Assembly: GCA_963521185.1 (NCBI GenBank)
Contig: CAUQTV010000001.1
Coordinates: 581,081 to 613,080 of the forward strand
Length of the DNA stretch: 32,000 nucleotides
Origin: an uncultured Enterobacter sp.
Lineage (GTDB): Bacteria; Pseudomonadota; Gammaproteobacteria; Enterobacterales; Enterobacteriaceae
Reading direction: 5' to 3'
Part shown: positions 1-32,000 of the stretch, piece after piece
Layout: each line of letters starts with the position of its first letter
Position numbering within the stretch: the first letter of the stretch is position 1
Notes under the pieces: model-generated
What the model was told of the DNA's origin: nothing
What the model saw: only the letters and a program-made list of their open reading frames with translations
Database searches by the model: none
Made by a program: the position numbers and the translations under genes

Positions 1-1463
1 GCTGCGCGGTCACCACCGAGCCGGTCGATCGCACCACCAGCCAGCAGCGCGCGCAGGCAGACTTGCAGGCGATGTTCAGTCATCAGGAGCCGGTCAACGG
101 GCCGATAACCTTACAGGAAGCCACCGCCCGCGCGCTGAAGTACAACCTGGAAGCGCGGCTGAAAATCATGGAAACGGCGCTGGCTGAGCAGCAGGTCTCC
201 CTCGCTCGCTTCGATATGCTGCCAAAAATGGCGGCGGACGCAGGCTATGTCACCCGCGATAACGTCAGCGCCTCCAGCAGCCGCAGCGTGCAGTCCGGTG
301 AACAGTCGCTGGAGCCGTCAACCTCGGAGGATAAAACTCGCCGCGTGGCCGATCTCACCATGGTGTGGAACATTCTCGATTTTGGCGTCAGCTACGTGAC
401 CGCGCACCAGCAGTCCGACAAGCGCTGGATAGCCGAAGAGCGCCGCCGCAAAGTCACCCATACCATTGTGCAGGATGTCCAGTCCGCTTACTGGCGCGCG
501 GTGGCGGCAGAGCGCTTGCTCAGTCGCATCGATACCCTGATTGGCCGCGTCAATATGGCGCGTGAAAACAGCGAAAAAATGACCACCCAGCGGGTCGGCG
601 ATCTGGTCGAAGCTTACAGCTACCAGCGTGCTCTGCTCGACGCCACCCGCCAGCTTGAAGAGCAGCGGCGTGCGCTGTCGCTGGCGAAAACCGAACTGGC
701 AACGCTGATGAACCTGCCGCTTGAAACGCACTATACGCTGGCGCTGCCGGATGAAAATAATCTGCCGGAGCCGACGTTAAACATCCCGTTCGAACAGCTT
801 GAGAACACCGCGCTCATCAATCGCCCGGAGCTGCGCGAGGAGGATTACCAGGCGCGGATCAGCGCCGCCGAAACGCGTAAATCCCTGCTGCGCATGCTGC
901 CCGGGATCGAAGTCAACGTGGGCGGCAACTATGACAGTAACTCATTTTTGGTTAACCAGAGCTGGGTGGATGCCGGGGTGAAAGTGACCTGGAATCTGTT
1001 CAACCTCTTCTCCGGCCCGGCGGCGTATGACGTGGCGAAAGCCGGTGAAACCGTGGGCGAGGCGCGTCGCCAGGCGATGTCGATGGCGGTACTGGCGCAG
1101 CTGTACGTGGCGCGTGCAAATTTCAACGAAGCCACCCGTCAGTACCGTACCGGCAAAGAGTTGCAAAAGCTCGACGCCTCTATTCTTGAACAGCTCAACA
1201 ACCGTTATAAAGCAGGCAGCATCGGCGAGCTACAGCTGATTCAGGGCGAGCTTAACGCGGTAAACACCTCGCTGCGTAACGATCTGGCGTATGCCGAACT
1301 GCGTAACGCCTGGGGACAAATCTTCGTCACCGCCGGGCTGGACCCGCTACCGCCGGGGCAGAAAACGTCCGATATCCCGTCGGTGGAACGTGCGCTGCAA
1401 CAGACGGAAAACCAGTGGCAGAGCGGTAGGGTGGCGATGCAAGCGCCGGGAGCCGTACAGTGA
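1..1463 (+). CDS. TolC-family outer-membrane efflux factor, probable lipoprotein (5' end outside window)
   Basis: The frame of the listed ORF (63..1463) stays open back to base 3. Translation from base 3 reads C-A-V-T-T-E-P-V-D..., which fits the +1 Cys of a lipoprotein whose lipobox lies off-window. The rest has the repeated coiled-coil/beta composition of OMF proteins (LKYNLEARL, LDATRQLEEQRRAL, NRPELREEDYQARISAAE, VTWNLFN). The TGA stop at 1461-1463 overlaps the next start (GTGA). Confidence 0.8.
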   Translation, partial: CAVTTEPVDRTTSQQRAQADLQAMFSHQEPVNGPITLQEATARALKYNLEARLKIMETALAEQQVSLARFDMLPKMAADAGYVTRDNVSASSSRSVQSGEQSLEPSTSEDKTRRVADLTMVWNILDFGVSYVTAHQQSDKRWIAEERRRKVTHTIVQDVQSAYWRAVAAERLLSRIDTLIGRVNMARENSEKMTTQRVGDLVEAYSYQRALLDATRQLEEQRRALSLAKTELATLMNLPLETHYTLALPDENNLPEPTLNIPFEQLENTALINRPELREEDYQARISAAETRKSLLRMLPGIEVNVGGNYDSNSFLVNQSWVDAGVKVTWNLFNLFSGPAAYDVAKAGETVGEARRQAMSMAVLAQLYVARANFNEATRQYRTGKELQKLDASILEQLNNRYKAGSIGELQLIQGELNAVNTSLRNDLAYAELRNAWGQIFVTAGLDPLPPGQKTSDIPSVERALQQTENQWQSGRVAMQAPGAVQ

Positions 1464-2254
1464 GCCGAACGCGTGGCAAAGCATGGCTGGCGCTGCTTGC
1501 GATCGCGCCGCTTTACCTGCATGCCGCACCCGCCGCGCAGACGGAGGACGAGCTTACGCTCGATGCGCCGTCAGCACCGGCGGCCACGGGCGGGCGTGAA
1601 GCGCGTGGCGTGCTGCGCGCGGTCGAACAGGCCACGCTCTCCAGCGAGCTGAATGCGCGTATCGTTGAGTTGCCGTTTCGCGAGGGCGAGTCGTTTCATA
1701 AAGGCGATTTGCTGGTGCGATTTGACTGCGCGGCTTACCAGGCGCAGCTTGCCGCGTCGCAGGGGGCCATGCGTGCCGCGCAGCAGGAGCTAAGCCAGAA
1801 CCGGCAGCTTGCGCAAATGCAGTCCGTCGGGCGCACGGCGGTGGGGTTGTCCGAAGCGCGGCTGGCGCAGGCGGCGGCGGAGAGTCAGGTCTACCAGATC
1901 CAGACCAGTCGCTGCCGGGTGCTGGCACCCTTTGACGGCCAGGTGGTATCGCGCAAAGCGCAGGTGTCCGAGTTTTTAGGCCAGGGCATGCCGCTGCTGG
2001 AGATCGTCAACAACAGCCATCTGGAGATTTACCTGCTGGTGCCGTCCCGCTGGCTGTCTACGCTCAAGCCCAAACAGACCTTCACCTTTACACCGGACGA
2101 GACGGGTGAGGCGTTGCAGGCGGAGATCCTGCGCACCGGGGCGAGAATCGACGAGAGCAGCCAGACGCTCACGCTGATTGGCCGCATCACCGGGGCCGGG
2201 GCCGGACTGCTGTCCGGCATGAGCGGCAGTGCGCACTTCACGGAGCCGCAATGA
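1460..2254 (+). CDS. Small periplasmic adaptor (membrane-fusion / HlyD-RND adaptor type) with signal peptide
   Basis: N-terminal signal-like MSRTRGKAWLALLAIAPLYLHAAPAAQ. Lipoyl-hairpin halves (ATLSSELNARIVELPFREGESFHKGDLLVRFD ... RVLAPFDGQVVSRKAQVSEFLGQGMPLLEIV) flank a coiled-coil segment. GTG start overlaps the upstream stop and the stop overlaps the next ATG (ATGA at 2251-2254). Confidence 0.75.
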   Translation: MSRTRGKAWLALLAIAPLYLHAAPAAQTEDELTLDAPSAPAATGGREARGVLRAVEQATLSSELNARIVELPFREGESFHKGDLLVRFDCAAYQAQLAASQGAMRAAQQELSQNRQLAQMQSVGRTAVGLSEARLAQAAAESQVYQIQTSRCRVLAPFDGQVVSRKAQVSEFLGQGMPLLEIVNNSHLEIYLLVPSRWLSTLKPKQTFTFTPDETGEALQAEILRTGARIDESSQTLTLIGRITGAGAGLLSGMSGSAHFTEPQ

Positions 2255-3570
2255 CGAGCGCAGACACCACGAACGCTGAACACATTTTCGCCCGGCTGTT
2301 GCAGCTTGAGCGGCTGGCGCGGCAGGCGGAAAACAGCGAAACCCTGGCCTGGTCGATGGTGAATGACAGCCAGAGCCTGCTCGGCTTTCGTCATGCGGCG
2401 TTGCTGATTGACGGACGCGTGCGGGCGCTGACCGGCGTGTCGGTGCCCGATCCCCATGCGCCGTTTGTCGCCTTCACTGAGCGCGCTGCCCGGCAGGTCG
2501 CGGCGCAGGGGCAGGCGGACAACGTTACCGTGGTCATCGCCGCCTGGCTGGACGAGCAGACCCGCCAGGCGTGGCAAAGCCTGTCTGCGGCGCACGCGCT
2601 GTGGGTCCCGCTGAAAAACCGCAGAGGTGAACGCGTTGGCGGGCTGTGGTTTGCCCGCGATACACAGTGGCAGGAGCATGAACTGCTGCTCGCCGGGCCG
2701 CTGGCTGAGTGCTGGGCCCATGCCTGGCAGGCGTTAGCGCCGCGCCGATCCTGGCGCGCCCGGCGGCTGAAAACCAAAGTGCTAGCGCTCGTGGTTGTGG
2801 TGCTGGTGGCGTTGCTGATCCCGGTGCGCCAGTCGGTGCTGGCCCCGGCGGAAGTGGTGCCGCTGGGCGGCCAGGTGGTGACCGCGCCCCTCGACGGGGT
2901 GATAGCCCAGATAAACGTGCGCCCGAATCAGGTGGTGAAAAAAGGGTTTCTGCTGGCCCAGTTTGACAGCACGGTGCAAAAAGCCCAGGCCGACGTTGCC
3001 GCGCGTGCGCTTGGCGTGGCGGAGGCCGAACTGCGCTCCGGCGCTCAGCGCGCTTTTCAGGACGCGGAGTCGAAAGCCCGGCTGGATCTGCTCGCCGCCC
3101 AGGTGGAGCAAAAACGCGCCGAACTGGCGTGGGCGCAGGATCTGTTGCAGCGCAGCGACGTGCGCGCCGGGCGTGATGGGATCGCGGTGTTTGCCGACGC
3201 CGATCAGCTTGTCGGCAAACCGGTGAGCACCGGCGAGCGGCTGATGGCGATTGCCGACCCGCAACAGGCGGAACTGAAAATTGAACTGGACGTGGGCGAC
3301 GCGATAGATTTCCCCGCCGATGCCGACGTGACGCTGTTTCTCGACAGCGATCCGCTGGTGCGTCACGATGCGCGACTGACCCGCGTGGCCTATGAATCGG
3401 CGCTGACCGCACAGGGTAGCCTGGCGTGGCGGCTTGATGCCCGCTTTATCGACAAAGCCCCGCGCATTGGCCTGCGCGGTACGGCAAAAGTGTATGGTGA
3501 GCGGGTGCCGCTGGCGCTCTATTTGCTGCGTCGTCCGCTGGCAGCGCTGCGTAAAGCGGTGGGCCTGTAA
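2251..3570 (+). CDS. HlyD-family adaptor with about 165-aa cytoplasmic N-terminal domain (GAF-like pattern), one TM helix
   Basis: TM segment VLALVVVVLVALLIPV sits after a soluble N-domain. It is followed by lipoyl-hairpin halves (VVTAPLDGVIAQINVRPNQVVKKGFLLAQFD ... VRAGRDGIAVFADADQLVGKPVSTGERLMAIAD) around a long coiled coil. ATGA overlap upstream and TAATG overlap downstream. Confidence 0.75.
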   Translation: MTSADTTNAEHIFARLLQLERLARQAENSETLAWSMVNDSQSLLGFRHAALLIDGRVRALTGVSVPDPHAPFVAFTERAARQVAAQGQADNVTVVIAAWLDEQTRQAWQSLSAAHALWVPLKNRRGERVGGLWFARDTQWQEHELLLAGPLAECWAHAWQALAPRRSWRARRLKTKVLALVVVVLVALLIPVRQSVLAPAEVVPLGGQVVTAPLDGVIAQINVRPNQVVKKGFLLAQFDSTVQKAQADVAARALGVAEAELRSGAQRAFQDAESKARLDLLAAQVEQKRAELAWAQDLLQRSDVRAGRDGIAVFADADQLVGKPVSTGERLMAIADPQQAELKIELDVGDAIDFPADADVTLFLDSDPLVRHDARLTRVAYESALTAQGSLAWRLDARFIDKAPRIGLRGTAKVYGERVPLALYLLRRPLAALRKAVGL

Positions 3571-5672
3571 TGAGCGTATTGCCCGCACTGCGCGACGATT
3601 TGCAACTGTGCGCCGCTCCGCCCGCGCTCGATGGATCCCCCCAGTGGACGCTGGCTGACACGCTGGCGGGGCGCTATTTCAAACTCAGCGGCAGCGCCAT
3701 GCGCCTGCTGCGCCACTGGGCGCTGGGAGAGGAGGAGCGGGTGCTGGCCGCGGCGAACCGGGAAGCGGGCGTGCCGCTTGGCAGCGACGAAGTGCAGGGG
3801 CTGTTGCGCTTTTTACGCGCCAACGATCTGATCGTCGGCAGCGATAGCGAGCAGCGCGCCAGCTATGGCCTGAAGGCAGCGGCGCGGCGCAAAGGTCTGC
3901 TAACGCAACTGCTGCATCAGTATCTTTTCTTCCGCATTCCGCTCTGGCGTCCCGATCCCTTTCTTAACCGATGCTGGCCGCTACTGGCGCGGCACGGCGG
4001 CTGGCTGCTGCGGTATGGGTTACCGCTCATTGCGATCCTCGGCGGCTATCTGGTGAGCCGCGACTGGCCGCGCTATCGCGATTCATTCTCCTGGCTTTTC
4101 AGCCTGGAAGGGGCGGCGGCCTTTGGCGTGACGCTGGTATTCGCCAAATTTACCCACGAACTGGGGCATGCGTTTATGGCCAGGCGCGCCGGATGCCGGG
4201 TGCAAAGCATGGGCGTGGCCTTCGTGGTGATGTTCCCGATGTTTTACACCGACGTGAGCGACGCCTGGCGCGTGCACTCAACGCGCGCCCGTCTGCTGAT
4301 TGGCGCGGGTGGCATGCTGGCGGAGTTGATGCTGGCGGTCATTGCGCTGCTGGCCTGGTCGCTGTTGCCGGAAGGGCCGCTGCGCACGGCGGCGTTTTTG
4401 CTCTCCAGCGCCACCTGGCTGACCACGCTGGCGGTCAACCTTAATCCGCTGATGCGCTTTGATGGCTATTTTATTCTCAGCGACGCCTGGCAGGTGGATA
4501 ACCTGCAAGGTCGCGCCTTTGCCCTGTGCCGCTGGCGGCTGCGCGAGGCGCTGTTTGGCTATGGCGATCCGCCGCCGCAGCGCTGGTCACCGGGAATGCA
4601 GCGCCGTTTGCTGATCTGGGGTTACGCCTCATGGCTGTGGCGCTTCTTTCTGTTTCTGGGGATCGCGCTGGCGGTGTATCACTTCTTTTTCAAGCTGCTG
4701 GGCCTGTTTCTGATGGCGGTGGAGGTGAGCTGGTTTATCGCACAGCCGATGGTGCATGAATTTCGCCACTGGTGGAAAGAGCGTCAGCGTGCGCAGCCCA
4801 GGCGGGCGATCTGCATCGCGCTGGGTCTGGCGTTCCTGCTGCTGGTGCTGTTTGTGCCCTGGCGCAACCAGATTGCGATCCCCGCGCAGCTCGACGCCGC
4901 CCGCGTCAGCACCCTTTATGCCCCTGTCGCTGCGCAGCTTGTCGCGCTGCATGTGCGTGACGGCCAGACGGTCAGCGCCGGGCAACGCTTGCTGGTGCTG
5001 GAGGCTCCGGATCTGAATGCCCGTCAGGCCATCGCCCGGCAAAAAATCGCGATTTTGCAATTGCAGCTACGCCGGCTTGCCGCCCAGCGAGACACGGTGG
5101 GCGATACGCTGATTTTGCACCAGCAGCTGGCGGAATCGCTGGCGGAGTATCGCGGTCTGGCGGCGCAGCGGCGCAGGCTGGAGATCCGCGCGCCCTGGGC
5201 CGGGCAGGTGCGCGATGTGGAGCAGGATCTGGCCCCCGGCCGCTGGCTGGCTGCGGACCAGCCGCTGTTGCGCGTGGTCAATGCCGGTGCCGGACGCATT
5301 CGCGGCTATTTGCCGGAAGATGCGCTTAGTGCCATCCAGCCTGCGGCGACAGGGCGCTTTATTGCCGACGATCCCAGTCGGGCGGCGCAGGCGGTGCGCG
5401 TGCAGTCCATCGATCCCACCGCCTCGGCGTTTATTGAGCGAGAAGCGCTGACCTCCGATCACGGCGGCCCGGTGGCGGTGCGCCGGGACGGGCAAAAACG
5501 GGCGCGACCGGTTCAGGCCTGGTACGGCGTGGACATCGTCGTGACCGACAACGCAGCATTTCCGCCGCAGCCCCTGCGGGGTGTGGTGGTCATTAACGGC
5601 AAGGCAGAATCTCTGTTTACCAGCGTCTGGCGTCGCATTGCCGTGCTGGGCATCAGAGAGAGTGGTTTTTAG
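3570..5672 (+). CDS. Peptidase M50 (site-2-protease family) zinc metalloprotease fused to C-terminal HlyD-like adaptor domain
   Basis: HELGH (HExxH) at residues 196-200 (nt 4155-4169). Second M50 motif NLNPLMRFDG with Asp298 (nt 4461-4463). Several hydrophobic helices. C-terminal third has lipoyl-hairpin halves (TLYAPVAAQLVALHVRDGQTVSAGQRLLVLEAPDL ... EIRAPWAGQVRDVEQDLAPGRWLAADQPLLRVV) around a coiled coil. The first roughly 90 aa resemble a PqqD/RRE-like winged helix. Confidence 0.8.
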   Translation: MSVLPALRDDLQLCAAPPALDGSPQWTLADTLAGRYFKLSGSAMRLLRHWALGEEERVLAAANREAGVPLGSDEVQGLLRFLRANDLIVGSDSEQRASYGLKAAARRKGLLTQLLHQYLFFRIPLWRPDPFLNRCWPLLARHGGWLLRYGLPLIAILGGYLVSRDWPRYRDSFSWLFSLEGAAAFGVTLVFAKFTHELGHAFMARRAGCRVQSMGVAFVVMFPMFYTDVSDAWRVHSTRARLLIGAGGMLAELMLAVIALLAWSLLPEGPLRTAAFLLSSATWLTTLAVNLNPLMRFDGYFILSDAWQVDNLQGRAFALCRWRLREALFGYGDPPPQRWSPGMQRRLLIWGYASWLWRFFLFLGIALAVYHFFFKLLGLFLMAVEVSWFIAQPMVHEFRHWWKERQRAQPRRAICIALGLAFLLLVLFVPWRNQIAIPAQLDAARVSTLYAPVAAQLVALHVRDGQTVSAGQRLLVLEAPDLNARQAIARQKIAILQLQLRRLAAQRDTVGDTLILHQQLAESLAEYRGLAAQRRRLEIRAPWAGQVRDVEQDLAPGRWLAADQPLLRVVNAGAGRIRGYLPEDALSAIQPAATGRFIADDPSRAAQAVRVQSIDPTASAFIEREALTSDHGGPVAVRRDGQKRARPVQAWYGVDIVVTDNAAFPPQPLRGVVVINGKAESLFTSVWRRIAVLGIRESGF

Positions 5673-5703
5673 TTCGCCTCAACCCTCATTAAGGAAACAC
5701 CTG

Positions 5704-6375
5704 ATGAACAGACGTGCAAAATCCTCATTATGTCTCGTTGCCTCCGGTCTGCTTGTGTTCTCTTTTTCATCGCACGCGCTGGCCTGCGGTGATGGAGATC
5801 CCTACATCGGATCGGTGTGCTTCAACGTTGCGCCTTATTGTCCCGATCTCTATCTTGAGGCCGCCGGACAGTCGGTGAACATCTCTGATTACCAGGCGCT
5901 TTATGCGCTGATTGGCACCACCTACGGCGGTACGACAACGACCTTTATGCTACCGGATCTGCGCGGGCGTGCGCCGGTCGGGCAAGGAACCGGGCCAGGG
6001 CTTACGGCGGCGGTACAGGGCCAGCCTCGCGGTGCGGAAAGCGTGACGCTAAACGCGTCGAACCTGCCGCCGCACGCCCACGCGGGCACCTTTACCCCCG
6101 GCAGCGGATCGGCGCTGTCATTTAACGCCACCAGCAACGCGGCGACATCAGCAACGCCAACCGCTGCGGCCAACCAGTTGAGCACCTCAGCCGGACCGGC
6201 GGTGAAAATGTATGCCCCGTCGGGCGGCACGCAGGTTCCCCTGGCGGGCGTGGGTGGCGCGGCGATCACCGTACAGCCTGCCGGATCGGGTTCCGCCGCC
6301 GTGCCGGTTGTTTCACCGCAGTCGGTACTCAAAGCCTGTATCGCGGTCAACGGTGTTTTCCCCACCCAGTCATAA
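5704..6375 (+). CDS. Exported phage-tail-collar-domain (MdpB-like) protein, paralog 1
   Basis: ATG at 5704 lies 8 nt after AAGGA (5691-5695); the listed GTG at 5581 would overlap the upstream gene. Signal peptide ends ALA|C. Collar-domain motifs YQALYALIGTTYGG..F.LPDLRGRAPVGQGTGPGL, then RGAESVTL..NLPPHAH and C-terminal PQSVLKACIAVNGVFP. Confidence 0.8.
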   Translation: MNRRAKSSLCLVASGLLVFSFSSHALACGDGDPYIGSVCFNVAPYCPDLYLEAAGQSVNISDYQALYALIGTTYGGTTTTFMLPDLRGRAPVGQGTGPGLTAAVQGQPRGAESVTLNASNLPPHAHAGTFTPGSGSALSFNATSNAATSATPTAAANQLSTSAGPAVKMYAPSGGTQVPLAGVGGAAITVQPAGSGSAAVPVVSPQSVLKACIAVNGVFPTQS

Positions 6376-6402
6376 TGCCACTTATTGATAAGGATCAGAC
6401 TC

Positions 6403-7080
6403 ATGAACTGTTCTTTGACCTCTCCGCTCACCCTGACGGCCTGCGCCCTGGCGCTGCTCTCTGCGTCTCCTAATGTGCTGGCGTGCAGTGTCGATCCCTA
6501 CGTGGGTGCGGTGTGCTTTATGGCAACGAGCTTCTGCCCGCGCGGCTATGTGGAAGCTAACGGCCAGCAGATGGCGGTCCAGCAATCGCAGGCGCTGTAC
6601 TCGCTCATTTCGCGGGTGTATACCCCGTCCTCCACCGGTAATACCGCCTTTAACCTGCCCGATCTGCGCGGCAGAAGCCCGGTGGGTATGGGTGTCGAAG
6701 CCAACGGAACCGTGCTGACGCAGGGGCAAATGCGCGGTGCGGAAACCGCCGTTATGGATCTCTCGAACATGCCGCCCCATAGCCACCAGGCGGCACCCGG
6801 TACGGCGGCGTTTTCCCTGAGCGCGACGAGCAATGCCGGCACCTCCACTGGCCCGGCGACGGCCACCAACCAGTTAGCTGCCGCAAGCGGCCCGGCGACA
6901 AAAATCTACGCCCCAGCGGGAGGCACGCAAATTCCGCTGGCGGGGGTGAACGGCGCTCTGACCGGGGCGACGGTGGCGGTGAGCAATACGGGCCAGGCGG
7001 TGCCTTTCGCCACGCTGACACCGCAGACGCCACTGCGCGCCTGCGTGGCGGTGATGGGCATTTATCCGCGAAGACCTTAG
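6403..7080 (+). CDS. Exported phage-tail-collar-domain (MdpB-like) protein, paralog 2
   Basis: ATG at 6403 lies 8 nt after AAGGA (6390-6394). Signal peptide ends VLA|C. Motifs SQALYSLISRVY...FNLPDLRGRSPVGMG, RGAETAVMDLSNMPPHSH and C-terminal PQTPLRACVAVMGIYP. Confidence 0.8.
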   Translation: MNCSLTSPLTLTACALALLSASPNVLACSVDPYVGAVCFMATSFCPRGYVEANGQQMAVQQSQALYSLISRVYTPSSTGNTAFNLPDLRGRSPVGMGVEANGTVLTQGQMRGAETAVMDLSNMPPHSHQAAPGTAAFSLSATSNAGTSTGPATATNQLAAASGPATKIYAPAGGTQIPLAGVNGALTGATVAVSNTGQAVPFATLTPQTPLRACVAVMGIYPRRP

Positions 7081-7132
7081 CGGGTGCGCGAACGAACCTC
7101 TTTTTTCACCACAGTGATATAAGGAACAGGCA

Positions 7133-7807
7133 ATGAAAACCTCTCTTTCTCTGGTGGTTGCGACAACAGCGTTACTGGCTTTCTCGTCCGGCGCACAGGC
7201 GTGCGAAGGCGAGGGCGAGTTTATCGGCGCGGTGTGCTTTACGGCGGCGACCTTCTGCCCGTCGGGTTATCTTGACGCGAACGGGCAAACCGTACTCGTC
7301 AATCAGTTTCAGGGGCTTTACAGCCTGGTGGGCAATCACTATGGCGGTACGCCGGGTGTTAACTTTACGCTGCCGAATCTGCAAGGCTTCAGCCCGGCGG
7401 GGCAGGGAACGGGGCCGGGGCTAACTAACGCTGCGCAATACAGTACGCGCGGCGCAGAGAGCCAAACGCTGACTCAGGCGCAGCTTCCTGCCCATACGCA
7501 TACGGCGACGCTCAATCCCACCGCGACCGGCCTTAGCGTAAATGCCAGCACCAGCCCTGGGGCGAATGCCGCGCCGTCCGCGGCCAATAACCAACTGGCG
7601 ACGGCGACGCCAAACGCAAAAATCTATGCGCCAGCCAGCACCGGTAGCGATACGGTTCCGCTTGCCGGGCTTGCGGGCGGTATCGCCGGGGCGGCTGTGG
7701 CGCTGGCGACCACCGGCGGCGGCATGCCAATAACGACGGTTTCTCCACAGCTGGTGCTGAAAGCCTGTATCGCTTACGACGGCGATTATCCGGTTAACCC
7801 GAATTAA
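7133..7807 (+). CDS. Exported phage-tail-collar-domain (MdpB-like) protein, paralog 3 (divergent DLRGR motif)
   Basis: ATG preceded by AAGGAACAGG. Signal peptide ends AQA|C. Motifs FQGLYSLVGNHYGG...FTLPNLQGFSPAGQGTGPGL, RGAESQTLTQAQLPAHTH and C-terminal PQLVLKACIAYDGDYP. Confidence 0.8.
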   Translation: MKTSLSLVVATTALLAFSSGAQACEGEGEFIGAVCFTAATFCPSGYLDANGQTVLVNQFQGLYSLVGNHYGGTPGVNFTLPNLQGFSPAGQGTGPGLTNAAQYSTRGAESQTLTQAQLPAHTHTATLNPTATGLSVNASTSPGANAAPSAANNQLATATPNAKIYAPASTGSDTVPLAGLAGGIAGAAVALATTGGGMPITTVSPQLVLKACIAYDGDYPVNPN

Positions 7808-7820
7808 CCCTCAGCAAATC

Positions 7821-7848
7821 GTCACGCCAGGCGCTTCTCTGGCGTGAC
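7821..7848 (+). terminator. 10-bp stem hairpin downstream of the tail-collar genes (no U-tract)
   Basis: GTCACGCCAG (7821-7830) pairs with CTGGCGTGAC (7839-7848) around an 8-nt loop, 14 nt after the stop at 7807. There is no T-run, so terminator function is uncertain. Confidence 0.35.
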
Positions 7849-8038
7849 AGGATATGTCACGCGAAGGGATCACTAAAAAGAATACGCCAGAAATGGCTTG
7901 TTATTCAGCGGCTTGTGATAAGCGAATTATTATGCCCCCTGGCCTGAAATTCATCCGTTACGTTGACATATCCTGACACCGACACCCCGCATAATATCCC
8001 CACAAAACAACAAACTGACATCAAAAGGACTTCGGGAC

Positions 8039-8761
8039 GTGAAGAAGCCTCACACTCGCCATGACCGACTGGCGGTGCGCTTATCGGTGATGATAAGTCG
8101 CTTGCTGGCCGGGGAAACGCTCAATCTGGGTGCGCTTGCGGAGGAGTTCGGTGTTTCTGAGCGCACTTTGCAGCGCGATCTGCATGAGCGGCTTTTGCAT
8201 CTCGATCTCATTCATCACAACGGTCACTACAGCATGCCGGGCAACCGCATTCGCCAGCACTCCCCAGATATTCTGACCTTTACGCGTAATACCGGGATTG
8301 CGGCGGTATTCCCCGGTCAGCACCGCAGACTGGTGAATACGATAGCCGCCAGTAAAGACATGCAGCCATGCGTGATTTCGCTGCCGGAACTGCGTTTTTC
8401 CGCCACCGTGGCGGACTGTTTTCACCGACTGCTGCTGGCCATTACACAGAGTCGCCGCATCATTTTATTTACCGACGGCGAACAGTACGTCAGCACGGAA
8501 CCTTACCAGCTTATTTTCCAGAAAGAGGCCTGGTATCTGGTGGCGTGGTGCCAGGACGCCGTGCAGGTTTTTGCGCTCGACGATATCGACGCGGTGATTG
8601 TGATGGAGCAGGTCTTCAGCCGACGCCGGGATATTAGCGCGCTGGCGGCGCAGGCGCGTTTTATTGCCGCACTTCCGTATTTCCGCGTTATTCATGAGGT
8701 GCAGGCGACGCTGAATCAACACGGTGATGGCTTCGATAAACGAAACCAGAAATATTTGTAA
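8039..8761 (+). CDS. HTH + WYL-domain transcriptional regulator
   Basis: N-terminal DeoR/YafY-type HTH (LNLGALAEEFGVSERTLQRDLHE). Central WYL signature (PYQLIFQKEAWYLVAWCQDAVQVFALDDI). GTG start 9 nt after AAGGA. Confidence 0.8.
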   Translation: MKKPHTRHDRLAVRLSVMISRLLAGETLNLGALAEEFGVSERTLQRDLHERLLHLDLIHHNGHYSMPGNRIRQHSPDILTFTRNTGIAAVFPGQHRRLVNTIAASKDMQPCVISLPELRFSATVADCFHRLLLAITQSRRIILFTDGEQYVSTEPYQLIFQKEAWYLVAWCQDAVQVFALDDIDAVIVMEQVFSRRRDISALAAQARFIAALPYFRVIHEVQATLNQHGDGFDKRNQKYL

Positions 8762-8798
8762 ACCTCGCCACGCGCTTATTTAAGATGAGAATGTCACG

Positions 8799-9089
8799 AT
8801 GCACACTTCCGAATCCCGCCCTCTGACGCCCGTAGAGAGCTGGCAGAAATTATTAACCTGGCTACTGGCCAAACATTATGGACTGGCGCTCAGCGAAACG
8901 CCTTTTGACGATCCGGCGGTTATTGGCGGCTATATTGATGCTGACGTGTCGCTGGTGGATGCCCTCAATGAATGGGTTAAGTGCGTAGCGATCACGCGCA
9001 TTGATACGCCCCCGTTCCACTGGCGGGAACCCACGCCCTATATCGAACTTATCGATATTTTGCAGGCGCAGCAGTGGGTGAAATTGTAA
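8799..9089 (+). CDS. CbtA/YeeV/YkfI-family (type IV TA) toxin-like protein, short form
   Basis: SRPLTPVESWQKLLTWLLAKHYGLALSETPFDDPAVIGGYIDADVSLVDALNEWV..ITRID lines up by eye with E. coli CbtA [54 protein letters not shown]..LVRTD. It is shorter at both ends than the 124-aa CbtA. Confidence 0.7.
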   Translation: MHTSESRPLTPVESWQKLLTWLLAKHYGLALSETPFDDPAVIGGYIDADVSLVDALNEWVKCVAITRIDTPPFHWREPTPYIELIDILQAQQWVKL

Positions 9090-9141
9090 GAAAAGGGTGG
9101 CTGGTAGGGGTTATAGCATGGAGGACATTTACTCCCCCGCT

Positions 9142-9600
9142 TTATGATTCCATAACGATCGGCGCAACACCCTCATTTGTGCGGATCCAACGCGGCGCGA
9201 TCATTTCGGCAGTGAAGTATTCGACCAGTTCTGCCAGCAAACTGCTGAGCTGTTTTTTCATTATTTCGGGGATTTCGTCGTAGTGTAAAAGTTGGGTAAG
9301 CGTGAGGCAGTAGCGGCACAGCGAATCGGCGTCAGGGGCGAAGCGCGGGAACGTGTCGGGCAAGGTATTTACGGTCAGACTGTCGCGCAAATGCAACGGG
9401 ATGGGATCGAAGAGGTCCGCCTGAATCAGCTTCAGTACCGCGGCCAGGCGGGCGTAGAACGCCAGTTTCAGCTCAGGATCGTCGCATTCAATCTGGGCAA
9501 TAGCGAGTTCCTCGCACAGCTTCGCAAGCGTAGTGAAATCGGTATCGGCATTGAAGGGAACACAAAGTAACGGGTGTGCGTTGACGAGGATCGTAGCCAT
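9142..9600 (-). CDS. Hypothetical acidic protein (152 aa), no family recognised
   Basis: Long ORF with balanced codon usage, convergent with the cbtA-like gene and divergent from the xre-RES pair. I recognised no motifs. Confidence 0.5.
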   Translation of the reverse strand: MATILVNAHPLLCVPFNADTDFTTLAKLCEELAIAQIECDDPELKLAFYARLAAVLKLIQADLFDPIPLHLRDSLTVNTLPDTFPRFAPDADSLCRYCLTLTQLLHYDEIPEIMKKQLSSLLAELVEYFTAEMIAPRWIRTNEGVAPIVMES

Positions 9601-9829
9601 AGGGACAGCCTGTACCTGATTTGCGAATGCGTGAGAAGCATACTGTGACAGGAGATGGCTGACAATTGTAATGAGGATAAATGCGGCGAGCTACGCAGAA
9701 GTGGAAAATAGCGCCCTGAAACTAAAAATCCATGCAGGGTGGGGGAAAAGAAAGTCTGCGATCCTTTTTGAAGGTTATGGCGGATATGATATTATTAAAT
9801 CATTCCAATAACCCATGCGGGAGAGCGTC

Positions 9830-10504
9830 ATGCGTGTCCAGAAAGTGCAATCTGGGGTTTCCACCCTGACTGGAACCCCGGAAGAAGTGCGTAACAGGCT
9901 CGGTAAATCACATGCCGATCACGTGCTGGTCGTCAGTTTCGAGCACCTGAGTCCTTCCGGGTCAAAAATATTTATTGAAAATCTGTCCAGCGTGGCGTCG
10001 TCCATGTTTGGGCTGCTTCAGGAACAGCAGAGTCGCAACTCGCTACAGCGTCTGGCGGATGCACTGGTGCCGCGTACACCAGCGCCACCCCGGCTTATCA
10101 GAGAAACAGCCATGCTGGTTAAGGCGCGCAAAGCCGTTCTGGACAGTGGTGACTGGCTGAGCGCTGCCGAACTGGCACAGTTGGCGCAGCTGAGCACCAC
10201 CAATCCGAGCGCTCAGCCGAACAAATGGAAGAAGAACGGACACATCTTCGCGATTCACCACAACGGTGTTGATTACTTCCCCGGCTATGGCCTGGACAGG
10301 GATGCGAATTTCCGGCCTCTGAAAACGATGGCTCAGGTGATCGAGGTGTTTGACGGCCATAAAGACGGATGGGGGATGGCCTTCTGGTTTCTCTCGGCCA
10401 ACAGCTTCCTTGGTGGGAAACGACCGCAGGACTTACTTGCTACAGACCCTGAGCGGGTGATCGCGGCAGCCATGGATGAAGTTCAGGGTGTCGAGCATGG
10501 CTAA
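9830..10504 (+). CDS. Xre/MbcA/ParS-type antitoxin (C-terminal DUF2384 toxin-binding domain), long form
   Basis: C-terminus WFLSANSFLGGKRPQDLLATDPERVIAAAMDEV is the DUF2384 signature. It sits immediately upstream of, and overlaps, a RES-domain gene. ATG 9830 is preferred over 9815 because GGGAGAG (9819-9825) lies 4 nt upstream. Confidence 0.75.
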   Translation: MRVQKVQSGVSTLTGTPEEVRNRLGKSHADHVLVVSFEHLSPSGSKIFIENLSSVASSMFGLLQEQQSRNSLQRLADALVPRTPAPPRLIRETAMLVKARKAVLDSGDWLSAAELAQLAQLSTTNPSAQPNKWKKNGHIFAIHHNGVDYFPGYGLDRDANFRPLKTMAQVIEVFDGHKDGWGMAFWFLSANSFLGGKRPQDLLATDPERVIAAAMDEVQGVEHG

Positions 10505-11204
10505 GCGTCCTGTCAGGGCAAAGGGTGTCCCTGAGCAACCGGAGCAGGAGGAGGCGGGAACTACGCCACTGCCTCAACCCGGTCCCCTTAAAACCACAAC
10601 ACTGTCAGTGAGTGCAGGAACAGTGTTGCACCGCGTCCATCAGGAGCAATGTGCGGCCGACCAGTTCAACCCGGGTGTCAAAGGCAACGCGCGTTTTAGC
10701 CCCATCCGGAATGCGGAGGGCGGCACCATCCCGACCCTGTACGCAGGCCTGACCAGGGAGTGCGCCATGATGGAGACCGTCTTTCACGATGTGCCTTTTG
10801 CGCCAGGGCTTAAAACGTACGATAAAAGCAAACTGGACGGGCAGTTGCACTCGACGCTGATGGTCACCGACGATCTGGAGTTACTGGATCTGACCAGTAT
10901 CTCGTTGCGCAAACTGGGTATCACCCGCAAGCAGTTGATCGATACGGAGAAGGATCAGTATCCCAATACCCGCAAATGGGCCGAGGCGTTGCATCAGCAG
11001 TGCCCGACGGCACAGGGGTTATCCTGGGTCTCCAGGCAGGATGACACCACGCGGGCCATGGTACTGTTTGGCACTCGGGTTTCTGTGCAGGCACTTCGTC
11101 CCACAGGCGAGTCGCTTAGTCTGGTCAATGACACCGCCACCTACGATGCTGTGCTCGATTTGGCTGAGAGGCTGGATGTGCTGATTGTCCCGGGTAAAGA
11201 CTGA
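10497..11204 (+). CDS. RES-domain toxin (MbcT/ParT-like NAD+-targeting family)
   Basis: R-E-S landmarks are GNARFSP, RECAMMETVFHD and GLSWVSRQDD. ATG 10497 overlaps the antitoxin stop (ATGGCTAA, 8-nt overlap); the listed start at 10476 is the alternative. Confidence 0.85.
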   Translation: MAKRPVRAKGVPEQPEQEEAGTTPLPQPGPLKTTTLSVSAGTVLHRVHQEQCAADQFNPGVKGNARFSPIRNAEGGTIPTLYAGLTRECAMMETVFHDVPFAPGLKTYDKSKLDGQLHSTLMVTDDLELLDLTSISLRKLGITRKQLIDTEKDQYPNTRKWAEALHQQCPTAQGLSWVSRQDDTTRAMVLFGTRVSVQALRPTGESLSLVNDTATYDAVLDLAERLDVLIVPGKD

Positions 11205-11476
11205 GCCGATTGTCACGTTGCAGCGGCGATGCGCTTAGCCAGCCTTAAGGGCGTATGCGTCCATCAGTTGAACTCACAGCGAACAACCGACGTTACGTGT
11301 ATAAGTGAAAAAGTGCTGATTTTTCATTCAAGCCCTGTTAACTTGAATGACAATGAAAACACACTCATTTCTATTCCATTCAATTATTATCACCTGTCTG
11401 ACTCAGGTGGGATAACGTTCGCCATTTTCCCGCCGGTAAGGCGGGCCTTACCGGAAATTATCTAGTGAGGTAAACA

Positions 11477-11983
11477 ATGGACACCGCTACAGTAACAACG
11501 TCAGAAAAACCTACTTTGCACCTGTTATGTGGAAAAATTGCATCTGGGAAATCCACACTGTCAGCAAAGCTGGGATCATCACCTGGCACCGTAATTGTCA
11601 GTGAGGATCTTTGGCTGGCTGCTCTCTTTGCTAAAGAAATGCATTCCATATCTGATTATGTTCAGTATTCCTCAAGGCTGAGAAATGCTATGAAACCTCA
11701 TCTGGTGTCACTACTCAAAGCTGGTTTATCAATAGTTCTTGATTTCCCGGCAAACACACAAACAAATCGTGAATGGATGATGAGCATCATTAAGGAGTCA
11801 GGTGCTTGTAACCAACTGCACTATCTCAAAGTATCTGATGAAGTATGTAAATCCCGCTTACGCGCTCGTAACGCAGAAGGAGAACATGAATTTTCCGCTT
11901 CAGATCAACAATTTGAAATCATAACGCGTTATTTCTCAGAACCAAAAGCTGATGAAGGGTTTAATATTATAGAATACAGCTGA
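11477..11983 (+). CDS. P-loop NTPase / small kinase-like ATP-binding protein (AAA_33-like)
   Basis: Walker A CGKIASGKST near the N-terminus. About 170 aa, typical of small nucleotide or antibiotic kinase-like proteins. RBS GTGAGG upstream. Lies in the AT-rich context. Confidence 0.7.
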   Translation: MDTATVTTSEKPTLHLLCGKIASGKSTLSAKLGSSPGTVIVSEDLWLAALFAKEMHSISDYVQYSSRLRNAMKPHLVSLLKAGLSIVLDFPANTQTNREWMMSIIKESGACNQLHYLKVSDEVCKSRLRARNAEGEHEFSASDQQFEIITRYFSEPKADEGFNIIEYS

Positions 11984-12090
11984 ATCCATCTTTATGAACA
12001 TAAGCCGTCTGCTGGCGGCTTTACAGCCTGGGCGCGGAGCGGATAGGTACGCTGGTCTTTAGCGGCTGTAAACAACCTACAGGGTGACTC

Positions 12091-12300
12091 TCAGAGTGAA
12101 TTTCTGCGCTTCCACTCATCCACCACATCACCTAAGTTTTTTGGTACATCATTTCTTATCCAGGCCATAAACGCACGATCAAATTTAAAGTTCGGACCAC
12201 ATTCATCAATCATGAAACGACGAACATTTTGTGTATTTTTGTAGTTGTTATCCACGAAAGTGGTGCGATCTAAAGAAGAACCATGCCAGTCTGTTTTCAT
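12091..12300 (-). CDS. Small protein, DUF6434-like
   Basis: 69-aa ORF with YKNTQNVRRFM...FKFDRAFMAWI, a pattern I associate with DUF6434 proteins. Assignment is from memory only. Confidence 0.45.
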   Translation of the reverse strand: MKTDWHGSSLDRTTFVDNNYKNTQNVRRFMIDECGPNFKFDRAFMAWIRNDVPKNLGDVVDEWKRRNSL

Positions 12301-12671
12301 TTATTTATTCCTAAAAACAAGTGTAGTAGCCTAAAGCTATCATACTAACTTTTGATATGTCCGCACCTGGCACACAGAGAACATCCAGGCCTCTCCGGTC
12401 ACGGCATGAAGGGCAGAAAATCCAGAACAAGGCGGGCATTTTCTCAACCGCAACTGCGCAGAGACATCACTGATGCTCGCAAACCTTTATGGTGCCAGTG
12501 GGTGCCTGTCGAAGATTGGCCGGCAAACCCGCCCGGTTAAGTCATTCCTGCTGGCTGCGCGGAATCTTGCATGCCAATATGATGTGCTACATGCTTATAC
12601 CTTACAATTTATGCGACAGTTTTGCTAAACGCCCTAAAATTGAAGCTCAGCCAGATGTACGGAGTCTACTC

Positions 12672-13157
12672 ATGTGGGAAAAATTTATAATCAAAAACTT
12701 CAACAAAGTTAAAGATGTTAATTTCAAGAGAGCACCGCTCTATGAGTCAGAAGGTGGATCTCTTACCTCTGGCACTTTGGCGATAAAACTCGGAGCATCT
12801 GTTGACACTCTTCCCCCAGGCAAAAGATGTTCACCTTTTCATTTTCATCATGTTCAGGAAGAAATGTTTATCGTTTTAAAAGGCAATGGAACATTGAGAA
12901 TCGCAGATGAGATGGTTGAGATAGAGGAAGGGGACGTTATATGTATTCCCCCTGGAGAGGCATACCCACATCAAATCATAAATACTTCATCCTTGCCACT
13001 TACTTATATGTCTGTGAGTACCATGGAGACGCCCGAGGTCTGTGAGTATCCAGACTCAAATAAATATTTAGTTAAATCAACTAACCAGAAAGAACAGGGG
13101 TTTAGAGTCGCAGATTTCAGGAGCAGAGGGGTGGATTATTGGGAGGGTGAGCCTTGA
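12672..13157 (+). CDS. Cupin-domain protein
   Basis: Cupin motifs are FHFHHVQEEMFIVLKGNG and GDVICIPPGEAYPHQIIN. ATG 12672 is preceded by GGAG (12661-12664). The listed upstream extension from 12489 has no cupin-like sequence. Confidence 0.75.
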   Translation: MWEKFIIKNFNKVKDVNFKRAPLYESEGGSLTSGTLAIKLGASVDTLPPGKRCSPFHFHHVQEEMFIVLKGNGTLRIADEMVEIEEGDVICIPPGEAYPHQIINTSSLPLTYMSVSTMETPEVCEYPDSNKYLVKSTNQKEQGFRVADFRSRGVDYWEGEP

Positions 13158-13476
13158 TTCAAAAAATACCGTTTCCATTTCTATCACTAGTAACATCCGC
13201 TCTTGGCTCGGAGCAGAAATGCGCGCCCAGCAATGTCCGCTGTGAGCGAGGTATAGTCATTCGTACCCTGAGAATTACACTTTGAAGTGATTCAGGGTAT
13301 GCGCTTACTGGTTACGAATATTGAGCGAGAATCATGTGATGATCGCCGCTTTTCTTTCGAACCAGTAGGTGCTCCACGTTCGCTAACGAATACTCAGGGC
13401 ATGCAGATAAACTGCTGGCTATATTTCTTTCGAAGAGCGTGGAATGCATACCAATCCCCGATAAAAGGAGTTGGTG

Positions 13477-14715
13477 ATGACTGCGACTAATTAATTTGCT
13501 GCACATGTTGGTCTGGACTGGGCAGATAAAAAACACGATGTATGTGTTCAGTTTAAAAACGGTGAACGCGTATTCCATGTGATTGAACATACAGCAGAAG
13601 CGCTTGATGCCTGGCTTACCGAGTTACACCAGAAGGTAAAAGGCAGGATCGCTATAGCTCTCGAGCTGAAGAAGGGACCCGTGGTGTATGCTCTTCAGAA
13701 ATATCCGTTTATCACCGTTTTCCCCGTCCACGCTTTGTCCCTGGCTCGTTACCGGCAAGCCTTCTCGCCCAGCGGAGCTAAAGATGACCCGCAGGATGCC
13801 GAGCTGGCATTAGAGTTAATGCTGCGTTATCCCCAAAAGATAAAAGCCATTGAACTCGACAATGCGGATATCCGGTTACTCCAGCAACTGGTTGAGCAGC
13901 GTCGTCAACTGGTTGAAGATAAACGACGTTTCGTGAACCGGCTAATCAACACGCTTAAACAGTATTATCCTCAGCCACTGGAGTGGTTCTCACATCGGGG
14001 TAGCTTGCTGTTGTGTGAACTGATTATACGGTGGCCCAGTCTGCAACAACTCAAACGCGCCAGGCGCGATACAATCCGCGACTTTCTCAATGCTAAAGGT
14101 GGCCGCGCAATGGCTCTTACCGAGCAGCGTGTGGTGAGTATTGATAACGCGATCCTATTGACGACAGACCCGAGTGTTATAGAGGCTAATGCTTTGATGG
14201 CAACAGCACTGGCGACACAAATTAAAGTCGTGAGTGAAATAATCAAAACCTATGACGAACGAATCGAAACGCTGTTTGACACATTGCCGGATGCGGTGCT
14301 GTTCAAATCACTTCCGGGCATGGGGCCGTGTATGGGCCCACGAATGCTTGCTGCACTTGGTGATAACCGTGACCGGTTTAACAACGCTGAAGAAATTCAA
14401 AACTACGCAGGTATTGCACCGGTGACAGAACGAAGTGGCCAGAAATCCTGGGTTCACTGGAGATGGCAGTGTGCGAAGTTCGTCAGGCAGACATTTGTTG
14501 AATGGGCTGCCAGGACGGTTAACTCATCATACTGGGCCAAACTTTATTACCAGGGCCAGCGAGACAAAGGGAAATCGCATCAATCAGCCATCCGGGCTCT
14601 GGCGTTTAAATGGATAAGGATCATTTACCGCTGCTGGAAGACCAGAACCCGCTACGACGAAGCAAAATATTTGCTGGCACTCGAAGCGCGACGCTCGCCC
14701 TTACTTAGGCCATAA
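13477..14715 (+). mobile_element. IS110-family insertion sequence, transposase gene region (minimum extent, element ends not determined); frame interrupted by TAA at 13492-13494
   Basis: AAAAGGAG (13463-13470) followed by ATG 13477 reads M-T-A-T-N-stop. The same frame then continues F-A-A-H-V-G-L-D-W-A-D-K-K-H-D-V-C-V... into the listed ORF. GLDWADKKHD matches the N-terminal GIDxxK motif carrying the first DEDD aspartate. Confidence 0.7.
13579..14715 (+). CDS. IS110-family transposase, longest intact ORF (lacks N-terminal catalytic Asp segment)
   Basis: Typical IS110/IS1111-type sequence: LKSLPGMGPCMGPRMLAALGD...AGIAPVTERSGQKSWVHWRW.C.KFVRQTF.EWA...YY..QR.KGKSH..AIRALAFKWIRIIYRCW. The GTG start is simply the first start codon after the in-frame stop. 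Confidence 0.8.
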   Translation: MIEHTAEALDAWLTELHQKVKGRIAIALELKKGPVVYALQKYPFITVFPVHALSLARYRQAFSPSGAKDDPQDAELALELMLRYPQKIKAIELDNADIRLLQQLVEQRRQLVEDKRRFVNRLINTLKQYYPQPLEWFSHRGSLLLCELIIRWPSLQQLKRARRDTIRDFLNAKGGRAMALTEQRVVSIDNAILLTTDPSVIEANALMATALATQIKVVSEIIKTYDERIETLFDTLPDAVLFKSLPGMGPCMGPRMLAALGDNRDRFNNAEEIQNYAGIAPVTERSGQKSWVHWRWQCAKFVRQTFVEWAARTVNSSYWAKLYYQGQRDKGKSHQSAIRALAFKWIRIIYRCWKTRTRYDEAKYLLALEARRSPLLRP

Positions 14716-14978
14716 AAGCTTGTCGAATGTCTCAGGGCGTGAAGCGGACAATGCTAACAGCATTCTGTGTGAATCAATAGGGAGCATGTCATGTTAATCA
14801 ACAACGATATATTTTCTCCATATGCACGTTCAAGTTCATTGCGTCAGTAAACTATATAATTGCTAACGATGATAAGTATAATTATATAAGCCTTTGCCCT
14901 TAGCTTTTGAATAATTTTGTTGAAGTTTCACGAAAATAATGATAAACAAAAAAAGTAGCAATAATTAAGGATTTAATT

Positions 14979-15911
14979 ATGGAATGGAGATTTTTAGGTT
15001 CTATATCAGAGGCTAGGAAATCTGGCTGTAGCGGAGTTTATCTTATTGTCCATAAAGGGATTTTCAATCGTGTGGTTTACGTTGGGGTAAGTTGTAATGT
15101 AGGTAGAAGGATAAACGAACATTACGACGGTTACCTGAGAGGAAACCGAACAATTTACGACGCGGGCCACGATGACGACGTGTATCGCTTCATGTCAGCT
15201 TATAAAATTCATAACCACACAAAATACTATCAAGCCTTGGCGAAGGATTATAAGATATGGGCATCTACAACATTGCATTCTGATTTGCCGAAAAACATGC
15301 TAGCAAAAAGCCAAATCTTTGATACCGACTGGCAGAGTATTGCATTTGAAAAATATATTCCTCAACTGGTAGTATGGGCCCTTCCAATGGCAAGTTACTG
15401 TTATTCAAATGCAAGCAGGATTGAAAGTGTAATCCAATCAAAGCTCATTAAATCTTTTGATTTGAGAGGTTTTTTTAATATAAAAGAACTAAGCATATTG
15501 GGTAAAATTGAATATCCCTATATGGAAAAGGTCAAGGCTTTCATTATTGATACGCCTGATTTGGATCCGGCATCCCAGCTTATTTTTAGCAATCTGTATA
15601 ACAAAAAAACTGATGACAACTTCTGTAAAGAGTTCCACTCACAGTTTAAAAGAGAGATTTTTCAGAGGGAAATTGGAACTCAGAGAAAGCGAACTATCAG
15701 GGAGCATAAGGTCTCTCTTTATGAAAATTATGGCAAGCCTTGGACTTTAAAGGAAATGGAAAAACTTAGAGTCATGCTTGTCGATTTTGATTTGTCCCCG
15801 ACAGAAATATCTGAGTATATGGGAAGAGAGCCTCGCTCTATCTCTAAAAAAATAAGCGAAAATGATAAAGTTACTAATTATAAATGGCGAGAGAGCGTCG
15901 GCTGGTTGTGA
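14979..15911 (+). CDS. Hypothetical protein with N-terminal GIY-YIG-like nuclease motif and C-terminal Myb/SANT-like HTH
   Basis: SGVYLIVHKGIFNRVVYVGVSCNVGRRINEHY fits GIY-(x10)-YxG-(x)-R..H. RIESVIQSKL is a possible catalytic Glu helix. The C-terminus KPWTLKEMEKLRVMLVDFDLSPTEISEYMGREPRSISKKI resembles a Myb-like repeat. Strongly AT-rich gene. Confidence 0.55.
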   Translation: MEWRFLGSISEARKSGCSGVYLIVHKGIFNRVVYVGVSCNVGRRINEHYDGYLRGNRTIYDAGHDDDVYRFMSAYKIHNHTKYYQALAKDYKIWASTTLHSDLPKNMLAKSQIFDTDWQSIAFEKYIPQLVVWALPMASYCYSNASRIESVIQSKLIKSFDLRGFFNIKELSILGKIEYPYMEKVKAFIIDTPDLDPASQLIFSNLYNKKTDDNFCKEFHSQFKREIFQREIGTQRKRTIREHKVSLYENYGKPWTLKEMEKLRVMLVDFDLSPTEISEYMGREPRSISKKISENDKVTNYKWRESVGWL

Positions 15912-16110
15912 CGTTACGTTTTGATTGAAATAACCCCATTTTGCAAGGTCCGCTCCTGGCACGCACCGGACCTCTCGAATGAGTTCTATCCTCGGTATTC
16001 ACTAAGTGCAATAAATTCTAATCGGATTCTACAACCCATTTGTCCAGCATATCAGCCCAACCCTGTACTCATTTTAACCGCGTTGTTATGAGATGAGTTG
16101 AGGCACTATA

Positions 16111-16143
16111 AAACAAAAAATCCACGCAACTGCGTGGATTTTT
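16111..16143 (-). terminator. Rho-independent (bidirectional) terminator downstream of ychF
   Basis: AATCCACG (16119-16126) pairs with CGTGGATT (16133-16140). It is flanked by an A-run (16111-16120) and a T-run (16139-16143), and on the minus strand is followed by TTTTTTGTTT. It lies 24 nt after the ychF stop. Confidence 0.8.
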
Positions 16144-16166
16144 AGGTGCAAATGTGGGGCAGGGCG

Positions 16167-17261
16167 TTAGACGTTAAACAGGAAGTTCATCACGTCGCCA
16201 TCTTTTACGATGTACTCTTTACCTTCTGCGCGCATCTTACCGGCTTCTTTCGCGCCCTGTTCGCCTTTGTAGGCGATAAAGTCTTCAAACGCGATGGTTT
16301 GTGCGCGGATAAAGCCTTTTTCGAAGTCGGTATGGATTTTACCGGCAGCCTGCGGGGCAGTTGCGCCCACCGGGATGGTCCATGCACGCACTTCTTTCAC
16401 GCCAGCGGTGAAATAGGTTTGCAGGTTCAGCAGTTCGTAACCGGCGCGGATCACGCGGTTCAGACCTGGCTCTTCCAGACCCATTTCCGCCATGAACTCG
16501 TCGCGATCGGCATCGTCGAGTTCAGCAATGTCAGACTCTACGGCGGCACACACGGCCACTACCACGGAGCCTTCGTTAGCGGCGATTTCGCGCACTTTGT
16601 CGAGGTACGGGTTATTTTCAAAACCGTCTTCGTTCACGTTGGCGATATACATGGTCGGTTTCAGCGTCAGGAAGCTCAGGTAGCGGATCGCCGCTTTGTC
16701 TTCTTCGGTGAGACTTTTCAGCGAGCGCAGCATGCCGGCTTCGGAGAGGTGCGGCAGGCATTTTTCCAGCGCGACCTGTTCTGCTTTCGCGTCTTTATCG
16801 CCGCCTTTGGCTTTCTTCTGTACGCGATGCAGTGCGCGTTCGCAGGTGTCGAGATCGGAGAGCGCCAGCTCGGTGTTGATCACCTCGATGTCATCCGCCG
16901 GATCCACTTTATTGTTCACGTGGATGATGTTGTCGTTTTCAAAGCAGCGCACCACGTGGCCGATGGCTTCGGTTTCACGGATGTTGGTCAGGAACTGGTT
17001 GCCCAGGCCTTCACCTTTCGATGCGCCTTTTACCAGACCGGCGATGTCCACGAACTCCATGGTGGTCGGCAGAATGCGCTGCGGTTTAACGATCTCTGCG
17101 AGCTGGTCCAGACGCGGGTCTGGCATTGGCACGACGCCGGTGTTCGGCTCAATGGTACAGAACGGGAAGTTGGCCGCTTCGATGCCCGCTTTGGTGAGCG
17201 CATTGAACAGGGTAGATTTACCGACGTTCGGCAAGCCGACGATACCGCATTTGAATCCCAT
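16167..17261 (-). CDS. ychF: Ribosome-binding ATPase YchF
   Basis: [42 protein letters not shown]... is near-identical to E. coli YchF. 364 aa. Conserved position next to pth. Confidence 0.97.
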
Positions 17262-17387
17262 GGTTTAAATCACCTTAATATCTTGATATTCAACCTGTTA
17301 GCGAAAACAGATTGTAGAAAAGTTAATAACTTAGCCTATTATACACGTAACCGTTGCCCTGCGCGGCAAAAAAGCCCGTTGCAGGGA

Positions 17388-17972
17388 TTACTGCGCCTTA
17401 AAGGCGTGCAAACGGTTCGTGGCTTTGGTTAAGCCGTCCTGCAACCAGATCTCGGTGCAACGCACCGCTTCGTCAACCGCCTGGTCAATCAGCGTCTGTT
17501 CAGAGAGCGGCGGTTTACCCAACACAAAGCCAACAACTTTGTTTTTATCACCCGGATGACCAATTCCCACGCGTAAGCGGTGAAAGTTCGGGTTATTCCC
17601 CAGCCTGCTGATAATGTCTTTTAAGCCGTTGTGACCGCCATGACCGCCACCGAGTTTGAATTTTGCCACGCCCGGCGGCAGATCCAGCTCGTCATGCGCC
17701 ACCAGAATTTCATCCGGATTGATGCGATAGAAGGTTGCCATCGCCGCAACGGCTTTACCGCTCAGATTCATAAAGGTTGTCGGCACCAGCAGGCGCACAT
17801 CCGCACCCGCAAGCGCAATGCGCGAAGTATAACCAAAGAATTTAGGCTCTTCGCGCAGCGGAGCGCGAAGGCGATCGGCCAGTAAATCAACATACCACGC
17901 GCCCGCGTTATGGCGCGTGGCGGCATAGTCAGCGCCTGGGTTTGCCAGGCCGACAATGAGTTTAATCGTCAC
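17388..17972 (-). CDS. pth: Peptidyl-tRNA hydrolase
   Basis: [16 protein letters not shown]-type N-terminus, HNAG motif and [13 protein letters not shown]. 194 aa as in E. coli Pth. Confidence 0.97.
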
Positions 17973-18245
17973 GTCTTTTTTCCTGATGGGGACAAGTTCT
18001 GGCGCGTAGTTTACGTTGTGTTAGCCACATTGACAAAGGTCTGCCAAAACCGCACGAATAATCAAATGATACACTCACTGAACTATTAGAAATTGATGTA
18101 GTTCATGCGCTTATGTGTAAAGTTGTGTTATGCCGATGTTTGTAATTGTGATCGTACGCGCAACCGCATAATAGGGTGTTGCCTATACTTTACGCACATG
18201 GATTGGGGATTACTCCCGTTCTGGCTGGCTTTCCGGAGGTGACAT

Positions 18246-18524
18246 ATGAAACGCAAAAACGCGTCGTTACTCGGTAATGCGCTGATGATTTTAGGGCTGG
18301 TGGTGATGGTGGTCGGCGTGGCTTACTCCATTTTAAACCAGCTTCCGCAGTTTCACCTGCCGCAATTTTTTGCCCACGGTGCCATTTTAAGCATCTTTGT
18401 CGGCGCCATTCTTTGGCTGGCGGGTGCGCGCATCGGCGGGCATGAGCAGGTGTGCGACAAATACTGGTGGGTACGCCATTACGACAAGCGCTGCCGTCGC
18501 GACCAGAATCAGCGCCACAGTTAA
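18246..18524 (+). CDS. ychH: Small inner-membrane protein YchH
   Basis: MKRKNASLLGN.LM.LGLVVMVVGV.YSILNQLPQF...HEQVCD.YWWVRHYDKRCRR matches E. coli YchH (92 aa) in the same synteny. Confidence 0.9.
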   Translation: MKRKNASLLGNALMILGLVVMVVGVAYSILNQLPQFHLPQFFAHGAILSIFVGAILWLAGARIGGHEQVCDKYWWVRHYDKRCRRDQNQRHS

Positions 18525-18544
18525 CCCCCTCGCTTTACAGATTA

Positions 18545-18572
18545 ACGGCTCCACGAGGGAGCCGTTTTGCTT
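18545..18572 (+). terminator. Rho-independent terminator after ychH
   Basis: ACGGCTCC (18545-18552) pairs with GGAGCCGT (18558-18565) around a 5-nt loop. TTTT then GCTTCATTTT follow. Confidence 0.7.
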
Positions 18573-18579
18573 CATTTTC

Positions 18580-18668
18580 GTAGGCCGGGTCAGGCGTAAG
18601 CCGCCACCCGGCGAAAGGTTGGAGTCAATCGCCAGAATGCCCGGCGGCGCTACGCTTGCAGGGCCTAC
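18580..18668. repeat. Pair of inverted REP-like elements (BIME-like)
   Basis: GTAGGCCGGGTCAGGCGTAAGCCGCCACCCGGC (18580-18612) faces the reverse-oriented GCCCGGCGGCGCTACGCTTGCAGGGCCTAC (18639-18668). These are typical enterobacterial REP palindromes, sited between convergent genes. Confidence 0.7.
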
Positions 18669-18711
18669 AACAGCCGAAAACCCAATACCCAACCGAAGGA
18701 GCCGTTTTGCT

Positions 18712-20391
18712 TCAGATGTCCGCCAGCGCGGCGTTTCTGTCTGGGTAGAATGACAGGCGTCCAGGAATGGGGGCAACACCCGCGCGCGCCATGGTGCGCA
18801 GCGGCTGAAACTCCAGATTACTCACCCGCAGTTCGCAGCCTTCCGGCAGACGCTGCACAAAGCGTTGAAACGCATCCAGCCCACCCGCGTCCAGCACCGG
18901 TACCGCGTCGCACTTGAGCACCACAATACACTTGCCCGCGAGTCGCGATTCCAGATCGCTAAACAGCCCTTCGGCGGCGGCAAAGAACAGCGGACCAATC
19001 ACCCGCAGCACCAGCACATCGTCTGGCACCTCTACGTTTACCGGGGCGAGGCGCGTCATGCGGGCGATGCGGCGCATAAACAGCAGCGACGCCAGCACAA
19101 TACCGACGCTGATGGCGATCACCATGTCGAACAGCACGGTCAGCGACATGCAGATTAACAGCACGATAATGTCGTCTTTCGGGCCACGGCGCAGCAGGTT
19201 AACCACCTTGTGCGCTTCGCTCATGTTCCACGCCACCATCAACAGCAGCGCAGCCATGGCCGACAGCGGCAGCCACGACAGCAGCGGGGCGAGGATCAGC
19301 AGCGCGAGGATCACAAGCCCGGCGTGCACCACGGCGGAAATGGGTGAGGTGGCCCCGGCGCGTACGTTAGCGGCTGAGCGCGCAATGGCGGCAGTGGCTG
19401 TGATACCGCCGAAGAACGGCGCAATCAGATTGCCCAGCCCCTGGCCTATCAGCTCGCTGTTGGCTTTGTGACGCGTGCCGGTCATGCCGTCGAGCACCAC
19501 TGCGCAGAGCAGCGACTCGATCGCGCCGAGCATTGCCATTGAGAACGCCGCCGGTAAAAGGGCCTGCAACGACGCCCAGCTCAGTGTAAAGCTGGAGCCG
19601 GGCATCTCCCACGGCAGCACCAGTTGCGGCAGCAATTGCGGAATGCCGTTGCCCTGGCTGCCATCGGCGAGCAGATAATGAAACTGCGAGCCGATGGTCG
19701 CCACCTGACCCCCCAGCAGATTCACCAGCATCATCACCGCGCAGCCCAGCAGCAGCGCCGGTAAATGACCCGGCAGACGGATGCCGAGGCGCGGCCAGAG
19801 GATCAGCGTGCCCAGCGTGACGACACCAATCGCCGCATCGCCAAGGTTCGCGCTTGGCAGCGCCATCGCCAGCGCACCCACTTTTTGCAGATAGTGTTCC
19901 GGCACATGCGTGAGTTGCAGGCCGAGAAAGTCCTTAATTTGCATGGTGCCGATGGTGATGCCGATCCCGGAGGTAAAGCCCAGCGTGACCGACAGCGGAA
20001 TGTATTCGATTAAGCGCCCAAACCGGGCGAGGCCGAACAGCACCAGAAACAGGCCGGACATCAGCGTGGCGACCAGCAACCCCGCGAGGCCAAACTGTTG
20101 CGAAACGGGGTAGAGGATCACCACAAACGCGGCGGTCGGGCCGGAGACGCTAAAGCGTGAGCCGCCGGACAGCGCAATAACAATCCCGGCGACCGCCGAG
20201 GTGTAAAGTCCGTACTGTGGCGCAACGCCGCTGCCAATCGCCAGCGCCATCGCTAGCGGAATGGCGATAATGCCGACGGTGATCCCGGCGATCAGGTCGC
20301 GGGTAAAGCGCGACAGGGTGTACTTCTCTTTCCAGCAAGCGTCGATAAGGGCGCGAAAAGGCAAAACATCAGAGGACGTTAATTTTTTCAC
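18712..20391 (-). CDS. dauA: SulP-family C4-dicarboxylate transporter DauA (YchM)
   Basis: 559 aa. [52 protein letters not shown]... is near-identical to E. coli DauA. C-terminal STAS domain present. Confidence 0.93.
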
Positions 20392-20476
20392 AATGAGCGG
20401 TCATCCGTGCGGGAGTCATCATTATTATGAATAAATGATGATGGATGTATAAATCATACAAATAAGATTCACAGAC

Positions 20477-20502
20477 AAAAAAACCCGCCGCAGCGGGTTT
20501 TT
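20477..20502 (-). terminator. Rho-independent terminator after prs
   Basis: The minus strand reads AAAAACCCGC-TGCG-GCGGGTTTTTTTG, located 14 nt after the prs stop. Confidence 0.85.
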
Positions 20503-20515
20503 ACGCTGTGTCCGA

Positions 20516-21532
<1,017 letters not shown>

Positions 21533-21603
21533 CTATCCAGGCGGTGTATTAAAGAGCGCGATGCAACGTCTGGAACAGGGTGACGTTGTCACCGAAACTC
21601 AGC

Positions 21604-22458
21604 TTACCCAAACTTAGCGTGCTTTAAAGGCGAAACGTTTATGCCTCGCGCAACAAAGCCGTTTAGCCAGTCCGGGGCTTGCTCAAGCACCTGACGCGCG
21701 CAGGACTCGGTGTCAAATTCAGCAAAGACACAAGCTCCTGTGCCAGTCAGGCGCGACGGCGCGTATTCTAACAGCCAGGAAAGCGCCGCATCAACCTCGC
21801 GAAAACGTTTTCTTGCGATAACCTCGCAATCGTTGCTGAATTCACAATTTAGTAACGTATTTATTGATCTTTTTGGGGTATTGCGAGGCAGCTCCGGGTC
21901 TTTAAAAATAACCGGCGTTGGAATGCTCACCCCAGGGTGCACCACCAGGTACCATTTTTCTGGTGGATCGACCGGGGTTAACACCTCGCCGACGCCCTCG
22001 GCAAAGGCCGCGTGACCCCGCACAAACACCGGCACATCGGCACCAAGCCGCAGCCCAAGCGTGGCCAGTTCATCAACCGACAGCCCGCAGCGCCACAGCG
22101 CATTAAGCGCTACCAGCACCGTGGCCGCGTTTGACGAGCCGCCGCCCAGTCCGCCGCCCATCGGCAGGCGCTTATCGATGGCGATATCTGCGCCGCTGCC
22201 CGCAGGCAGGCAGTCGCGCTGGGTTGCTGCGTCCATCAGCAGACGCGCGGCGCGCACAATCAGGTTCTCTTCATCGGGCACGCCGTCAATGGGCGTCAGC
22301 AGGCGGATAACCCCGTCGCGACGCGGAGTGATGCGCAGCGTGTCACCGTAATCGAGAAACTGGAACAGCGTCTGCAACTCGTGGTAACCGTCGCTACGCT
22401 GGCCGTTAATATAAAGAAACAGGTTTAGTTTTGCCGGGGCGGGCCACTGGGTCATCAT
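21604..22458 (-). CDS. ispE: 4-diphosphocytidyl-2-C-methyl-D-erythritol kinase
   Basis: [34 protein letters not shown]..., [24 protein letters not shown]. High identity to E. coli IspE. Its start overlaps the lolB stop by 1 nt. Confidence 0.95.
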
Positions 22459-23078
22459 TATTTTACGATCCAGTTGTCCATTTTCAGTTTGATGCGCTGC
22501 CCGTCCTGCGTCAGTTCCAGGCTCGACGGCAGCGTCGGTTTGGTTTTCTCGTCATAGCCGCTGTAGGTCACATGCCAGGTTTTGCCGTTCTGGGTGTAGT
22601 TCAGCTCGCTCAGACGATACTGACCGTCGAGTTTATAGTCGGTCGCCTGGCCGGGCAGGCCGAGGATCCACTGGCGCAGGCTGTTGAGCGGAATCGGCAT
22701 GCCGGTCAGTTTGCCCATCATCTCTTCGGCGTCGGTCGCGGTGTATTTCTGGCCTTTATTGTCGGTCAGCTGTACCGAGCCGGGGCTGGCTTTTAACTCA
22801 AGTTCGGTGCTGCCGAGTGGGTTTGTCAACAGCAGGCGGTAATTGTCCTGCCCCGTTTGCTGCCAGAAGAAGCGGGCATACACTTTTTGCGCATCCGAAA
22901 GATAAGCAAACGCGCCGCGCGTCTGGTACTGGCTCAGATTGCGCACTTCGGCCTGATGCTGTTGCCACTGCGGTGAATCCGGGCTTTTCCCGGGACCTTT
23001 GGGGGTTGAGACGCAGGCGGTCAGAACAAGGCTTGCGAGGGGCAGAAGGCGGAGCAGTCGAGAATCAGGTAACATCAT
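22458..23078 (-). CDS. lolB: Outer-membrane lipoprotein LolB
   Basis: Lipobox LVLTAC, then [28 protein letters not shown] and the C-terminus [12 protein letters not shown], as in E. coli LolB. Confidence 0.93.
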
Positions 23079-23279
23079 AGTGGTGACAAATCCTTGAGTT
23101 ACATTGCAGTTATAATCGTTAATGCTAGCGCCGCGTGCGCACAGCGTCTACGTTCAAGTTGTCTTAAATCATTAAATTACCAATTACTCCAAAAGGGGGC
23201 ACTCTCTTTTATTGACCCGGCTCATCCTGTATGATGCGCTCAGACTAACCTTATCAACGCTGGTACTACTCCCGCTGAC

Positions 23280-24536
23280 ATGACCCTTTTAGCGCTCGGC
23301 ATCAACCACAAAACGGCCCCTGTTTCGCTGCGAGAACGCGTTGCGTTTGCGCCGGACACGCTCGACCAGGCGCTGGAAAGCCTGCTGGCGCAGCCCATGG
23401 TGCAGGGCGGTGTGGTGCTGTCGACGTGTAACCGGACCGAGCTTTATCTCAGTGTAGAAGAGCAGGACGATTTGCAGGAAGGGCTGATCCGCTGGCTGTG
23501 TGATTACCATCATCTCAATGAAGATGAGCTGCGTAAAAGCCTCTACTGGCATCAGGATAACAACGCCGTCAGCCATCTGATGCGCGTCGCCAGCGGGCTT
23601 GATTCGCTGGTACTCGGTGAGCCGCAGATTCTGGGTCAGGTGAAAAAGGCCTTTGCGGATTCCAGCCGTGGGCATTTGAATGCCAGCGAGCTGGAGCGCA
23701 TGTTCCAGAAATCTTTCTCCGTGGCCAAGCGTGTGCGCACGGAAACGGACATTGGTGCCAGCGCCGTGTCTGTCGCCTTTGCCGCCTGCACGCTGGCGCG
23801 TCAAATCTTCGAATCCTTATCGACCGTTACCGTGCTGCTGGTGGGCGCGGGTGAAACCATTGAACTGGTGGCCCGTCATCTGCGCGAGCATAAAGTGCAG
23901 AAGATGATCATCGCCAACCGCACGCGGGAACGCGCGCAGGTGCTGGCGGATGAAGTCGGGGCGGAAGTGATTTCGTTAAGCGACATCGACGCGCGCTTAA
24001 AAGACGCCGACATTATTATCAGCTCTACCGCCAGCCCGCTGCCGATTATCGGTAAAGGCATGGTTGAGCGCGCGCTTAAATCCCGCCGTAATCAGCCGAT
24101 GCTGCTGGTGGATATCGCGGTACCGCGCGACGTAGAGCCTGAAGTCAGTAAACTGGCGAACGCCTATCTTTACAGCGTTGACGATCTGCAAAGCATTATT
24201 TCGCACAACCTTGCGCAGCGTAAAGCCGCCGCCGTGGAAGCCGAAACCATTGTTGAGCAAGAGACCAGCGAGTTTATGGCCTGGCTGCGTGCGCAAAGCG
24301 CCAGCGAGACGATTCGTGAATACCGCAGTCAGTCCGAGTTTGTGCGTGATGAACTGACGGCGAAAGCCCTCGCGGCCCTTCAACAGGGCGGTGATGCGCA
24401 AGCCATTATGCAGGATCTGGCGTGGAAACTGACCAACCGCTTGATCCACGCACCAACCAAATCTCTTCAGCAGGCCGCCCGTGACGGGGATGACGATCGC
24501 CTGCATATTCTGCGCAACAGCCTCGGGCTGGAGTAG
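23280..24536 (+). CDS. hemA: Glutamyl-tRNA reductase
   Basis: [51 protein letters not shown]. 418 aa. Divergent from lolB as in E. coli. Confidence 0.97.
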
Positions 24537-24577
24537 CACAACAACCTCTAATAACAGAACAGGGTGCATTTACGCCT

Positions 24578-25660
24578 ATGAAGCCTTCTATCGTTGCCAA
24601 ACTGGAAGCCCTGCATGAGCGCCATGAAGAAGTTCAGGCGCTGCTGGGTGATGCGGGAATTATCGCCGACCAGGATCGTTTTCGTGCGTTGTCCCGCGAG
24701 TACGCTCAGTTAAGCGATGTTTCACGCTGCTTTACTGACTGGCGACAGGTTCAGGAAGACATTGAAACCGCGCAGATGATGCTCGACGATCCGGAAATGC
24801 GCGACATGGCGCAGGACGAACTGCGCGAGCTAAAAGAAAAAATTGAAACGCTGGAGCAGCATTTGCAGGTGCTGTTGCTGCCAAAAGATCCGGACGACGA
24901 ACGTAACGCGTACCTTGAAGTGCGTGCCGGTACCGGCGGTGATGAAGCGGCGCTGTTCGCGGGGGATCTGTTCCGCATGTACAGCCGTTACGCAGAAGCA
25001 CGCCGCTGGCGCGTTGAGATCATGAGCGCCAACGAAGGCGAGCATGGCGGCTTCAAAGAGGTGATTGCCAAAGTGAGCGGCGAGGGCGTGTACGGCCGAT
25101 TGAAATTCGAATCCGGCGGTCATCGCGTACAGCGCGTACCCGCTACCGAATCCCAGGGGCGTATTCACACCTCCGCCTGCACCGTGGCGCTGATGCCGGA
25201 GCTGCCGGAAGCGGAACTGCCGGACATTAACCCGAGCGATCTGCGTATCGACACCTTCCGCTCCTCGGGCGCAGGCGGTCAGCACGTTAACACCACTGAC
25301 TCGGCTATCCGTATTACCCACCTGCCGACCGGCATTGTGGTGGAGTGCCAGGACGAGCGTTCCCAGCACAAAAACAAAGCCAAAGCGCTATCGGTGCTTG
25401 GTTCGCGTATTCGCGCGGCAGAAATTGCACGTCGCCACCAGGCGGAAGCCTCTACCCGCCGTAACCTGCTGGGCAGCGGCGATCGCAGCGACCGTAACCG
25501 CACCTACAACTTCCCGCAGGGTCGTGTGACCGATCACCGCATCAATCTGACGCTGTACCGTCTGGACGAGGTGATGGAAGGGAAACTGGACATGCTCATT
25601 GAGCCGATCGTTCAGGAATACCAGGCCGACCAGCTCGCGGCGCTGTCCGAGCAGGATTGA
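24578..25660 (+). CDS. prfA: Peptide chain release factor 1
   Basis: [26 protein letters not shown]..., PAT tripeptide context ([14 protein letters not shown]) and GGQ motif ([15 protein letters not shown]). 360 aa. Confidence 0.97.
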
Positions 25661-26499
25661 TGGACTATCAGCAGTGGTTGCGTCTTGCCGCACGCCAGTT
25701 AGCGGCCAGCGACAGCCCGCGTCGTGACGCGGAAATTCTGCTCGGCTTTGTCACCGGCAAAGCGCGCACGTTTATTCTGGCGTTCGGCGAAACTCTGCTG
25801 ACGCCAGAGCAGGCCTCACGGCTTACCGATCTGCTGGCCCGCCGCGAACAGGGCGAGCCGGTGGCGCATCTGGTGGGCGAACGTGAGTTCTGGTCGCTGC
25901 CGCTGTTTGTCTCCCCGGCGACGCTGATCCCGCGCCCGGACACCGAGTGTCTGGTCGAGCAGGCGCTGGCCCGCTTACCGGCAGCCTGCTGTCATATTCT
26001 GGATCTCGGCACAGGCACCGGCGCGATTGCCCTGGCGATTGCCAGCGAGCGCCCCGACTGCGCAGTGACGGCGGTCGACAGAATGCCAGGCGCGGTAGAA
26101 CTCGCCACGCGCAACGCTGAACACCTTGGCATTGCCAACGTGACGGTGCGACAAAGCGACTGGTTTGCCGCGCTGGACGGGCAGCAATTTGGCATGATCG
26201 TCAGCAACCCGCCCTATATTGATGAGCAGGATCCGCATTTGCTGTTGGGCGACGTGCGCTTTGAGCCACGCAGCGCGCTGGTGGCGGCCGACGACGGGCT
26301 AGCCGATCTGGCGCTGATTATTCGCGATGCGCGGCGTTTCCTGCTGCCGGGCGGCTATCTTTTACTGGAGCATGGCTGGCAGCAGGGCAGCGCCGTACGC
26401 GCGCTGTTTGCCGCAGCCGGTTACCAACAGATCGAAACGTGTCGGGATTATGGTGACAACGAGCGGTTAACGCTTGGACGCTTGCCTTTACAGGAGTAA
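25660..26499 (+). CDS. prmC: Release-factor glutamine N5-methyltransferase
   Basis: MDYQQWL matches E. coli MEYQHWL. LDLGTGTGAIALA and NPPY motifs present. ATG 25660 overlaps the prfA stop (TGATG); the listed TTG at 25657 is one codon earlier. Confidence 0.93.
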   Translation: MDYQQWLRLAARQLAASDSPRRDAEILLGFVTGKARTFILAFGETLLTPEQASRLTDLLARREQGEPVAHLVGEREFWSLPLFVSPATLIPRPDTECLVEQALARLPAACCHILDLGTGTGAIALAIASERPDCAVTAVDRMPGAVELATRNAEHLGIANVTVRQSDWFAALDGQQFGMIVSNPPYIDEQDPHLLLGDVRFEPRSALVAADDGLADLALIIRDARRFLLPGGYLLLEHGWQQGSAVRALFAAAGYQQIETCRDYGDNERLTLGRLPLQE

Positions 26500-26504
26500 T
26501 AGCA

Positions 26505-26897
26505 ATGAGTGCGTTTAACATTCTGATTACGCTGCATCTCGCTTGCGTGGTATCGACCATCAGTTTATTCGTGTTACGTTACTGGTGGCGCTATACCGAT
26601 AATCCACGGTTATCAATGCGTTGGGTGCGTATCGTGCCGCATGCGGTGGATACGCTGTTACTCCTGAGCGGGGCAGGTTTAGTTTGGATAACGCACTTCT
26701 TACCGTTTACTGTTAGAGGCGCATGGCTGACTGAGAAGCTGTTTGGCGTTATCATCTACATCGTTTTGGGTTTCATTGCGCTTGGGCGTCGTCGTCCGCG
26801 CAGCCAGCAGGCCGGTTTTATCGTTTTTCTGCTGGGGCTGGTGGTGCTGTACATCATCATTAAACTCGCCACCACAAAAATACCGTTACTGGGGTAA
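26505..26897 (+). CDS. sirB2: Invasion-gene-expression up-regulator family membrane protein SirB2 (YchQ)
   Basis: 130-aa protein with 4 predicted TM helices in the conserved position between prmC and sirB1. Confidence 0.85.
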   Translation: MSAFNILITLHLACVVSTISLFVLRYWWRYTDNPRLSMRWVRIVPHAVDTLLLLSGAGLVWITHFLPFTVRGAWLTEKLFGVIIYIVLGFIALGRRRPRSQQAGFIVFLLGLVVLYIIIKLATTKIPLLG

Positions 26898-26900
26898 GTG

Positions 26901-27710
26901 ATGAGGTCGTTAGCCGATTTCGAATTTAATAAAGCACCGTTATGCGACGGGATGATCCTCGTGTCGGAACTGATCCGTGAAGATTTCCCCTCGCAGTCGG
27001 TGTATGACGAACTGAAAGGGCTGGTGAGTCTGGCCCGTGAAGAGATTAACCAGGCCAGGCCACAGGACTGGCAGCTGGAAAAACTCGTCGAACTGTTTTA
27101 CGGCGAATGGGGATTTACGGACACGCGCGGCGTTTACCGCCTGTCGGATGCGCTATGGCTGGACCAGGTGCTGAAAAACCGCCAGGGCAGCGCGGTGTCG
27201 CTGGGGGCGATCCTGCTGTGGGTGGCTGACCAGCTCGACATTCCGCTGGTACCGGTGATTTTCCCGACGCAGCTGATTCTACGCGCGGAGTGGCTCGACG
27301 GCGAAATGTGGCTGATCAACCCGTTCAACGGCGATACGCTGGATGAACACACGCTGGAAGTCTGGCTGAAAGGCAACATTAGCCCGGTGGCGGAGCTGTT
27401 TAACGAAGATCTCGATGAGGCCGACAACGCCGAGGTGATCCGTAAACTGCTGGATACGCTAAAGTCGGCGCTGATGGAAGAGCAGCAGATGGAGCTGGCC
27501 CTGCGTGCCAGCGAAGCGCTGTTGCAGTTCAATCCGGAAGATCCCTATGAAATTCGCGACCGTGGCCTGATTTACGCCCAGCTGGACTGCGACCATGTCG
27601 CGCTCCACGATTTGAGCTATTTTGTTGAGCAGTGCCCGGAAGATCCGATAAGCGAAATGATCCGCGCGCAGATCACTAACATTGCGCATAAACAGATTAC
27701 GCTTCATTAA
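26901..27710 (+). CDS. sirB1: SirB1 (YchA), transglutaminase-like/TPR protein
   Basis: MRSLADFEFNKAPLC.GMIL...GVYRLSDALWLD.VLK.RQGSAVSLGA.LLWVA matches E. coli YchA from ATG 26901. The listed GTG at 26898 is one codon upstream. Confidence 0.88.
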   Translation: MRSLADFEFNKAPLCDGMILVSELIREDFPSQSVYDELKGLVSLAREEINQARPQDWQLEKLVELFYGEWGFTDTRGVYRLSDALWLDQVLKNRQGSAVSLGAILLWVADQLDIPLVPVIFPTQLILRAEWLDGEMWLINPFNGDTLDEHTLEVWLKGNISPVAELFNEDLDEADNAEVIRKLLDTLKSALMEEQQMELALRASEALLQFNPEDPYEIRDRGLIYAQLDCDHVALHDLSYFVEQCPEDPISEMIRAQITNIAHKQITLH

Positions 27711-27738
27711 CCAAATAATTCTGATTTAAACCTGATAA

Positions 27739-28602
<864 letters not shown>

Positions 28603-28609
28603 TCAGCCT

Positions 28610-28640
28610 CCCGCCCGGTAGCGCAAGCTCACCGGGCGGG
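28610..28640. terminator. GC-rich hairpin between convergent kdsA and chaA
   Basis: CCCGCCCGGT (28610-28619) pairs with ACCGGGCGGG (28631-28640) around an 11-nt loop. There is no clear U-tract on either strand. Confidence 0.45.
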
Positions 28641-28644
28641 CCTG

Positions 28645-29745
28645 TCACGCAAATATCGTCATCAGATAGGCGATAAACAACGCCAGATGCGCCGCGCCGT
28701 TTAACACATTGGTGCGTCCGGTAGAGAACGAAATCTGGCACAGCAGTAACGAAGCCAGCATCACAATCATCTCCGGCCCGCCCAGGGCAAACATCAGCTC
28801 GTTACCCGTCGCCCAGGCAATCAGCGTCACCACCGGCACGGTAAGCGAAATCGTCGCCAGCACCGAGCCAAAGAACAGGTTCATTGCACGCTGGACCTGA
28901 TTATTCAGCACCGCACGCAGCGCACCCAAACCTTCCGGTGAGAGGATCAGCAGCGCCACCAGGAAGCCGGTAAATGCCACCGGCGCGTTCAGCTCGGTCA
29001 GCAGCGTCTCCAGCGGATTGGCGTTCACTTTGGTTACGGCAATGACTGCGATCAGGTGAATGATCAGCCAGACAGCGTGCCACAGGCTACTGTGCGCCGA
29101 CGGCTTACCGTGGTGCGGGTCGTCATCGTCGGCTTCATCTTCATGCTCATAAATGAACAGGCTCTGATGGGTTTTCGTCTGGATCAGCAGAAACACGCCG
29201 TACATCGCGGCGGAAATTAACGCCACCAGCAGCGCCTGCCCGGTAGTGAAATTGCCGCCAGGCAGCGCCATCGGAAATACCAGCACAATGATTGCCAGCG
29301 GGAACAGCGCAATTAAATATTGTTTAATGCCGAAAAGATTCATGTACTGCGTGGCAAATTTTTGCCCGCCCAGCAGCAGTGAAAAACCGACCAGGCCGCC
29401 GGTGACAATCATAATGATGGAATAGAGCGTGTCGCGCATCAGCGTAGGCGCGGCATCGCCGGTGGCCATTAACGCAGAAATCAGGCTAACTTCTAAGATC
29501 ACCACTGAAAGGCTTAAAATGAGCGAGCCGTACGGTTCACCGAGGCGGTGAGCCAGCACGTCGGCGTGGCGCACAACGCTAAACGCGCTGCATAAGATCC
29601 CCACCAGCGCCAGCAGGTTAATGCCGATGACCACTGGCAGTGACTGGCTACTTCCCCAGAAGAGCAGCACTGCCAGCGCCACCAGGGGAATGATGAGATA
29701 AGACTCCTTGTGGCGGGTTTTAACCGCCTCGTGTGCTGTTGGCAT
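28645..29745 (-). CDS. chaA: Ca2+/H+ (Na+,K+/H+) antiporter ChaA
   Basis: 366-aa polytopic protein with an acidic loop HEDEADDDDPHHGKPS. Conserved position opposite chaB. Confidence 0.93.
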   Translation of the reverse strand: MPTAHEAVKTRHKESYLIIPLVALAVLLFWGSSQSLPVVIGINLLALVGILCSAFSVVRHADVLAHRLGEPYGSLILSLSVVILEVSLISALMATGDAAPTLMRDTLYSIIMIVTGGLVGFSLLLGGQKFATQYMNLFGIKQYLIALFPLAIIVLVFPMALPGGNFTTGQALLVALISAAMYGVFLLIQTKTHQSLFIYEHEDEADDDDPHHGKPSAHSSLWHAVWLIIHLIAVIAVTKVNANPLETLLTELNAPVAFTGFLVALLILSPEGLGALRAVLNNQVQRAMNLFFGSVLATISLTVPVVTLIAWATGNELMFALGGPEMIVMLASLLLCQISFSTGRTNVLNGAAHLALFIAYLMTIFA

Positions 29746-30022
29746 TTGTTGAAACTCCCATTGGCAGGTGCGTTATTAGTATAGTGAAAAAATCTCAGGC
29801 ACTTAAAATACCAGATAAGCGATTACCGCCGTTTAAGGTTTACCTAATTTTACGGCAAATGGTGATTTTTACATTGAGAGCGTCATTTAAGTGAGACTTG
29901 TTTGAAATCTGTTTAGATTACATTGTATTGAAGATGGCTTATTTTAACTAATGTCGAGTTCCTGGCATCCCCGCTTATTCTCGACCACACTTATTCTTCC
30001 ATGTGAAAAAAGAGGGTCAGAT

Positions 30023-30253
30023 ATGCCGTATAAGTCAAAAGGTGAGTTGCCGGACAGCGTTCAGCACGTACTGCCTGCGCATGCGCAAGAGATCTACAAA
30101 GAAGCGTTTAACAGCGCCTGGGATCAATACAAGGACAAAGAGGACCGAAAGGATGATGCCAGCCGGGAAGAGACCGCGCACAAGGTGGCCTGGGCGGCGG
30201 TGAAGCATGATTACCAAAAAGGCGATGACGATAAATGGCATAAAAAAAAGTAA
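30023..30253 (+). CDS. chaB: Cation transport regulator ChaB
   Basis: MPYKSKGELPDSVQHVLPAHAQEIYKEAFNSAWDQYKDKEDR.DDASREETAHKVAWAAVKH.Y.KGDDDKWHKK matches the 76-aa E. coli ChaB. The internal ATG at 30023 is preferred over the listed 29951. Confidence 0.9.
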   Translation: MPYKSKGELPDSVQHVLPAHAQEIYKEAFNSAWDQYKDKEDRKDDASREETAHKVAWAAVKHDYQKGDDDKWHKKK

Positions 30254-30454
30254 CACACTGAAATCCGGTTGGTTAATAAATATTCTTCTCACACTGCCGA
30301 TAATCAAGATAGCGTCAGGCTGCACGTCCCCTTGCAAGCGGCCCATGAATTGCATATCGTCGTAACCTGTTGCTTTCTAAAAAGCAGCAAAAAGGCCTGG
30401 AAGGCGTCAAAAAAGTAGTCGCAGGGAAGCACGCAGTGGTGGAGGATGAAAAAG

Positions 30455-31150
30455 ATGTTAACCCGTGATTTCCTGATGAAGGCCGACTGCAAAACGGCCT
30501 TTGGCGATATTGAAGAGTCGTTGCTGTGGTCGGCAGAGCAGCGTGCAGCCTCGCTTGCGGCGACACTCGCCTGCAAGCCTGACGACGGCGCGGTGTGGAT
30601 TTTTGGCTATGGGTCGCTGATGTGGAACCCGGCGCTGGAGTACACCGAATCCGCTACCGGAACGCTTACGGGCTGGCACCGGGCGTTCTGTCTGCGCTTA
30701 ACCGCCGGACGCGGTAGCGCCTGTCAGCCTGGGCGTATGCTTGCACTGAAAGAGGGCGGTCGCACCACCGGCGTGGCTTACCGTCTGGCAGACGATACGC
30801 TAAATGACGAACTGACGCTGTTGTGGAAACGCGAAATGATCACCGGCTGCTATCTGCCAAGCTGGTGCAAATTGACCCTCGACGACGGTCGCACGGTGAA
30901 TGCGCTGGTGTTTATTATGGATCCGCGCCATGCGCTGTATGAGTCCGACACCCGCGCGCAGGTCATCGCCCCGCTGATTGCCGCCGCCAGCGGCCCGCTC
31001 GGCACCAACGCCCAGTACCTGTTCTCGCTGGAGCAGGAGCTTATCAAGCTTGGTATGCACGACGATTGCTTAAACGATCTGGTGGGAAAAGTGCGGATGT
31101 TAATTACCGGTGAGAAGCCGGGCCCGGAATTGCAGCCCGGTTTTGCCTGA
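30455..31150 (+). CDS. chaC: Glutathione-specific gamma-glutamylcyclotransferase ChaC
   Basis: M.TRDFLM.ADCKTAFG.IEESLLWSAEQRAASLAATLAC.PD.G.VWIFGYGSLMWNPALE matches E. coli ChaC. Start set at ATG 30455, by analogy with E. coli MITRDFLM; 30446 is the alternative. Confidence 0.9.
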   Translation: MLTRDFLMKADCKTAFGDIEESLLWSAEQRAASLAATLACKPDDGAVWIFGYGSLMWNPALEYTESATGTLTGWHRAFCLRLTAGRGSACQPGRMLALKEGGRTTGVAYRLADDTLNDELTLLWKREMITGCYLPSWCKLTLDDGRTVNALVFIMDPRHALYESDTRAQVIAPLIAAASGPLGTNAQYLFSLEQELIKLGMHDDCLNDLVGKVRMLITGEKPGPELQPGFA

Positions 31151-31157
31151 GAACGAA

Positions 31158-31403
31158 TCAGGCGGCAACGAAGCTGATGGAGTGCTCAAGCGACTGGCTA
31201 TGGCTGTCGATGAGCACGTTCCAGGTTCCGCTGTAGGGCACGGCCATATACGCACTGTTGCGATTCTGAACGCTTAAAATATCGGTCTGCGCGTCCGTCG
31301 CGCGACTTTTAGCGCTCATCAAATGAATGTGACACTTCTCGGAACAGCGGACCACCACTGTATCTCCACCAAATAACGTCAAACTTGCTTTAACCAGCGC
31401 CAT
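31158..31403 (-). CDS. Small hypothetical protein (DUF1883-like pattern)
   Basis: 81-aa ORF. GDTVVVRCSEKCHIHLMS ... MAVPYSGTWNVLID resembles the small beta-sandwich DUF1883 pattern as I recall it. It occupies the site where E. coli K-12 has ychN. Confidence 0.45.
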   Translation of the reverse strand: MALVKASLTLFGGDTVVVRCSEKCHIHLMSAKSRATDAQTDILSVQNRNSAYMAVPYSGTWNVLIDSHSQSLEHSISFVAA

Positions 31404-31563
31404 TTCTTAACCCCGTCAATAATCATAAAGCGCTCCATGCCGGATAATCCCGTGCGTGATGTTGTTCACAATTCACTCATGGCATAACACCAAATGGGCA
31501 GGGGGCGGATGCTGATTTTGATCAACGAATGGCGTAACGATTAAACAAAAATGACAAAATTCG

Positions 31564-31610
31564 AAAAAAAAGTGACAGCGGCGCGCAAAACTTAATGAAA
31601 TGCGCGCCGC
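31564..31610 (-). terminator. Rho-independent terminator after the chemoreceptor gene
   Basis: GCGGCGCGC (31578-31586) pairs with GCGCGCCGC (31602-31610). On the minus strand the hairpin is followed by TGTCAC and an 8-T run (31564-31571). It starts 8 nt after the stop at 31618. Confidence 0.7.
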
Positions 31611-31617
31611 GAAGAGA

Positions 31618-32000
31618 TTAAATGCGGAAATGCCCGGCGGTCTCCGCCAGCTCTGCCGCCTGCATTTGCAACGCATCGGCTGCGGCGGCGGATTGCACCA
31701 CCAGTTCGGCGTTCTGCTGCACCATGCGGTCAAGATCGATCACTGCGTGGTTGATCTCCTGAATCCCTTTCATCTGCTCGCTGGTGGCGACGGTGATTTC
31801 GCGCATGATCACCGACACGCTGTCGATGCTGGACACGATATCGCCCATGCTTTCCCCGGCCAGACGCACGTAGCGTGAGCCCGTGGAGACGCTCTCGGTG
31901 GTAGATTCAATCAGCGATTTGATCTCTTTCGCCGCCTGCGCGCTGCGGCTGGCAAGCGTGCGCACTTCGCCAGCCACCACCGCAAAACCGCGACCCTGTT
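31618..32000 (-). CDS. Methyl-accepting chemotaxis protein, C-terminal signalling domain (5' part outside window)
   Basis: The frame is open to the window edge (QGRGFAVVAGEVRTLASRSAQAAKEIK..., the highly conserved MCP hairpin-tip region). It ends ...ETAGHFRI, without an NWETF-type pentapeptide. Confidence 0.9.
   Translation of the reverse strand, partial: QGRGFAVVAGEVRTLASRSAQAAKEIKSLIESTTESVSTGSRYVRLAGESMGDIVSSIDSVSVIMREITVATSEQMKGIQEINHAVIDLDRMVQQNAELVVQSAAAADALQMQAAELAETAGHFRI

Follow-up and report, generated by a model that had tools for sequence, protein, structure and literature searches.

Seven co-directional plus-strand genes open the window, by which we mean the whole 32,000-nucleotide stretch of Enterobacter DNA analysed here; they encode a TolC-like OMF, two periplasmic adaptors (PAP1 and PAP2), a fusion of an M50 metalloprotease to a third adaptor, and three Collar-domain proteins. 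The explanation that we favour as a whole, with moderate confidence, takes them as genes 2-8 of an eight-gene, horizontally mobile operon, one member of a large family, so far uncharacterised, of systems that span the envelope and serve giant surface proteins with an N-terminal LEPR-type leader. The operon would encode a dedicated apparatus for the export and surface display of its giant protein, whose leader would be bound and cleaved, with the Collar proteins as extracytoplasmic partners. The system is real, widespread and mechanistically unexplained, and literature searches found no paper describing it.

Gene content and layout

The gene order is giant protein, OMF, PAP1, PAP2, RRE-M50-PAP fusion and three Collars. 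The first of these, encoding a giant repeat protein, lies upstream of base 1 in the source contig, where its ORF ends in ATGA and its stop overlaps the OMF start; overlaps of 1-4 nt link all five core genes. Those within the window (GTGA at 1460-1463, ATGA at 2251-2254 and TAATG at 3568-3572) are exactly as quoted in an earlier note made from this sequence alone, and all seven genes that it listed are present, running in one direction on the plus strand. It had also described AAGGA-N8-ATG initiation regions for the Collar genes; this is right for the starts at 5704 and 6403, but that at 7133 reads AAGGA-N7-ATG. Col1 begins at the ATG at 5704, not at 5701 or 5581, and Col2 at 6403, not 6385. 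The OMF frame is open from base 3, with the gene start 91 nt and the first 31 codons upstream of the window; bases 3-5 encode the Cys of its lipobox, LAVSGC. The full OMF ORF, of 517 aa with LAVSGC, lies at 8451-10004 of the extended source-contig segment. The stem-loop beyond the last gene (RNA fold -25.8 kcal/mol, z -3.1) was not called by a terminator scan; it probably either marks where the operon ends or serves as a hairpin that stabilises the mRNA.

Table 1. Features of the operon and its 3' flank, in window coordinates
Feature	Position	Strand	Basis or remarks
TolC-like OMF, lipoprotein	1..1463	+	Pfam OEP 1.7e-38 in two stretches; cut by window edge
PAP1, short soluble periplasmic adaptor, 264 aa	1460..2254	+	TIGR01730, HlyD_3
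PAP2 adaptor	2251..3570	+	HlyD_3 1.3e-10
PAP2, GAF-like cytoplasmic domain	aa 1-170, nt 2251-2760	+	homologues match Pfam GAF
PAP2, single TM helix	aa 174-192, nt 2770-2826	+	KD 2.44
PAP2, periplasmic adaptor domain	nt 2827-3567	+	
RRE-M50-adaptor fusion, 700 aa	3570..5672	+	Peptidase_M50 6.4e-7 and HlyD_3 (Pfam)
Fusion, putative PqqD-like RRE, cytoplasmic N-terminus	aa 1-92, 3570..3845	+	AF2 fold, Foldseek
Fusion, HExxH motif	aa 196-200, nt 4155-4169	+	M50 catalytic
Fusion, NxxPxxxxDG motif	aa 292-299, nt 4443-4466	+	M50 catalytic; motif pair spans 4155..4466
Fusion, last TM helix (aa 413-431) and periplasmic adaptor domain (aa 432-700)	4806..5669	+	KD 2.67
Collar protein 1 (Col1), 223 aa	5704..6375	+	Pfam Collar 3.1e-18; predicted signal peptide aa 1-27
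Collar protein 2 (Col2), 225 aa	6403..7080	+	Pfam Collar 1.1e-15; 49% identical to Col1; predicted signal peptide
Collar protein 3, 224 aa	7133..7807	+	Pfam Collar 2.3e-14; 49% identical to Col1; predicted signal peptide
Stem-loop	7821..7848	+	perfect 10-bp GC-rich stem, 14 nt past last stop, no T-run

The OEP, HlyD_3, Peptidase_M50 and Collar assignments anticipated in the earlier note were all recovered with Pfam. HlyD_3 matches fall in three genes (1460-2254, 2251-3570 and 3570-5672), which bears out its count of three adaptor modules in a dedicated envelope machine, and the M50 protease is, as it had said, the sole polytopic inner-membrane protein of the operon. PAP1, which has an alpha-hairpin and a signal peptide predicted from its hydrophobic N-terminus but no lipobox, matches TIGR01730 (RND_mfp) at 2e-32, above the cut-off, and HlyD_3 at 6.8e-16; the cut-off of TIGR01843 (type_I_hlyD) is reached by none of the three modules. 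Pfam GAF is matched by 7 of 16 homologous PAP2 N-termini, the best at 2e-7, and not by the window copy. In the fusion, the adaptor domain has an alpha-hairpin at aa 480-535 (AF2 secondary structure) and resembles MacA, MexA, EmrA and AcrA (Foldseek, E 1e-11 to 1e-9).

The giant protein, the fusion and the Collars

Homologues of the fusion number more than 5068, with 150 full-length clusters at 50% identity (E<=1e-134), and at least 267 species loci carry it. Its neighbours in the best 80 of these loci, which are mostly from Pseudomonas and therefore not independent, are PAP2 (80), PAP1 (79), the giant (72) and a Collar (67); for the 8 of 80 loci with no detected giant gene, the gaps are mostly contig ends. 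An OMF was detected in 18 loci, and in all 18 its gene comes directly after the giant gene, which mostly extends beyond the 10-kb flank used. The five-gene core recurs at 35-44% identity on E. coli/Citrobacter IncF plasmids, in Azospirillum and on Burkholderia plasmids, and a Kosakonia cowanii plasmid has the identical eight-gene layout adjoining an integrase. A sister subtype in Alphaproteobacteria consists of giant, DUF3467, PAP, RRE-M50-PAP and a SecA-like ATPase (SecA 7e-179). Whole sub-clades (E. coli plasmids, Phyllobacterium, Methylosinus) have giant-OMF-PAP-PAP-M50PAP with no Collar, as do seven untruncated Pseudomonas/Izhakiella loci. The invariant partner of the machine is the giant LEPR/DUF4347 protein.

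This adhesin-like protein, of at least 2000 aa, combines DUF4347 with cadherin-like and Big_12 Ig-like repeats, and has a basic N-terminus, an invariant LEPRMLFDGAVAAT motif and a conserved C-terminal helix. LE[PAS]RxxFD follows a basic stretch of 25-45 aa in 72 of 73 giant N-termini; the giants of E. coli, Azospirillum and Burkholderia have the same N-terminal LEPR-type motif, and the Methylosinus giant, from the sister system, has a canonical LEPRVLL. Three of five giants score 14.3-14.6 bits against NF012209 (LEPR-XLL; cut-off 17), at the position of the motif, while no match was reported for the window operon's own giant or that of the E. coli plasmid. Neither a curated family naming cognate machinery for LEPR-XLL giants nor a paper on it was found. 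In hydrophobicity (Kyte-Doolittle maximum over 12 residues) the giant N-termini reach 1.2-1.8, where the true signal peptides of the same operon reach 2.1-2.4; the giants lack a Sec-type hydrophobic core and any recognisable Sec or Tat signal. The giants carry only one or two Cys in more than 2000 aa and share a C-terminal helix motif, FGAPxLxxQLQQL; they have no RTX block, with no HemolysinCabind match and 0-3 GGxGxD motifs.

The fusion has what may be a receptor for such a leader. Its N-terminus is predicted to be a RiPP leader-recognition element by fold, with modest E-values: the AF2 model (pLDDT 80.5, pTM 0.69) has beta-beta-beta-alpha-alpha-alpha topology, and a Foldseek search of the PDB gives only RREs that bind leaders among its ten best matches, including TfuB1 (6jx3), CteB and TglI, with TbiB1 (5v1u) matched at prob 1.0, a TM-score normalised by target length (TMt) of 0.65 and a modest E of 1.9e-3. 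TbiB1 is also the best PDB match of the sequence profile, at a non-significant E of 0.55. Pfam did not detect PqqD in the window protein; distant homologues are called PqqD family by PGAP, the NCBI pipeline, one of them matching TIGR03859 at 1e-5. Residues H196, E197, H200, N292, P293, D298 and G299 are invariant among 14 homologues of 62-100% identity. The M50 part is closest to RiPP leader proteases and not to RseP, matching NF041824 (daptide_HExxH) at 3e-38 (131.9 bits, cut-off 300) and NF058609 (YydH/LiaK) at 3e-9 (36.9 bits, cut-off 225), in both cases below the curated equivalog cut-off. No small precursor peptide or modifying enzyme was found in the window operon or the Pseudomonas clusters. 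Membership of the RseP-type site-2 proteases was rejected, as no PDZ domain was matched in the fusion and no sigma or anti-sigma gene lies nearby.

Regulated intramembrane proteolysis is nevertheless the best-known role of M50 proteases, and the operon might be no exporter at all: adaptors and OMF would then form an envelope-spanning anchor or signalling device, the protease would act in regulated proteolysis, and the giant would cross the inner membrane in some other way. The cytoplasmic GAF-like sensor domain of PAP2 and the absence of an encoded energiser fit such a scheme, which we nonetheless regard as quite improbable given the missing PDZ domain and sigma or anti-sigma gene, the grouping with RiPP leader proteases rather than RseP, the giant's want of a recognisable Sec or Tat signal for another route, and the SecA-like ATPase of the sister subtype, which favours translocation. 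An adhesin released or retained on a GAF-sensed signal would be one example of such a device.

The three Collars are assigned by sequence to the COG4675/MdpB Collar-domain proteins (PF07484), scoring 53.5-65.9 bits against a Pfam gathering score of 24, with the HxH motif (aa 124-126 of Col1; P122, H124 and H126 invariant in the Collar alignment) and a C-terminal GxYPxR conserved; Col1 matches T4 gp12 at 1.7e-3. The mature parts have four conserved Cys. The N-terminal export signals that the earlier note saw on them are borne out by hydrophobic N-termini (maximum 2.06-2.39) ending in ALA, VLA or AQA and then Cys, and its remark that no other phage structural genes are present holds for sheath, tube, baseplate and any other structural genes in the window. 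A phage tail or tailocin particle was rejected, given also that the Collars match real phage proteins over the Collar domain only (44% coverage) and that no relative of the M50 fusion occurs in 2.9 million viral contigs.

That note had taken the Collars, as adhesins, bacteriocin-like effectors or decoys, to be what the OMF, three adaptors and M50 protease process and export, which would make the giant a bystander or second cargo. Collar co-occurrence is indeed far above chance, in four gene orders and in Alpha-, Beta- and Gammaproteobacteria; in the window the Collar genes come directly after the fusion, and the system-linked Collars of Pseudomonas, Azospirillum and Burkholderia, whose closest relatives are Sec-exported, have no signal peptide and would need some other export route. 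These leaderless Collars, however, begin at the Collar domain and offer the RRE no leader or LEPR motif; those of the window, having Sec-type signal peptides, do not need the system for inner-membrane crossing; and the machine and giant occur with no Collar in at least seven untruncated loci, as well as in the versions from E. coli, Phyllobacterium and Methylosinus. Collar and giant are also linked when viewed from the Collar side (Marinomonas, Bacterioplanes, Brenneria), and Collar genes also accompany DUF4347 giants in places that have neither an adaptor nor an OMF close by, which ties them to the giant rather than to the machine. Some Collar homologues stand in unrelated contexts. A dedicated envelope machine with no pump survives from the earlier proposal, while Collars as principal cargo are unlikely, in view of the Collar-free sub-clades and the Sec signals.

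Proposed export with no pump in the cluster

An ABC, RND or MFS pump, whose absence was remarked on from the first, is missing from the window, from a further 8.5 kb upstream and from related loci; no such gene lies inside any cluster inspected, with 86 loci covered for ABC genes. ORFs with Walker-A and LSGGQ occur in 21 of the 86 loci and are not conserved; their distance upstream of PAP1 exceeds 1.4 kb and in most cases 4 kb, except for one that stands downstream of the OMF. Extending the contig upstream revealed no ABC/C39 exporter with a small precursor, the arrangement that the earlier note had set in advance against its own reading. A PCAT or bacteriocin-type T1SS was rejected, since the operon has neither a C39 nor an ABC gene and leaves no space for a small double-glycine precursor. 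In this subtype no energy source is encoded and no inner-membrane channel was found; an ABC transporter may be encoded elsewhere in the genome.

If so, the system might be an ordinary T1SS, which the giant leaves C-terminus first through ABC, MFP and OMF, with the fusion as a maturation or quality-control protease. A TolC-like OMF (OEP 1.7e-38) and HlyD/MFP adaptors are T1SS parts, and Cys-poor giants with a conserved C-terminal helical motif resemble T1SS substrates; the FGAPxLxxQLQQL helix could be a T1SS-like C-terminal signal for an ABC transporter encoded elsewhere, and in one case, that of Bacterioplanes, the Collar-linked DUF4347 giant bears RTX repeats. We still think this unlikely. 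In T1SS operons the ABC gene normally stays with the MFP gene, and the OMF gene lies elsewhere; here all the clusters seen show the opposite arrangement, in three classes and through several rearrangements, with no ABC beside the MFP in these loci. There are three adaptors instead of one, the RTX block is missing, the sister subtype adds a SecA-like and not an ABC ATPase, and an invariant N-terminal leader together with a leader-recognition domain would go unaccounted for.

According to the leader-dependent export that we prefer, the giant would be made in the cytoplasm, where the PqqD-like RRE of the fusion would bind its LEPR leader and the attached M50 intramembrane metalloprotease would cut that leader at the membrane. 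The adaptor domain of the fusion, the GAF-TM PAP2 and the soluble PAP1 would form a mixed adaptor ring, docking with the lipoprotein OMF to give a conduit to the cell surface. The Collars, Sec-exported here and leaderless elsewhere, would, as a guess, partner the giant outside the cytoplasm as trimeric, metal-binding proteins of a receptor-binding type, accessory rather than core. From the SecA-like ATPase of the sister subtype we infer an ATP-driven, SecA-type push, possibly supplied by housekeeping SecA in the subtype of the window. More tentatively, the RRE-M50-adaptor fusion may replace the ABC transporter of a T1SS, so that proteins ranging from 2000 aa to beyond 8000 aa, their LEPR leader recognised and removed, would pass a multi-adaptor/TolC conduit under a SecA-type motor, a dedicated one in the DUF3467/SecA-like sister subtype and perhaps the housekeeping one here, with Collar trimers as extracellular accessories. 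To our knowledge no M50 protease is a protein translocase. With no pump in the system, this may be an unrecognised protein-export route; if the scheme is true, it would be a previously unrecognised Gram-negative protein secretion pathway.

Relation to known systems

The LapA/LapBCE, SiiE/SiiCDF and BapA T1SS likewise set a giant, Cys-poor protein with Ig-like or cadherin-like repeats beside a TolC-like OMF and HlyD-type adaptors, which implies a one-step, envelope-spanning architecture and makes surface display probable. They differ in that the present cluster has no ABC, three adaptors and no RTX block; an N-terminal LEPR leader replaces or adds to the C-terminal RTX signal, and the RRE-M50 protease would be the inner-membrane partner. 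No LapG or LapD genes are found in the cluster. PCATs, which are C39 exporters for double-glycine leaders, similarly couple leader recognition and cleavage to export via adaptor and OMF, but here an RRE-bearing M50 metalloprotease stands where they have a C39 cysteine protease, ABC domains are absent, the candidate cargo exceeds 2000 aa where theirs is a small peptide, and the leader is LEPRxxFD and not GG.

The best family-level match is to the M50 proteases YydH/EpeP (epipeptide), MpaP (daptide) and TglG, with their PqqD-type RRE and HExxH/NPDG motifs. According to a review (PMC10885120), EpeP probably has two tasks, the cleavage of its peptide and its export. Scores against these families are far under the equivalog cut-offs, however, and here the protease carries a fused periplasmic adaptor, works in a Gram-negative envelope with an OMF and has a giant-protein partner, with no small precursor and no radical-SAM or other modifying enzymes.

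The Collar domain (PF07484) with its HxH motif is common to COG4675/MdpB and the T4 gp12 short tail fibre; in gp12, HxH binds metal on the trimer axis. The Collars described here are cellular proteins that stand alone, about 200 aa long, with no other phage structural genes in the operon. TriABC-OpmH of Pseudomonas aeruginosa, with the RND pump TriC and a role in small-molecule export, offers a parallel to a mixed adaptor ring, in that its one OMF needs more than one distinct adaptor; the present system differs in having no pump and one adaptor fused to a protease. Finally, the NF012209 LEPR-XLL (LEPR-8K) giants are also very large repetitive proteins that start with a short N-terminal LEPR motif; the window-type motif, LEPRMLFDGA, scores about 14.5 bits, just under the 17-bit cut-off.

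An eight-gene operon on a mosaic island

Pfam searches bear out the earlier note's reading of the left end of the window as seven co-directional ORFs, with an OEP domain in the TolC-like outer-membrane factor (OMF), HlyD-type modules in the two periplasmic adaptors, PAP1 and PAP2, and in the C-terminal part of the next protein, which also carries Peptidase_M50, and a Collar domain in each of the last three. The M50 protein, with its PqqD-like RiPP recognition element (RRE), is here called the fusion. The start/stop overlaps read between the first four of these genes are exact. The AAGGA-N8-ATG initiation region said to precede all three Collar genes is found at the first two, while the third has AAGGA-N7-ATG. 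Since a giant ORF lies directly upstream on the extended contig and overlaps the start of the OMF gene through an ATGA, the operon has eight genes. A perfect 10-bp stem-loop (-25.8 kcal/mol, z -3.1) follows the last stop; no convincing sigma-70 promoter or intrinsic terminator was found between 5600 and 8200.

Upstream of the giant gene are an epimerase gene, DUF2058 and a pseudouridine synthase gene, with no ABC, C39, RND or MFS gene there on the extended contig. The earlier note had allowed for both a pump and a small precursor just beyond the window; neither is present.

G+C is 60-66% in the operon and about 55% in the core genes of the window's right half (pth, prs, ispE, lolB, hemA, prfA, kdsA and chaA), and the island between them, with its WYL regulator, CbtA and RES toxins, IS110 transposase and GIY-YIG gene, is mosaic. 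The WYL/HTH regulator and the CbtA-family toxin gene form an unusual pairing (8039-9089), with no obvious CbeA-type antitoxin between them. The RES-domain toxin overlaps a preceding 229-aa ORF that has no Pfam hit and is presumably its antitoxin, and is followed by an AAA_33/Zeta-like kinase. A stretch of low G+C (39-47%, 11000-16000), which includes a cupin gene, the transposase and the GIY-YIG-like gene, separates the 64% G+C operon from the core genes.

Coordinates of the features discussed (L-numbers are extracted loci, L001 being the source contig of the window)
Feature	Sequence	Position	Remarks
Giant gene	L001	2456-8454	directly upstream of window base 1; at least 2000 aa; assembly gap inside
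DUF4347 His/Cys region	L001	about 2840-3300
C-terminal motif of giant	L001	about 8300-8454
OMF gene	window		cut by window edge; frame open from base 3; lipobox Cys at bases 3-5
PAP1 gene	window	1460-2254	GTGA overlap at 1460
PAP2 gene	window	2251-3570	ATGA overlap at 2251
Fusion gene	window	3570-5672	TAATG overlap at 3568
Collar genes (starts)	window	5704; 6403; 7133
Stem-loop	window	7821-7848
WYL/HTH regulator	window	8039-8761
CbtA-family toxin	window	8799-9089
229-aa ORF and RES-domain toxin	window	9815-11204	toxin at 10476-11204
AAA_33/Zeta-like kinase	window	11477-11983
IS110-family transposase	window	13579-14715
GIY-YIG-like gene	window	14979-15911
Core genes, pth onward	window	from about 17388
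~106-aa protein	L085 (Azospirillum)	1757-2077
~106-aa protein	L086 (Burkholderia)	1062-1385
ORF in same position	L005 (Pseudomonas)	12620-13024
'Phage tail length tape measure family protein'	L086	1-896
GNAT/sulfotransferase/PMT_2 genes	L039	12101-12592; 14779-15615
	L005	13810-15402
	L085	3274-3843
	L096	8917-9819
Truncated SecA-like ATPase	L087 (Methylosinus pMSC49a)	10967-12883
	L091	11045-13003
	L090	10895-12901

Conservation, linkage and mobility

More than 5068 homologues of the fusion were found at E <= 1e-10, every one of them generically named; a library of 50%-identity clusters yielded 11438 matches at E <= 1e-3, of which 2669 reached E <= 1e-30, and the best 150 are almost all full-length, at ~700 aa (E <= 1e-134). 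At least 267 loci were found in a scan of one genome per species, and the best 80 of these, mostly from Pseudomonas with some from Enterobacterales and Tolumonas, were tabulated by tblastn with the proteins of the window. PAP2 is encoded in all 80 and PAP1 in 79, the giant in 72 (most of the rest being cut by contig ends) and Collar proteins in 67, with two Collars in 10; the neighbourhood check proposed in the earlier note thus does place Collar genes beside the envelope genes. The OMF was detected in 18 loci, always directly after the giant gene.

Gene order in the Enterobacterales is giant, OMF, PAP1, PAP2, fusion, Collar(s), and in Pseudomonas it is PAP1, PAP2, fusion, giant, OMF, with optional GNAT, Collar (often on the opposite strand), PMT_2 glycosyltransferase and sulfotransferase genes, in that order, between fusion and giant. 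More distant versions were found on an Azospirillum plasmid (44% identity; two opposite-strand Collars, then GNAT, a DUF4347 protein, an Ig-like protein, TolC, two PAPs and the fusion), on a Burkholderia plasmid (38%; Collar, DUF4347 giant, TolC, PAP, PAP, fusion) and on IncF plasmids of E. coli and Citrobacter (35%; an Ig-like giant of 4459 aa, TolC, two PAPs and the fusion, Collars being absent). Because these versions keep the same parts and Collars are sometimes absent, the core is one of five genes.

The absence of an energising pump, also claimed from the window alone, extends to the whole set: none lies upstream on the extended contig and no cluster contains an ABC-type gene. An ABC exporter upstream was ruled out by the contig extension and by scanning all loci for ORFs with both Walker A and LSGGQ; such ORFs occur at 21 of 86 loci, 20 of them upstream of PAP1, no closer than about 1.4 kb and for the most part beyond 4 kb, and one downstream of the OMF, and they are not conserved. 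Adhesin type I secretion systems (T1SSs) and PCAT exporters are the closest analogues, but the ABC transporter that defines both is not encoded in the clusters. It is unlikely to be a classical T1SS served by an ABC transporter encoded elsewhere.

The cluster is mobile, since the same eight genes, with a fusion 87% identical to that of the window, lie beside a tyrosine recombinase on an 80-kb plasmid of Kosakonia cowanii. Of 5426 complete E. coli genomes, 24 have the E. coli version of the five-gene core (35% identity), with 21 copies on plasmids and 4 chromosomal, IncF replicon typing having been seen for one, CX15. E. coli plasmid NZ_CP081743 carries the core with the 4459-aa giant and without a Collar. 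The plasmid-borne versions in E. coli and Kosakonia are mobile and experimentally tractable.

Component proteins and their signals

The HExxH (H196, E197, H200) and NxxPxxxxDG (N292, P293, D298, G299) motifs of the fusion are invariant. Its M50 part is nearest to RiPP leader proteases, of the daptide MpaP type (3e-38) and YydH/LiaK (3e-9), both matches being far below the equivalog cut-offs, and it differs from those families also in lacking their precursor and enzyme context. Residues 1-92 have a beta3-alpha3 topology and, modelled alone (pLDDT 80.5, pTM 0.69), gave RiPP recognition elements as all ten best PDB fold matches (including TbiB1, TfuB1, CteB and TglI; probability 0.85-1.0, TMt up to 0.67, best E 1.9e-3), several of them solved with leader peptide bound. 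TbiB1 was also at the top when the profile of this region was compared with PDB sequences, though not significantly, and Pfam gave no match at E <= 10; distant homologues are named 'PqqD family protein' by PGAP, the NCBI annotation pipeline, and that of Methylosinus matches TIGR03859 PqqD (1e-5). After the last TM helix (aa 413-431) comes an adaptor domain with an alpha-hairpin (aa 432-700), which matches MacA, MexA, EmrA and AcrA in the fold search; the full-length model (pLDDT 67.6, pTM 0.33) returned adaptor matches only.

PAP1, a short adaptor, is soluble and carries a signal peptide. In PAP2 a single TM helix joins a cytoplasmic N-terminal domain to an adaptor domain. A Pfam GAF domain is seen in 7 of 16 homologous PAP2 N-termini (best 2e-7). 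This assignment is taken from the homologues only, because the PAP2 N-terminus of the window had no Pfam match and its profile found nothing meaningful in the PDB.

The giant encoded on L001, just outside the window, has DUF4347 at its N-terminus (1e-49), cadherin-like VNDAP repeats, six or more Ig-like repeats of the Big_12 family and a C-terminal region rich in Pro; a run of N, an assembly gap, lies within the repeats, and in the gene calls the gene was split, with spurious antisense ORFs across it. GGxGxD motifs number 0-3 per giant, and a giant of more than 2000 residues has just 1-2 Cys. A basic stretch of 25-45 aa followed by LEPR[MIL][ML]FD[GA][AS]VAAT is present in 72 of 73 giants, and the motif is kept in those of E. 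coli (LESRQLFDGAA), Azospirillum (LEPRFMFDAA) and Burkholderia (LEPRVVYDAS); against NCBIfam NF012209 ('LEPR-XLL domain / LEPR-8K'; cut-off 17) it reaches 14.3-14.6 bits in three of five giants, those of L001 and the E. coli plasmid having no hit. A Sec signal was considered for the giant, but the N-terminus has no Sec-type hydrophobic core (12-residue maximum 1.2-1.8, Asp included) and hydrophobicity does not support one. At the other end, the giants of the window's contig and of 18 other OMF-bearing loci with a recovered giant end share FGAPxLxxQLQQLxDxEQxQ, degenerate but recognisable in the giants of Azospirillum, Burkholderia and the E. coli plasmid, which could be a secretion signal, or an anchor or retention helix.

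Within DUF4347, His150 (SHG) and Cys195 (LLYGCDV) are invariant in 72 of 72 giants (that of L001 and those of 71 other loci), including those of E. coli, Azospirillum and Burkholderia; given the 1-2 Cys in each giant, Cys195 is therefore probably the only one, or nearly so. Because the order His...Cys after beta-strands resembles that of clan-CD (caspase/CHAT-like) cysteine proteases, DUF4347 may be an autoprocessing domain. The literature mentions of DUF4347 were incidental only. In plant- and soil-associated Pseudomonas, Azospirillum, Burkholderia and Enterobacterales, the giants probably serve as major adhesins. The GNAT acetyltransferase, sulfotransferase and PMT_2 glycosyltransferase genes that recur between fusion and giant in Pseudomonas hint at post-translational modification of giant or Collar proteins; GNAT is also found in Azospirillum, and a sulfotransferase gene also adjoins an unrelated Collar triad in Roseovarius.

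The N-terminal export signals proposed for all three Collars of the window look like Sec signal peptides: hydrophobicity over 12 residues peaks at 2.06-2.39, and a Cys comes after an AXA site. The four conserved Cys of the mature proteins suggest two disulfides in each, and there is an HxH motif as in T4 gp12. Collars of this putatively exported type occur in the window and among the closest relatives of its Collars, those of Pseudomonas, Azospirillum and Burkholderia being leaderless. A hypothetical protein of ~106 aa adjoins the leaderless Collar genes of Azospirillum and Burkholderia, with an ORF in the same position in Pseudomonas and no counterpart in the window. On the Burkholderia anthina plasmid, a gene annotated as a tape measure protein lies just upstream of the Collar-giant pair. 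A phage or tailocin origin was considered and rejected: the fusion has no relatives in 2.9 million viral contigs, and the Collars match phage proteins over the Collar domain only.

If the Collars were the main cargo, their frequency beside the envelope genes would be explained, but they are absent from seven untruncated loci of the 80, from the E. coli type and from Phyllobacterium; they are a frequent accessory outside the five-gene core, and we regard a role as main cargo as improbable. Their tightest link is to the DUF4347 giant. Searches from the Collar side found the full system in Brenneria, OMF, PAP, Collar and DUF4347 giant in Marinomonas, and in Bacterioplanes a Collar gene immediately ahead of a DUF4347 giant gene, in a neighbourhood without adaptor or OMF; no giant was found near the Collar homologues of Methylomonas and Roseovarius. 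For the widespread stand-alone 'phage tail collar' proteins of COG4675, the system provides a role in the cell that can be tested.

Proposed export route and a SecA-like subtype

The system appears to work like a leader-dependent one-step envelope exporter, and the steps that we infer are these. The RRE would bind the LEPR leader and the M50 domain would cleave it; a related M50 protease, EpeP, is thought, according to a review (PMC10885120), to cleave and export its peptide. The three adaptor modules would form a mixed ring docking the OMF, the giant would be threaded to the cell surface, and the GAF domain may gate the process. There is a precedent for two adaptors in TriABC-OpmH. The Collars would be trimeric partners of the giant, their place of action most likely being outside the cytoplasm, for example as a lectin-like tip, an LPS anchor or a DUF4347 ligand; this is the weakest part of the model. 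That the whole constitutes a distinct secretion pathway is a real possibility, though somewhat short of probable.

An ABC, RND or MFS pump is generally regarded as indispensable to tripartite OMF-adaptor systems, and what is new here is the class of inner-membrane partner and the signal: a large family keeps the OMF and adaptors, with a putatively leader-binding intramembrane protease in place of the pump. This would be either a new way to move very large proteins across two membranes, or an unsuspected partnership, for instance with SecA. No description of the system was found within the literature searched, M50 text matches in two efflux reviews being to residue numbers or DOIs and not to the protease. 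The LEPR-type N-terminal signal is catalogued by NCBI; no partner machinery for it was found in the literature searched or in NCBIfam, and the system would be its first candidate machinery for both sorting and processing.

A sister subtype was found on Methylosinus plasmid pMSC49a, where the fusion is 28% identical to that of the window and the cluster consists of an 8848-aa giant (with canonical LEPRVLL), DUF3467, PAP, RRE-M50-PAP, a SecA-like protein, a second PAP and TolC. The SecA-like protein, of 638 aa, is annotated 'prepilin peptidase' but matches SecA at 7e-179. Its presence supports the view that these clusters translocate protein, suggests a SecA-type motor and sharpens the question of what powers the subtype in the window. 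A device for anchoring or signalling without export is very unlikely. Two Rhodobacterales plasmids repeat the order giant ORF, DUF3467 (annotated only in L090), PAP, RRE-M50 and SecA-like protein.

Follow-up and report, generated by a model that had tools for sequence, protein, structure and literature searches.

Sequence comparisons suggest that the fusion of an RRE, an M50 site-2 protease and a periplasmic adaptor encoded in the window (the whole 32,000-nucleotide stretch of DNA analysed here) is a signature component of a cassette kept across bacterial phyla, and that the protein it most likely recognises and processes is the neighbouring giant adhesin, not the tail-collar proteins. In our best model, which on balance we consider probable, the leader of the giant adhesin would dock to the RRE on the cytoplasmic side and would then be cut off by the M50 site, comparable to MpaP on daptide precursors and C39 in bacteriocin ABC exporters, and the three adaptor-type proteins and a TolC-like channel would form the conduit of the adhesin out of the cell. 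The orphan module of M50-HlyD, GAF-HlyD and HlyD proteins is already known (2015, PMC4452313), as are RRE-S2P fusions from daptides; the RRE on the M50-HlyD module and the leader of the module's cargo appear to be undescribed.

The coordinates of the cassette genes, the domains of the fusion protein and the downstream genes are listed in the table. The first ~90 nt of the channel gene precede the window, and the complete 517-aa gene lies at L001:6341-7894; the gene of the giant DUF4347 repeat protein sits just upstream of the window, where a scaffold gap interrupts it in the source contig. Neighbouring frames overlap by 4 nt (channel/adaptor 1), 4 nt (adaptor 1/adaptor 2) and 1 nt (adaptor 2/RRE-M50-adaptor, where start and preceding stop share one base in TAATG), and these four genes are predicted to be translationally coupled. 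Adaptor 1 scored 112.5 bits against TIGR01730 RND_mfp (cutoff 94.9). Adaptor 2 consists of a ~175-aa cytoplasmic N-domain, one TM helix and the adaptor; its N-domain gave no Pfam or PDB sequence match and was not confirmed as GAF; it occupies the GAF position of its relatives, the Marinobacter counterpart matching Pfam GAF (E 1.8e-12). The start of tail-collar protein 2 was set at ATG 6403, following the L001 gene call (12834-13511) and an AAGGA ribosome-binding site.

Table. Genes, domains and motifs in the window (nucleotide positions in the window; aa, residues of the encoded protein).
Feature	Position	Strand	Details
TolC-family outer-membrane channel	1..1463	+	Pfam OEP E 1.7e-38
Adaptor 1, 264-aa periplasmic adaptor, N-terminal signal peptide	1460..2254	+	HlyD_3 E 6.8e-16
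Adaptor 2, 439 aa	2251..3570	+	HlyD_3 and Biotin_lipoyl_2 over aa 209-385
RRE / M50 site-2 protease / periplasmic adaptor fusion protein, 700 aa	3570..5672	+	ATG start
RRE (PqqD-like winged-helix) domain, aa 1-90, predicted cytoplasmic	3570..3839	+	AF2, Foldseek, hhalign
M50 / site-2 protease membrane core, aa 129-405	3954..4784	+	Six TM helices and re-entrant beta-hairpin (aa 210-230), AF2
HELGH zinc-binding/catalytic motif, aa 196-200	4155..4169	+	TM2 cytoplasmic end; invariant 150/150
NLNPLMRFDG motif, aa 290-299	4437..4466	+	N290 and D298 invariant 150/150
Seventh TM helix, aa 410-430	4797..4859	+	Hydropathy 2.67; AF2 helix 410-428; leads chain into periplasm
Periplasmic adaptor (membrane fusion) domain, aa 431-700	4860..5669	+	Lipoyl half-motifs, alpha-hairpin 480-535, beta-barrel
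Tail-collar-domain protein 1, 223 aa	5704..6375	+	Pfam Collar E 3.1e-18; Sec-type signal peptide ...HALA|CGDG
Tail-collar-domain protein 2, 225 aa	6403..7080	+	Pfam Collar E 1.1e-15; signal peptide ...NVLA|CSVD
Tail-collar-domain protein 3, 224 aa	7133..7807	+	Pfam Collar E 2.3e-14; signal peptide ...GAQA|CEGE

The initial annotation had suggested that the fusion protein may unite in one polypeptide the recognition of a leader, cleavage within the membrane and bridging of the periplasm, with a possible PqqD/RRE-like N-terminus that runs strand-strand-strand and then three helices over its first 90 residues, intact HELGH and NLNPLMRFDG motifs, and a HlyD-type adaptor at the C-terminus. Models and sequence matches support this architecture and bear out its parts, the motif coordinates proving exact. 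An AlphaFold2 model of the N-terminal domain (pLDDT 79.5) reproduced the pattern, with strands at residues 11-16, 25-30 and 35-39 and helices at 41-48, 55-63 and 72-84. The best ten Foldseek matches in the PDB were all RRE domains (best E 1.4e-3, prob 1.0), including TbiB1 with leader peptide, CteB, TfuB1 and TglHI, and several of the ten are structures solved with a leader peptide bound. Additionally, the N-domain profile aligned with the PqqD-annotated domain of a homologue (hhalign E 0.0021, 96 columns), which itself matched PqqD 3g2b (E 4.9e-5), a transitive sequence chain that links the window domain to PqqD. These results indicate that, by its modelled fold, the N-terminal domain is an RRE. 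The N-terminal 125 residues alone gave zero matches in an NCBIfam search, and none of ten diverse N-domains matched PF05402. To our knowledge, RRE ligands so far are short peptides, not N-termini of 2,000-12,000-aa proteins.

The membrane core matched Pfam Peptidase_M50 (29.4 bits, cutoff 27.2). Its closest characterised relatives were RiPP leader peptidases, namely the daptide MpaP family and YydH/LiaK; the best-scoring characterised family was NF041824 daptide_HExxH (E 3e-38; 131.9 bits, far under the family cutoff of 300), colinear over residues 32-398, and the M50 core alone reached 115.9 bits. The match to TIGR00054 (RseP) was marginal (16.6 bits, cutoff 147.6). Glu197 is the E of HELGH, and Asp298 (codon GAT, 4461-4463) is the third zinc ligand. 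We aligned the query with 149 representatives, each from another 50%-identity cluster and 33-58% identical, and H196, E197, H200, N290 and D298 were kept in all 150 sequences. Because both motifs are invariant across the aligned members, they are under selection and not chance matches. A second HExxH-like string, HEFRH (residues 396-400), was rejected as a chance match, both of its His being unconserved in the alignment.

The full-length AlphaFold2 model predicted seven TM helices with the N-terminus in and the C-terminus out, and the loops contained 17 K+R inside versus 3 outside (positive-inside). The RRE and the HExxH active site are thus predicted to face the cytoplasm and the adaptor the periplasm. 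The adaptor domain was identified by Pfam (HlyD_3, E 5.8e-13; Biotin_lipoyl_2 and HlyD_D23 over residues 440-618) and by Foldseek, which matched MacA 3fpp (E 3.8e-12; MacA/MexA about 1e-11) as well as AcrA and EmrA.

The cassette runs in the order giant repeat protein, TolC-like channel, the soluble adaptor 1, adaptor 2 and RRE-M50-adaptor. The triad of the two adaptors and the fusion protein was found in 80 of 81 close loci, which are mostly Pseudomonas and not independent; the exception was L041, where adaptor 1 was undetected. The triad was also kept in all eight distant loci (Azospirillum, Methylobacter, Pseudohongiella, Nitrospirales, Magnetococcales, Desulfuromonas and two metagenomes), whose proteins are ~38-46% identical to a distant query sharing 33% identity with the window protein. 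Directly upstream of the triad, 7/8 distant loci had a channel-sized and a giant gene, the latter being placed downstream in Nitrospirales and divergently in Azospirillum, and a Pfam OEP match was recorded for the channel-sized genes of 4/8. Full-length homologues of the fusion protein occurred on E. coli, Citrobacter and Hafnia plasmids, with the five-gene cassette present on the E. coli G5 plasmid, and a Kosakonia plasmid carried an 8-gene cluster identical to that of the window. In the window's branch, no ABC, RND, MFS or SecA-like gene was linked to the cassette, and a SecA_DEAD gene was absent in the 93 loci searched; in a sister branch, a dedicated SecA-like ATPase gene accompanies the module.

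The giant proteins carry a 22-60-residue N-terminal leader with a near-invariant LEPRMLFDGAVAATV motif at its end. The motif LE[PA]RM[LM]FDGAVAATV lay at the start of the giant ORF in 73/81 close loci, on the same strand every time, while triplet-shuffle controls gave 0-1 matches, and per-position conservation was 87-100% over about 15 residues. Variants were present in Azospirillum, Nitrospirales, Magnetococcales, the E. coli plasmid, Methylosinus and Pseudosulfitobacter. An example of a leader peptide is ...ILAWSLEPRMLFDGAVAATVHE. The leader lacks a hydrophobic membrane-spanning stretch such as is found in classical S2P substrates. A search begun from two leader-bearing DUF4347 proteins (Nitrospira and Marinobacter) led back to the M50-adaptor module.

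The N-terminal peptides of the three tail-collar proteins had initially been proposed as plausible M50 substrates, and this was not supported. The RRE would then recognise these peptides and the M50 cleave them, either to process the proteins or, after signal peptidase I has acted, to break down their signal peptides, an activity known for the S2P RseP on remnant signal peptides. The three collar genes do lie directly downstream on the same strand, and collar genes occur within 10 kb in about 70/81 close loci and on the Kosakonia plasmid; however, their orientation varies among the close loci, and they were absent from all 13 distant loci with a full-length RRE-M50-adaptor homologue. In Pseudomonas and Salinicola, moreover, the collar proteins begin MEVFMGTI... 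right after a stop codon, with no N-terminal extension, and the fusion protein there is still about 62-65% identical with a highly conserved RRE. The collar proteins in the window start with conventional Sec signal peptides that end in AxA|C and that signal peptidase I would process, and prediction places the RRE and active site on the cytoplasmic side. We regard this explanation as the least probable of all, and the collar proteins are lineage-specific accessories rather than the conserved substrate; the leader of the giant DUF4347 protein is a candidate conserved far better. Nearly as improbable is maturation and export of an unrecognised small RiPP or bacteriocin encoded nearby, with the giant protein an unrelated neighbour. 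The closest characterised relatives are indeed leader peptidases of daptides and epipeptides, and short precursor peptides are the classical RRE ligands, but neither a conserved small ORF nor a tailoring enzyme was found with the cassette, and the linkage to the giant gene survives rearrangements and spans phyla. The one candidate precursor considered, a 107-aa ORF in Pseudomonas, is composed like a spurious antisense frame and does not occur in the window.

The recognised signal could instead be at the C-terminal end of the giant proteins, where a shared motif, G-x-P-x-[FL]-[ST]-x-QL, precedes an amphipathic helix. Here the RRE would read a follower, and trimming by the M50 would take place at the C-terminus; this would suit secretion that proceeds C-terminus-first, as in classical type I secretion, whose signals are C-terminal (PMC8277102). 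This motif, G[AKR]Px[FL][ST]xQL at the extreme C-terminus (about 12 residues, then L..aL), is common to enteric, Pseudomonas, Methylobacter, Pseudohongiella, Desulfuromonas and metagenomic giant proteins. However, conservation of the N-terminal leader is far stronger, the characterised homologue MpaP takes off N-terminal leaders, and the sister branch couples the module to a SecA-like motor, SecA engaging its substrates N-terminus-first; we consider C-terminal recognition unlikely. A quite unlikely role, though less so than the collar and RiPP explanations, is regulated intramembrane proteolysis or quality control, directed at an anti-sigma factor or a jammed component, in keeping with the classical work of S2P enzymes in signalling; alternatively, the protein would be solely an inner-membrane pore, with the RRE as a regulatory sensor. 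Kamneva et al. suggested that the M50 protein could form such a pore (PMC4452313), but the invariance of the catalytic residues in all 150 sequences favours a catalytic function over one that is only structural. The cassette also contains no sigma/anti-sigma pair, and the M50 core resembles the daptide protease far more than RseP in bit score.

The proposed leader-directed export of the giant adhesin was compared with known systems. As in LapA/LapBCE and SiiE type I secretion, a giant Ig-like repeat adhesin gene adjoins genes for HlyD-type adaptors and a channel of the TolC family. In those systems an ABC transporter is used and the C-terminal signal is not cleaved, whereas the window system has no ABC transporter and comprises an M50 protease, three proteins of the adaptor type and an N-terminal leader that is conserved. 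C39 ABC transporters (double-glycine leader, HlyD/TolC; CvaAB-TolC) follow the same logic, in that an exporter-borne protease recognises and cuts an N-terminal leader cytoplasmically. This is an analogy only: the cysteine C39 protease is unrelated to zinc M50 and itself recognises the leader in place of an RRE, export is ABC-powered, and the cargo is small bacteriocins instead of giant adhesins. E. coli RseP shares the M50 fold, HExxH and LDG-type motifs and an active site near the cytoplasmic face, but the window protein has no PDZ domains and differs in topology and partners.

The closest match in gene content is the orphan module of GAF-HlyD, Peptidase_M50-HlyD and HlyD (with OEP) and a secondary SecA_DEAD described by Kamneva, Poudel and Ward (2015, PMC4452313), who proposed it as kin of type I secretion and mentioned no RRE/PqqD domain, cargo or leader motif. 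Both comprise three adaptor-type proteins including an M50-HlyD fusion, with an occasional OEP channel and no ABC transporter, and Methylosinus and Pseudosulfitobacter plasmid homologues (about 28-30% identity) have the Kamneva arrangement with a SecA-like gene directly downstream. They differ in SecA_DEAD, absent from the 93 loci searched in the window's branch, and in GAF, which was not confirmed in adaptor 2. The nearest characterised enzyme is MpaP, an RRE-dependent intramembrane leader peptidase and RRE-S2P fusion (Ren et al. 2023, PMC10028931), with an N-terminal RRE and an intramembrane M50/site-2 protease in identical domain order, which removes an N-terminal leader bearing a short conserved motif. 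MpaP has no adaptor domain and belongs to RiPP clusters of Gram-positive bacteria, in which MpaB/C/D/M are the tailoring enzymes and the precursors measure roughly 40 aa, whereas the window protein carries a C-terminal adaptor and has a giant adhesin, a TolC-like channel and two further adaptors as neighbours.

The 700-aa protein encoded directly after adaptor 2, here called RRE-M50-adaptor, carries the two M50 motifs HELGH and NLNPLMRFDG intact, exactly where the initial annotation had placed them. In the full-length AlphaFold2 (AF2) model (mean pLDDT 78), HELGH lies at the end of TM2, and the second M50 motif NxxPxxxxDG, the source of the Asp zinc ligand, is present as NLNPLMRFDG directly after TM4. 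When the query was aligned with 149 homologues, H196, E197, H200, N290 and D298 were kept in 150/150 sequences, indicating that the catalytic residues are intact and under strong purifying selection. The Pfam Peptidase_M50 model (PF02163) was matched barely over its cutoff (29.4 vs. 27.2 bits). Judged by its sequence, the protein is an M50/site-2 protease (S2P) with predicted proteolytic activity. The model contained seven helices that fit TM segments, at aa 144-163, 176-200, 240-265, 272-292, 347-368, 372-392 and 410-430, and a re-entrant beta-hairpin at aa 210-230. Loop Lys and Arg residues numbered 17 on the predicted cytoplasmic side vs. 3 on the periplasmic side, consistent with an N-in, C-out arrangement; the prediction puts both the N-terminal domain and the active site at the cytoplasmic face and the adaptor in the periplasm. 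The cytoplasmic loop before TM7 holds a further HExxH-like string, HEFRH, which was rejected as a second metal site because neither of its His residues is conserved. In the same region, P393, E397 and W401 were kept at ≥95% across the family.

The HlyD-type adaptor reported at the C-terminus was borne out by both profile and structure searches. The Pfam model HlyD_3 matched within aa 440-618 at 50 bits (cutoff 22.2; E = 5.8e-13), with Biotin_lipoyl_2 and HlyD_D23 matching the same region under their cutoffs, and Foldseek against the PDB related aa 431-700 to MacA, MexA, AcrA, ZneB and EmrA (E = 1e-9 to 4e-12). The AF2 model showed an alpha-helical hairpin at aa 480-535 (helices 480-506 and 510-535). 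TM7 is the predicted inner-membrane anchor, and the positive-inside count supports the C-out orientation. By profile match and fold, aa 431-700 have the lipoyl half-motifs, helical hairpin and beta-barrel of a HlyD/MacA/MexA-type adaptor, with periplasmic placement predicted.

Folded alone in AF2 with 21 homologues, the N-terminal domain formed three beta-strands (11-16, 25-30, 35-39) followed by three helices (41-48, 55-63, 72-84) at pLDDT 79.5, which is the order and size (~85-90 aa) of the RRE fold. Foldseek ranks 1-10 against the PDB were all RREs, and from rank 11 the probability was <0.4. The best matches were TbiB1 with bound leader peptides (5v1u/5v1v; E = 1.4e-3, probability 1.0, TM 0.66-0.68 on target), and the others included the sactipeptide synthase CteB, TfuB1 with leader, and TglHI. 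PF05402 (PqqD) matched neither the window domain, at E up to 10, nor ten diverse family N-domains; an NCBIfam search with the first 125 aa alone gave no match, and against PDB sequences the domain profile gave nothing beyond weak matches to winged-helix regulators of HlyU/ArsR type (E ~0.1). Aligned by hhalign to a K. pneumoniae PqqD sequence (its identity verified through PDB matches), the domain fell in the correct register with a non-significant score (E = 0.03-0.3). For the full-length plasmid homologues of Methylosinus and Pseudosulfitobacter, RefSeq gives the names 'PqqD family protein' and 'PqqD family peptide modification chaperone'. The Pseudosulfitobacter N-domain matched PqqD 3g2b over nearly its whole length (E = 4.9e-5), and the window profile aligned to that N-domain over 96 columns (E = 0.0021); by sequence comparison, an indirect bridge to PqqD exists through this 'PqqD family' homologue. 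We conclude that the N-domain is an RRE by fold and remote homology, undetectable as Pfam PqqD, with leader binding predicted. The earlier proposal of a PqqD/RRE-like N-terminus stood by fold, with no direct PF05402 match; the reading of RRE, M50 and adaptor in one polypeptide is supported by the fold, the motifs and the adaptor matches.

A HMMER search with RRE-M50-adaptor returned 11,438 cluster representatives (clusters at 50% identity) at E <0.001, of which 2,669 were <1e-30; the best 150 were nearly all ~700 aa, aligned end to end and were mostly 33-45% identical. The family includes soil- and plant-associated Pseudomonas, Azospirillum and the plant pathogens Dickeya and Pectobacterium, and also occurs on plasmids of E. 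coli, Citrobacter and Kosakonia. Annotations were generic throughout (e.g. 'HlyD family efflux transporter periplasmic adaptor subunit'). The top NCBIfam match was the daptide intramembrane metalloprotease NF041824 (E = 3e-38; query 32-398 to model 24-369 of 379), followed by the YydH/LiaK epipeptide proteases, and the M50 part alone scored 115.9 bits to NF041824 vs. ≤16.6 bits to RseP models. The daptide class was found through RRE domains, and its MpaP is an RRE-dependent intramembrane leader peptidase (PMC10028931), so that joined RRE and M50 modules are a known architecture; the C-terminal adaptor is absent from it. We rejected RRE-M50-adaptor as an MpaP equivalog, since the full-length score (131.9 bits) lies under the NF041824 cutoff of 300 and there is no daptide cluster; aminotransferase, methyltransferase and MpaB/C genes were missing from the window and from related loci.

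The genes for the channel, adaptor 1, adaptor 2 and RRE-M50-adaptor each run into the next (overlaps of 4, 4 and 1 nt), indicating translational coupling, and three collar genes then follow. No ABC, RND or MFS gene was found in the window cassette. On the source contig, a metagenome scaffold of 1.7 Mb, the channel gene begins ~90 nt before the window. Directly before this TolC-like gene lies a giant gene with DUF4347 and Big_12 repeats, which a scaffold gap interrupts. An 80-kb plasmid of Kosakonia cowanii LT-1, NZ_CP107078, carries an identical eight-gene cluster (86.6% identity, generic gene names) with an intact giant protein of 2,347 aa, annotated 'Ig-like domain-containing protein'. G+C was 59-66% in window 1-8000 and 39-63% in the remainder, most of which was 39-58%. 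This contrast and the flanking WYL, CbtA-like, RES and IS110 genes make the cluster look like a mobile island, which it probably is. Scanning 5500-8200 for promoters and terminators gave nothing informative.

Features of the cassette, its surroundings and the related loci. Positions are those of the window unless an L-number precedes them; L001 is the source scaffold (window position = L001 position minus 6431), and other L-numbers are related loci compared.
Feature	Coordinates	Detail
Channel gene (TolC family)	1-1463 (+)	
Adaptor 1 gene	1460-2254 (+)	
Adaptor 2 gene	2251-3570 (+)	
Adaptor 2 cytoplasmic N-domain	2251-2775	175 aa
RRE-M50-adaptor gene	3570-5672 (+)	700 aa
HELGH	4155-4169	aa 196-200
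NLNPLMRFDG	4437-4466	aa 290-299; Asp codon GAT at 4461-4463
HEFRH	4755-4769	aa 396-400
Three collar genes	5704-7807 (+)	
WYL/HTH regulator	8039-8761	after cluster
CbtA-like toxin	8799-9089	after cluster
RES-domain toxin pair	~9815-11204	after cluster
AAA_33 kinase	11477-11983	after cluster
IS110 transposase	13579-14715	after cluster
Giant gene, source scaffold	L001:385-6344	interrupted
Giant gene, intact copy	L090:3289-10332	
Giant-protein C-terminal motif	L001:~6200-6341; L013:~19700-19827; L083; L084; L087-L089	examples
GNAT acetyltransferase	L081:12103-12600	example
Collar homologue, Pseudomonas	L081:13085-13672	example
PMT_2-type glycosyltransferase	L081:13798-15489	example
Sulfotransferase	L081:15601-16455	example
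DUF4347 strings	L082:5272-5871 (minus strand)	example
Separate RRE and M50-adaptor ORFs	L091:6360-8521	Marinobacter similis CP007151
DUF3467 protein	L095:6489-6809; L096:6504-6845	SecA_DEAD branch
Leader variant, Azospirillum		LVLEPRFLFDAAGV
Leader variant, Nitrospirales		LVLEPRVLFDGAAL
Leader variant, Magnetococcales		IALEPRVLFDGAGL
Leader variant, E. coli plasmid		ALESRQLFDGAAL
Leader variant, Methylosinus		LEPRVLLNAD
Leader variant, Pseudosulfitobacter		FEPRVLLSAD

The cassette, comprising the giant gene, the channel gene and the triad of adaptor 1, adaptor 2 and RRE-M50-adaptor, is conserved. The triad was found in 80/81 close loci (≥60% identity; Pseudomonas, Enterobacterales, Salinicola and Tolumonas), adaptor 1 being undetected in L041. 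The giant gene usually lay ≤10 kb away, followed by the TolC-like gene where the locus extended that far, and gene order varied between clades. Eight distant loci, reached via a 33%-identical representative (Azospirillum, Methylobacter, Pseudohongiella, Nitrospirales, Magnetococcales, Desulfuromonas and two metagenomes), all kept the triad. A giant and a channel-sized gene lay directly upstream in 7 of the 8; the giant gene is downstream in Nitrospirales and divergent in Azospirillum, and four of the eight channel-sized genes had Pfam OEP matches. Plasmids of E. coli, Citrobacter and Hafnia encode a full-length homologue at 35% identity, and the one inspected, from E. coli G5, carries the five-gene cassette without collar genes. 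In many Pseudomonas loci, genes for a GNAT acetyltransferase, a PMT_2-type glycosyltransferase and a sulfotransferase (59, 32 and 46 of the 81 loci, respectively) lie between the RRE-M50-adaptor and giant genes; their products may modify the cargo.

The N-terminal peptides of the three collar proteins had been proposed as substrates of the M50 protease. A collar gene was present in ~70/81 close loci, in either orientation, and each window paralogue has a Sec-type signal peptide (endings HALA↓C, VLA↓C and AQA↓C), a mature N-terminal Cys and four Cys. The Pseudomonas and Salinicola homologues begin MEVFMGTI... right after an in-frame stop, without an extension; those of Pseudomonas are ~195 aa, have no signal peptide and often lie on the opposite strand. 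Collar genes were absent from all distant cassettes examined, including the 8 distant loci. The hydrophobic N-termini are therefore restricted to one clade, and since the RRE is nearly invariant across the window, Pseudomonas and Salinicola clades, they are not its conserved ligand. The link between collar genes and cassette is confined to one clade, which leaves the collar peptides unsupported as substrates. A 107-aa ORF beside the Pseudomonas collar gene was likewise rejected as a small-peptide substrate: its composition (rich in C, R and W) is that of a spurious antisense ORF, and it is absent from the window.

The giant protein carries a conserved N-terminal leader. Its residues 1-60 read MAWRHWFIRQPK...AWSLEPRMLFDGAVAATVHE, and the leader on the window scaffold is MAWRHWF...AWSLEPRMLFDGAVAATV. 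A short leader, often starting M-W-W or M-x-W-R, opens the giant ORF in 73/81 close loci, with a median of 25 residues ahead of the motif. It ends in LE[PA]RM[LM]FDGAVAATV (87-100% conservation per position), after which come a low-complexity linker and DUF4347. Triplet-shuffled controls gave 0-1 matches vs. the 73 observed, and the 8 loci without the motif are mostly truncated contigs. Neither Pfam nor NCBIfam has a model for the leader; NCBI gives the name 'LEPR-XLL domain' to a motif of this type, to which the leader may correspond. Among DUF4347 N-terminal fragments in the protein database, 73/120 had a leader-type motif ≤~50 residues from the start. In a reciprocal test starting from three DUF4347 proteins, the motif-bearing genes of Nitrospira and Marinobacter similis adjoined an M50-adaptor module, and the motif-less Synechococcus protein had no such module in the 10 kb of sequence available. 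We propose, as a specific hypothesis, that the leader-bearing giant adhesin is the conserved, previously unremarked partner of RRE-M50-adaptor.

Further features of the giant proteins were observed. At the extreme C-terminus, giant proteins of even distant phyla share the motif G[AKR]Px[FL][ST]xQL and, after it, an amphipathic helix (L..aL). This motif may act as another signal, perhaps one read by the cytoplasmic N-domain of adaptor 2. DUF4347 holds ...ILSHGxxG... and ...LYGCxxG... strings that, by eye, resemble the His-Gly/Cys dyad of clan CD (caspase/CHAT-like) peptidases; on that reading, the cargo may contain a domain that processes itself. In Marinobacter similis, one ORF encodes the RRE with linker (171 aa) and another, directly abutting it, the M50-adaptor (548 aa), through a natural split or a frameshift, and the giant protein is also apparently split into several ORFs.

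We tentatively read the cassette, at somewhat below even confidence, as an undescribed ABC-free, envelope-spanning route for giant adhesins, leader-gated and running N-terminus first through three adaptors and a channel. The RiPP-type RRE would read the N-terminal LEPR-type leader by binding it in the cytoplasm, and the site-2 protease would remove it as a dedicated leader peptidase, possibly also forming an inner-membrane gate. The three different adaptor-type proteins would couple to the TolC-like channel as the export conduit. A SecA-type motor would drive export: the dedicated SecA paralogue of a sister branch fits leader-dependent, N-terminus-first export, and in the window branch such a motor may be recruited. 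If this export route is real, the RRE would bind the LEPRMLFDGA peptide and leader loss would depend on E197. RRE leader recognition would then reach beyond small-peptide natural products to a sorting-signal reader for proteins of up to ~12,000 residues, and the surface delivery of a large class of giant DUF4347 adhesins would be explained. The secretion-like module orphan since 2015 would also gain a cargo and a recognition signal, the misleading generic annotation of the RRE-M50-adaptor family would be corrected, and there could be a new way to influence surface adhesins that matter for biofilm and host colonisation.

Type I secretion resembles the cassette in its outer-membrane factor and adaptor, which are represented here by OEP and HlyD-type proteins from one coupled operon. 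It differs in its dedicated ABC transporter: the cassette has none, none is conserved in the 8 distant loci, and ABC-like ORFs occurred in only 21/81 close loci, at variable distant positions. Pfam reported no RTX repeats on the giant proteins. We found no experimental study of the cassette in the open-access literature, where only PMC10028931 and PMC4452313 were relevant. The latter described a module of GAF-HlyD, Peptidase_M50-HlyD and HlyD/Biotin_lipoyl proteins, sometimes OEP, and a secondary SecA_DEAD (Kamneva, Poudel and Ward 2015, PMC4452313), proposed as a type-I-related machine with SecA_DEAD as ATPase and M50 as possible pore; its role was called 'completely unknown', and neither an RRE nor a cargo was reported. 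The cassette shares with it the Peptidase_M50-HlyD protein and a further HlyD protein. The N-domain of adaptor 2 occupies the GAF position of this module and of the Marinobacter relative, whose second adaptor carries a genuine GAF domain; the window N-domain gave no GAF or other Pfam or PDB sequence match, and BLAST aligned the adaptor part only. The 2015 module has a co-located SecA_DEAD, whereas tblastn with SecA found no SecA-like gene in the window or 92 other loci. The Methylosinus and Pseudosulfitobacter loci are of the 2015-module type: the RRE-M50-adaptor gene is directly followed by one for a truncated SecA paralogue with 39-42% identity to SecA, present only in this distant branch, and a 26-38 kb giant gene with leader lies upstream. 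A small DUF3467 protein, with no window counterpart, is encoded there between the giant gene and the first adaptor gene. Compared with these known systems, RRE-M50-adaptor joins the architecture of an RRE-S2P leader peptidase to that of the orphan M50-HlyD module.

Follow-up and report, generated by a model that had tools for sequence, protein, structure and literature searches.

Three tail-collar paralogs with predicted periplasmic export at the end of an operon for a TolC-like channel, HlyD-type adaptors and an M50 protease fusion

The window, by which we mean the whole stretch of 32,000 nucleotides analysed here, opens with a plus-strand operon that encodes a TolC-like lipoprotein, two adaptors (MFP1 and MFP2), a protease-adaptor fusion (M50-MFP) and, as its last three genes, a trio of tail-collar (Collar) paralogs. 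The first gene (1..1463, plus strand), whose 5' end is cut off by the window edge, encodes an outer-membrane factor of the TolC/OEP family (Pfam OEP, E 1.7e-38); its frame 3 opens at the lipoprotein Cys, so that CAVTTEPVDR... in the window aligns to ...LAVSG|CAVSTKQVDR in the Kosakonia orthologue, with which it shares 95% amino acid identity. The periplasmic adaptor MFP1 (1460..2254, plus strand), the start of which overlaps the stop of the upstream gene, matches HlyD_3 (E 7e-16) and exceeds the cut-off of TIGR01730 RND_mfp (112.5 against 94.9 bits); its N-terminus, VSRTRGKAWLALLAIAPLYLHA|AP, is signal-peptide-like by eye, and a 19-residue hydropathy scan flagged no segment. MFP2 (2251..3570, plus strand; HlyD_3, E 1e-10) has about 170 residues followed by a single hydrophobic segment (residues 174-192) and a HlyD-type domain, and we infer a cytoplasmic N-terminal domain with a periplasmic HlyD part. 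M50-MFP (3570..5672, plus strand) is an intramembrane M50 (site-2-type) metalloprotease (Peptidase_M50, E 6e-7) fused to a C-terminal HlyD-type adaptor (HlyD_3, E 6e-13), with HELGH at residue 196, NLNPLMRFDG at residue 290 and a hydrophobic segment at residues 413-431.

The Collar genes follow on the plus strand at 5704..6375 (P1, 223 aa), 6403..7080 (P2, 225 aa) and 7133..7807 (P3, 224 aa), each with an AAGGA-type ribosome-binding site 6-8 nt 5' of its ATG. The operon's earlier genes overlap or abut (1460/1463, 2251/2254, 3570), and gaps of 27-52 nt lie ahead of and among the Collar genes. A perfect 10-bp inverted repeat (7821..7848, plus strand), 14 nt past the P3 stop and without a T-run, may mark the operon end; between 5400 and 8200 no promoter-like or terminator-like sites were found on the plus strand. 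This operon context, absent from the initial annotation, is the most informative feature of the trio. A megablast search of positions 1-8000 against E. coli genomes gave no match.

All three proteins match the Pfam Collar family PF07484 (E 3e-18, 1e-15 and 2e-14 for P1, P2 and P3; 65.9, 57.9 and 53.5 bits, with a gathering cut-off of 24) and are 42-49% identical to one another, and an NCBIfam search with them returned no match. On re-reading the genes and motifs, we found that every sequence statement of the initial annotation about the trio holds. The hydrophobic N-termini end HALA|C, NVLA|C and GAQA|C, as expected of the described A-x-A|C site, and the first mature Cys codon lies at 5785 in P1 (Cys28), 6484 in P2 (Cys28) and 7202 in P3 (Cys24). 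Each mature protein has exactly four cysteines (residues 28, 39, 46 and 212 in P1), the last three of which fall in the motifs GSVCF/GAVCF, YCP/FCP and KACIA/RACVA, while the place of the classical W-x-x-C-(D/N)-G motif is taken by YLEAAG, YVEANG and YLDANG. The Ala/Thr/Gly/Ser-rich middle does vary among the three paralogs, with the islands PHAH/PHSH/AHTH, NQL, K(I/M)YAP and PLAG where they had been described.

The paralogs differ in how closely they follow their family. P1 holds all family-invariant motifs (YGG, LPDLRGR, PxHxH and the C-terminal G(I/V)(F/Y)P strand), P2 has YTPSST in place of the invariant YGG, and P3 reads LPNLQGFSPAG, as previously described, in which LPNLQGF places a Phe where 93 of 94 homologues keep an Arg. 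All three paralogs have PxHxH and the C-terminal strand. The three-gene set, its order and all four Cys are shared with three other genomes (L001, L089 and L090; 52-73% identity), such that the cysteines are kept in 12/12 proteins of the four trios, and the resemblance within the trio thus reflects homology and not chance. Duplication in the Enterobacterales form of the locus produced the trio, which has since been retained 1:1:1. This retention and the conserved deviations peculiar to each copy argue that the copies are not redundant. The proposal that the trio presents diversifying surfaces is not supported by comparison with the Kosakonia cowanii orthologues: Nei-Gojobori dN/dS is 0.16-0.22 over whole genes and 0.12-0.60 by region, no region with estimable dS exceeding 0.6 (dS is undefined for the P1 middle), in a test made coarse by dS of about 1, near saturation. 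By this codon comparison the trio genes appear to be under purifying selection.

Export with a cleaved signal peptide, together with two disulfides, had also been suggested for the trio, and a survey of 93 homologues, in which signal-like extensions were flagged by hydrophobicity and charge cut-offs, supports Sec export and two disulfides as a prediction from sequence because the extension and the Cys pairs appear together. Both pairs accompany an extension in 39 homologues and the second pair only in a further 22, whereas 25 homologues without an extension have no Cys pair. Put another way, 61/63 flagged sequences carry Cys pairs and 25/30 unflagged sequences lack them; five of the seven exceptions miss only the hydrophobicity or charge thresholds, and on visual inspection they resemble signal peptides. 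The first Cys co-occurs with the second and the third always with the fourth, so the cysteines are gained and lost as two pairs, C28-C39 and C46-C212 in P1 numbering, and it is from this co-occurrence that we infer the pairing. The classical WxxC cysteine follows the opposite pattern, being found in 24/27 sequences without the third Cys and in 1/67 with it.

The predicted signal peptides themselves (5704-5784, 6403-6483 and 7133-7201) show, on a heuristic reading, n-h-c organisation with small residues at -3 and -1, the sites ALA|C, VLA|C and AQA|C following 12-15 hydrophobic residues. The n-region is basic in P1 and P3, while that of P2 (MNCSLTSPL) has no Lys or Arg; a TTG at 6385, upstream of P2, would prepend MIRIRL, and there is no ribosome-binding site there.

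An AF2 monomer model of mature P1 (pLDDT 83, pTM 0.60) resembles phage fibre tips. Foldseek matched the model to the receptor-binding domain of T4 gp12 (1ocy, E 4e-5, 203 columns), the tail fibre of cyanophage A-1(L) (8kec, E 6e-5) and the tip of T4 gp37 (2xgf, E 1e-2), and 78 viral tail-collar or fibre models were matched at E<1e-3. The family profile likewise matches 8kec (E 6e-10), in an alignment that takes in the collar, lPxHxH and the C-terminal strand. The window proteins thus have in common with T4 gp12 and the A-1(L) fibre the Collar domain (LPD(L/M)RG), PxHxH and the C-terminal strand, and the matches to 1ocy and 8kec span nearly the whole mature Collar protein. In contrast to these fibres, the window proteins stand alone at about 196 mature residues without a fibre shaft, carry a Sec-type signal peptide and four Cys that are absent from the phage proteins and from leaderless cellular homologues, and are encoded in a transporter operon and not in a phage.

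The T4 gp12 and A-1(L) fibre proteins are trimers, and in T4 gp12 the HxH binds metal on the three-fold axis. The suggestion of a trimeric architecture is therefore plausible for the trio as well, given the match of both the model and the profile to trimeric fibre tips, and with PxHxH kept in at least 90% of homologues. A homotrimer is likely the ancestral state because most related loci have a single Collar gene. A heterotrimer, the other assembly that had been put forward, is possible and would be compatible with the 1:1:1 retention of the trio and with the paralog-specific loss of family-invariant residues.

Nearer relatives are found in cells. MrpB of Microcystis and RhiB of the Rhizobium leguminosarum rhiABC genes, of the MdpB family COG4675, are Pfam Collar members of comparable size, and homologues carry the public label 'microcystin-dependent protein'. 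The relationship between MrpB and RhiB has been described (PMC3328848). The leaderless members sampled here have W-x-x-C-(D/N)-G and no signal peptide; in the window proteins the motif reads Y-x-(E/D)-A-x-G, accompanied by a signal peptide and two putative disulfides. Cellular tail-collar proteins of the MdpB/RhiB-like kind are abundant in bacterial genomes, where the usual annotation is that of a phage tail protein, and we know of none with a known molecular role. Within this group the cysteine survey points to a large Collar subfamily whose signal peptide and two covarying cysteine pairs would suit it to the periplasm.

The locus recurs well beyond the window. A Kosakonia cowanii plasmid carries the same seven genes at 80% nucleotide identity, and a profile scan for M50-MFP in species-representative genomes gave at least 267 relatives, among which we read 80 loci (M50-MFP identity 60-79% over the best segment). 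MFP2 and M50-MFP are present in 80/80 of these and MFP1 in 79/80; a TolC gene was seen in about 20/80, often after a gene for a giant DUF4347/Big_12 protein that itself occurs in 72/80. A Collar gene is found in 68/80 loci (68/76 where at least 6 kb of downstream sequence is available), in one to three copies. In 68 loci the giant protein carries a conserved N-terminal leader that is not of the Sec type, ...LEPRM(L/M)FDGAVAAT (LEPRMxFDGA). The leader may belong to an 'LEPR-XLL' N-terminal domain family, but an NCBIfam search with giant-protein N-termini and DUF6916 returned no match. We found no ABC transporter in the window operon and no conserved ABC ATPase in the 80 loci, where ABC-like ORFs occur in only 21, distant and not syntenic. 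For the window, the closest relatives (L001, L007 and L089) suggest that the giant gene lies upstream, outside the stretch analysed. Literature searches by the families and gene combination of this locus found no published description of it.

In eight informative loci the machine and the giant protein occur without a Collar gene, so Collar is dispensable for the machine. The Collar proteins of Pseudomonas loci lack a signal peptide and all four exported-type Cys, and most keep WxxC(N/D)G. In Azonexus an exported four-Cys Collar gene immediately precedes a DUF4347-like giant gene, and no M50-MFP lies within 8 kb; in Kordiimonas and Methylocystis exported Collar genes occur away from any such machine. 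Collar and M50-MFP are linked in Enterobacterales, Pseudomonadales and Tolumonas alike, and the Collar lineages involved differ, which argues that the linkage is under selection.

In its components the locus invites comparison with type I secretion of giant adhesins such as LapA, SiiE and the RTX adhesins, in which an ABC transporter works with a HlyD adaptor and TolC. As in those systems, an outer-membrane factor (OEP) and HlyD-type adaptors (three proteins with HlyD_3) are encoded beside the gene of a giant Ig-like repeat protein. Unlike those systems, this locus has no conserved ABC transporter, its three adaptor-type proteins include one fused to an M50 intramembrane protease, and its giant protein has an N-terminal LEPRMxFDGA leader. 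The N-terminal half of the 700-aa M50-MFP resembles the M50 proteases of RiPP pathways (the YydH/LiaK and daptide HExxH models, with E 3e-38 and 3e-9) and keeps HExxH and NxxPxxxxDG, as do those leader-cleaving enzymes, yet it scores far under the RiPP equivalog cut-offs (131.9 against 300 bits and 36.9 against 225), and no peptide precursor or radical-SAM gene was found in the locus. The fusion of a protease to an export component also recalls peptidase-containing exporters, in which leader cleavage is coupled to export, although there the fusion partner is an ABC transporter and here it is a periplasmic adaptor.

With moderate confidence, we favour the reading that the Collar trio consists of periplasm-exported relatives of phage fibre tips that are accessory to the giant adhesin-like protein. 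Sec would export the precursors, and signal peptidase I would cleave them behind A-x-A, so that Cys becomes the +1 residue. In the periplasm two disulfides would form, C28-C39 as a local N-terminal pair and C46-C212 as a staple between the N-terminal 'FCP' loop and the C-terminal strand, if co-occurrence of the cysteines is a guide to their pairing. Trimers may then assemble around the conserved PxHxH, as the similarity of fold to the phage relatives would suggest. They would most likely partner the giant protein at the cell envelope as accessory subunits, for binding or anchoring or as its tip, and they are probably not cargo that passes TolC already folded. The three copies could be the chains of one heterotrimer or three homotrimers of different specificity.

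This conserved gene set gives the Collar family a testable functional context, in that the genes of a TolC-type channel, of three adaptors, one of them fused to an M50 protease, and of a giant adhesin-like protein with a shared leader recur in linkage with Collar genes from different lineages. The set occurs in many Pseudomonas and plant-associated Enterobacterales, in which such adhesins affect colonisation. Because no ABC, RND or MFS component is present, the locus may be an unrecognised route for exporting or anchoring giant surface proteins. A tentative and rather doubtful extension of the accessory role is that the whole locus forms an undescribed, ATPase-less envelope-spanning system for export or anchoring, in which the M50 protease would recognise or remove the leader of the giant protein, the three adaptors would bridge to TolC, and Collar trimers would act as the surface anchor or tip; those of Enterobacterales would be Sec-exported, disulfide-bonded and triplicated, possibly as a 1:1:1 heterotrimer. 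The Pseudomonas Collar proteins, without signal peptide or exported-type Cys, would as partners start in a different compartment, which fits poorly with a single fixed role if the system does not export them itself.

Alternatively, the Collar proteins might themselves be the cargo, crossing the inner membrane by Sec and then leaving through the adaptors and TolC as secreted lectin-, adhesin- or bacteriocin-like trimers, in essence the secreted assemblies proposed in the initial annotation. They are encoded directly downstream of, and probably co-transcribed with, the TolC, MFP, MFP and M50-MFP genes, their linkage recurs in 68/80 loci, and some TolC pumps do take periplasmic substrates, as MacAB-TolC does with enterotoxin STII. 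We nonetheless consider this unlikely: the TolC duct is too small to pass a trimeric fibre tip that is folded and disulfide-bonded, linkage to the machine is slightly more frequent for the giant LEPR-leader protein than for Collar (72 against 68 of 80), eight loci have the giant protein without a Collar gene, and the Pseudomonas Collar partners have no signal peptide.

More improbable still is that the trio represents leftovers of prophage tail fibres, or an unrelated set of periplasmic lectins that hitch-hikes beside the transporter on a mobile island. The public annotation does read 'tail fiber protein', and the region is island-like, with GC of about 0.63-0.66 and then 0.39-0.54, an IS110 element, a toxin-antitoxin pair and, in the Kosakonia plasmid, an integrase; the machine-free exported Collar genes of Kordiimonas and Methylocystis would also fit this reading. 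However, the neighbours in the window are transporter genes, a WYL regulator, the toxin-antitoxin pair and IS110, with no baseplate, tail tube or assembly chaperone gene among them, and no other phage structural gene occurs in the window or in any annotated locus that we viewed; we reject a prophage origin because no phage genes lie nearby. To our knowledge, phage fibres carry no Sec signal peptides. The persistence of the M50-MFP linkage across groups with different Collar lineages and the apparent purifying selection on the trio also weigh against this reading.

Least probable is lipidation of the +1 Cys, by which all three proteins would be lipoproteins anchored in a membrane, since, although a Cys directly follows the hydrophobic peptide in all three and P3, as the initial annotation held, presumably fits the permissive PROSITE lipoprotein pattern (the only one of the three to do so on our reading), none of the sites (A-L-A-C, V-L-A-C, A-Q-A-C) fits the lipobox [LVI][ASTVI][GAS]C, and the first mature Cys is found only together with Cys39, as a disulfide partner would be. 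That these are poor canonical lipoboxes had been recognised, and the question, previously left ambiguous, is narrowed towards the absence of lipidation by the subfamily, in which positions -3 to -1 are A-x-A-like with a bulky or polar -2 residue (ALAC, AQAC, VFAC, SHAC, VNAC), often Q, H, N, F or L, and the Cys of some members stands at +2 after A-x-A (AQA|TC, AEA|NC, SHA|CC). By its residues the site looks like one for signal peptidase I rather than a lipobox, in contrast to the TolC-like gene of the same operon, which has a true lipobox (AVSG|C in Kosakonia).

The three Collar paralogs are encoded on the forward strand at 5704-6375 (paralog 1, 223 aa), 6403-7080 (paralog 2, 225 aa) and 7133-7807 (paralog 3, 224 aa), share 42-49% mutual identity, and all match the Pfam profile Collar PF07484 well above threshold. 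As the initial annotation described, their hydrophobic N-termini end in ALA↓C, VLA↓C and AQA↓C, the motifs (S/A)VCF, (Y/F)CP and (K/R)AC(I/V)A are invariant in the trio, and each mature chain has four Cys (Cys1-Cys4; C28, C39, C46 and C212 in paralog 1). The W-x-x-C-(D/N)-G of classical members indeed reads Y-(L/V)-(E/D)-A-(A/N)-G, PxHxH is present, the Ala/Thr/Gly/Ser-rich middle contains the islands NQL, K(I/M)YAP and PLAG, and paralog 3 carries LPNLQGFSPAG. This narrow finding is sound, though modest; what makes the trio more interesting is its operon context, which offers an orphan Collar family a role that can be tested and points to an export or anchoring system that may be undescribed. 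We start paralog 2 at ATG 6403, which has AAGGA 7 nt upstream, rather than at TTG 6385 as in the ORF listing, since no ribosome-binding site precedes the TTG and the annotated Kosakonia orthologue starts at ATG. The TTG is in frame, 18 nt before the ATG, and reading 6385-6402 would add MIRIRL, the basic n-region missing in paralog 2.

The trio closes an operon of overlapping or closely abutting genes. These encode a TolC/OEP lipoprotein (1-1463, extending past the 5' edge of the window), an adaptor with a signal-peptide-like N-terminus (MFP1, 1460-2254), a second adaptor with about 170 aa followed by one hydrophobic segment (MFP2, 2251-3570), and a 700-aa M50 protease-adaptor fusion (M50-MFP, 3570-5672) in which HELGH and NLNPLMRFDG precede a hydrophobic segment and an HlyD-type domain. 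Because the window opens at the lipoprotein Cys of the TolC-like gene (CAVTTEPVDR in frame 3), the TTG at 63 listed as its start is an artefact of the ORF listing. In the closest relatives a giant adhesin gene lies directly upstream of the TolC-like gene, a place that here falls outside the window. All seven genes also occur on a Kosakonia cowanii plasmid at 80% nucleotide identity, preceded by a gene for a giant Ig-like protein, and a Pectobacterium parvum locus encodes a giant DUF4347/Big_12 protein, OEP, two MFPs, M50-MFP and one exported Collar protein.

Scanning species-representative genomes with an M50-MFP profile gave 267 relatives, and we read the best 80 loci, mostly from Pseudomonas and allies, plus Enterobacterales and Tolumonas. 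Among these best 80 of 267, MFP2 and M50-MFP are present in all 80, MFP1 in 79 and a giant DUF4347/Big_12 adhesin-like protein in 72, while one or two Collar genes lie 1-9 kb away in 68, or in 68 of the 76 whose sequence reaches at least 6 kb downstream. TolC was seen in about 20 of the 80, mostly after the giant gene, and for many loci the sequence read stopped short of the region beyond that gene. No conserved ABC exporter occurs across the loci read, and our literature search found no paper on this gene set.

The Collar partner is kept by the locus while the Collar lineage, and even its mode of export, is swapped, which argues for a real functional link. Collar proteins of Pseudomonas loci are leaderless (e.g., MEVFMGTIQPFAFNFAPSGWALCNGQ) and have none of the four Cys of the exported type, which is found in Enterobacterales at the window and at loci L001, L002, L009, L016, L027, L064, L089 and L090; a partial copy in Tolumonas (L008) keeps the C-terminal Cys. 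In a rough neighbor-joining tree the leaderless and exported proteins form separate clades, and within the exported clade the window trio, the Kosakonia trio, and single-copy Pectobacterium and Enterobacter genes make up one sub-clade. The swap complicates the question of where the partner would act: leaderless copies may be exported by the machine itself, or else the Collar role may vary with lineage. An Azonexus sp. metagenome-assembled genome (L087:7431-16475) has an exported four-Cys Collar gene directly upstream of one for a 2518-aa giant protein whose N-terminus is DUF4347-like by eye, with no Pfam hit on record; the gene on its other side encodes a Cys-rich secreted protein of 178 aa. 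That locus has neither the LEPR leader described below nor an M50-adaptor machine within 8 kb, and the pairing of Collar and giant protein may be older than linkage to the machine. Kordiimonas (three Collar genes) and Methylocystis (one) have neither machine nor giant gene. One Pseudomonas-type locus with leaderless Collar genes (L066) lies on OZ240079.1, labelled Leclercia tamurae; at 7.1 Mb this sequence is unusually large for Leclercia, and the label is possibly wrong.

A database search with paralog 1 returned 1313 homologues, and the 120 inspected are of three kinds: leaderless proteins with an M-x-(P/E)-(F/Y)-(I/L)-G start and N-F-A-P-x-G-W-x-x-C-(D/N)-G, proteins with a signal-like extension and Cys only in FCP and the C-terminal AC(I/V), and proteins with such an extension and all four Cys. 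In a 94-sequence alignment, all four Cys occur in 44 sequences, Cys3 and Cys4 only in 22, none in 21, Cys4 only in 6 and another pattern in 1; every sequence with Cys2 also has Cys1, and every one with Cys3 also has Cys4. The classical WxxC cysteine is found in 24 of 27 sequences without Cys3, compared with 1 of 67 with it. The extension tracks the pairs (39 sequences with extension and both pairs, 22 with extension and the second pair, 25 with neither), and five of the seven exceptions look signal-peptide-like by eye, missing only hydrophobicity or charge cut-offs. Such covariation lends support to the earlier suggestion of two periplasmic disulfides, which would pair C28 with C39 and C46 with C212, and would be expected had export to an oxidising compartment driven their gain. 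Lipidation of the +1 Cys would be an alternative reading of the cleavage sites. None of the three sites in the trio matches a canonical lipobox, however; for comparison, a true lipobox of the same operon reads AVSG↓C (in the Kosakonia orthologue of the TolC-like protein). Across the subfamily the residues up to the Cys (ALAC, AQAC, VFAC, VLAC, SHAC, AAAC, VNAC and similar) follow an A-x-A pattern that leaves -2 free, as is typical of signal peptidase I sites, and some members have the Cys shifted to +2 (AQA↓TC, AEA↓NC, SHA↓CC). Thus, the +1 Cys is very probably a disulfide partner rather than a lipidation site. The weak point of the signal-peptide reading is the n-region of paralog 2, which has no basic residue. 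Some longer family members (P0016, P0019, P0030 and P0072 among the paralog 1 homologues) end in a PEP-CTERM-like sorting signal (e.g., VPEPASAALALACLLGLARRRR), so the Collar family appears to have at least three modes of localisation: leaderless, Sec plus disulfides, and PEP-CTERM.

For mature paralog 1, an AlphaFold2 model (mean pLDDT 83, pTM 0.60, from the 94-sequence alignment) was searched against the PDB with Foldseek. It matched the receptor-binding domain of the T4 gp12 short tail fibre over 203 aligned columns (1ocy, E 4e-5), the tail fibre of cyanophage A-1(L) (8kec, E 6e-5) and the tip of T4 gp37 (2xgf, E 1e-2), with high rmsd values, as expected for a monomer model set against chains of intertwined trimers. 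The family profile matches 8kec at E 6e-10 across the Collar domain, lPxHxH and last strand, matches at E<1e-3 include 78 predicted viral proteins of the tail-collar or fibre type, and PxHxH is conserved in at least 90% of the family. As the solved relatives are all trimers, a trimer would be the default expectation for the trio.

Three Collar genes lie in the same order immediately 3' of M50-MFP in four genomes (the window, K. cowanii and the metagenomic L089 and L090), with clean 1:1:1 orthology (52-73% identity within groups versus 42-54% between). In all four, YTPS(S/A)T replaces YGG in paralog 2, and in three of the four paralog 3 has Phe/Tyr at an Arg kept in 93 of 94 homologues. Each paralog thus departs in its own conserved way from residues otherwise invariant in the family, which shows that the copies are non-redundant. 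The deviations are compatible with a heterotrimer in which not all chains need all motifs, and equally with three specialised homotrimers; since related loci mostly have just one Collar gene, the homotrimer is likely ancestral. Between the window and the K. cowanii plasmid, with dS near saturation, dN/dS is 0.03 for the TolC-like gene, 0.08 for MFP1, 0.12 for MFP2, 0.09 for M50-MFP, and 0.16, 0.22 and 0.18 for Collar 1, 2 and 3, a rate about twice that of the machine genes. dN is highest in the low-complexity middle of paralogs 2 and 3 (0.35 and 0.29, versus 0.18 and 0.14 in the Collar part). Because no dN/dS value is near 1 and dS is near saturation, the diversifying surfaces proposed earlier are unsupported at this resolution.

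We favour a model in which each protein of the trio would be exported by Sec, cleaved by signal peptidase I before the Cys, stapled by two DsbA-type disulfides and built into a trimer around HxH, and might then serve the giant adhesin-like protein, which the TolC/adaptor/M50 machine would handle, as a partner in binding or anchoring or as its tip. Collar proteins could instead be cargo of this machine; a folded trimer held by disulfides seems unlikely to pass through TolC, so we rank this below the partner role. By HMM the trio belongs to the Collar/MdpB family, within which it is a new variant: triplicated and, on our reading, exported and cysteine-stapled. For cellular Collar proteins, the only context that our literature search gave is MrpB/RhiB (PMC3328848). 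With its OMF and HlyD-type adaptors the machine resembles type I secretion systems, but it lacks their defining ABC transporter; its M50 half is similar to the daptide and YydH protease families, yet is not a member.

The giant proteins of 68 loci share an N-terminal leader, MWWxK...(basic)...SP(M/L)I(M)SLEPRM(L/M)FDGAVAAT (e.g., L005:15675-15800, L039:15740-15860 and L016:13486-13700, among L005-L086), in which we saw no long Sec-type hydrophobic core by eye and found no NCBIfam match. This LEPR leader may be a signal that the M50 protease recognises or cleaves; the protease's resemblance to RiPP leader proteases makes it a reasonable, if speculative, candidate for processing the leader. In Pseudomonas loci, additional genes separate M50-MFP from the giant gene (GNAT acetyltransferase, DUF6916, sulfotransferase, Asp/Arg beta-hydroxylase and PMT_2 glycosyltransferase; e.g., L005:12112-14876, L006:12116-16423 and many of L010-L086), which suggests modification of the giant protein. 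DUF6916 adjoins the Collar gene there, a pairing that recalls RhiA-RhiB/MrpA-MrpB.

Downstream of the operon, GC content falls from about 0.63 to 0.39-0.54 (8039-16000), over genes for a WYL/HTH regulator (8039-8761) and a RES-domain toxin (10476-11204). The toxin gene overlaps an ORF on its upstream side (9815-10504), possibly the antitoxin. The stretch also encodes an AAA_33 kinase-like protein, a cupin and a GIY-YIG protein (all within 8039-16000), and an IS110 transposase (13579-14715). Housekeeping pth (17388-17972) and a SulP/STAS permease gene (18712-20391) follow on the reverse strand. From the GC drop and this gene content, the operon sits on the border of an island-like stretch. At 7821-7848, 14 nt 3' of the paralog 3 stop codon and overlapped by a second repeat (7842-7862), lies a perfect 10-bp inverted repeat (GTCACGCCAG/CTGGCGTGAC) that has no T-run and could be a terminator or a protein-binding site.

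Follow-up and report, generated by a model that had tools for sequence, protein, structure and literature searches.

CbtA-family toxins and WYL regulators

Toxins of the CbtA family (Pfam CbtA_toxin, PF06755) occur in type IV toxin-antitoxin (TA) pairs, among them YpjF/YfjZ of CP4-57, CbtA/CbeA of CP4-44 and YkfI/YafW of CP4-6. The toxins of these pairs are 109-124 aa long, have a CbeA partner and are encoded after RadC, DUF987 and CbeA genes. CbtA, YkfI and YpjF need Phe65 for binding to the H6/H7 loop of FtsZ; the F65S substitution abolishes FtsZ binding in all three, and F65S variants of CbtA retain toxicity through MreB (PMC5624674). Antitoxins of the CbeA family cross-neutralize, in that YafW and YfjZ can each neutralize YkfI or YpjF (PMC5371832).

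WYL-domain regulators have been reported to co-localize with type II and type IV TA systems (PMC9122601). Sensing of single-stranded DNA (ssDNA) is documented for the WYL regulator CapW (PMC11662680), and likewise for the WYL regulators DriD and PafBC.

The CbtA-like protein of the locus described here belongs to the same protein family as the type IV toxins above and derives from the same island family. In contrast to those toxins, it has 96 aa and no CbeA partner, and its gene stands directly after the regulator gene of the island.

Layout of the WYL-CbtA unit

The window that we analyzed is the whole stretch of 32,000 nucleotides. According to the original prediction, a CbtA-like gene lies 37 nt downstream of an HTH-WYL gene and is co-directional with it. 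The ORF calls bore out the coordinates, the orientation and the spacing of the two genes (Table 1).

Table 1. Features of the WYL-CbtA unit, in window coordinates.
Feature	Position	Strand	Basis or remark
Distal operator-like palindrome GACAGGATATGTC, arms GACA/TGTC	7846..7858	.	Matches the YfjR-family upstream motif
Proximal operator-like site GACATATCCTGAC	7965..7977	+	Overlaps TTGACA hexamer at 7964-7969
Putative -10-like element CATAATAT	7991..7998	+	13 nt past the proximal site
YfjR-family wHTH-WYL transcriptional regulator, 240 aa, GTG start	8039..8761	+	Pfam, PADLOC, YfjR homology, Foldseek
Spacer of 37 nt, with conserved ATGAGAAT (GAGA, Shine-Dalgarno-like) preceding the ATG	8762..8798	+	
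Short divergent CbtA-family protein, 96 aa, ATG start, without CbeA partner	8799..9089	+	Pfam, YpjF identity

The spacer contains an in-frame TAA at 8781-8783, which makes an upstream extension of the 96-aa ORF impossible, and no terminator-like site was found within it (8762-8798). Two operator-like palindromes, a promoter-like region, the WYL gene, the spacer and the CbtA-family gene together make up a unit of approximately 1.25 kb (7846-9089). In a related locus, L001, the spacer measures 46 nt as compared to 37 nt in the window, and ATGAGAAT is kept in both. Homology between the window and L001 extends from the promoter region through the CbtA-like gene as far as its stop codon, ending at position 9087 with the end of the gene, and the flanks differ between the two loci on both sides. 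Judged by these boundaries, the WYL-CbtA unit is discrete.

In the window, the neighbors of the pair are a secretion/Collar-domain cluster and unrelated cargo, and no gene characteristic of CP4-57-type islands (integrase, AlpA, YfjP-like GTPase, DUF932, antirestriction, RadC) was found there. NCBIfam provided no useful match for the locus. Two further candidates for a part in the unit were rejected: an RNA antitoxin or repeat array, since neither Rfam families nor tandem repeats were found in 7700-9800, and the convergent 152-aa ORF (9142-9600) as a partner, since it matches no family and is missing from the pair-bearing relative.

The CbtA-like protein

The 96-aa protein is by its profile match a clear member of PF06755 (86.4 bits, E 1.7e-24, cut-off 25), as had been predicted, and covers profile positions 15-100 of 112. 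It shares 48% identity with YpjF, lacks seven N-terminal residues of that protein (positions 4-10) and ends at the equivalent of YpjF residue 103 of 109. The view that it is shortened at both termini thus holds with respect to YpjF, yet the difference is modest.

At the Phe65 position, the window protein has Glu and its relative P0002 has Ala. Of 82 further CbtA proteins, 74 carry Phe there. About ten further near-invariant positions are changed in the window protein, and H52, E68, Y70, R77, G79, R96, R98 and G102 are all altered. With these residues at the Phe65 position, the lemon-shaped cells that had been expected upon expression of the gene are unlikely. Because the F65S variants mentioned above remain toxic through MreB, loss of Phe65 is nevertheless no proof of attenuation.

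The AF2 model of the protein (pLDDT 73) consists of four helices. It had no match in a Foldseek search against the PDB, so that the structure is uninformative for the toxin, and sequence searches of the PDB returned no structure for this protein or for the regulator. PADLOC contained no model that matched the 96-aa protein or its neighbors; its only matches were those of generic WYL models to the regulator.

The WYL regulator and its upstream sites

Consistent with its original assignment as an HTH-WYL protein, the 240-aa product matched the Pfam families WYL (PF13280, 32.5 bits, cut-off 21.8) and HTH_DeoR (23.3 bits, cut-off 21), and the generic WYL model of PADLOC at 70 bits. It is 43% identical to YfjR of E. 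coli K-12 over its full length (221 residues), and W165 and L167 of its WYL motif do not vary within the alignment. By this homology the regulator is a YfjR orthologue or full-length homologue. Its nearest outside relative, P0005 (66% identity), is found in the canonical GTPase-WYL-lipoprotein-DUF932 context.

The top Foldseek matches of its AF2 model (pLDDT 76) were PafBC, CapW, DriD and BrxR, with a probability of 1.0 and E values of 3e-7 to 1e-5, at identities of only 11-19% and overall TM-scores of approximately 0.3. In the model, the barrel is followed by no more than three short helices (197-231), and residues 231-240 are predicted to be disordered. The regulator is about 50 residues shorter than proteins of the CapW/BrxR type (240 vs roughly 290-330), which makes the presence of a full WCX domain doubtful.

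The operator-like sites of the window, at 7846 and 7965, are 119 nt apart. In L001, L095 and L004 the proximal site is identical, and a counterpart of the distal site is located 116-118 nt upstream of it. All 77 usable YfjR-like loci carried at least one operator-like site in the 350 nt preceding the gene, and 42 of the 77 had two such sites at a distance of 108-123 nt. Of 83 upstream regions, 42 contained a strict form of the motif, where 0.125 would be expected from shuffles. The motif is distributed throughout the YfjR family and is concentrated upstream of the WYL gene. To our knowledge, YfjR is an uncharacterized regulator of E. coli K-12 with no known binding site. ChIP-exo revealed no peaks for the E. 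coli protein (PMC8464067).

The -10-like element is conserved in the window, L001 and L004, and a CATAAT hexamer follows the motif by approximately 12 nt in 19 of the survey loci. A simple scan for the sigma-70 consensus on the + strand upstream of the WYL gene called no promoter, because the TTGACA and CATAAT hexamers are spaced by 21 nt. A promoter upstream of the WYL gene is what we infer from these elements, and in view of the atypical -35/-10 spacing, the regulator could be an activator instead of a repressor. Paired upstream sites of the family type, together with the WYL fold that it appears to share with CapW, BrxR, DriD and PafBC, make it plausible that the WYL protein is the transcriptional controller of the bicistronic unit, which was one of the two roles first suggested for it.

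Origin in CP4-57-type islands

Both yfjR and ypjF are genes of E. coli CP4-57. In a survey of loci with a YfjR-like gene from 80 species, a co-directional CbtA gene was present 2-9 kb downstream (median 3.4 kb) in 55 species, and the two genes were directly adjacent in none of the 80. In the canonical islands, CbeA and other genes intervene between them. The small ORFs downstream of YfjR-like genes at other loci were considered as cryptic CbtA or CbeA genes and rejected, as they encode lipoproteins or membrane proteins and gave no HMM signal. Photorhabdus akhurstii provides an independent collapse of the same island module, with a chimeric yfjT'-cbtA'-DUF4942' ORF.

In view of the linkage of YfjR and YpjF in the island module, the window pair is a collapsed CP4-57-type island module with an apparently single origin. 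The regulator and the CbtA-like gene both trace back to a conserved accessory module of these integrative islands, in which 2-9 kb separate the regulator from a CbeA-CbtA pair downstream. In the lineage of the window, the intervening genes, including that for the antitoxin, have been lost and the remaining pair kept as a putative bicistronic operon. The pairing is not a new combination of unrelated parts. The original remark that such a module was not known to have been described agrees with our literature search, which found no paper treating CbtA and WYL as a pair.

Proposed regulation and effector function

We propose, with moderate confidence, that the pair is an autoregulated, WYL-controlled operon, probably responsive to ssDNA, and that its product is an attenuated or retargeted CbtA-like effector. 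The WYL protein would bind both palindromes and regulate its own expression, and this autoregulation would determine how much CbtA-like protein is made from the shared transcript. As in CapW, BrxR, DriD and PafBC, to which it is likened here, the WYL protein would probably sense ssDNA that arises from DNA damage or from the replication of phages or mobile elements. As for the effector, the loss of the Phe65 determinant of FtsZ binding and the remodeling of the surrounding helix suggest that it is not a canonical dual inhibitor of FtsZ and MreB. It may instead be attenuated, directed at MreB only or retargeted, which would account for its tolerance without CbeA.

A more far-reaching proposal is that PF06755 includes an unrecognized, CbeA-independent branch of short (96-103 aa) proteins that have lost Phe65, and that at this locus the ssDNA-sensing WYL regulator of the island has come to control one of them as its only cargo. 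The two genes would then constitute a minimal module for growth arrest or cell-shape remodeling that DNA damage or phage could induce. It might serve as a TA-like or abortive-infection switch, with transcriptional control by a ligand-sensing regulator replacing the antitoxin. We regard this as speculative and rather unlikely.

Dependence on CbeA

In 54 of 55 canonical loci, CbeA (PF06154) was encoded directly upstream of CbtA. We searched all six frames with an HMM derived from 51 CbeA proteins (E <= 1, HMMER filters off), which recovered the CbeA of the positive control, L096. No CbeA-like frame was found in the 32-kb window, in agreement with the original prediction, or in 14 kb around the relative L001.

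It might be argued that the 96-aa protein has retained the full activity of a CbtA-type toxin and is restrained by a CbeA-family antitoxin from elsewhere in the genome, and that its adjacency to the WYL gene is incidental. The cross-neutralization of YkfI or YpjF by YafW and YfjZ is consistent with such a restraint in trans, as are the several CP4-like islands that enterobacterial genomes frequently contain; several species in our survey had two loci each. However, the changes at Phe65 and at about ten other near-invariant positions argue against unchanged activity, no CbeA was found around either locus, and other short CbtA-like proteins likewise lack CbeA. The other CbtA-like proteins of approximately 100 aa without Phe65 that we examined have Ser (P0130), Gln (P0140) or Asp (P0147) at this position, all without CbeA. 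We therefore consider restraint by a distant antitoxin to be improbable.

The absence of CbeA coincided with the loss of Phe65 in all four Phe65-less contexts examined. If the pair is functional, this points to a link between the need for CbeA and the targeting of FtsZ. Such a link would bear on the mode of action of type IV antitoxins.

Distribution and selection

The pair is known from the window, from L001-L003 and from L095. These three sequence variants form a very small clade and all come from metagenomic or read-archive assemblies. The palindromes, the promoter-like region, the WYL gene and the CbtA-like gene are all present in two further divergent metagenomic lineages; on the third contig, only the first 25 codons of the CbtA-like gene are present. 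As these two lineages keep the pair at a dS of about 0.8-1.0, the adjacency is not confined to a single strain, a point on which the original prediction had called for a survey of homologues.

Scans with a two-sequence toxin alignment found the pair in none of 185,579 GTDB species genomes and not in the JGI metagenomes, and a DNA-level search with 7800-9700 against E. coli genomes and plasmids gave no match. When the 96-aa protein was used as query in a word-indexed search, only the protein of the window itself and one relative were returned. In an exhaustive phmmer search of 1.84 billion representatives, the next relatives were at most 51% identical.

In the comparison of the window with L001, the one full-length pairwise comparison from which the selection estimates were obtained, omega was 0.10 for the regulator (p = 2e-31) and 0.23 for the CbtA-like gene (Fisher p = 6e-8). 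At a dS of 0.8-1.0, neither gene had acquired indels. The toxin frame was still open in only 5.8% of neutral replicas that allowed substitutions only. By these omega values, the regulator and the CbtA-like gene are under purifying selection, and the substitution pattern indicates that the pair is not junk and is maintained by evolution.

The alternative is a functionless remnant, left by one deletion in a decaying CP4-57-like island and persisting by drift or hitch-hiking. The single narrow phylogenetic origin of the adjacency and its absence from the genomes and metagenomes scanned would fit this explanation. Furthermore, the comparable deletion collapse in Photorhabdus is an obvious pseudogene, and orphan CbtA-like genes elsewhere adjoin IS fragments. 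Decay is nevertheless difficult to reconcile with the low omega values at a dS of about 1, with ORF lengths that are equal in both lineages for both genes, or with regulatory sites that were conserved while both flanks turned over, and we consider it very improbable.

Least probable is the other role first suggested for the WYL protein, that of a type II-like DNA-binding antitoxin which neutralizes the CbtA-like protein by direct contact until a trigger inactivates or degrades it: the layout resembles that of type II TA loci (HTH gene first, short gap, small toxin gene, palindromes upstream), and the C-terminal tail of the regulator is identical at 11 of 12 positions between the window and L001 despite its predicted disorder, but the regulator can be aligned over its entire length with YfjR homologues lacking a neighboring toxin and has gained no toxin-binding domain, similar tails are found in P0022 and other family members whose genes do not adjoin CbtA, and L015, which is likely the P0022 locus, has no CbtA in the 5.5 kb downstream.

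Comparison with known systems

The regulator shares its wHTH-WYL architecture, its length and the paired palindromes, approximately 110-120 nt apart, with YfjR (b2634) and the homologues of YfjR in Enterobacterales islands. The canonical genes are preceded by a YfjP-like GTPase gene and followed by small lipoprotein or membrane protein genes, DUF932, antirestriction, RadC and CbeA-CbtA, whereas these intervening genes are absent from the window and the CbtA-like gene comes next. Should the pair prove functional, YfjR would gain a testable handle: a conserved paired operator-like motif, and a natural operon pared down to one output gene.

Under the same condition, a member of a cytoskeleton-toxin family could persist without its antitoxin after losing the FtsZ-contact residue and coming under ligand-sensing control. 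This would provide a concrete route from a selfish TA module to an effector retained by the host. If the pair is inert, it is a tidy case of island decay. The orphan toxin OrtT of E. coli (PMC4344625) is likewise encoded by a toxin-family gene that is kept without a cognate antitoxin. OrtT belongs to another protein family, whereas the orphan of the window shares an operon with a predicted ligand-sensing regulator.

The best structural matches to the regulator model are wHTH-WYL-WCX repressors, CapW of CBASS and BrxR of BREX, and the activators DriD and PafBC. As in the window, the regulator gene in these systems heads the unit that the regulator would control. In contrast to CapW and BrxR, which head recognized defense systems, the regulator of the window heads a single small CbtA-like gene that matches no PADLOC model.

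Organization of the regulator-toxin pair

The regulator and CbtA-like genes lie in the same orientation, 37 nt apart, exactly where the original prediction had placed them. An in-frame TAA at 8781-8783 precedes the CbtA-like ORF and thus fixes the N-terminus of its 96-aa product. In Pfam, the 240-aa protein matched WYL (32.5 bits, cut-off 21.8), with a DeoR/HTH_11-type HTH at its N-terminus, and the 96-aa protein matched CbtA_toxin (86.4 bits, E = 1.7e-24, profile positions 15-100 of 112), in agreement with the families first assigned. NCBIfam added nothing for either protein, while PADLOC recognized the 240-aa protein by generic WYL models only and gave no match for the 96-aa protein. The usual antitoxin, CbeA, had been reported missing, and this was borne out: an HMM built from 51 CbeA proteins, which recovered CbeA in a control locus, found no CbeA-like frame in six frames of the entire 32-kb window (E ≤ 1, filters off). 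At the pair there was also no Rfam match or tandem repeat to indicate a candidate RNA antitoxin.

Features of the window discussed in the text
Feature	Position	Strand	Remarks
Export-like cluster	63-7807		GC 63-66%; TolC-like OEP, two HlyD-type adaptors, M50-peptidase/HlyD fusion, three Collar-domain paralogues
Perfect 10-nt inverted repeat	7821-7848		GTCACGCCAG / CTGGCGTGAC, 8-nt loop
Distal operator-like site	7846-7858		GACAGGATATGTC
Proximal operator-like site	7965-7977		119 nt from distal site
WYL regulator gene	8039-8761	+	GTG start, 240 aa
CbtA-like gene	8799-9089	+	ATG start, 96 aa
152-aa ORF	9142-9600	-	Convergent with CbtA-like gene; in pair-to-ychF cargo
Xre/ParS-like and RES pair	9815-11204		Second toxin-antitoxin-like pair
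AAA_33/zeta-toxin-like kinase	11477-11983		Low-GC cargo
Cupin protein	12489-13157		Low-GC cargo
IS110-family transposase	13579-14715		Low-GC cargo
310-aa ORF	14979-15911		Low-GC cargo; weak GIY-YIG match
428-aa ORF	16146-17432	+	No family match; overlaps ychF
ychF GTPase gene	16167-17261	-	Called in L094

Genomic setting

The source scaffold is metagenomic and 1.7 Mb long. To the left of the pair, the GC-rich cluster includes an M50-peptidase/HlyD fusion of 700 aa and, in tandem, Collar-domain (PF07484) paralogues of 223-225 aa. It has the look of a system dedicated to exporting small secreted Collar-domain proteins, and it shares 82% DNA identity with L001, a contig carrying a related pair. 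The inverted repeat directly 3' of the third Collar-domain gene, which adjoins the distal operator-like site, is probably the terminator of the cluster. The right side of the window holds core enterobacterial genes (ychF, pth, a SulP/STAS permease, prs, ispE, lolB, hemA, prfA, chaA and chaC), and the stretch from the pair to ychF carries mixed cargo of lower GC, 39-47% at 11477-15911. Within it, the 152-aa ORF matched nothing in Pfam, NCBIfam, PADLOC or PHROGs and is missing from related contigs that keep the pair. The second toxin-antitoxin-like pair encodes a 242-aa RES-domain protein (68.6 bits), whose gene overlaps by 29 nt that of a 229-aa protein whose C-terminus matches Xre/MbcA/ParS weakly (15 bits, below cut-off); this 229-aa candidate antitoxin is roughly twice as long as usual. 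The 428-aa ORF is probably a spurious antisense frame.

Origin of the pair in a CP4-57-type island

Homologues of the regulator are numerous in Enterobacterales at approximately 40-49% identity. Over its full length it is 43% identical to YfjR of E. coli K-12, and the 96-aa protein is 48% identical to YpjF; yfjR and ypjF both reside in the cryptic element CP4-57, about 7 kb apart. In E. coli and Hafnia the recurring order is GTPase, WYL, small lipoprotein or membrane genes, DUF932, antirestriction and/or RadC, CbeA, CbtA and DUF4942, and the nearest outside relative of the regulator, P0005 (66% identity), stands in this canonical context. We surveyed 80 loci with a YfjR-like gene, each from a different GTDB species. 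A co-directional CbtA gene followed 0.6-9.2 kb downstream (median 3.4 kb) in 55 of them, with CbeA directly upstream of CbtA in 54 of these 55; linkage of WYL and CbtA is therefore an old property of this island family. In none of the 80 did CbtA directly follow the regulator. The exception among the 55 CbtA-bearing loci, in Photorhabdus akhurstii (L092, 11252-12226), has a chimeric 324-aa ORF starting 582 nt after the YfjR-like gene; its N-terminus is YfjT-like, the initial ~60 residues of CbtA come next, and its C-terminus resembles DUF4942. Here the same module was reduced to a pseudogene by an independent deletion. The window, which contains no integrase, AlpA, YfjP-like GTPase, DUF932, antirestriction or RadC gene, is the most collapsed form of the linkage.

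Residue 65 and CbeA among short CbtA-like proteins

When aligned with 82 other CbtA proteins, the 96-aa protein has no counterpart of YpjF positions 4-10 and does not extend past position 103. Position 65, the FtsZ-contact residue, is Phe in 74 of the 82, Glu in the 96-aa protein and Ala in its closest relative, P0002. Other near-invariant positions have also changed (H52Y, L66W, E68K, Y70V, R77T/K, G79P/A, R96Q/N, R98Q/C and G102K). In CbtA, YkfI and YpjF, F65S abolishes FtsZ binding and turns lemon-shaped cells into spheres (PMC5624674). Combining R15C with F65S renders CbtA non-toxic, and R15 is not conserved in the family (PMC5624674). Thus, canonical FtsZ targeting by the 96-aa protein is unlikely. 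A fully active toxin checked by a CbeA encoded elsewhere, which is conceivable because CbeA homologues cross-neutralise (PMC5371832), seems to us unlikely.

An exhaustive search yielded other CbtA-like proteins of about 100 aa. Four of them (P0123, P0130, P0140 and P0147, 101-103 aa; loci L093 6001-6312, L098 7001-7306, L099 3480-3791 and L101 7001-7312) have no CbeA within about 3-7 kb, and three of the four lack Phe65. P0130 (Ser), 1.5 kb downstream of a YfjR-like gene, is flanked by antirestriction and RadC; P0140 (Gln) is isolated and adjoins an HNH nuclease; P0147 (Asp) directly follows DUF932; and P0123, which keeps Phe, is isolated beside IS fragments. The canonical P0124, with Tyr at this position, sits in a full module including CbeA. 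In a rough NJ tree, where long-branch effects are possible, P0140 and P0123 joined the window clade outside the bulk of CbeA-linked family members. In this small sample, Phe65 and CbeA are lost together in the window clade, P0130, P0140 and P0147, and the short proteins suggest a CbeA-independent branch of PF06755.

Conservation of the pair as a discrete unit

An exhaustive phmmer search of 1.84 billion representative proteins returned a single protein closely related to the 96-aa one, P0002 (67% identity, 96 aa); the remaining matches were at most 51% identical. P0002 is carried by three read-archive contigs, each with a WYL gene for a 240-aa protein followed by the 96-aa gene, three Collar-domain genes upstream as in the window, and wholly different genes to the right. 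In a third variant, L095, the WYL gene is followed after 46 nt by an ORF beginning MQTPEPQPLTPSESWQKLLAWLLEK. The adjacency is thus found beyond this strain, to which its confinement had been named as grounds for abandoning the original prediction. The clade was absent from 185,579 species genomes and from JGI metagenomes, so the adjacency probably arose once.

The window and L001 are homologous at the nucleotide level over two blocks. The second block (window 7949-9087) begins ~90 nt ahead of the WYL start codon and stops two bases before the toxin stop codon is complete; in L001 it is flanked by an additional acetyltransferase gene on the left and by unrelated sequence on the right. The homology ends at the pair and the flanks differ; therefore, the pair is a discrete unit whose surroundings have turned over. 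Nei-Gojobori estimates between the two gave omega of 0.10 for the regulator (dS 0.80), 0.23 for the CbtA-like gene (dS 1.04), 0.22 for the third Collar-domain gene (dS 0.79) and 0.11 for the M50-HlyD gene (dS 0.57). Because synonymous changes were in excess (p = 6e-8 for the CbtA-like gene, p = 2e-31 for the regulator), the CbtA-like frame stayed open in only 5.8% of neutral substitution-only simulations, and neither gene of the pair contained an indel, both have evidently been kept by selection. That the pair is neutral debris is quite unlikely.

The regulator and its control region

An AF2 model of the 240-aa protein (50-sequence alignment, mean pLDDT 76) consisted of a winged HTH, a linker predicted poorly, a barrel of five strands that bears the WYL motif and, at the C-terminus, three short helices. 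Its best PDB matches were PafBC, CapW, DriD and BrxR (Foldseek probability 1.0, E = 3e-7 to 1e-5), at a TM of ~0.3 and 11-19% identity. The earlier label "BrxR/CapW type" is apt for the fold, but the protein's own family is YfjR. The matched proteins are sensors of single-stranded DNA, and DriD and PafBC activate transcription once they have bound it. Single-stranded DNA frees CapW from its operator (PMC11662680). The window's protein is ~50 residues shorter than these proteins, which makes a full WCX domain doubtful.

Alignment of upstream regions revealed a conserved stretch, TTGACATATCCTGACACC...CATAATATCCCCA. Comparison with 80 other genes showed a family-wide near-palindrome among YfjR-like genes (GACATATCCTGAC, GACACTCCCTGTC, CGACATAACGTGTCG; K-12 version GTCCATACCCTGTC), of the type GACA-N5-TGTC and ~12 nt before a CATAAT hexamer, across Enterobacterales. 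The strict motif occurred in 42 of the 83 upstream regions, whereas shuffling gave an expectation of 0.125, and 67 of its 81 matches in 1.45 Mb of locus DNA fell within 300 nt upstream of a WYL gene. With a slightly looser motif, all 77 usable loci had at least one site and 42 had two sites 108-123 nt apart. Eight loci carry a further copy of the near-palindrome 116-176 nt past the WYL stop codon. Paired sites also occur in L001 (7043/7161), L095 (906/1024) and L004 (2620/2736); the K-12 locus L012 has a site at 16628. By this comparison the window has kept the full YfjR-family control region, and the near-palindrome is a candidate operator for YfjR of E. coli, for which the one study that tried found no ChIP-exo peaks (PMC8464067).

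The two candidate operators would fit autoregulation by the WYL protein; that this protein is itself a protein antitoxin is very unlikely. The 37-nt spacer contains no terminator-like element, and a GAGA-containing octamer precedes the ATG of the CbtA-like gene in both the window and L001 lineages, co-transcription being the simplest reading. A simple sigma-70 scan called no promoter at the near-palindrome/CATAAT region because the TTGACA-to-CATAAT spacing is 21 nt, which leaves room for an activator mechanism that may resemble that of PafBC and DriD.

Proposed mechanism

We somewhat favor, as a whole, a mechanism in which the WYL protein would bind the palindromes and control a bicistronic transcript, its activity answering to single-stranded DNA or a related nucleic-acid signal. 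The 96-aa protein would be an attenuated, MreB-only or retargeted effector, and its level would be set transcriptionally, removing the need for a dedicated antitoxin.

Comparison with known systems

WYL regulators are well known at the head of defence and stress operons, and orphan toxins exist. BrxR homologues co-localise with type II and IV TA systems (PMC9122601), and CbtA/CbeA modules sit at the ends of integrase-bearing defence islands (PMC12458937). We found no paper that joins CbtA with a WYL regulator or defines the operator of YfjR, and among the papers retrieved none describes a CbeA-independent, Phe65-less branch of PF06755. The 96-aa protein belongs to PF06755 by sequence. However, the pair falls outside the CbtA/CbeA type IV system as defined, because CbeA is absent, and the 96-aa protein lacks the functional hallmark of characterised CbtA toxins, because Phe65 is absent. 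The parts and their linkage are already familiar; it is the reduced architecture and the correlation between Phe65 and CbeA that merit experiment.
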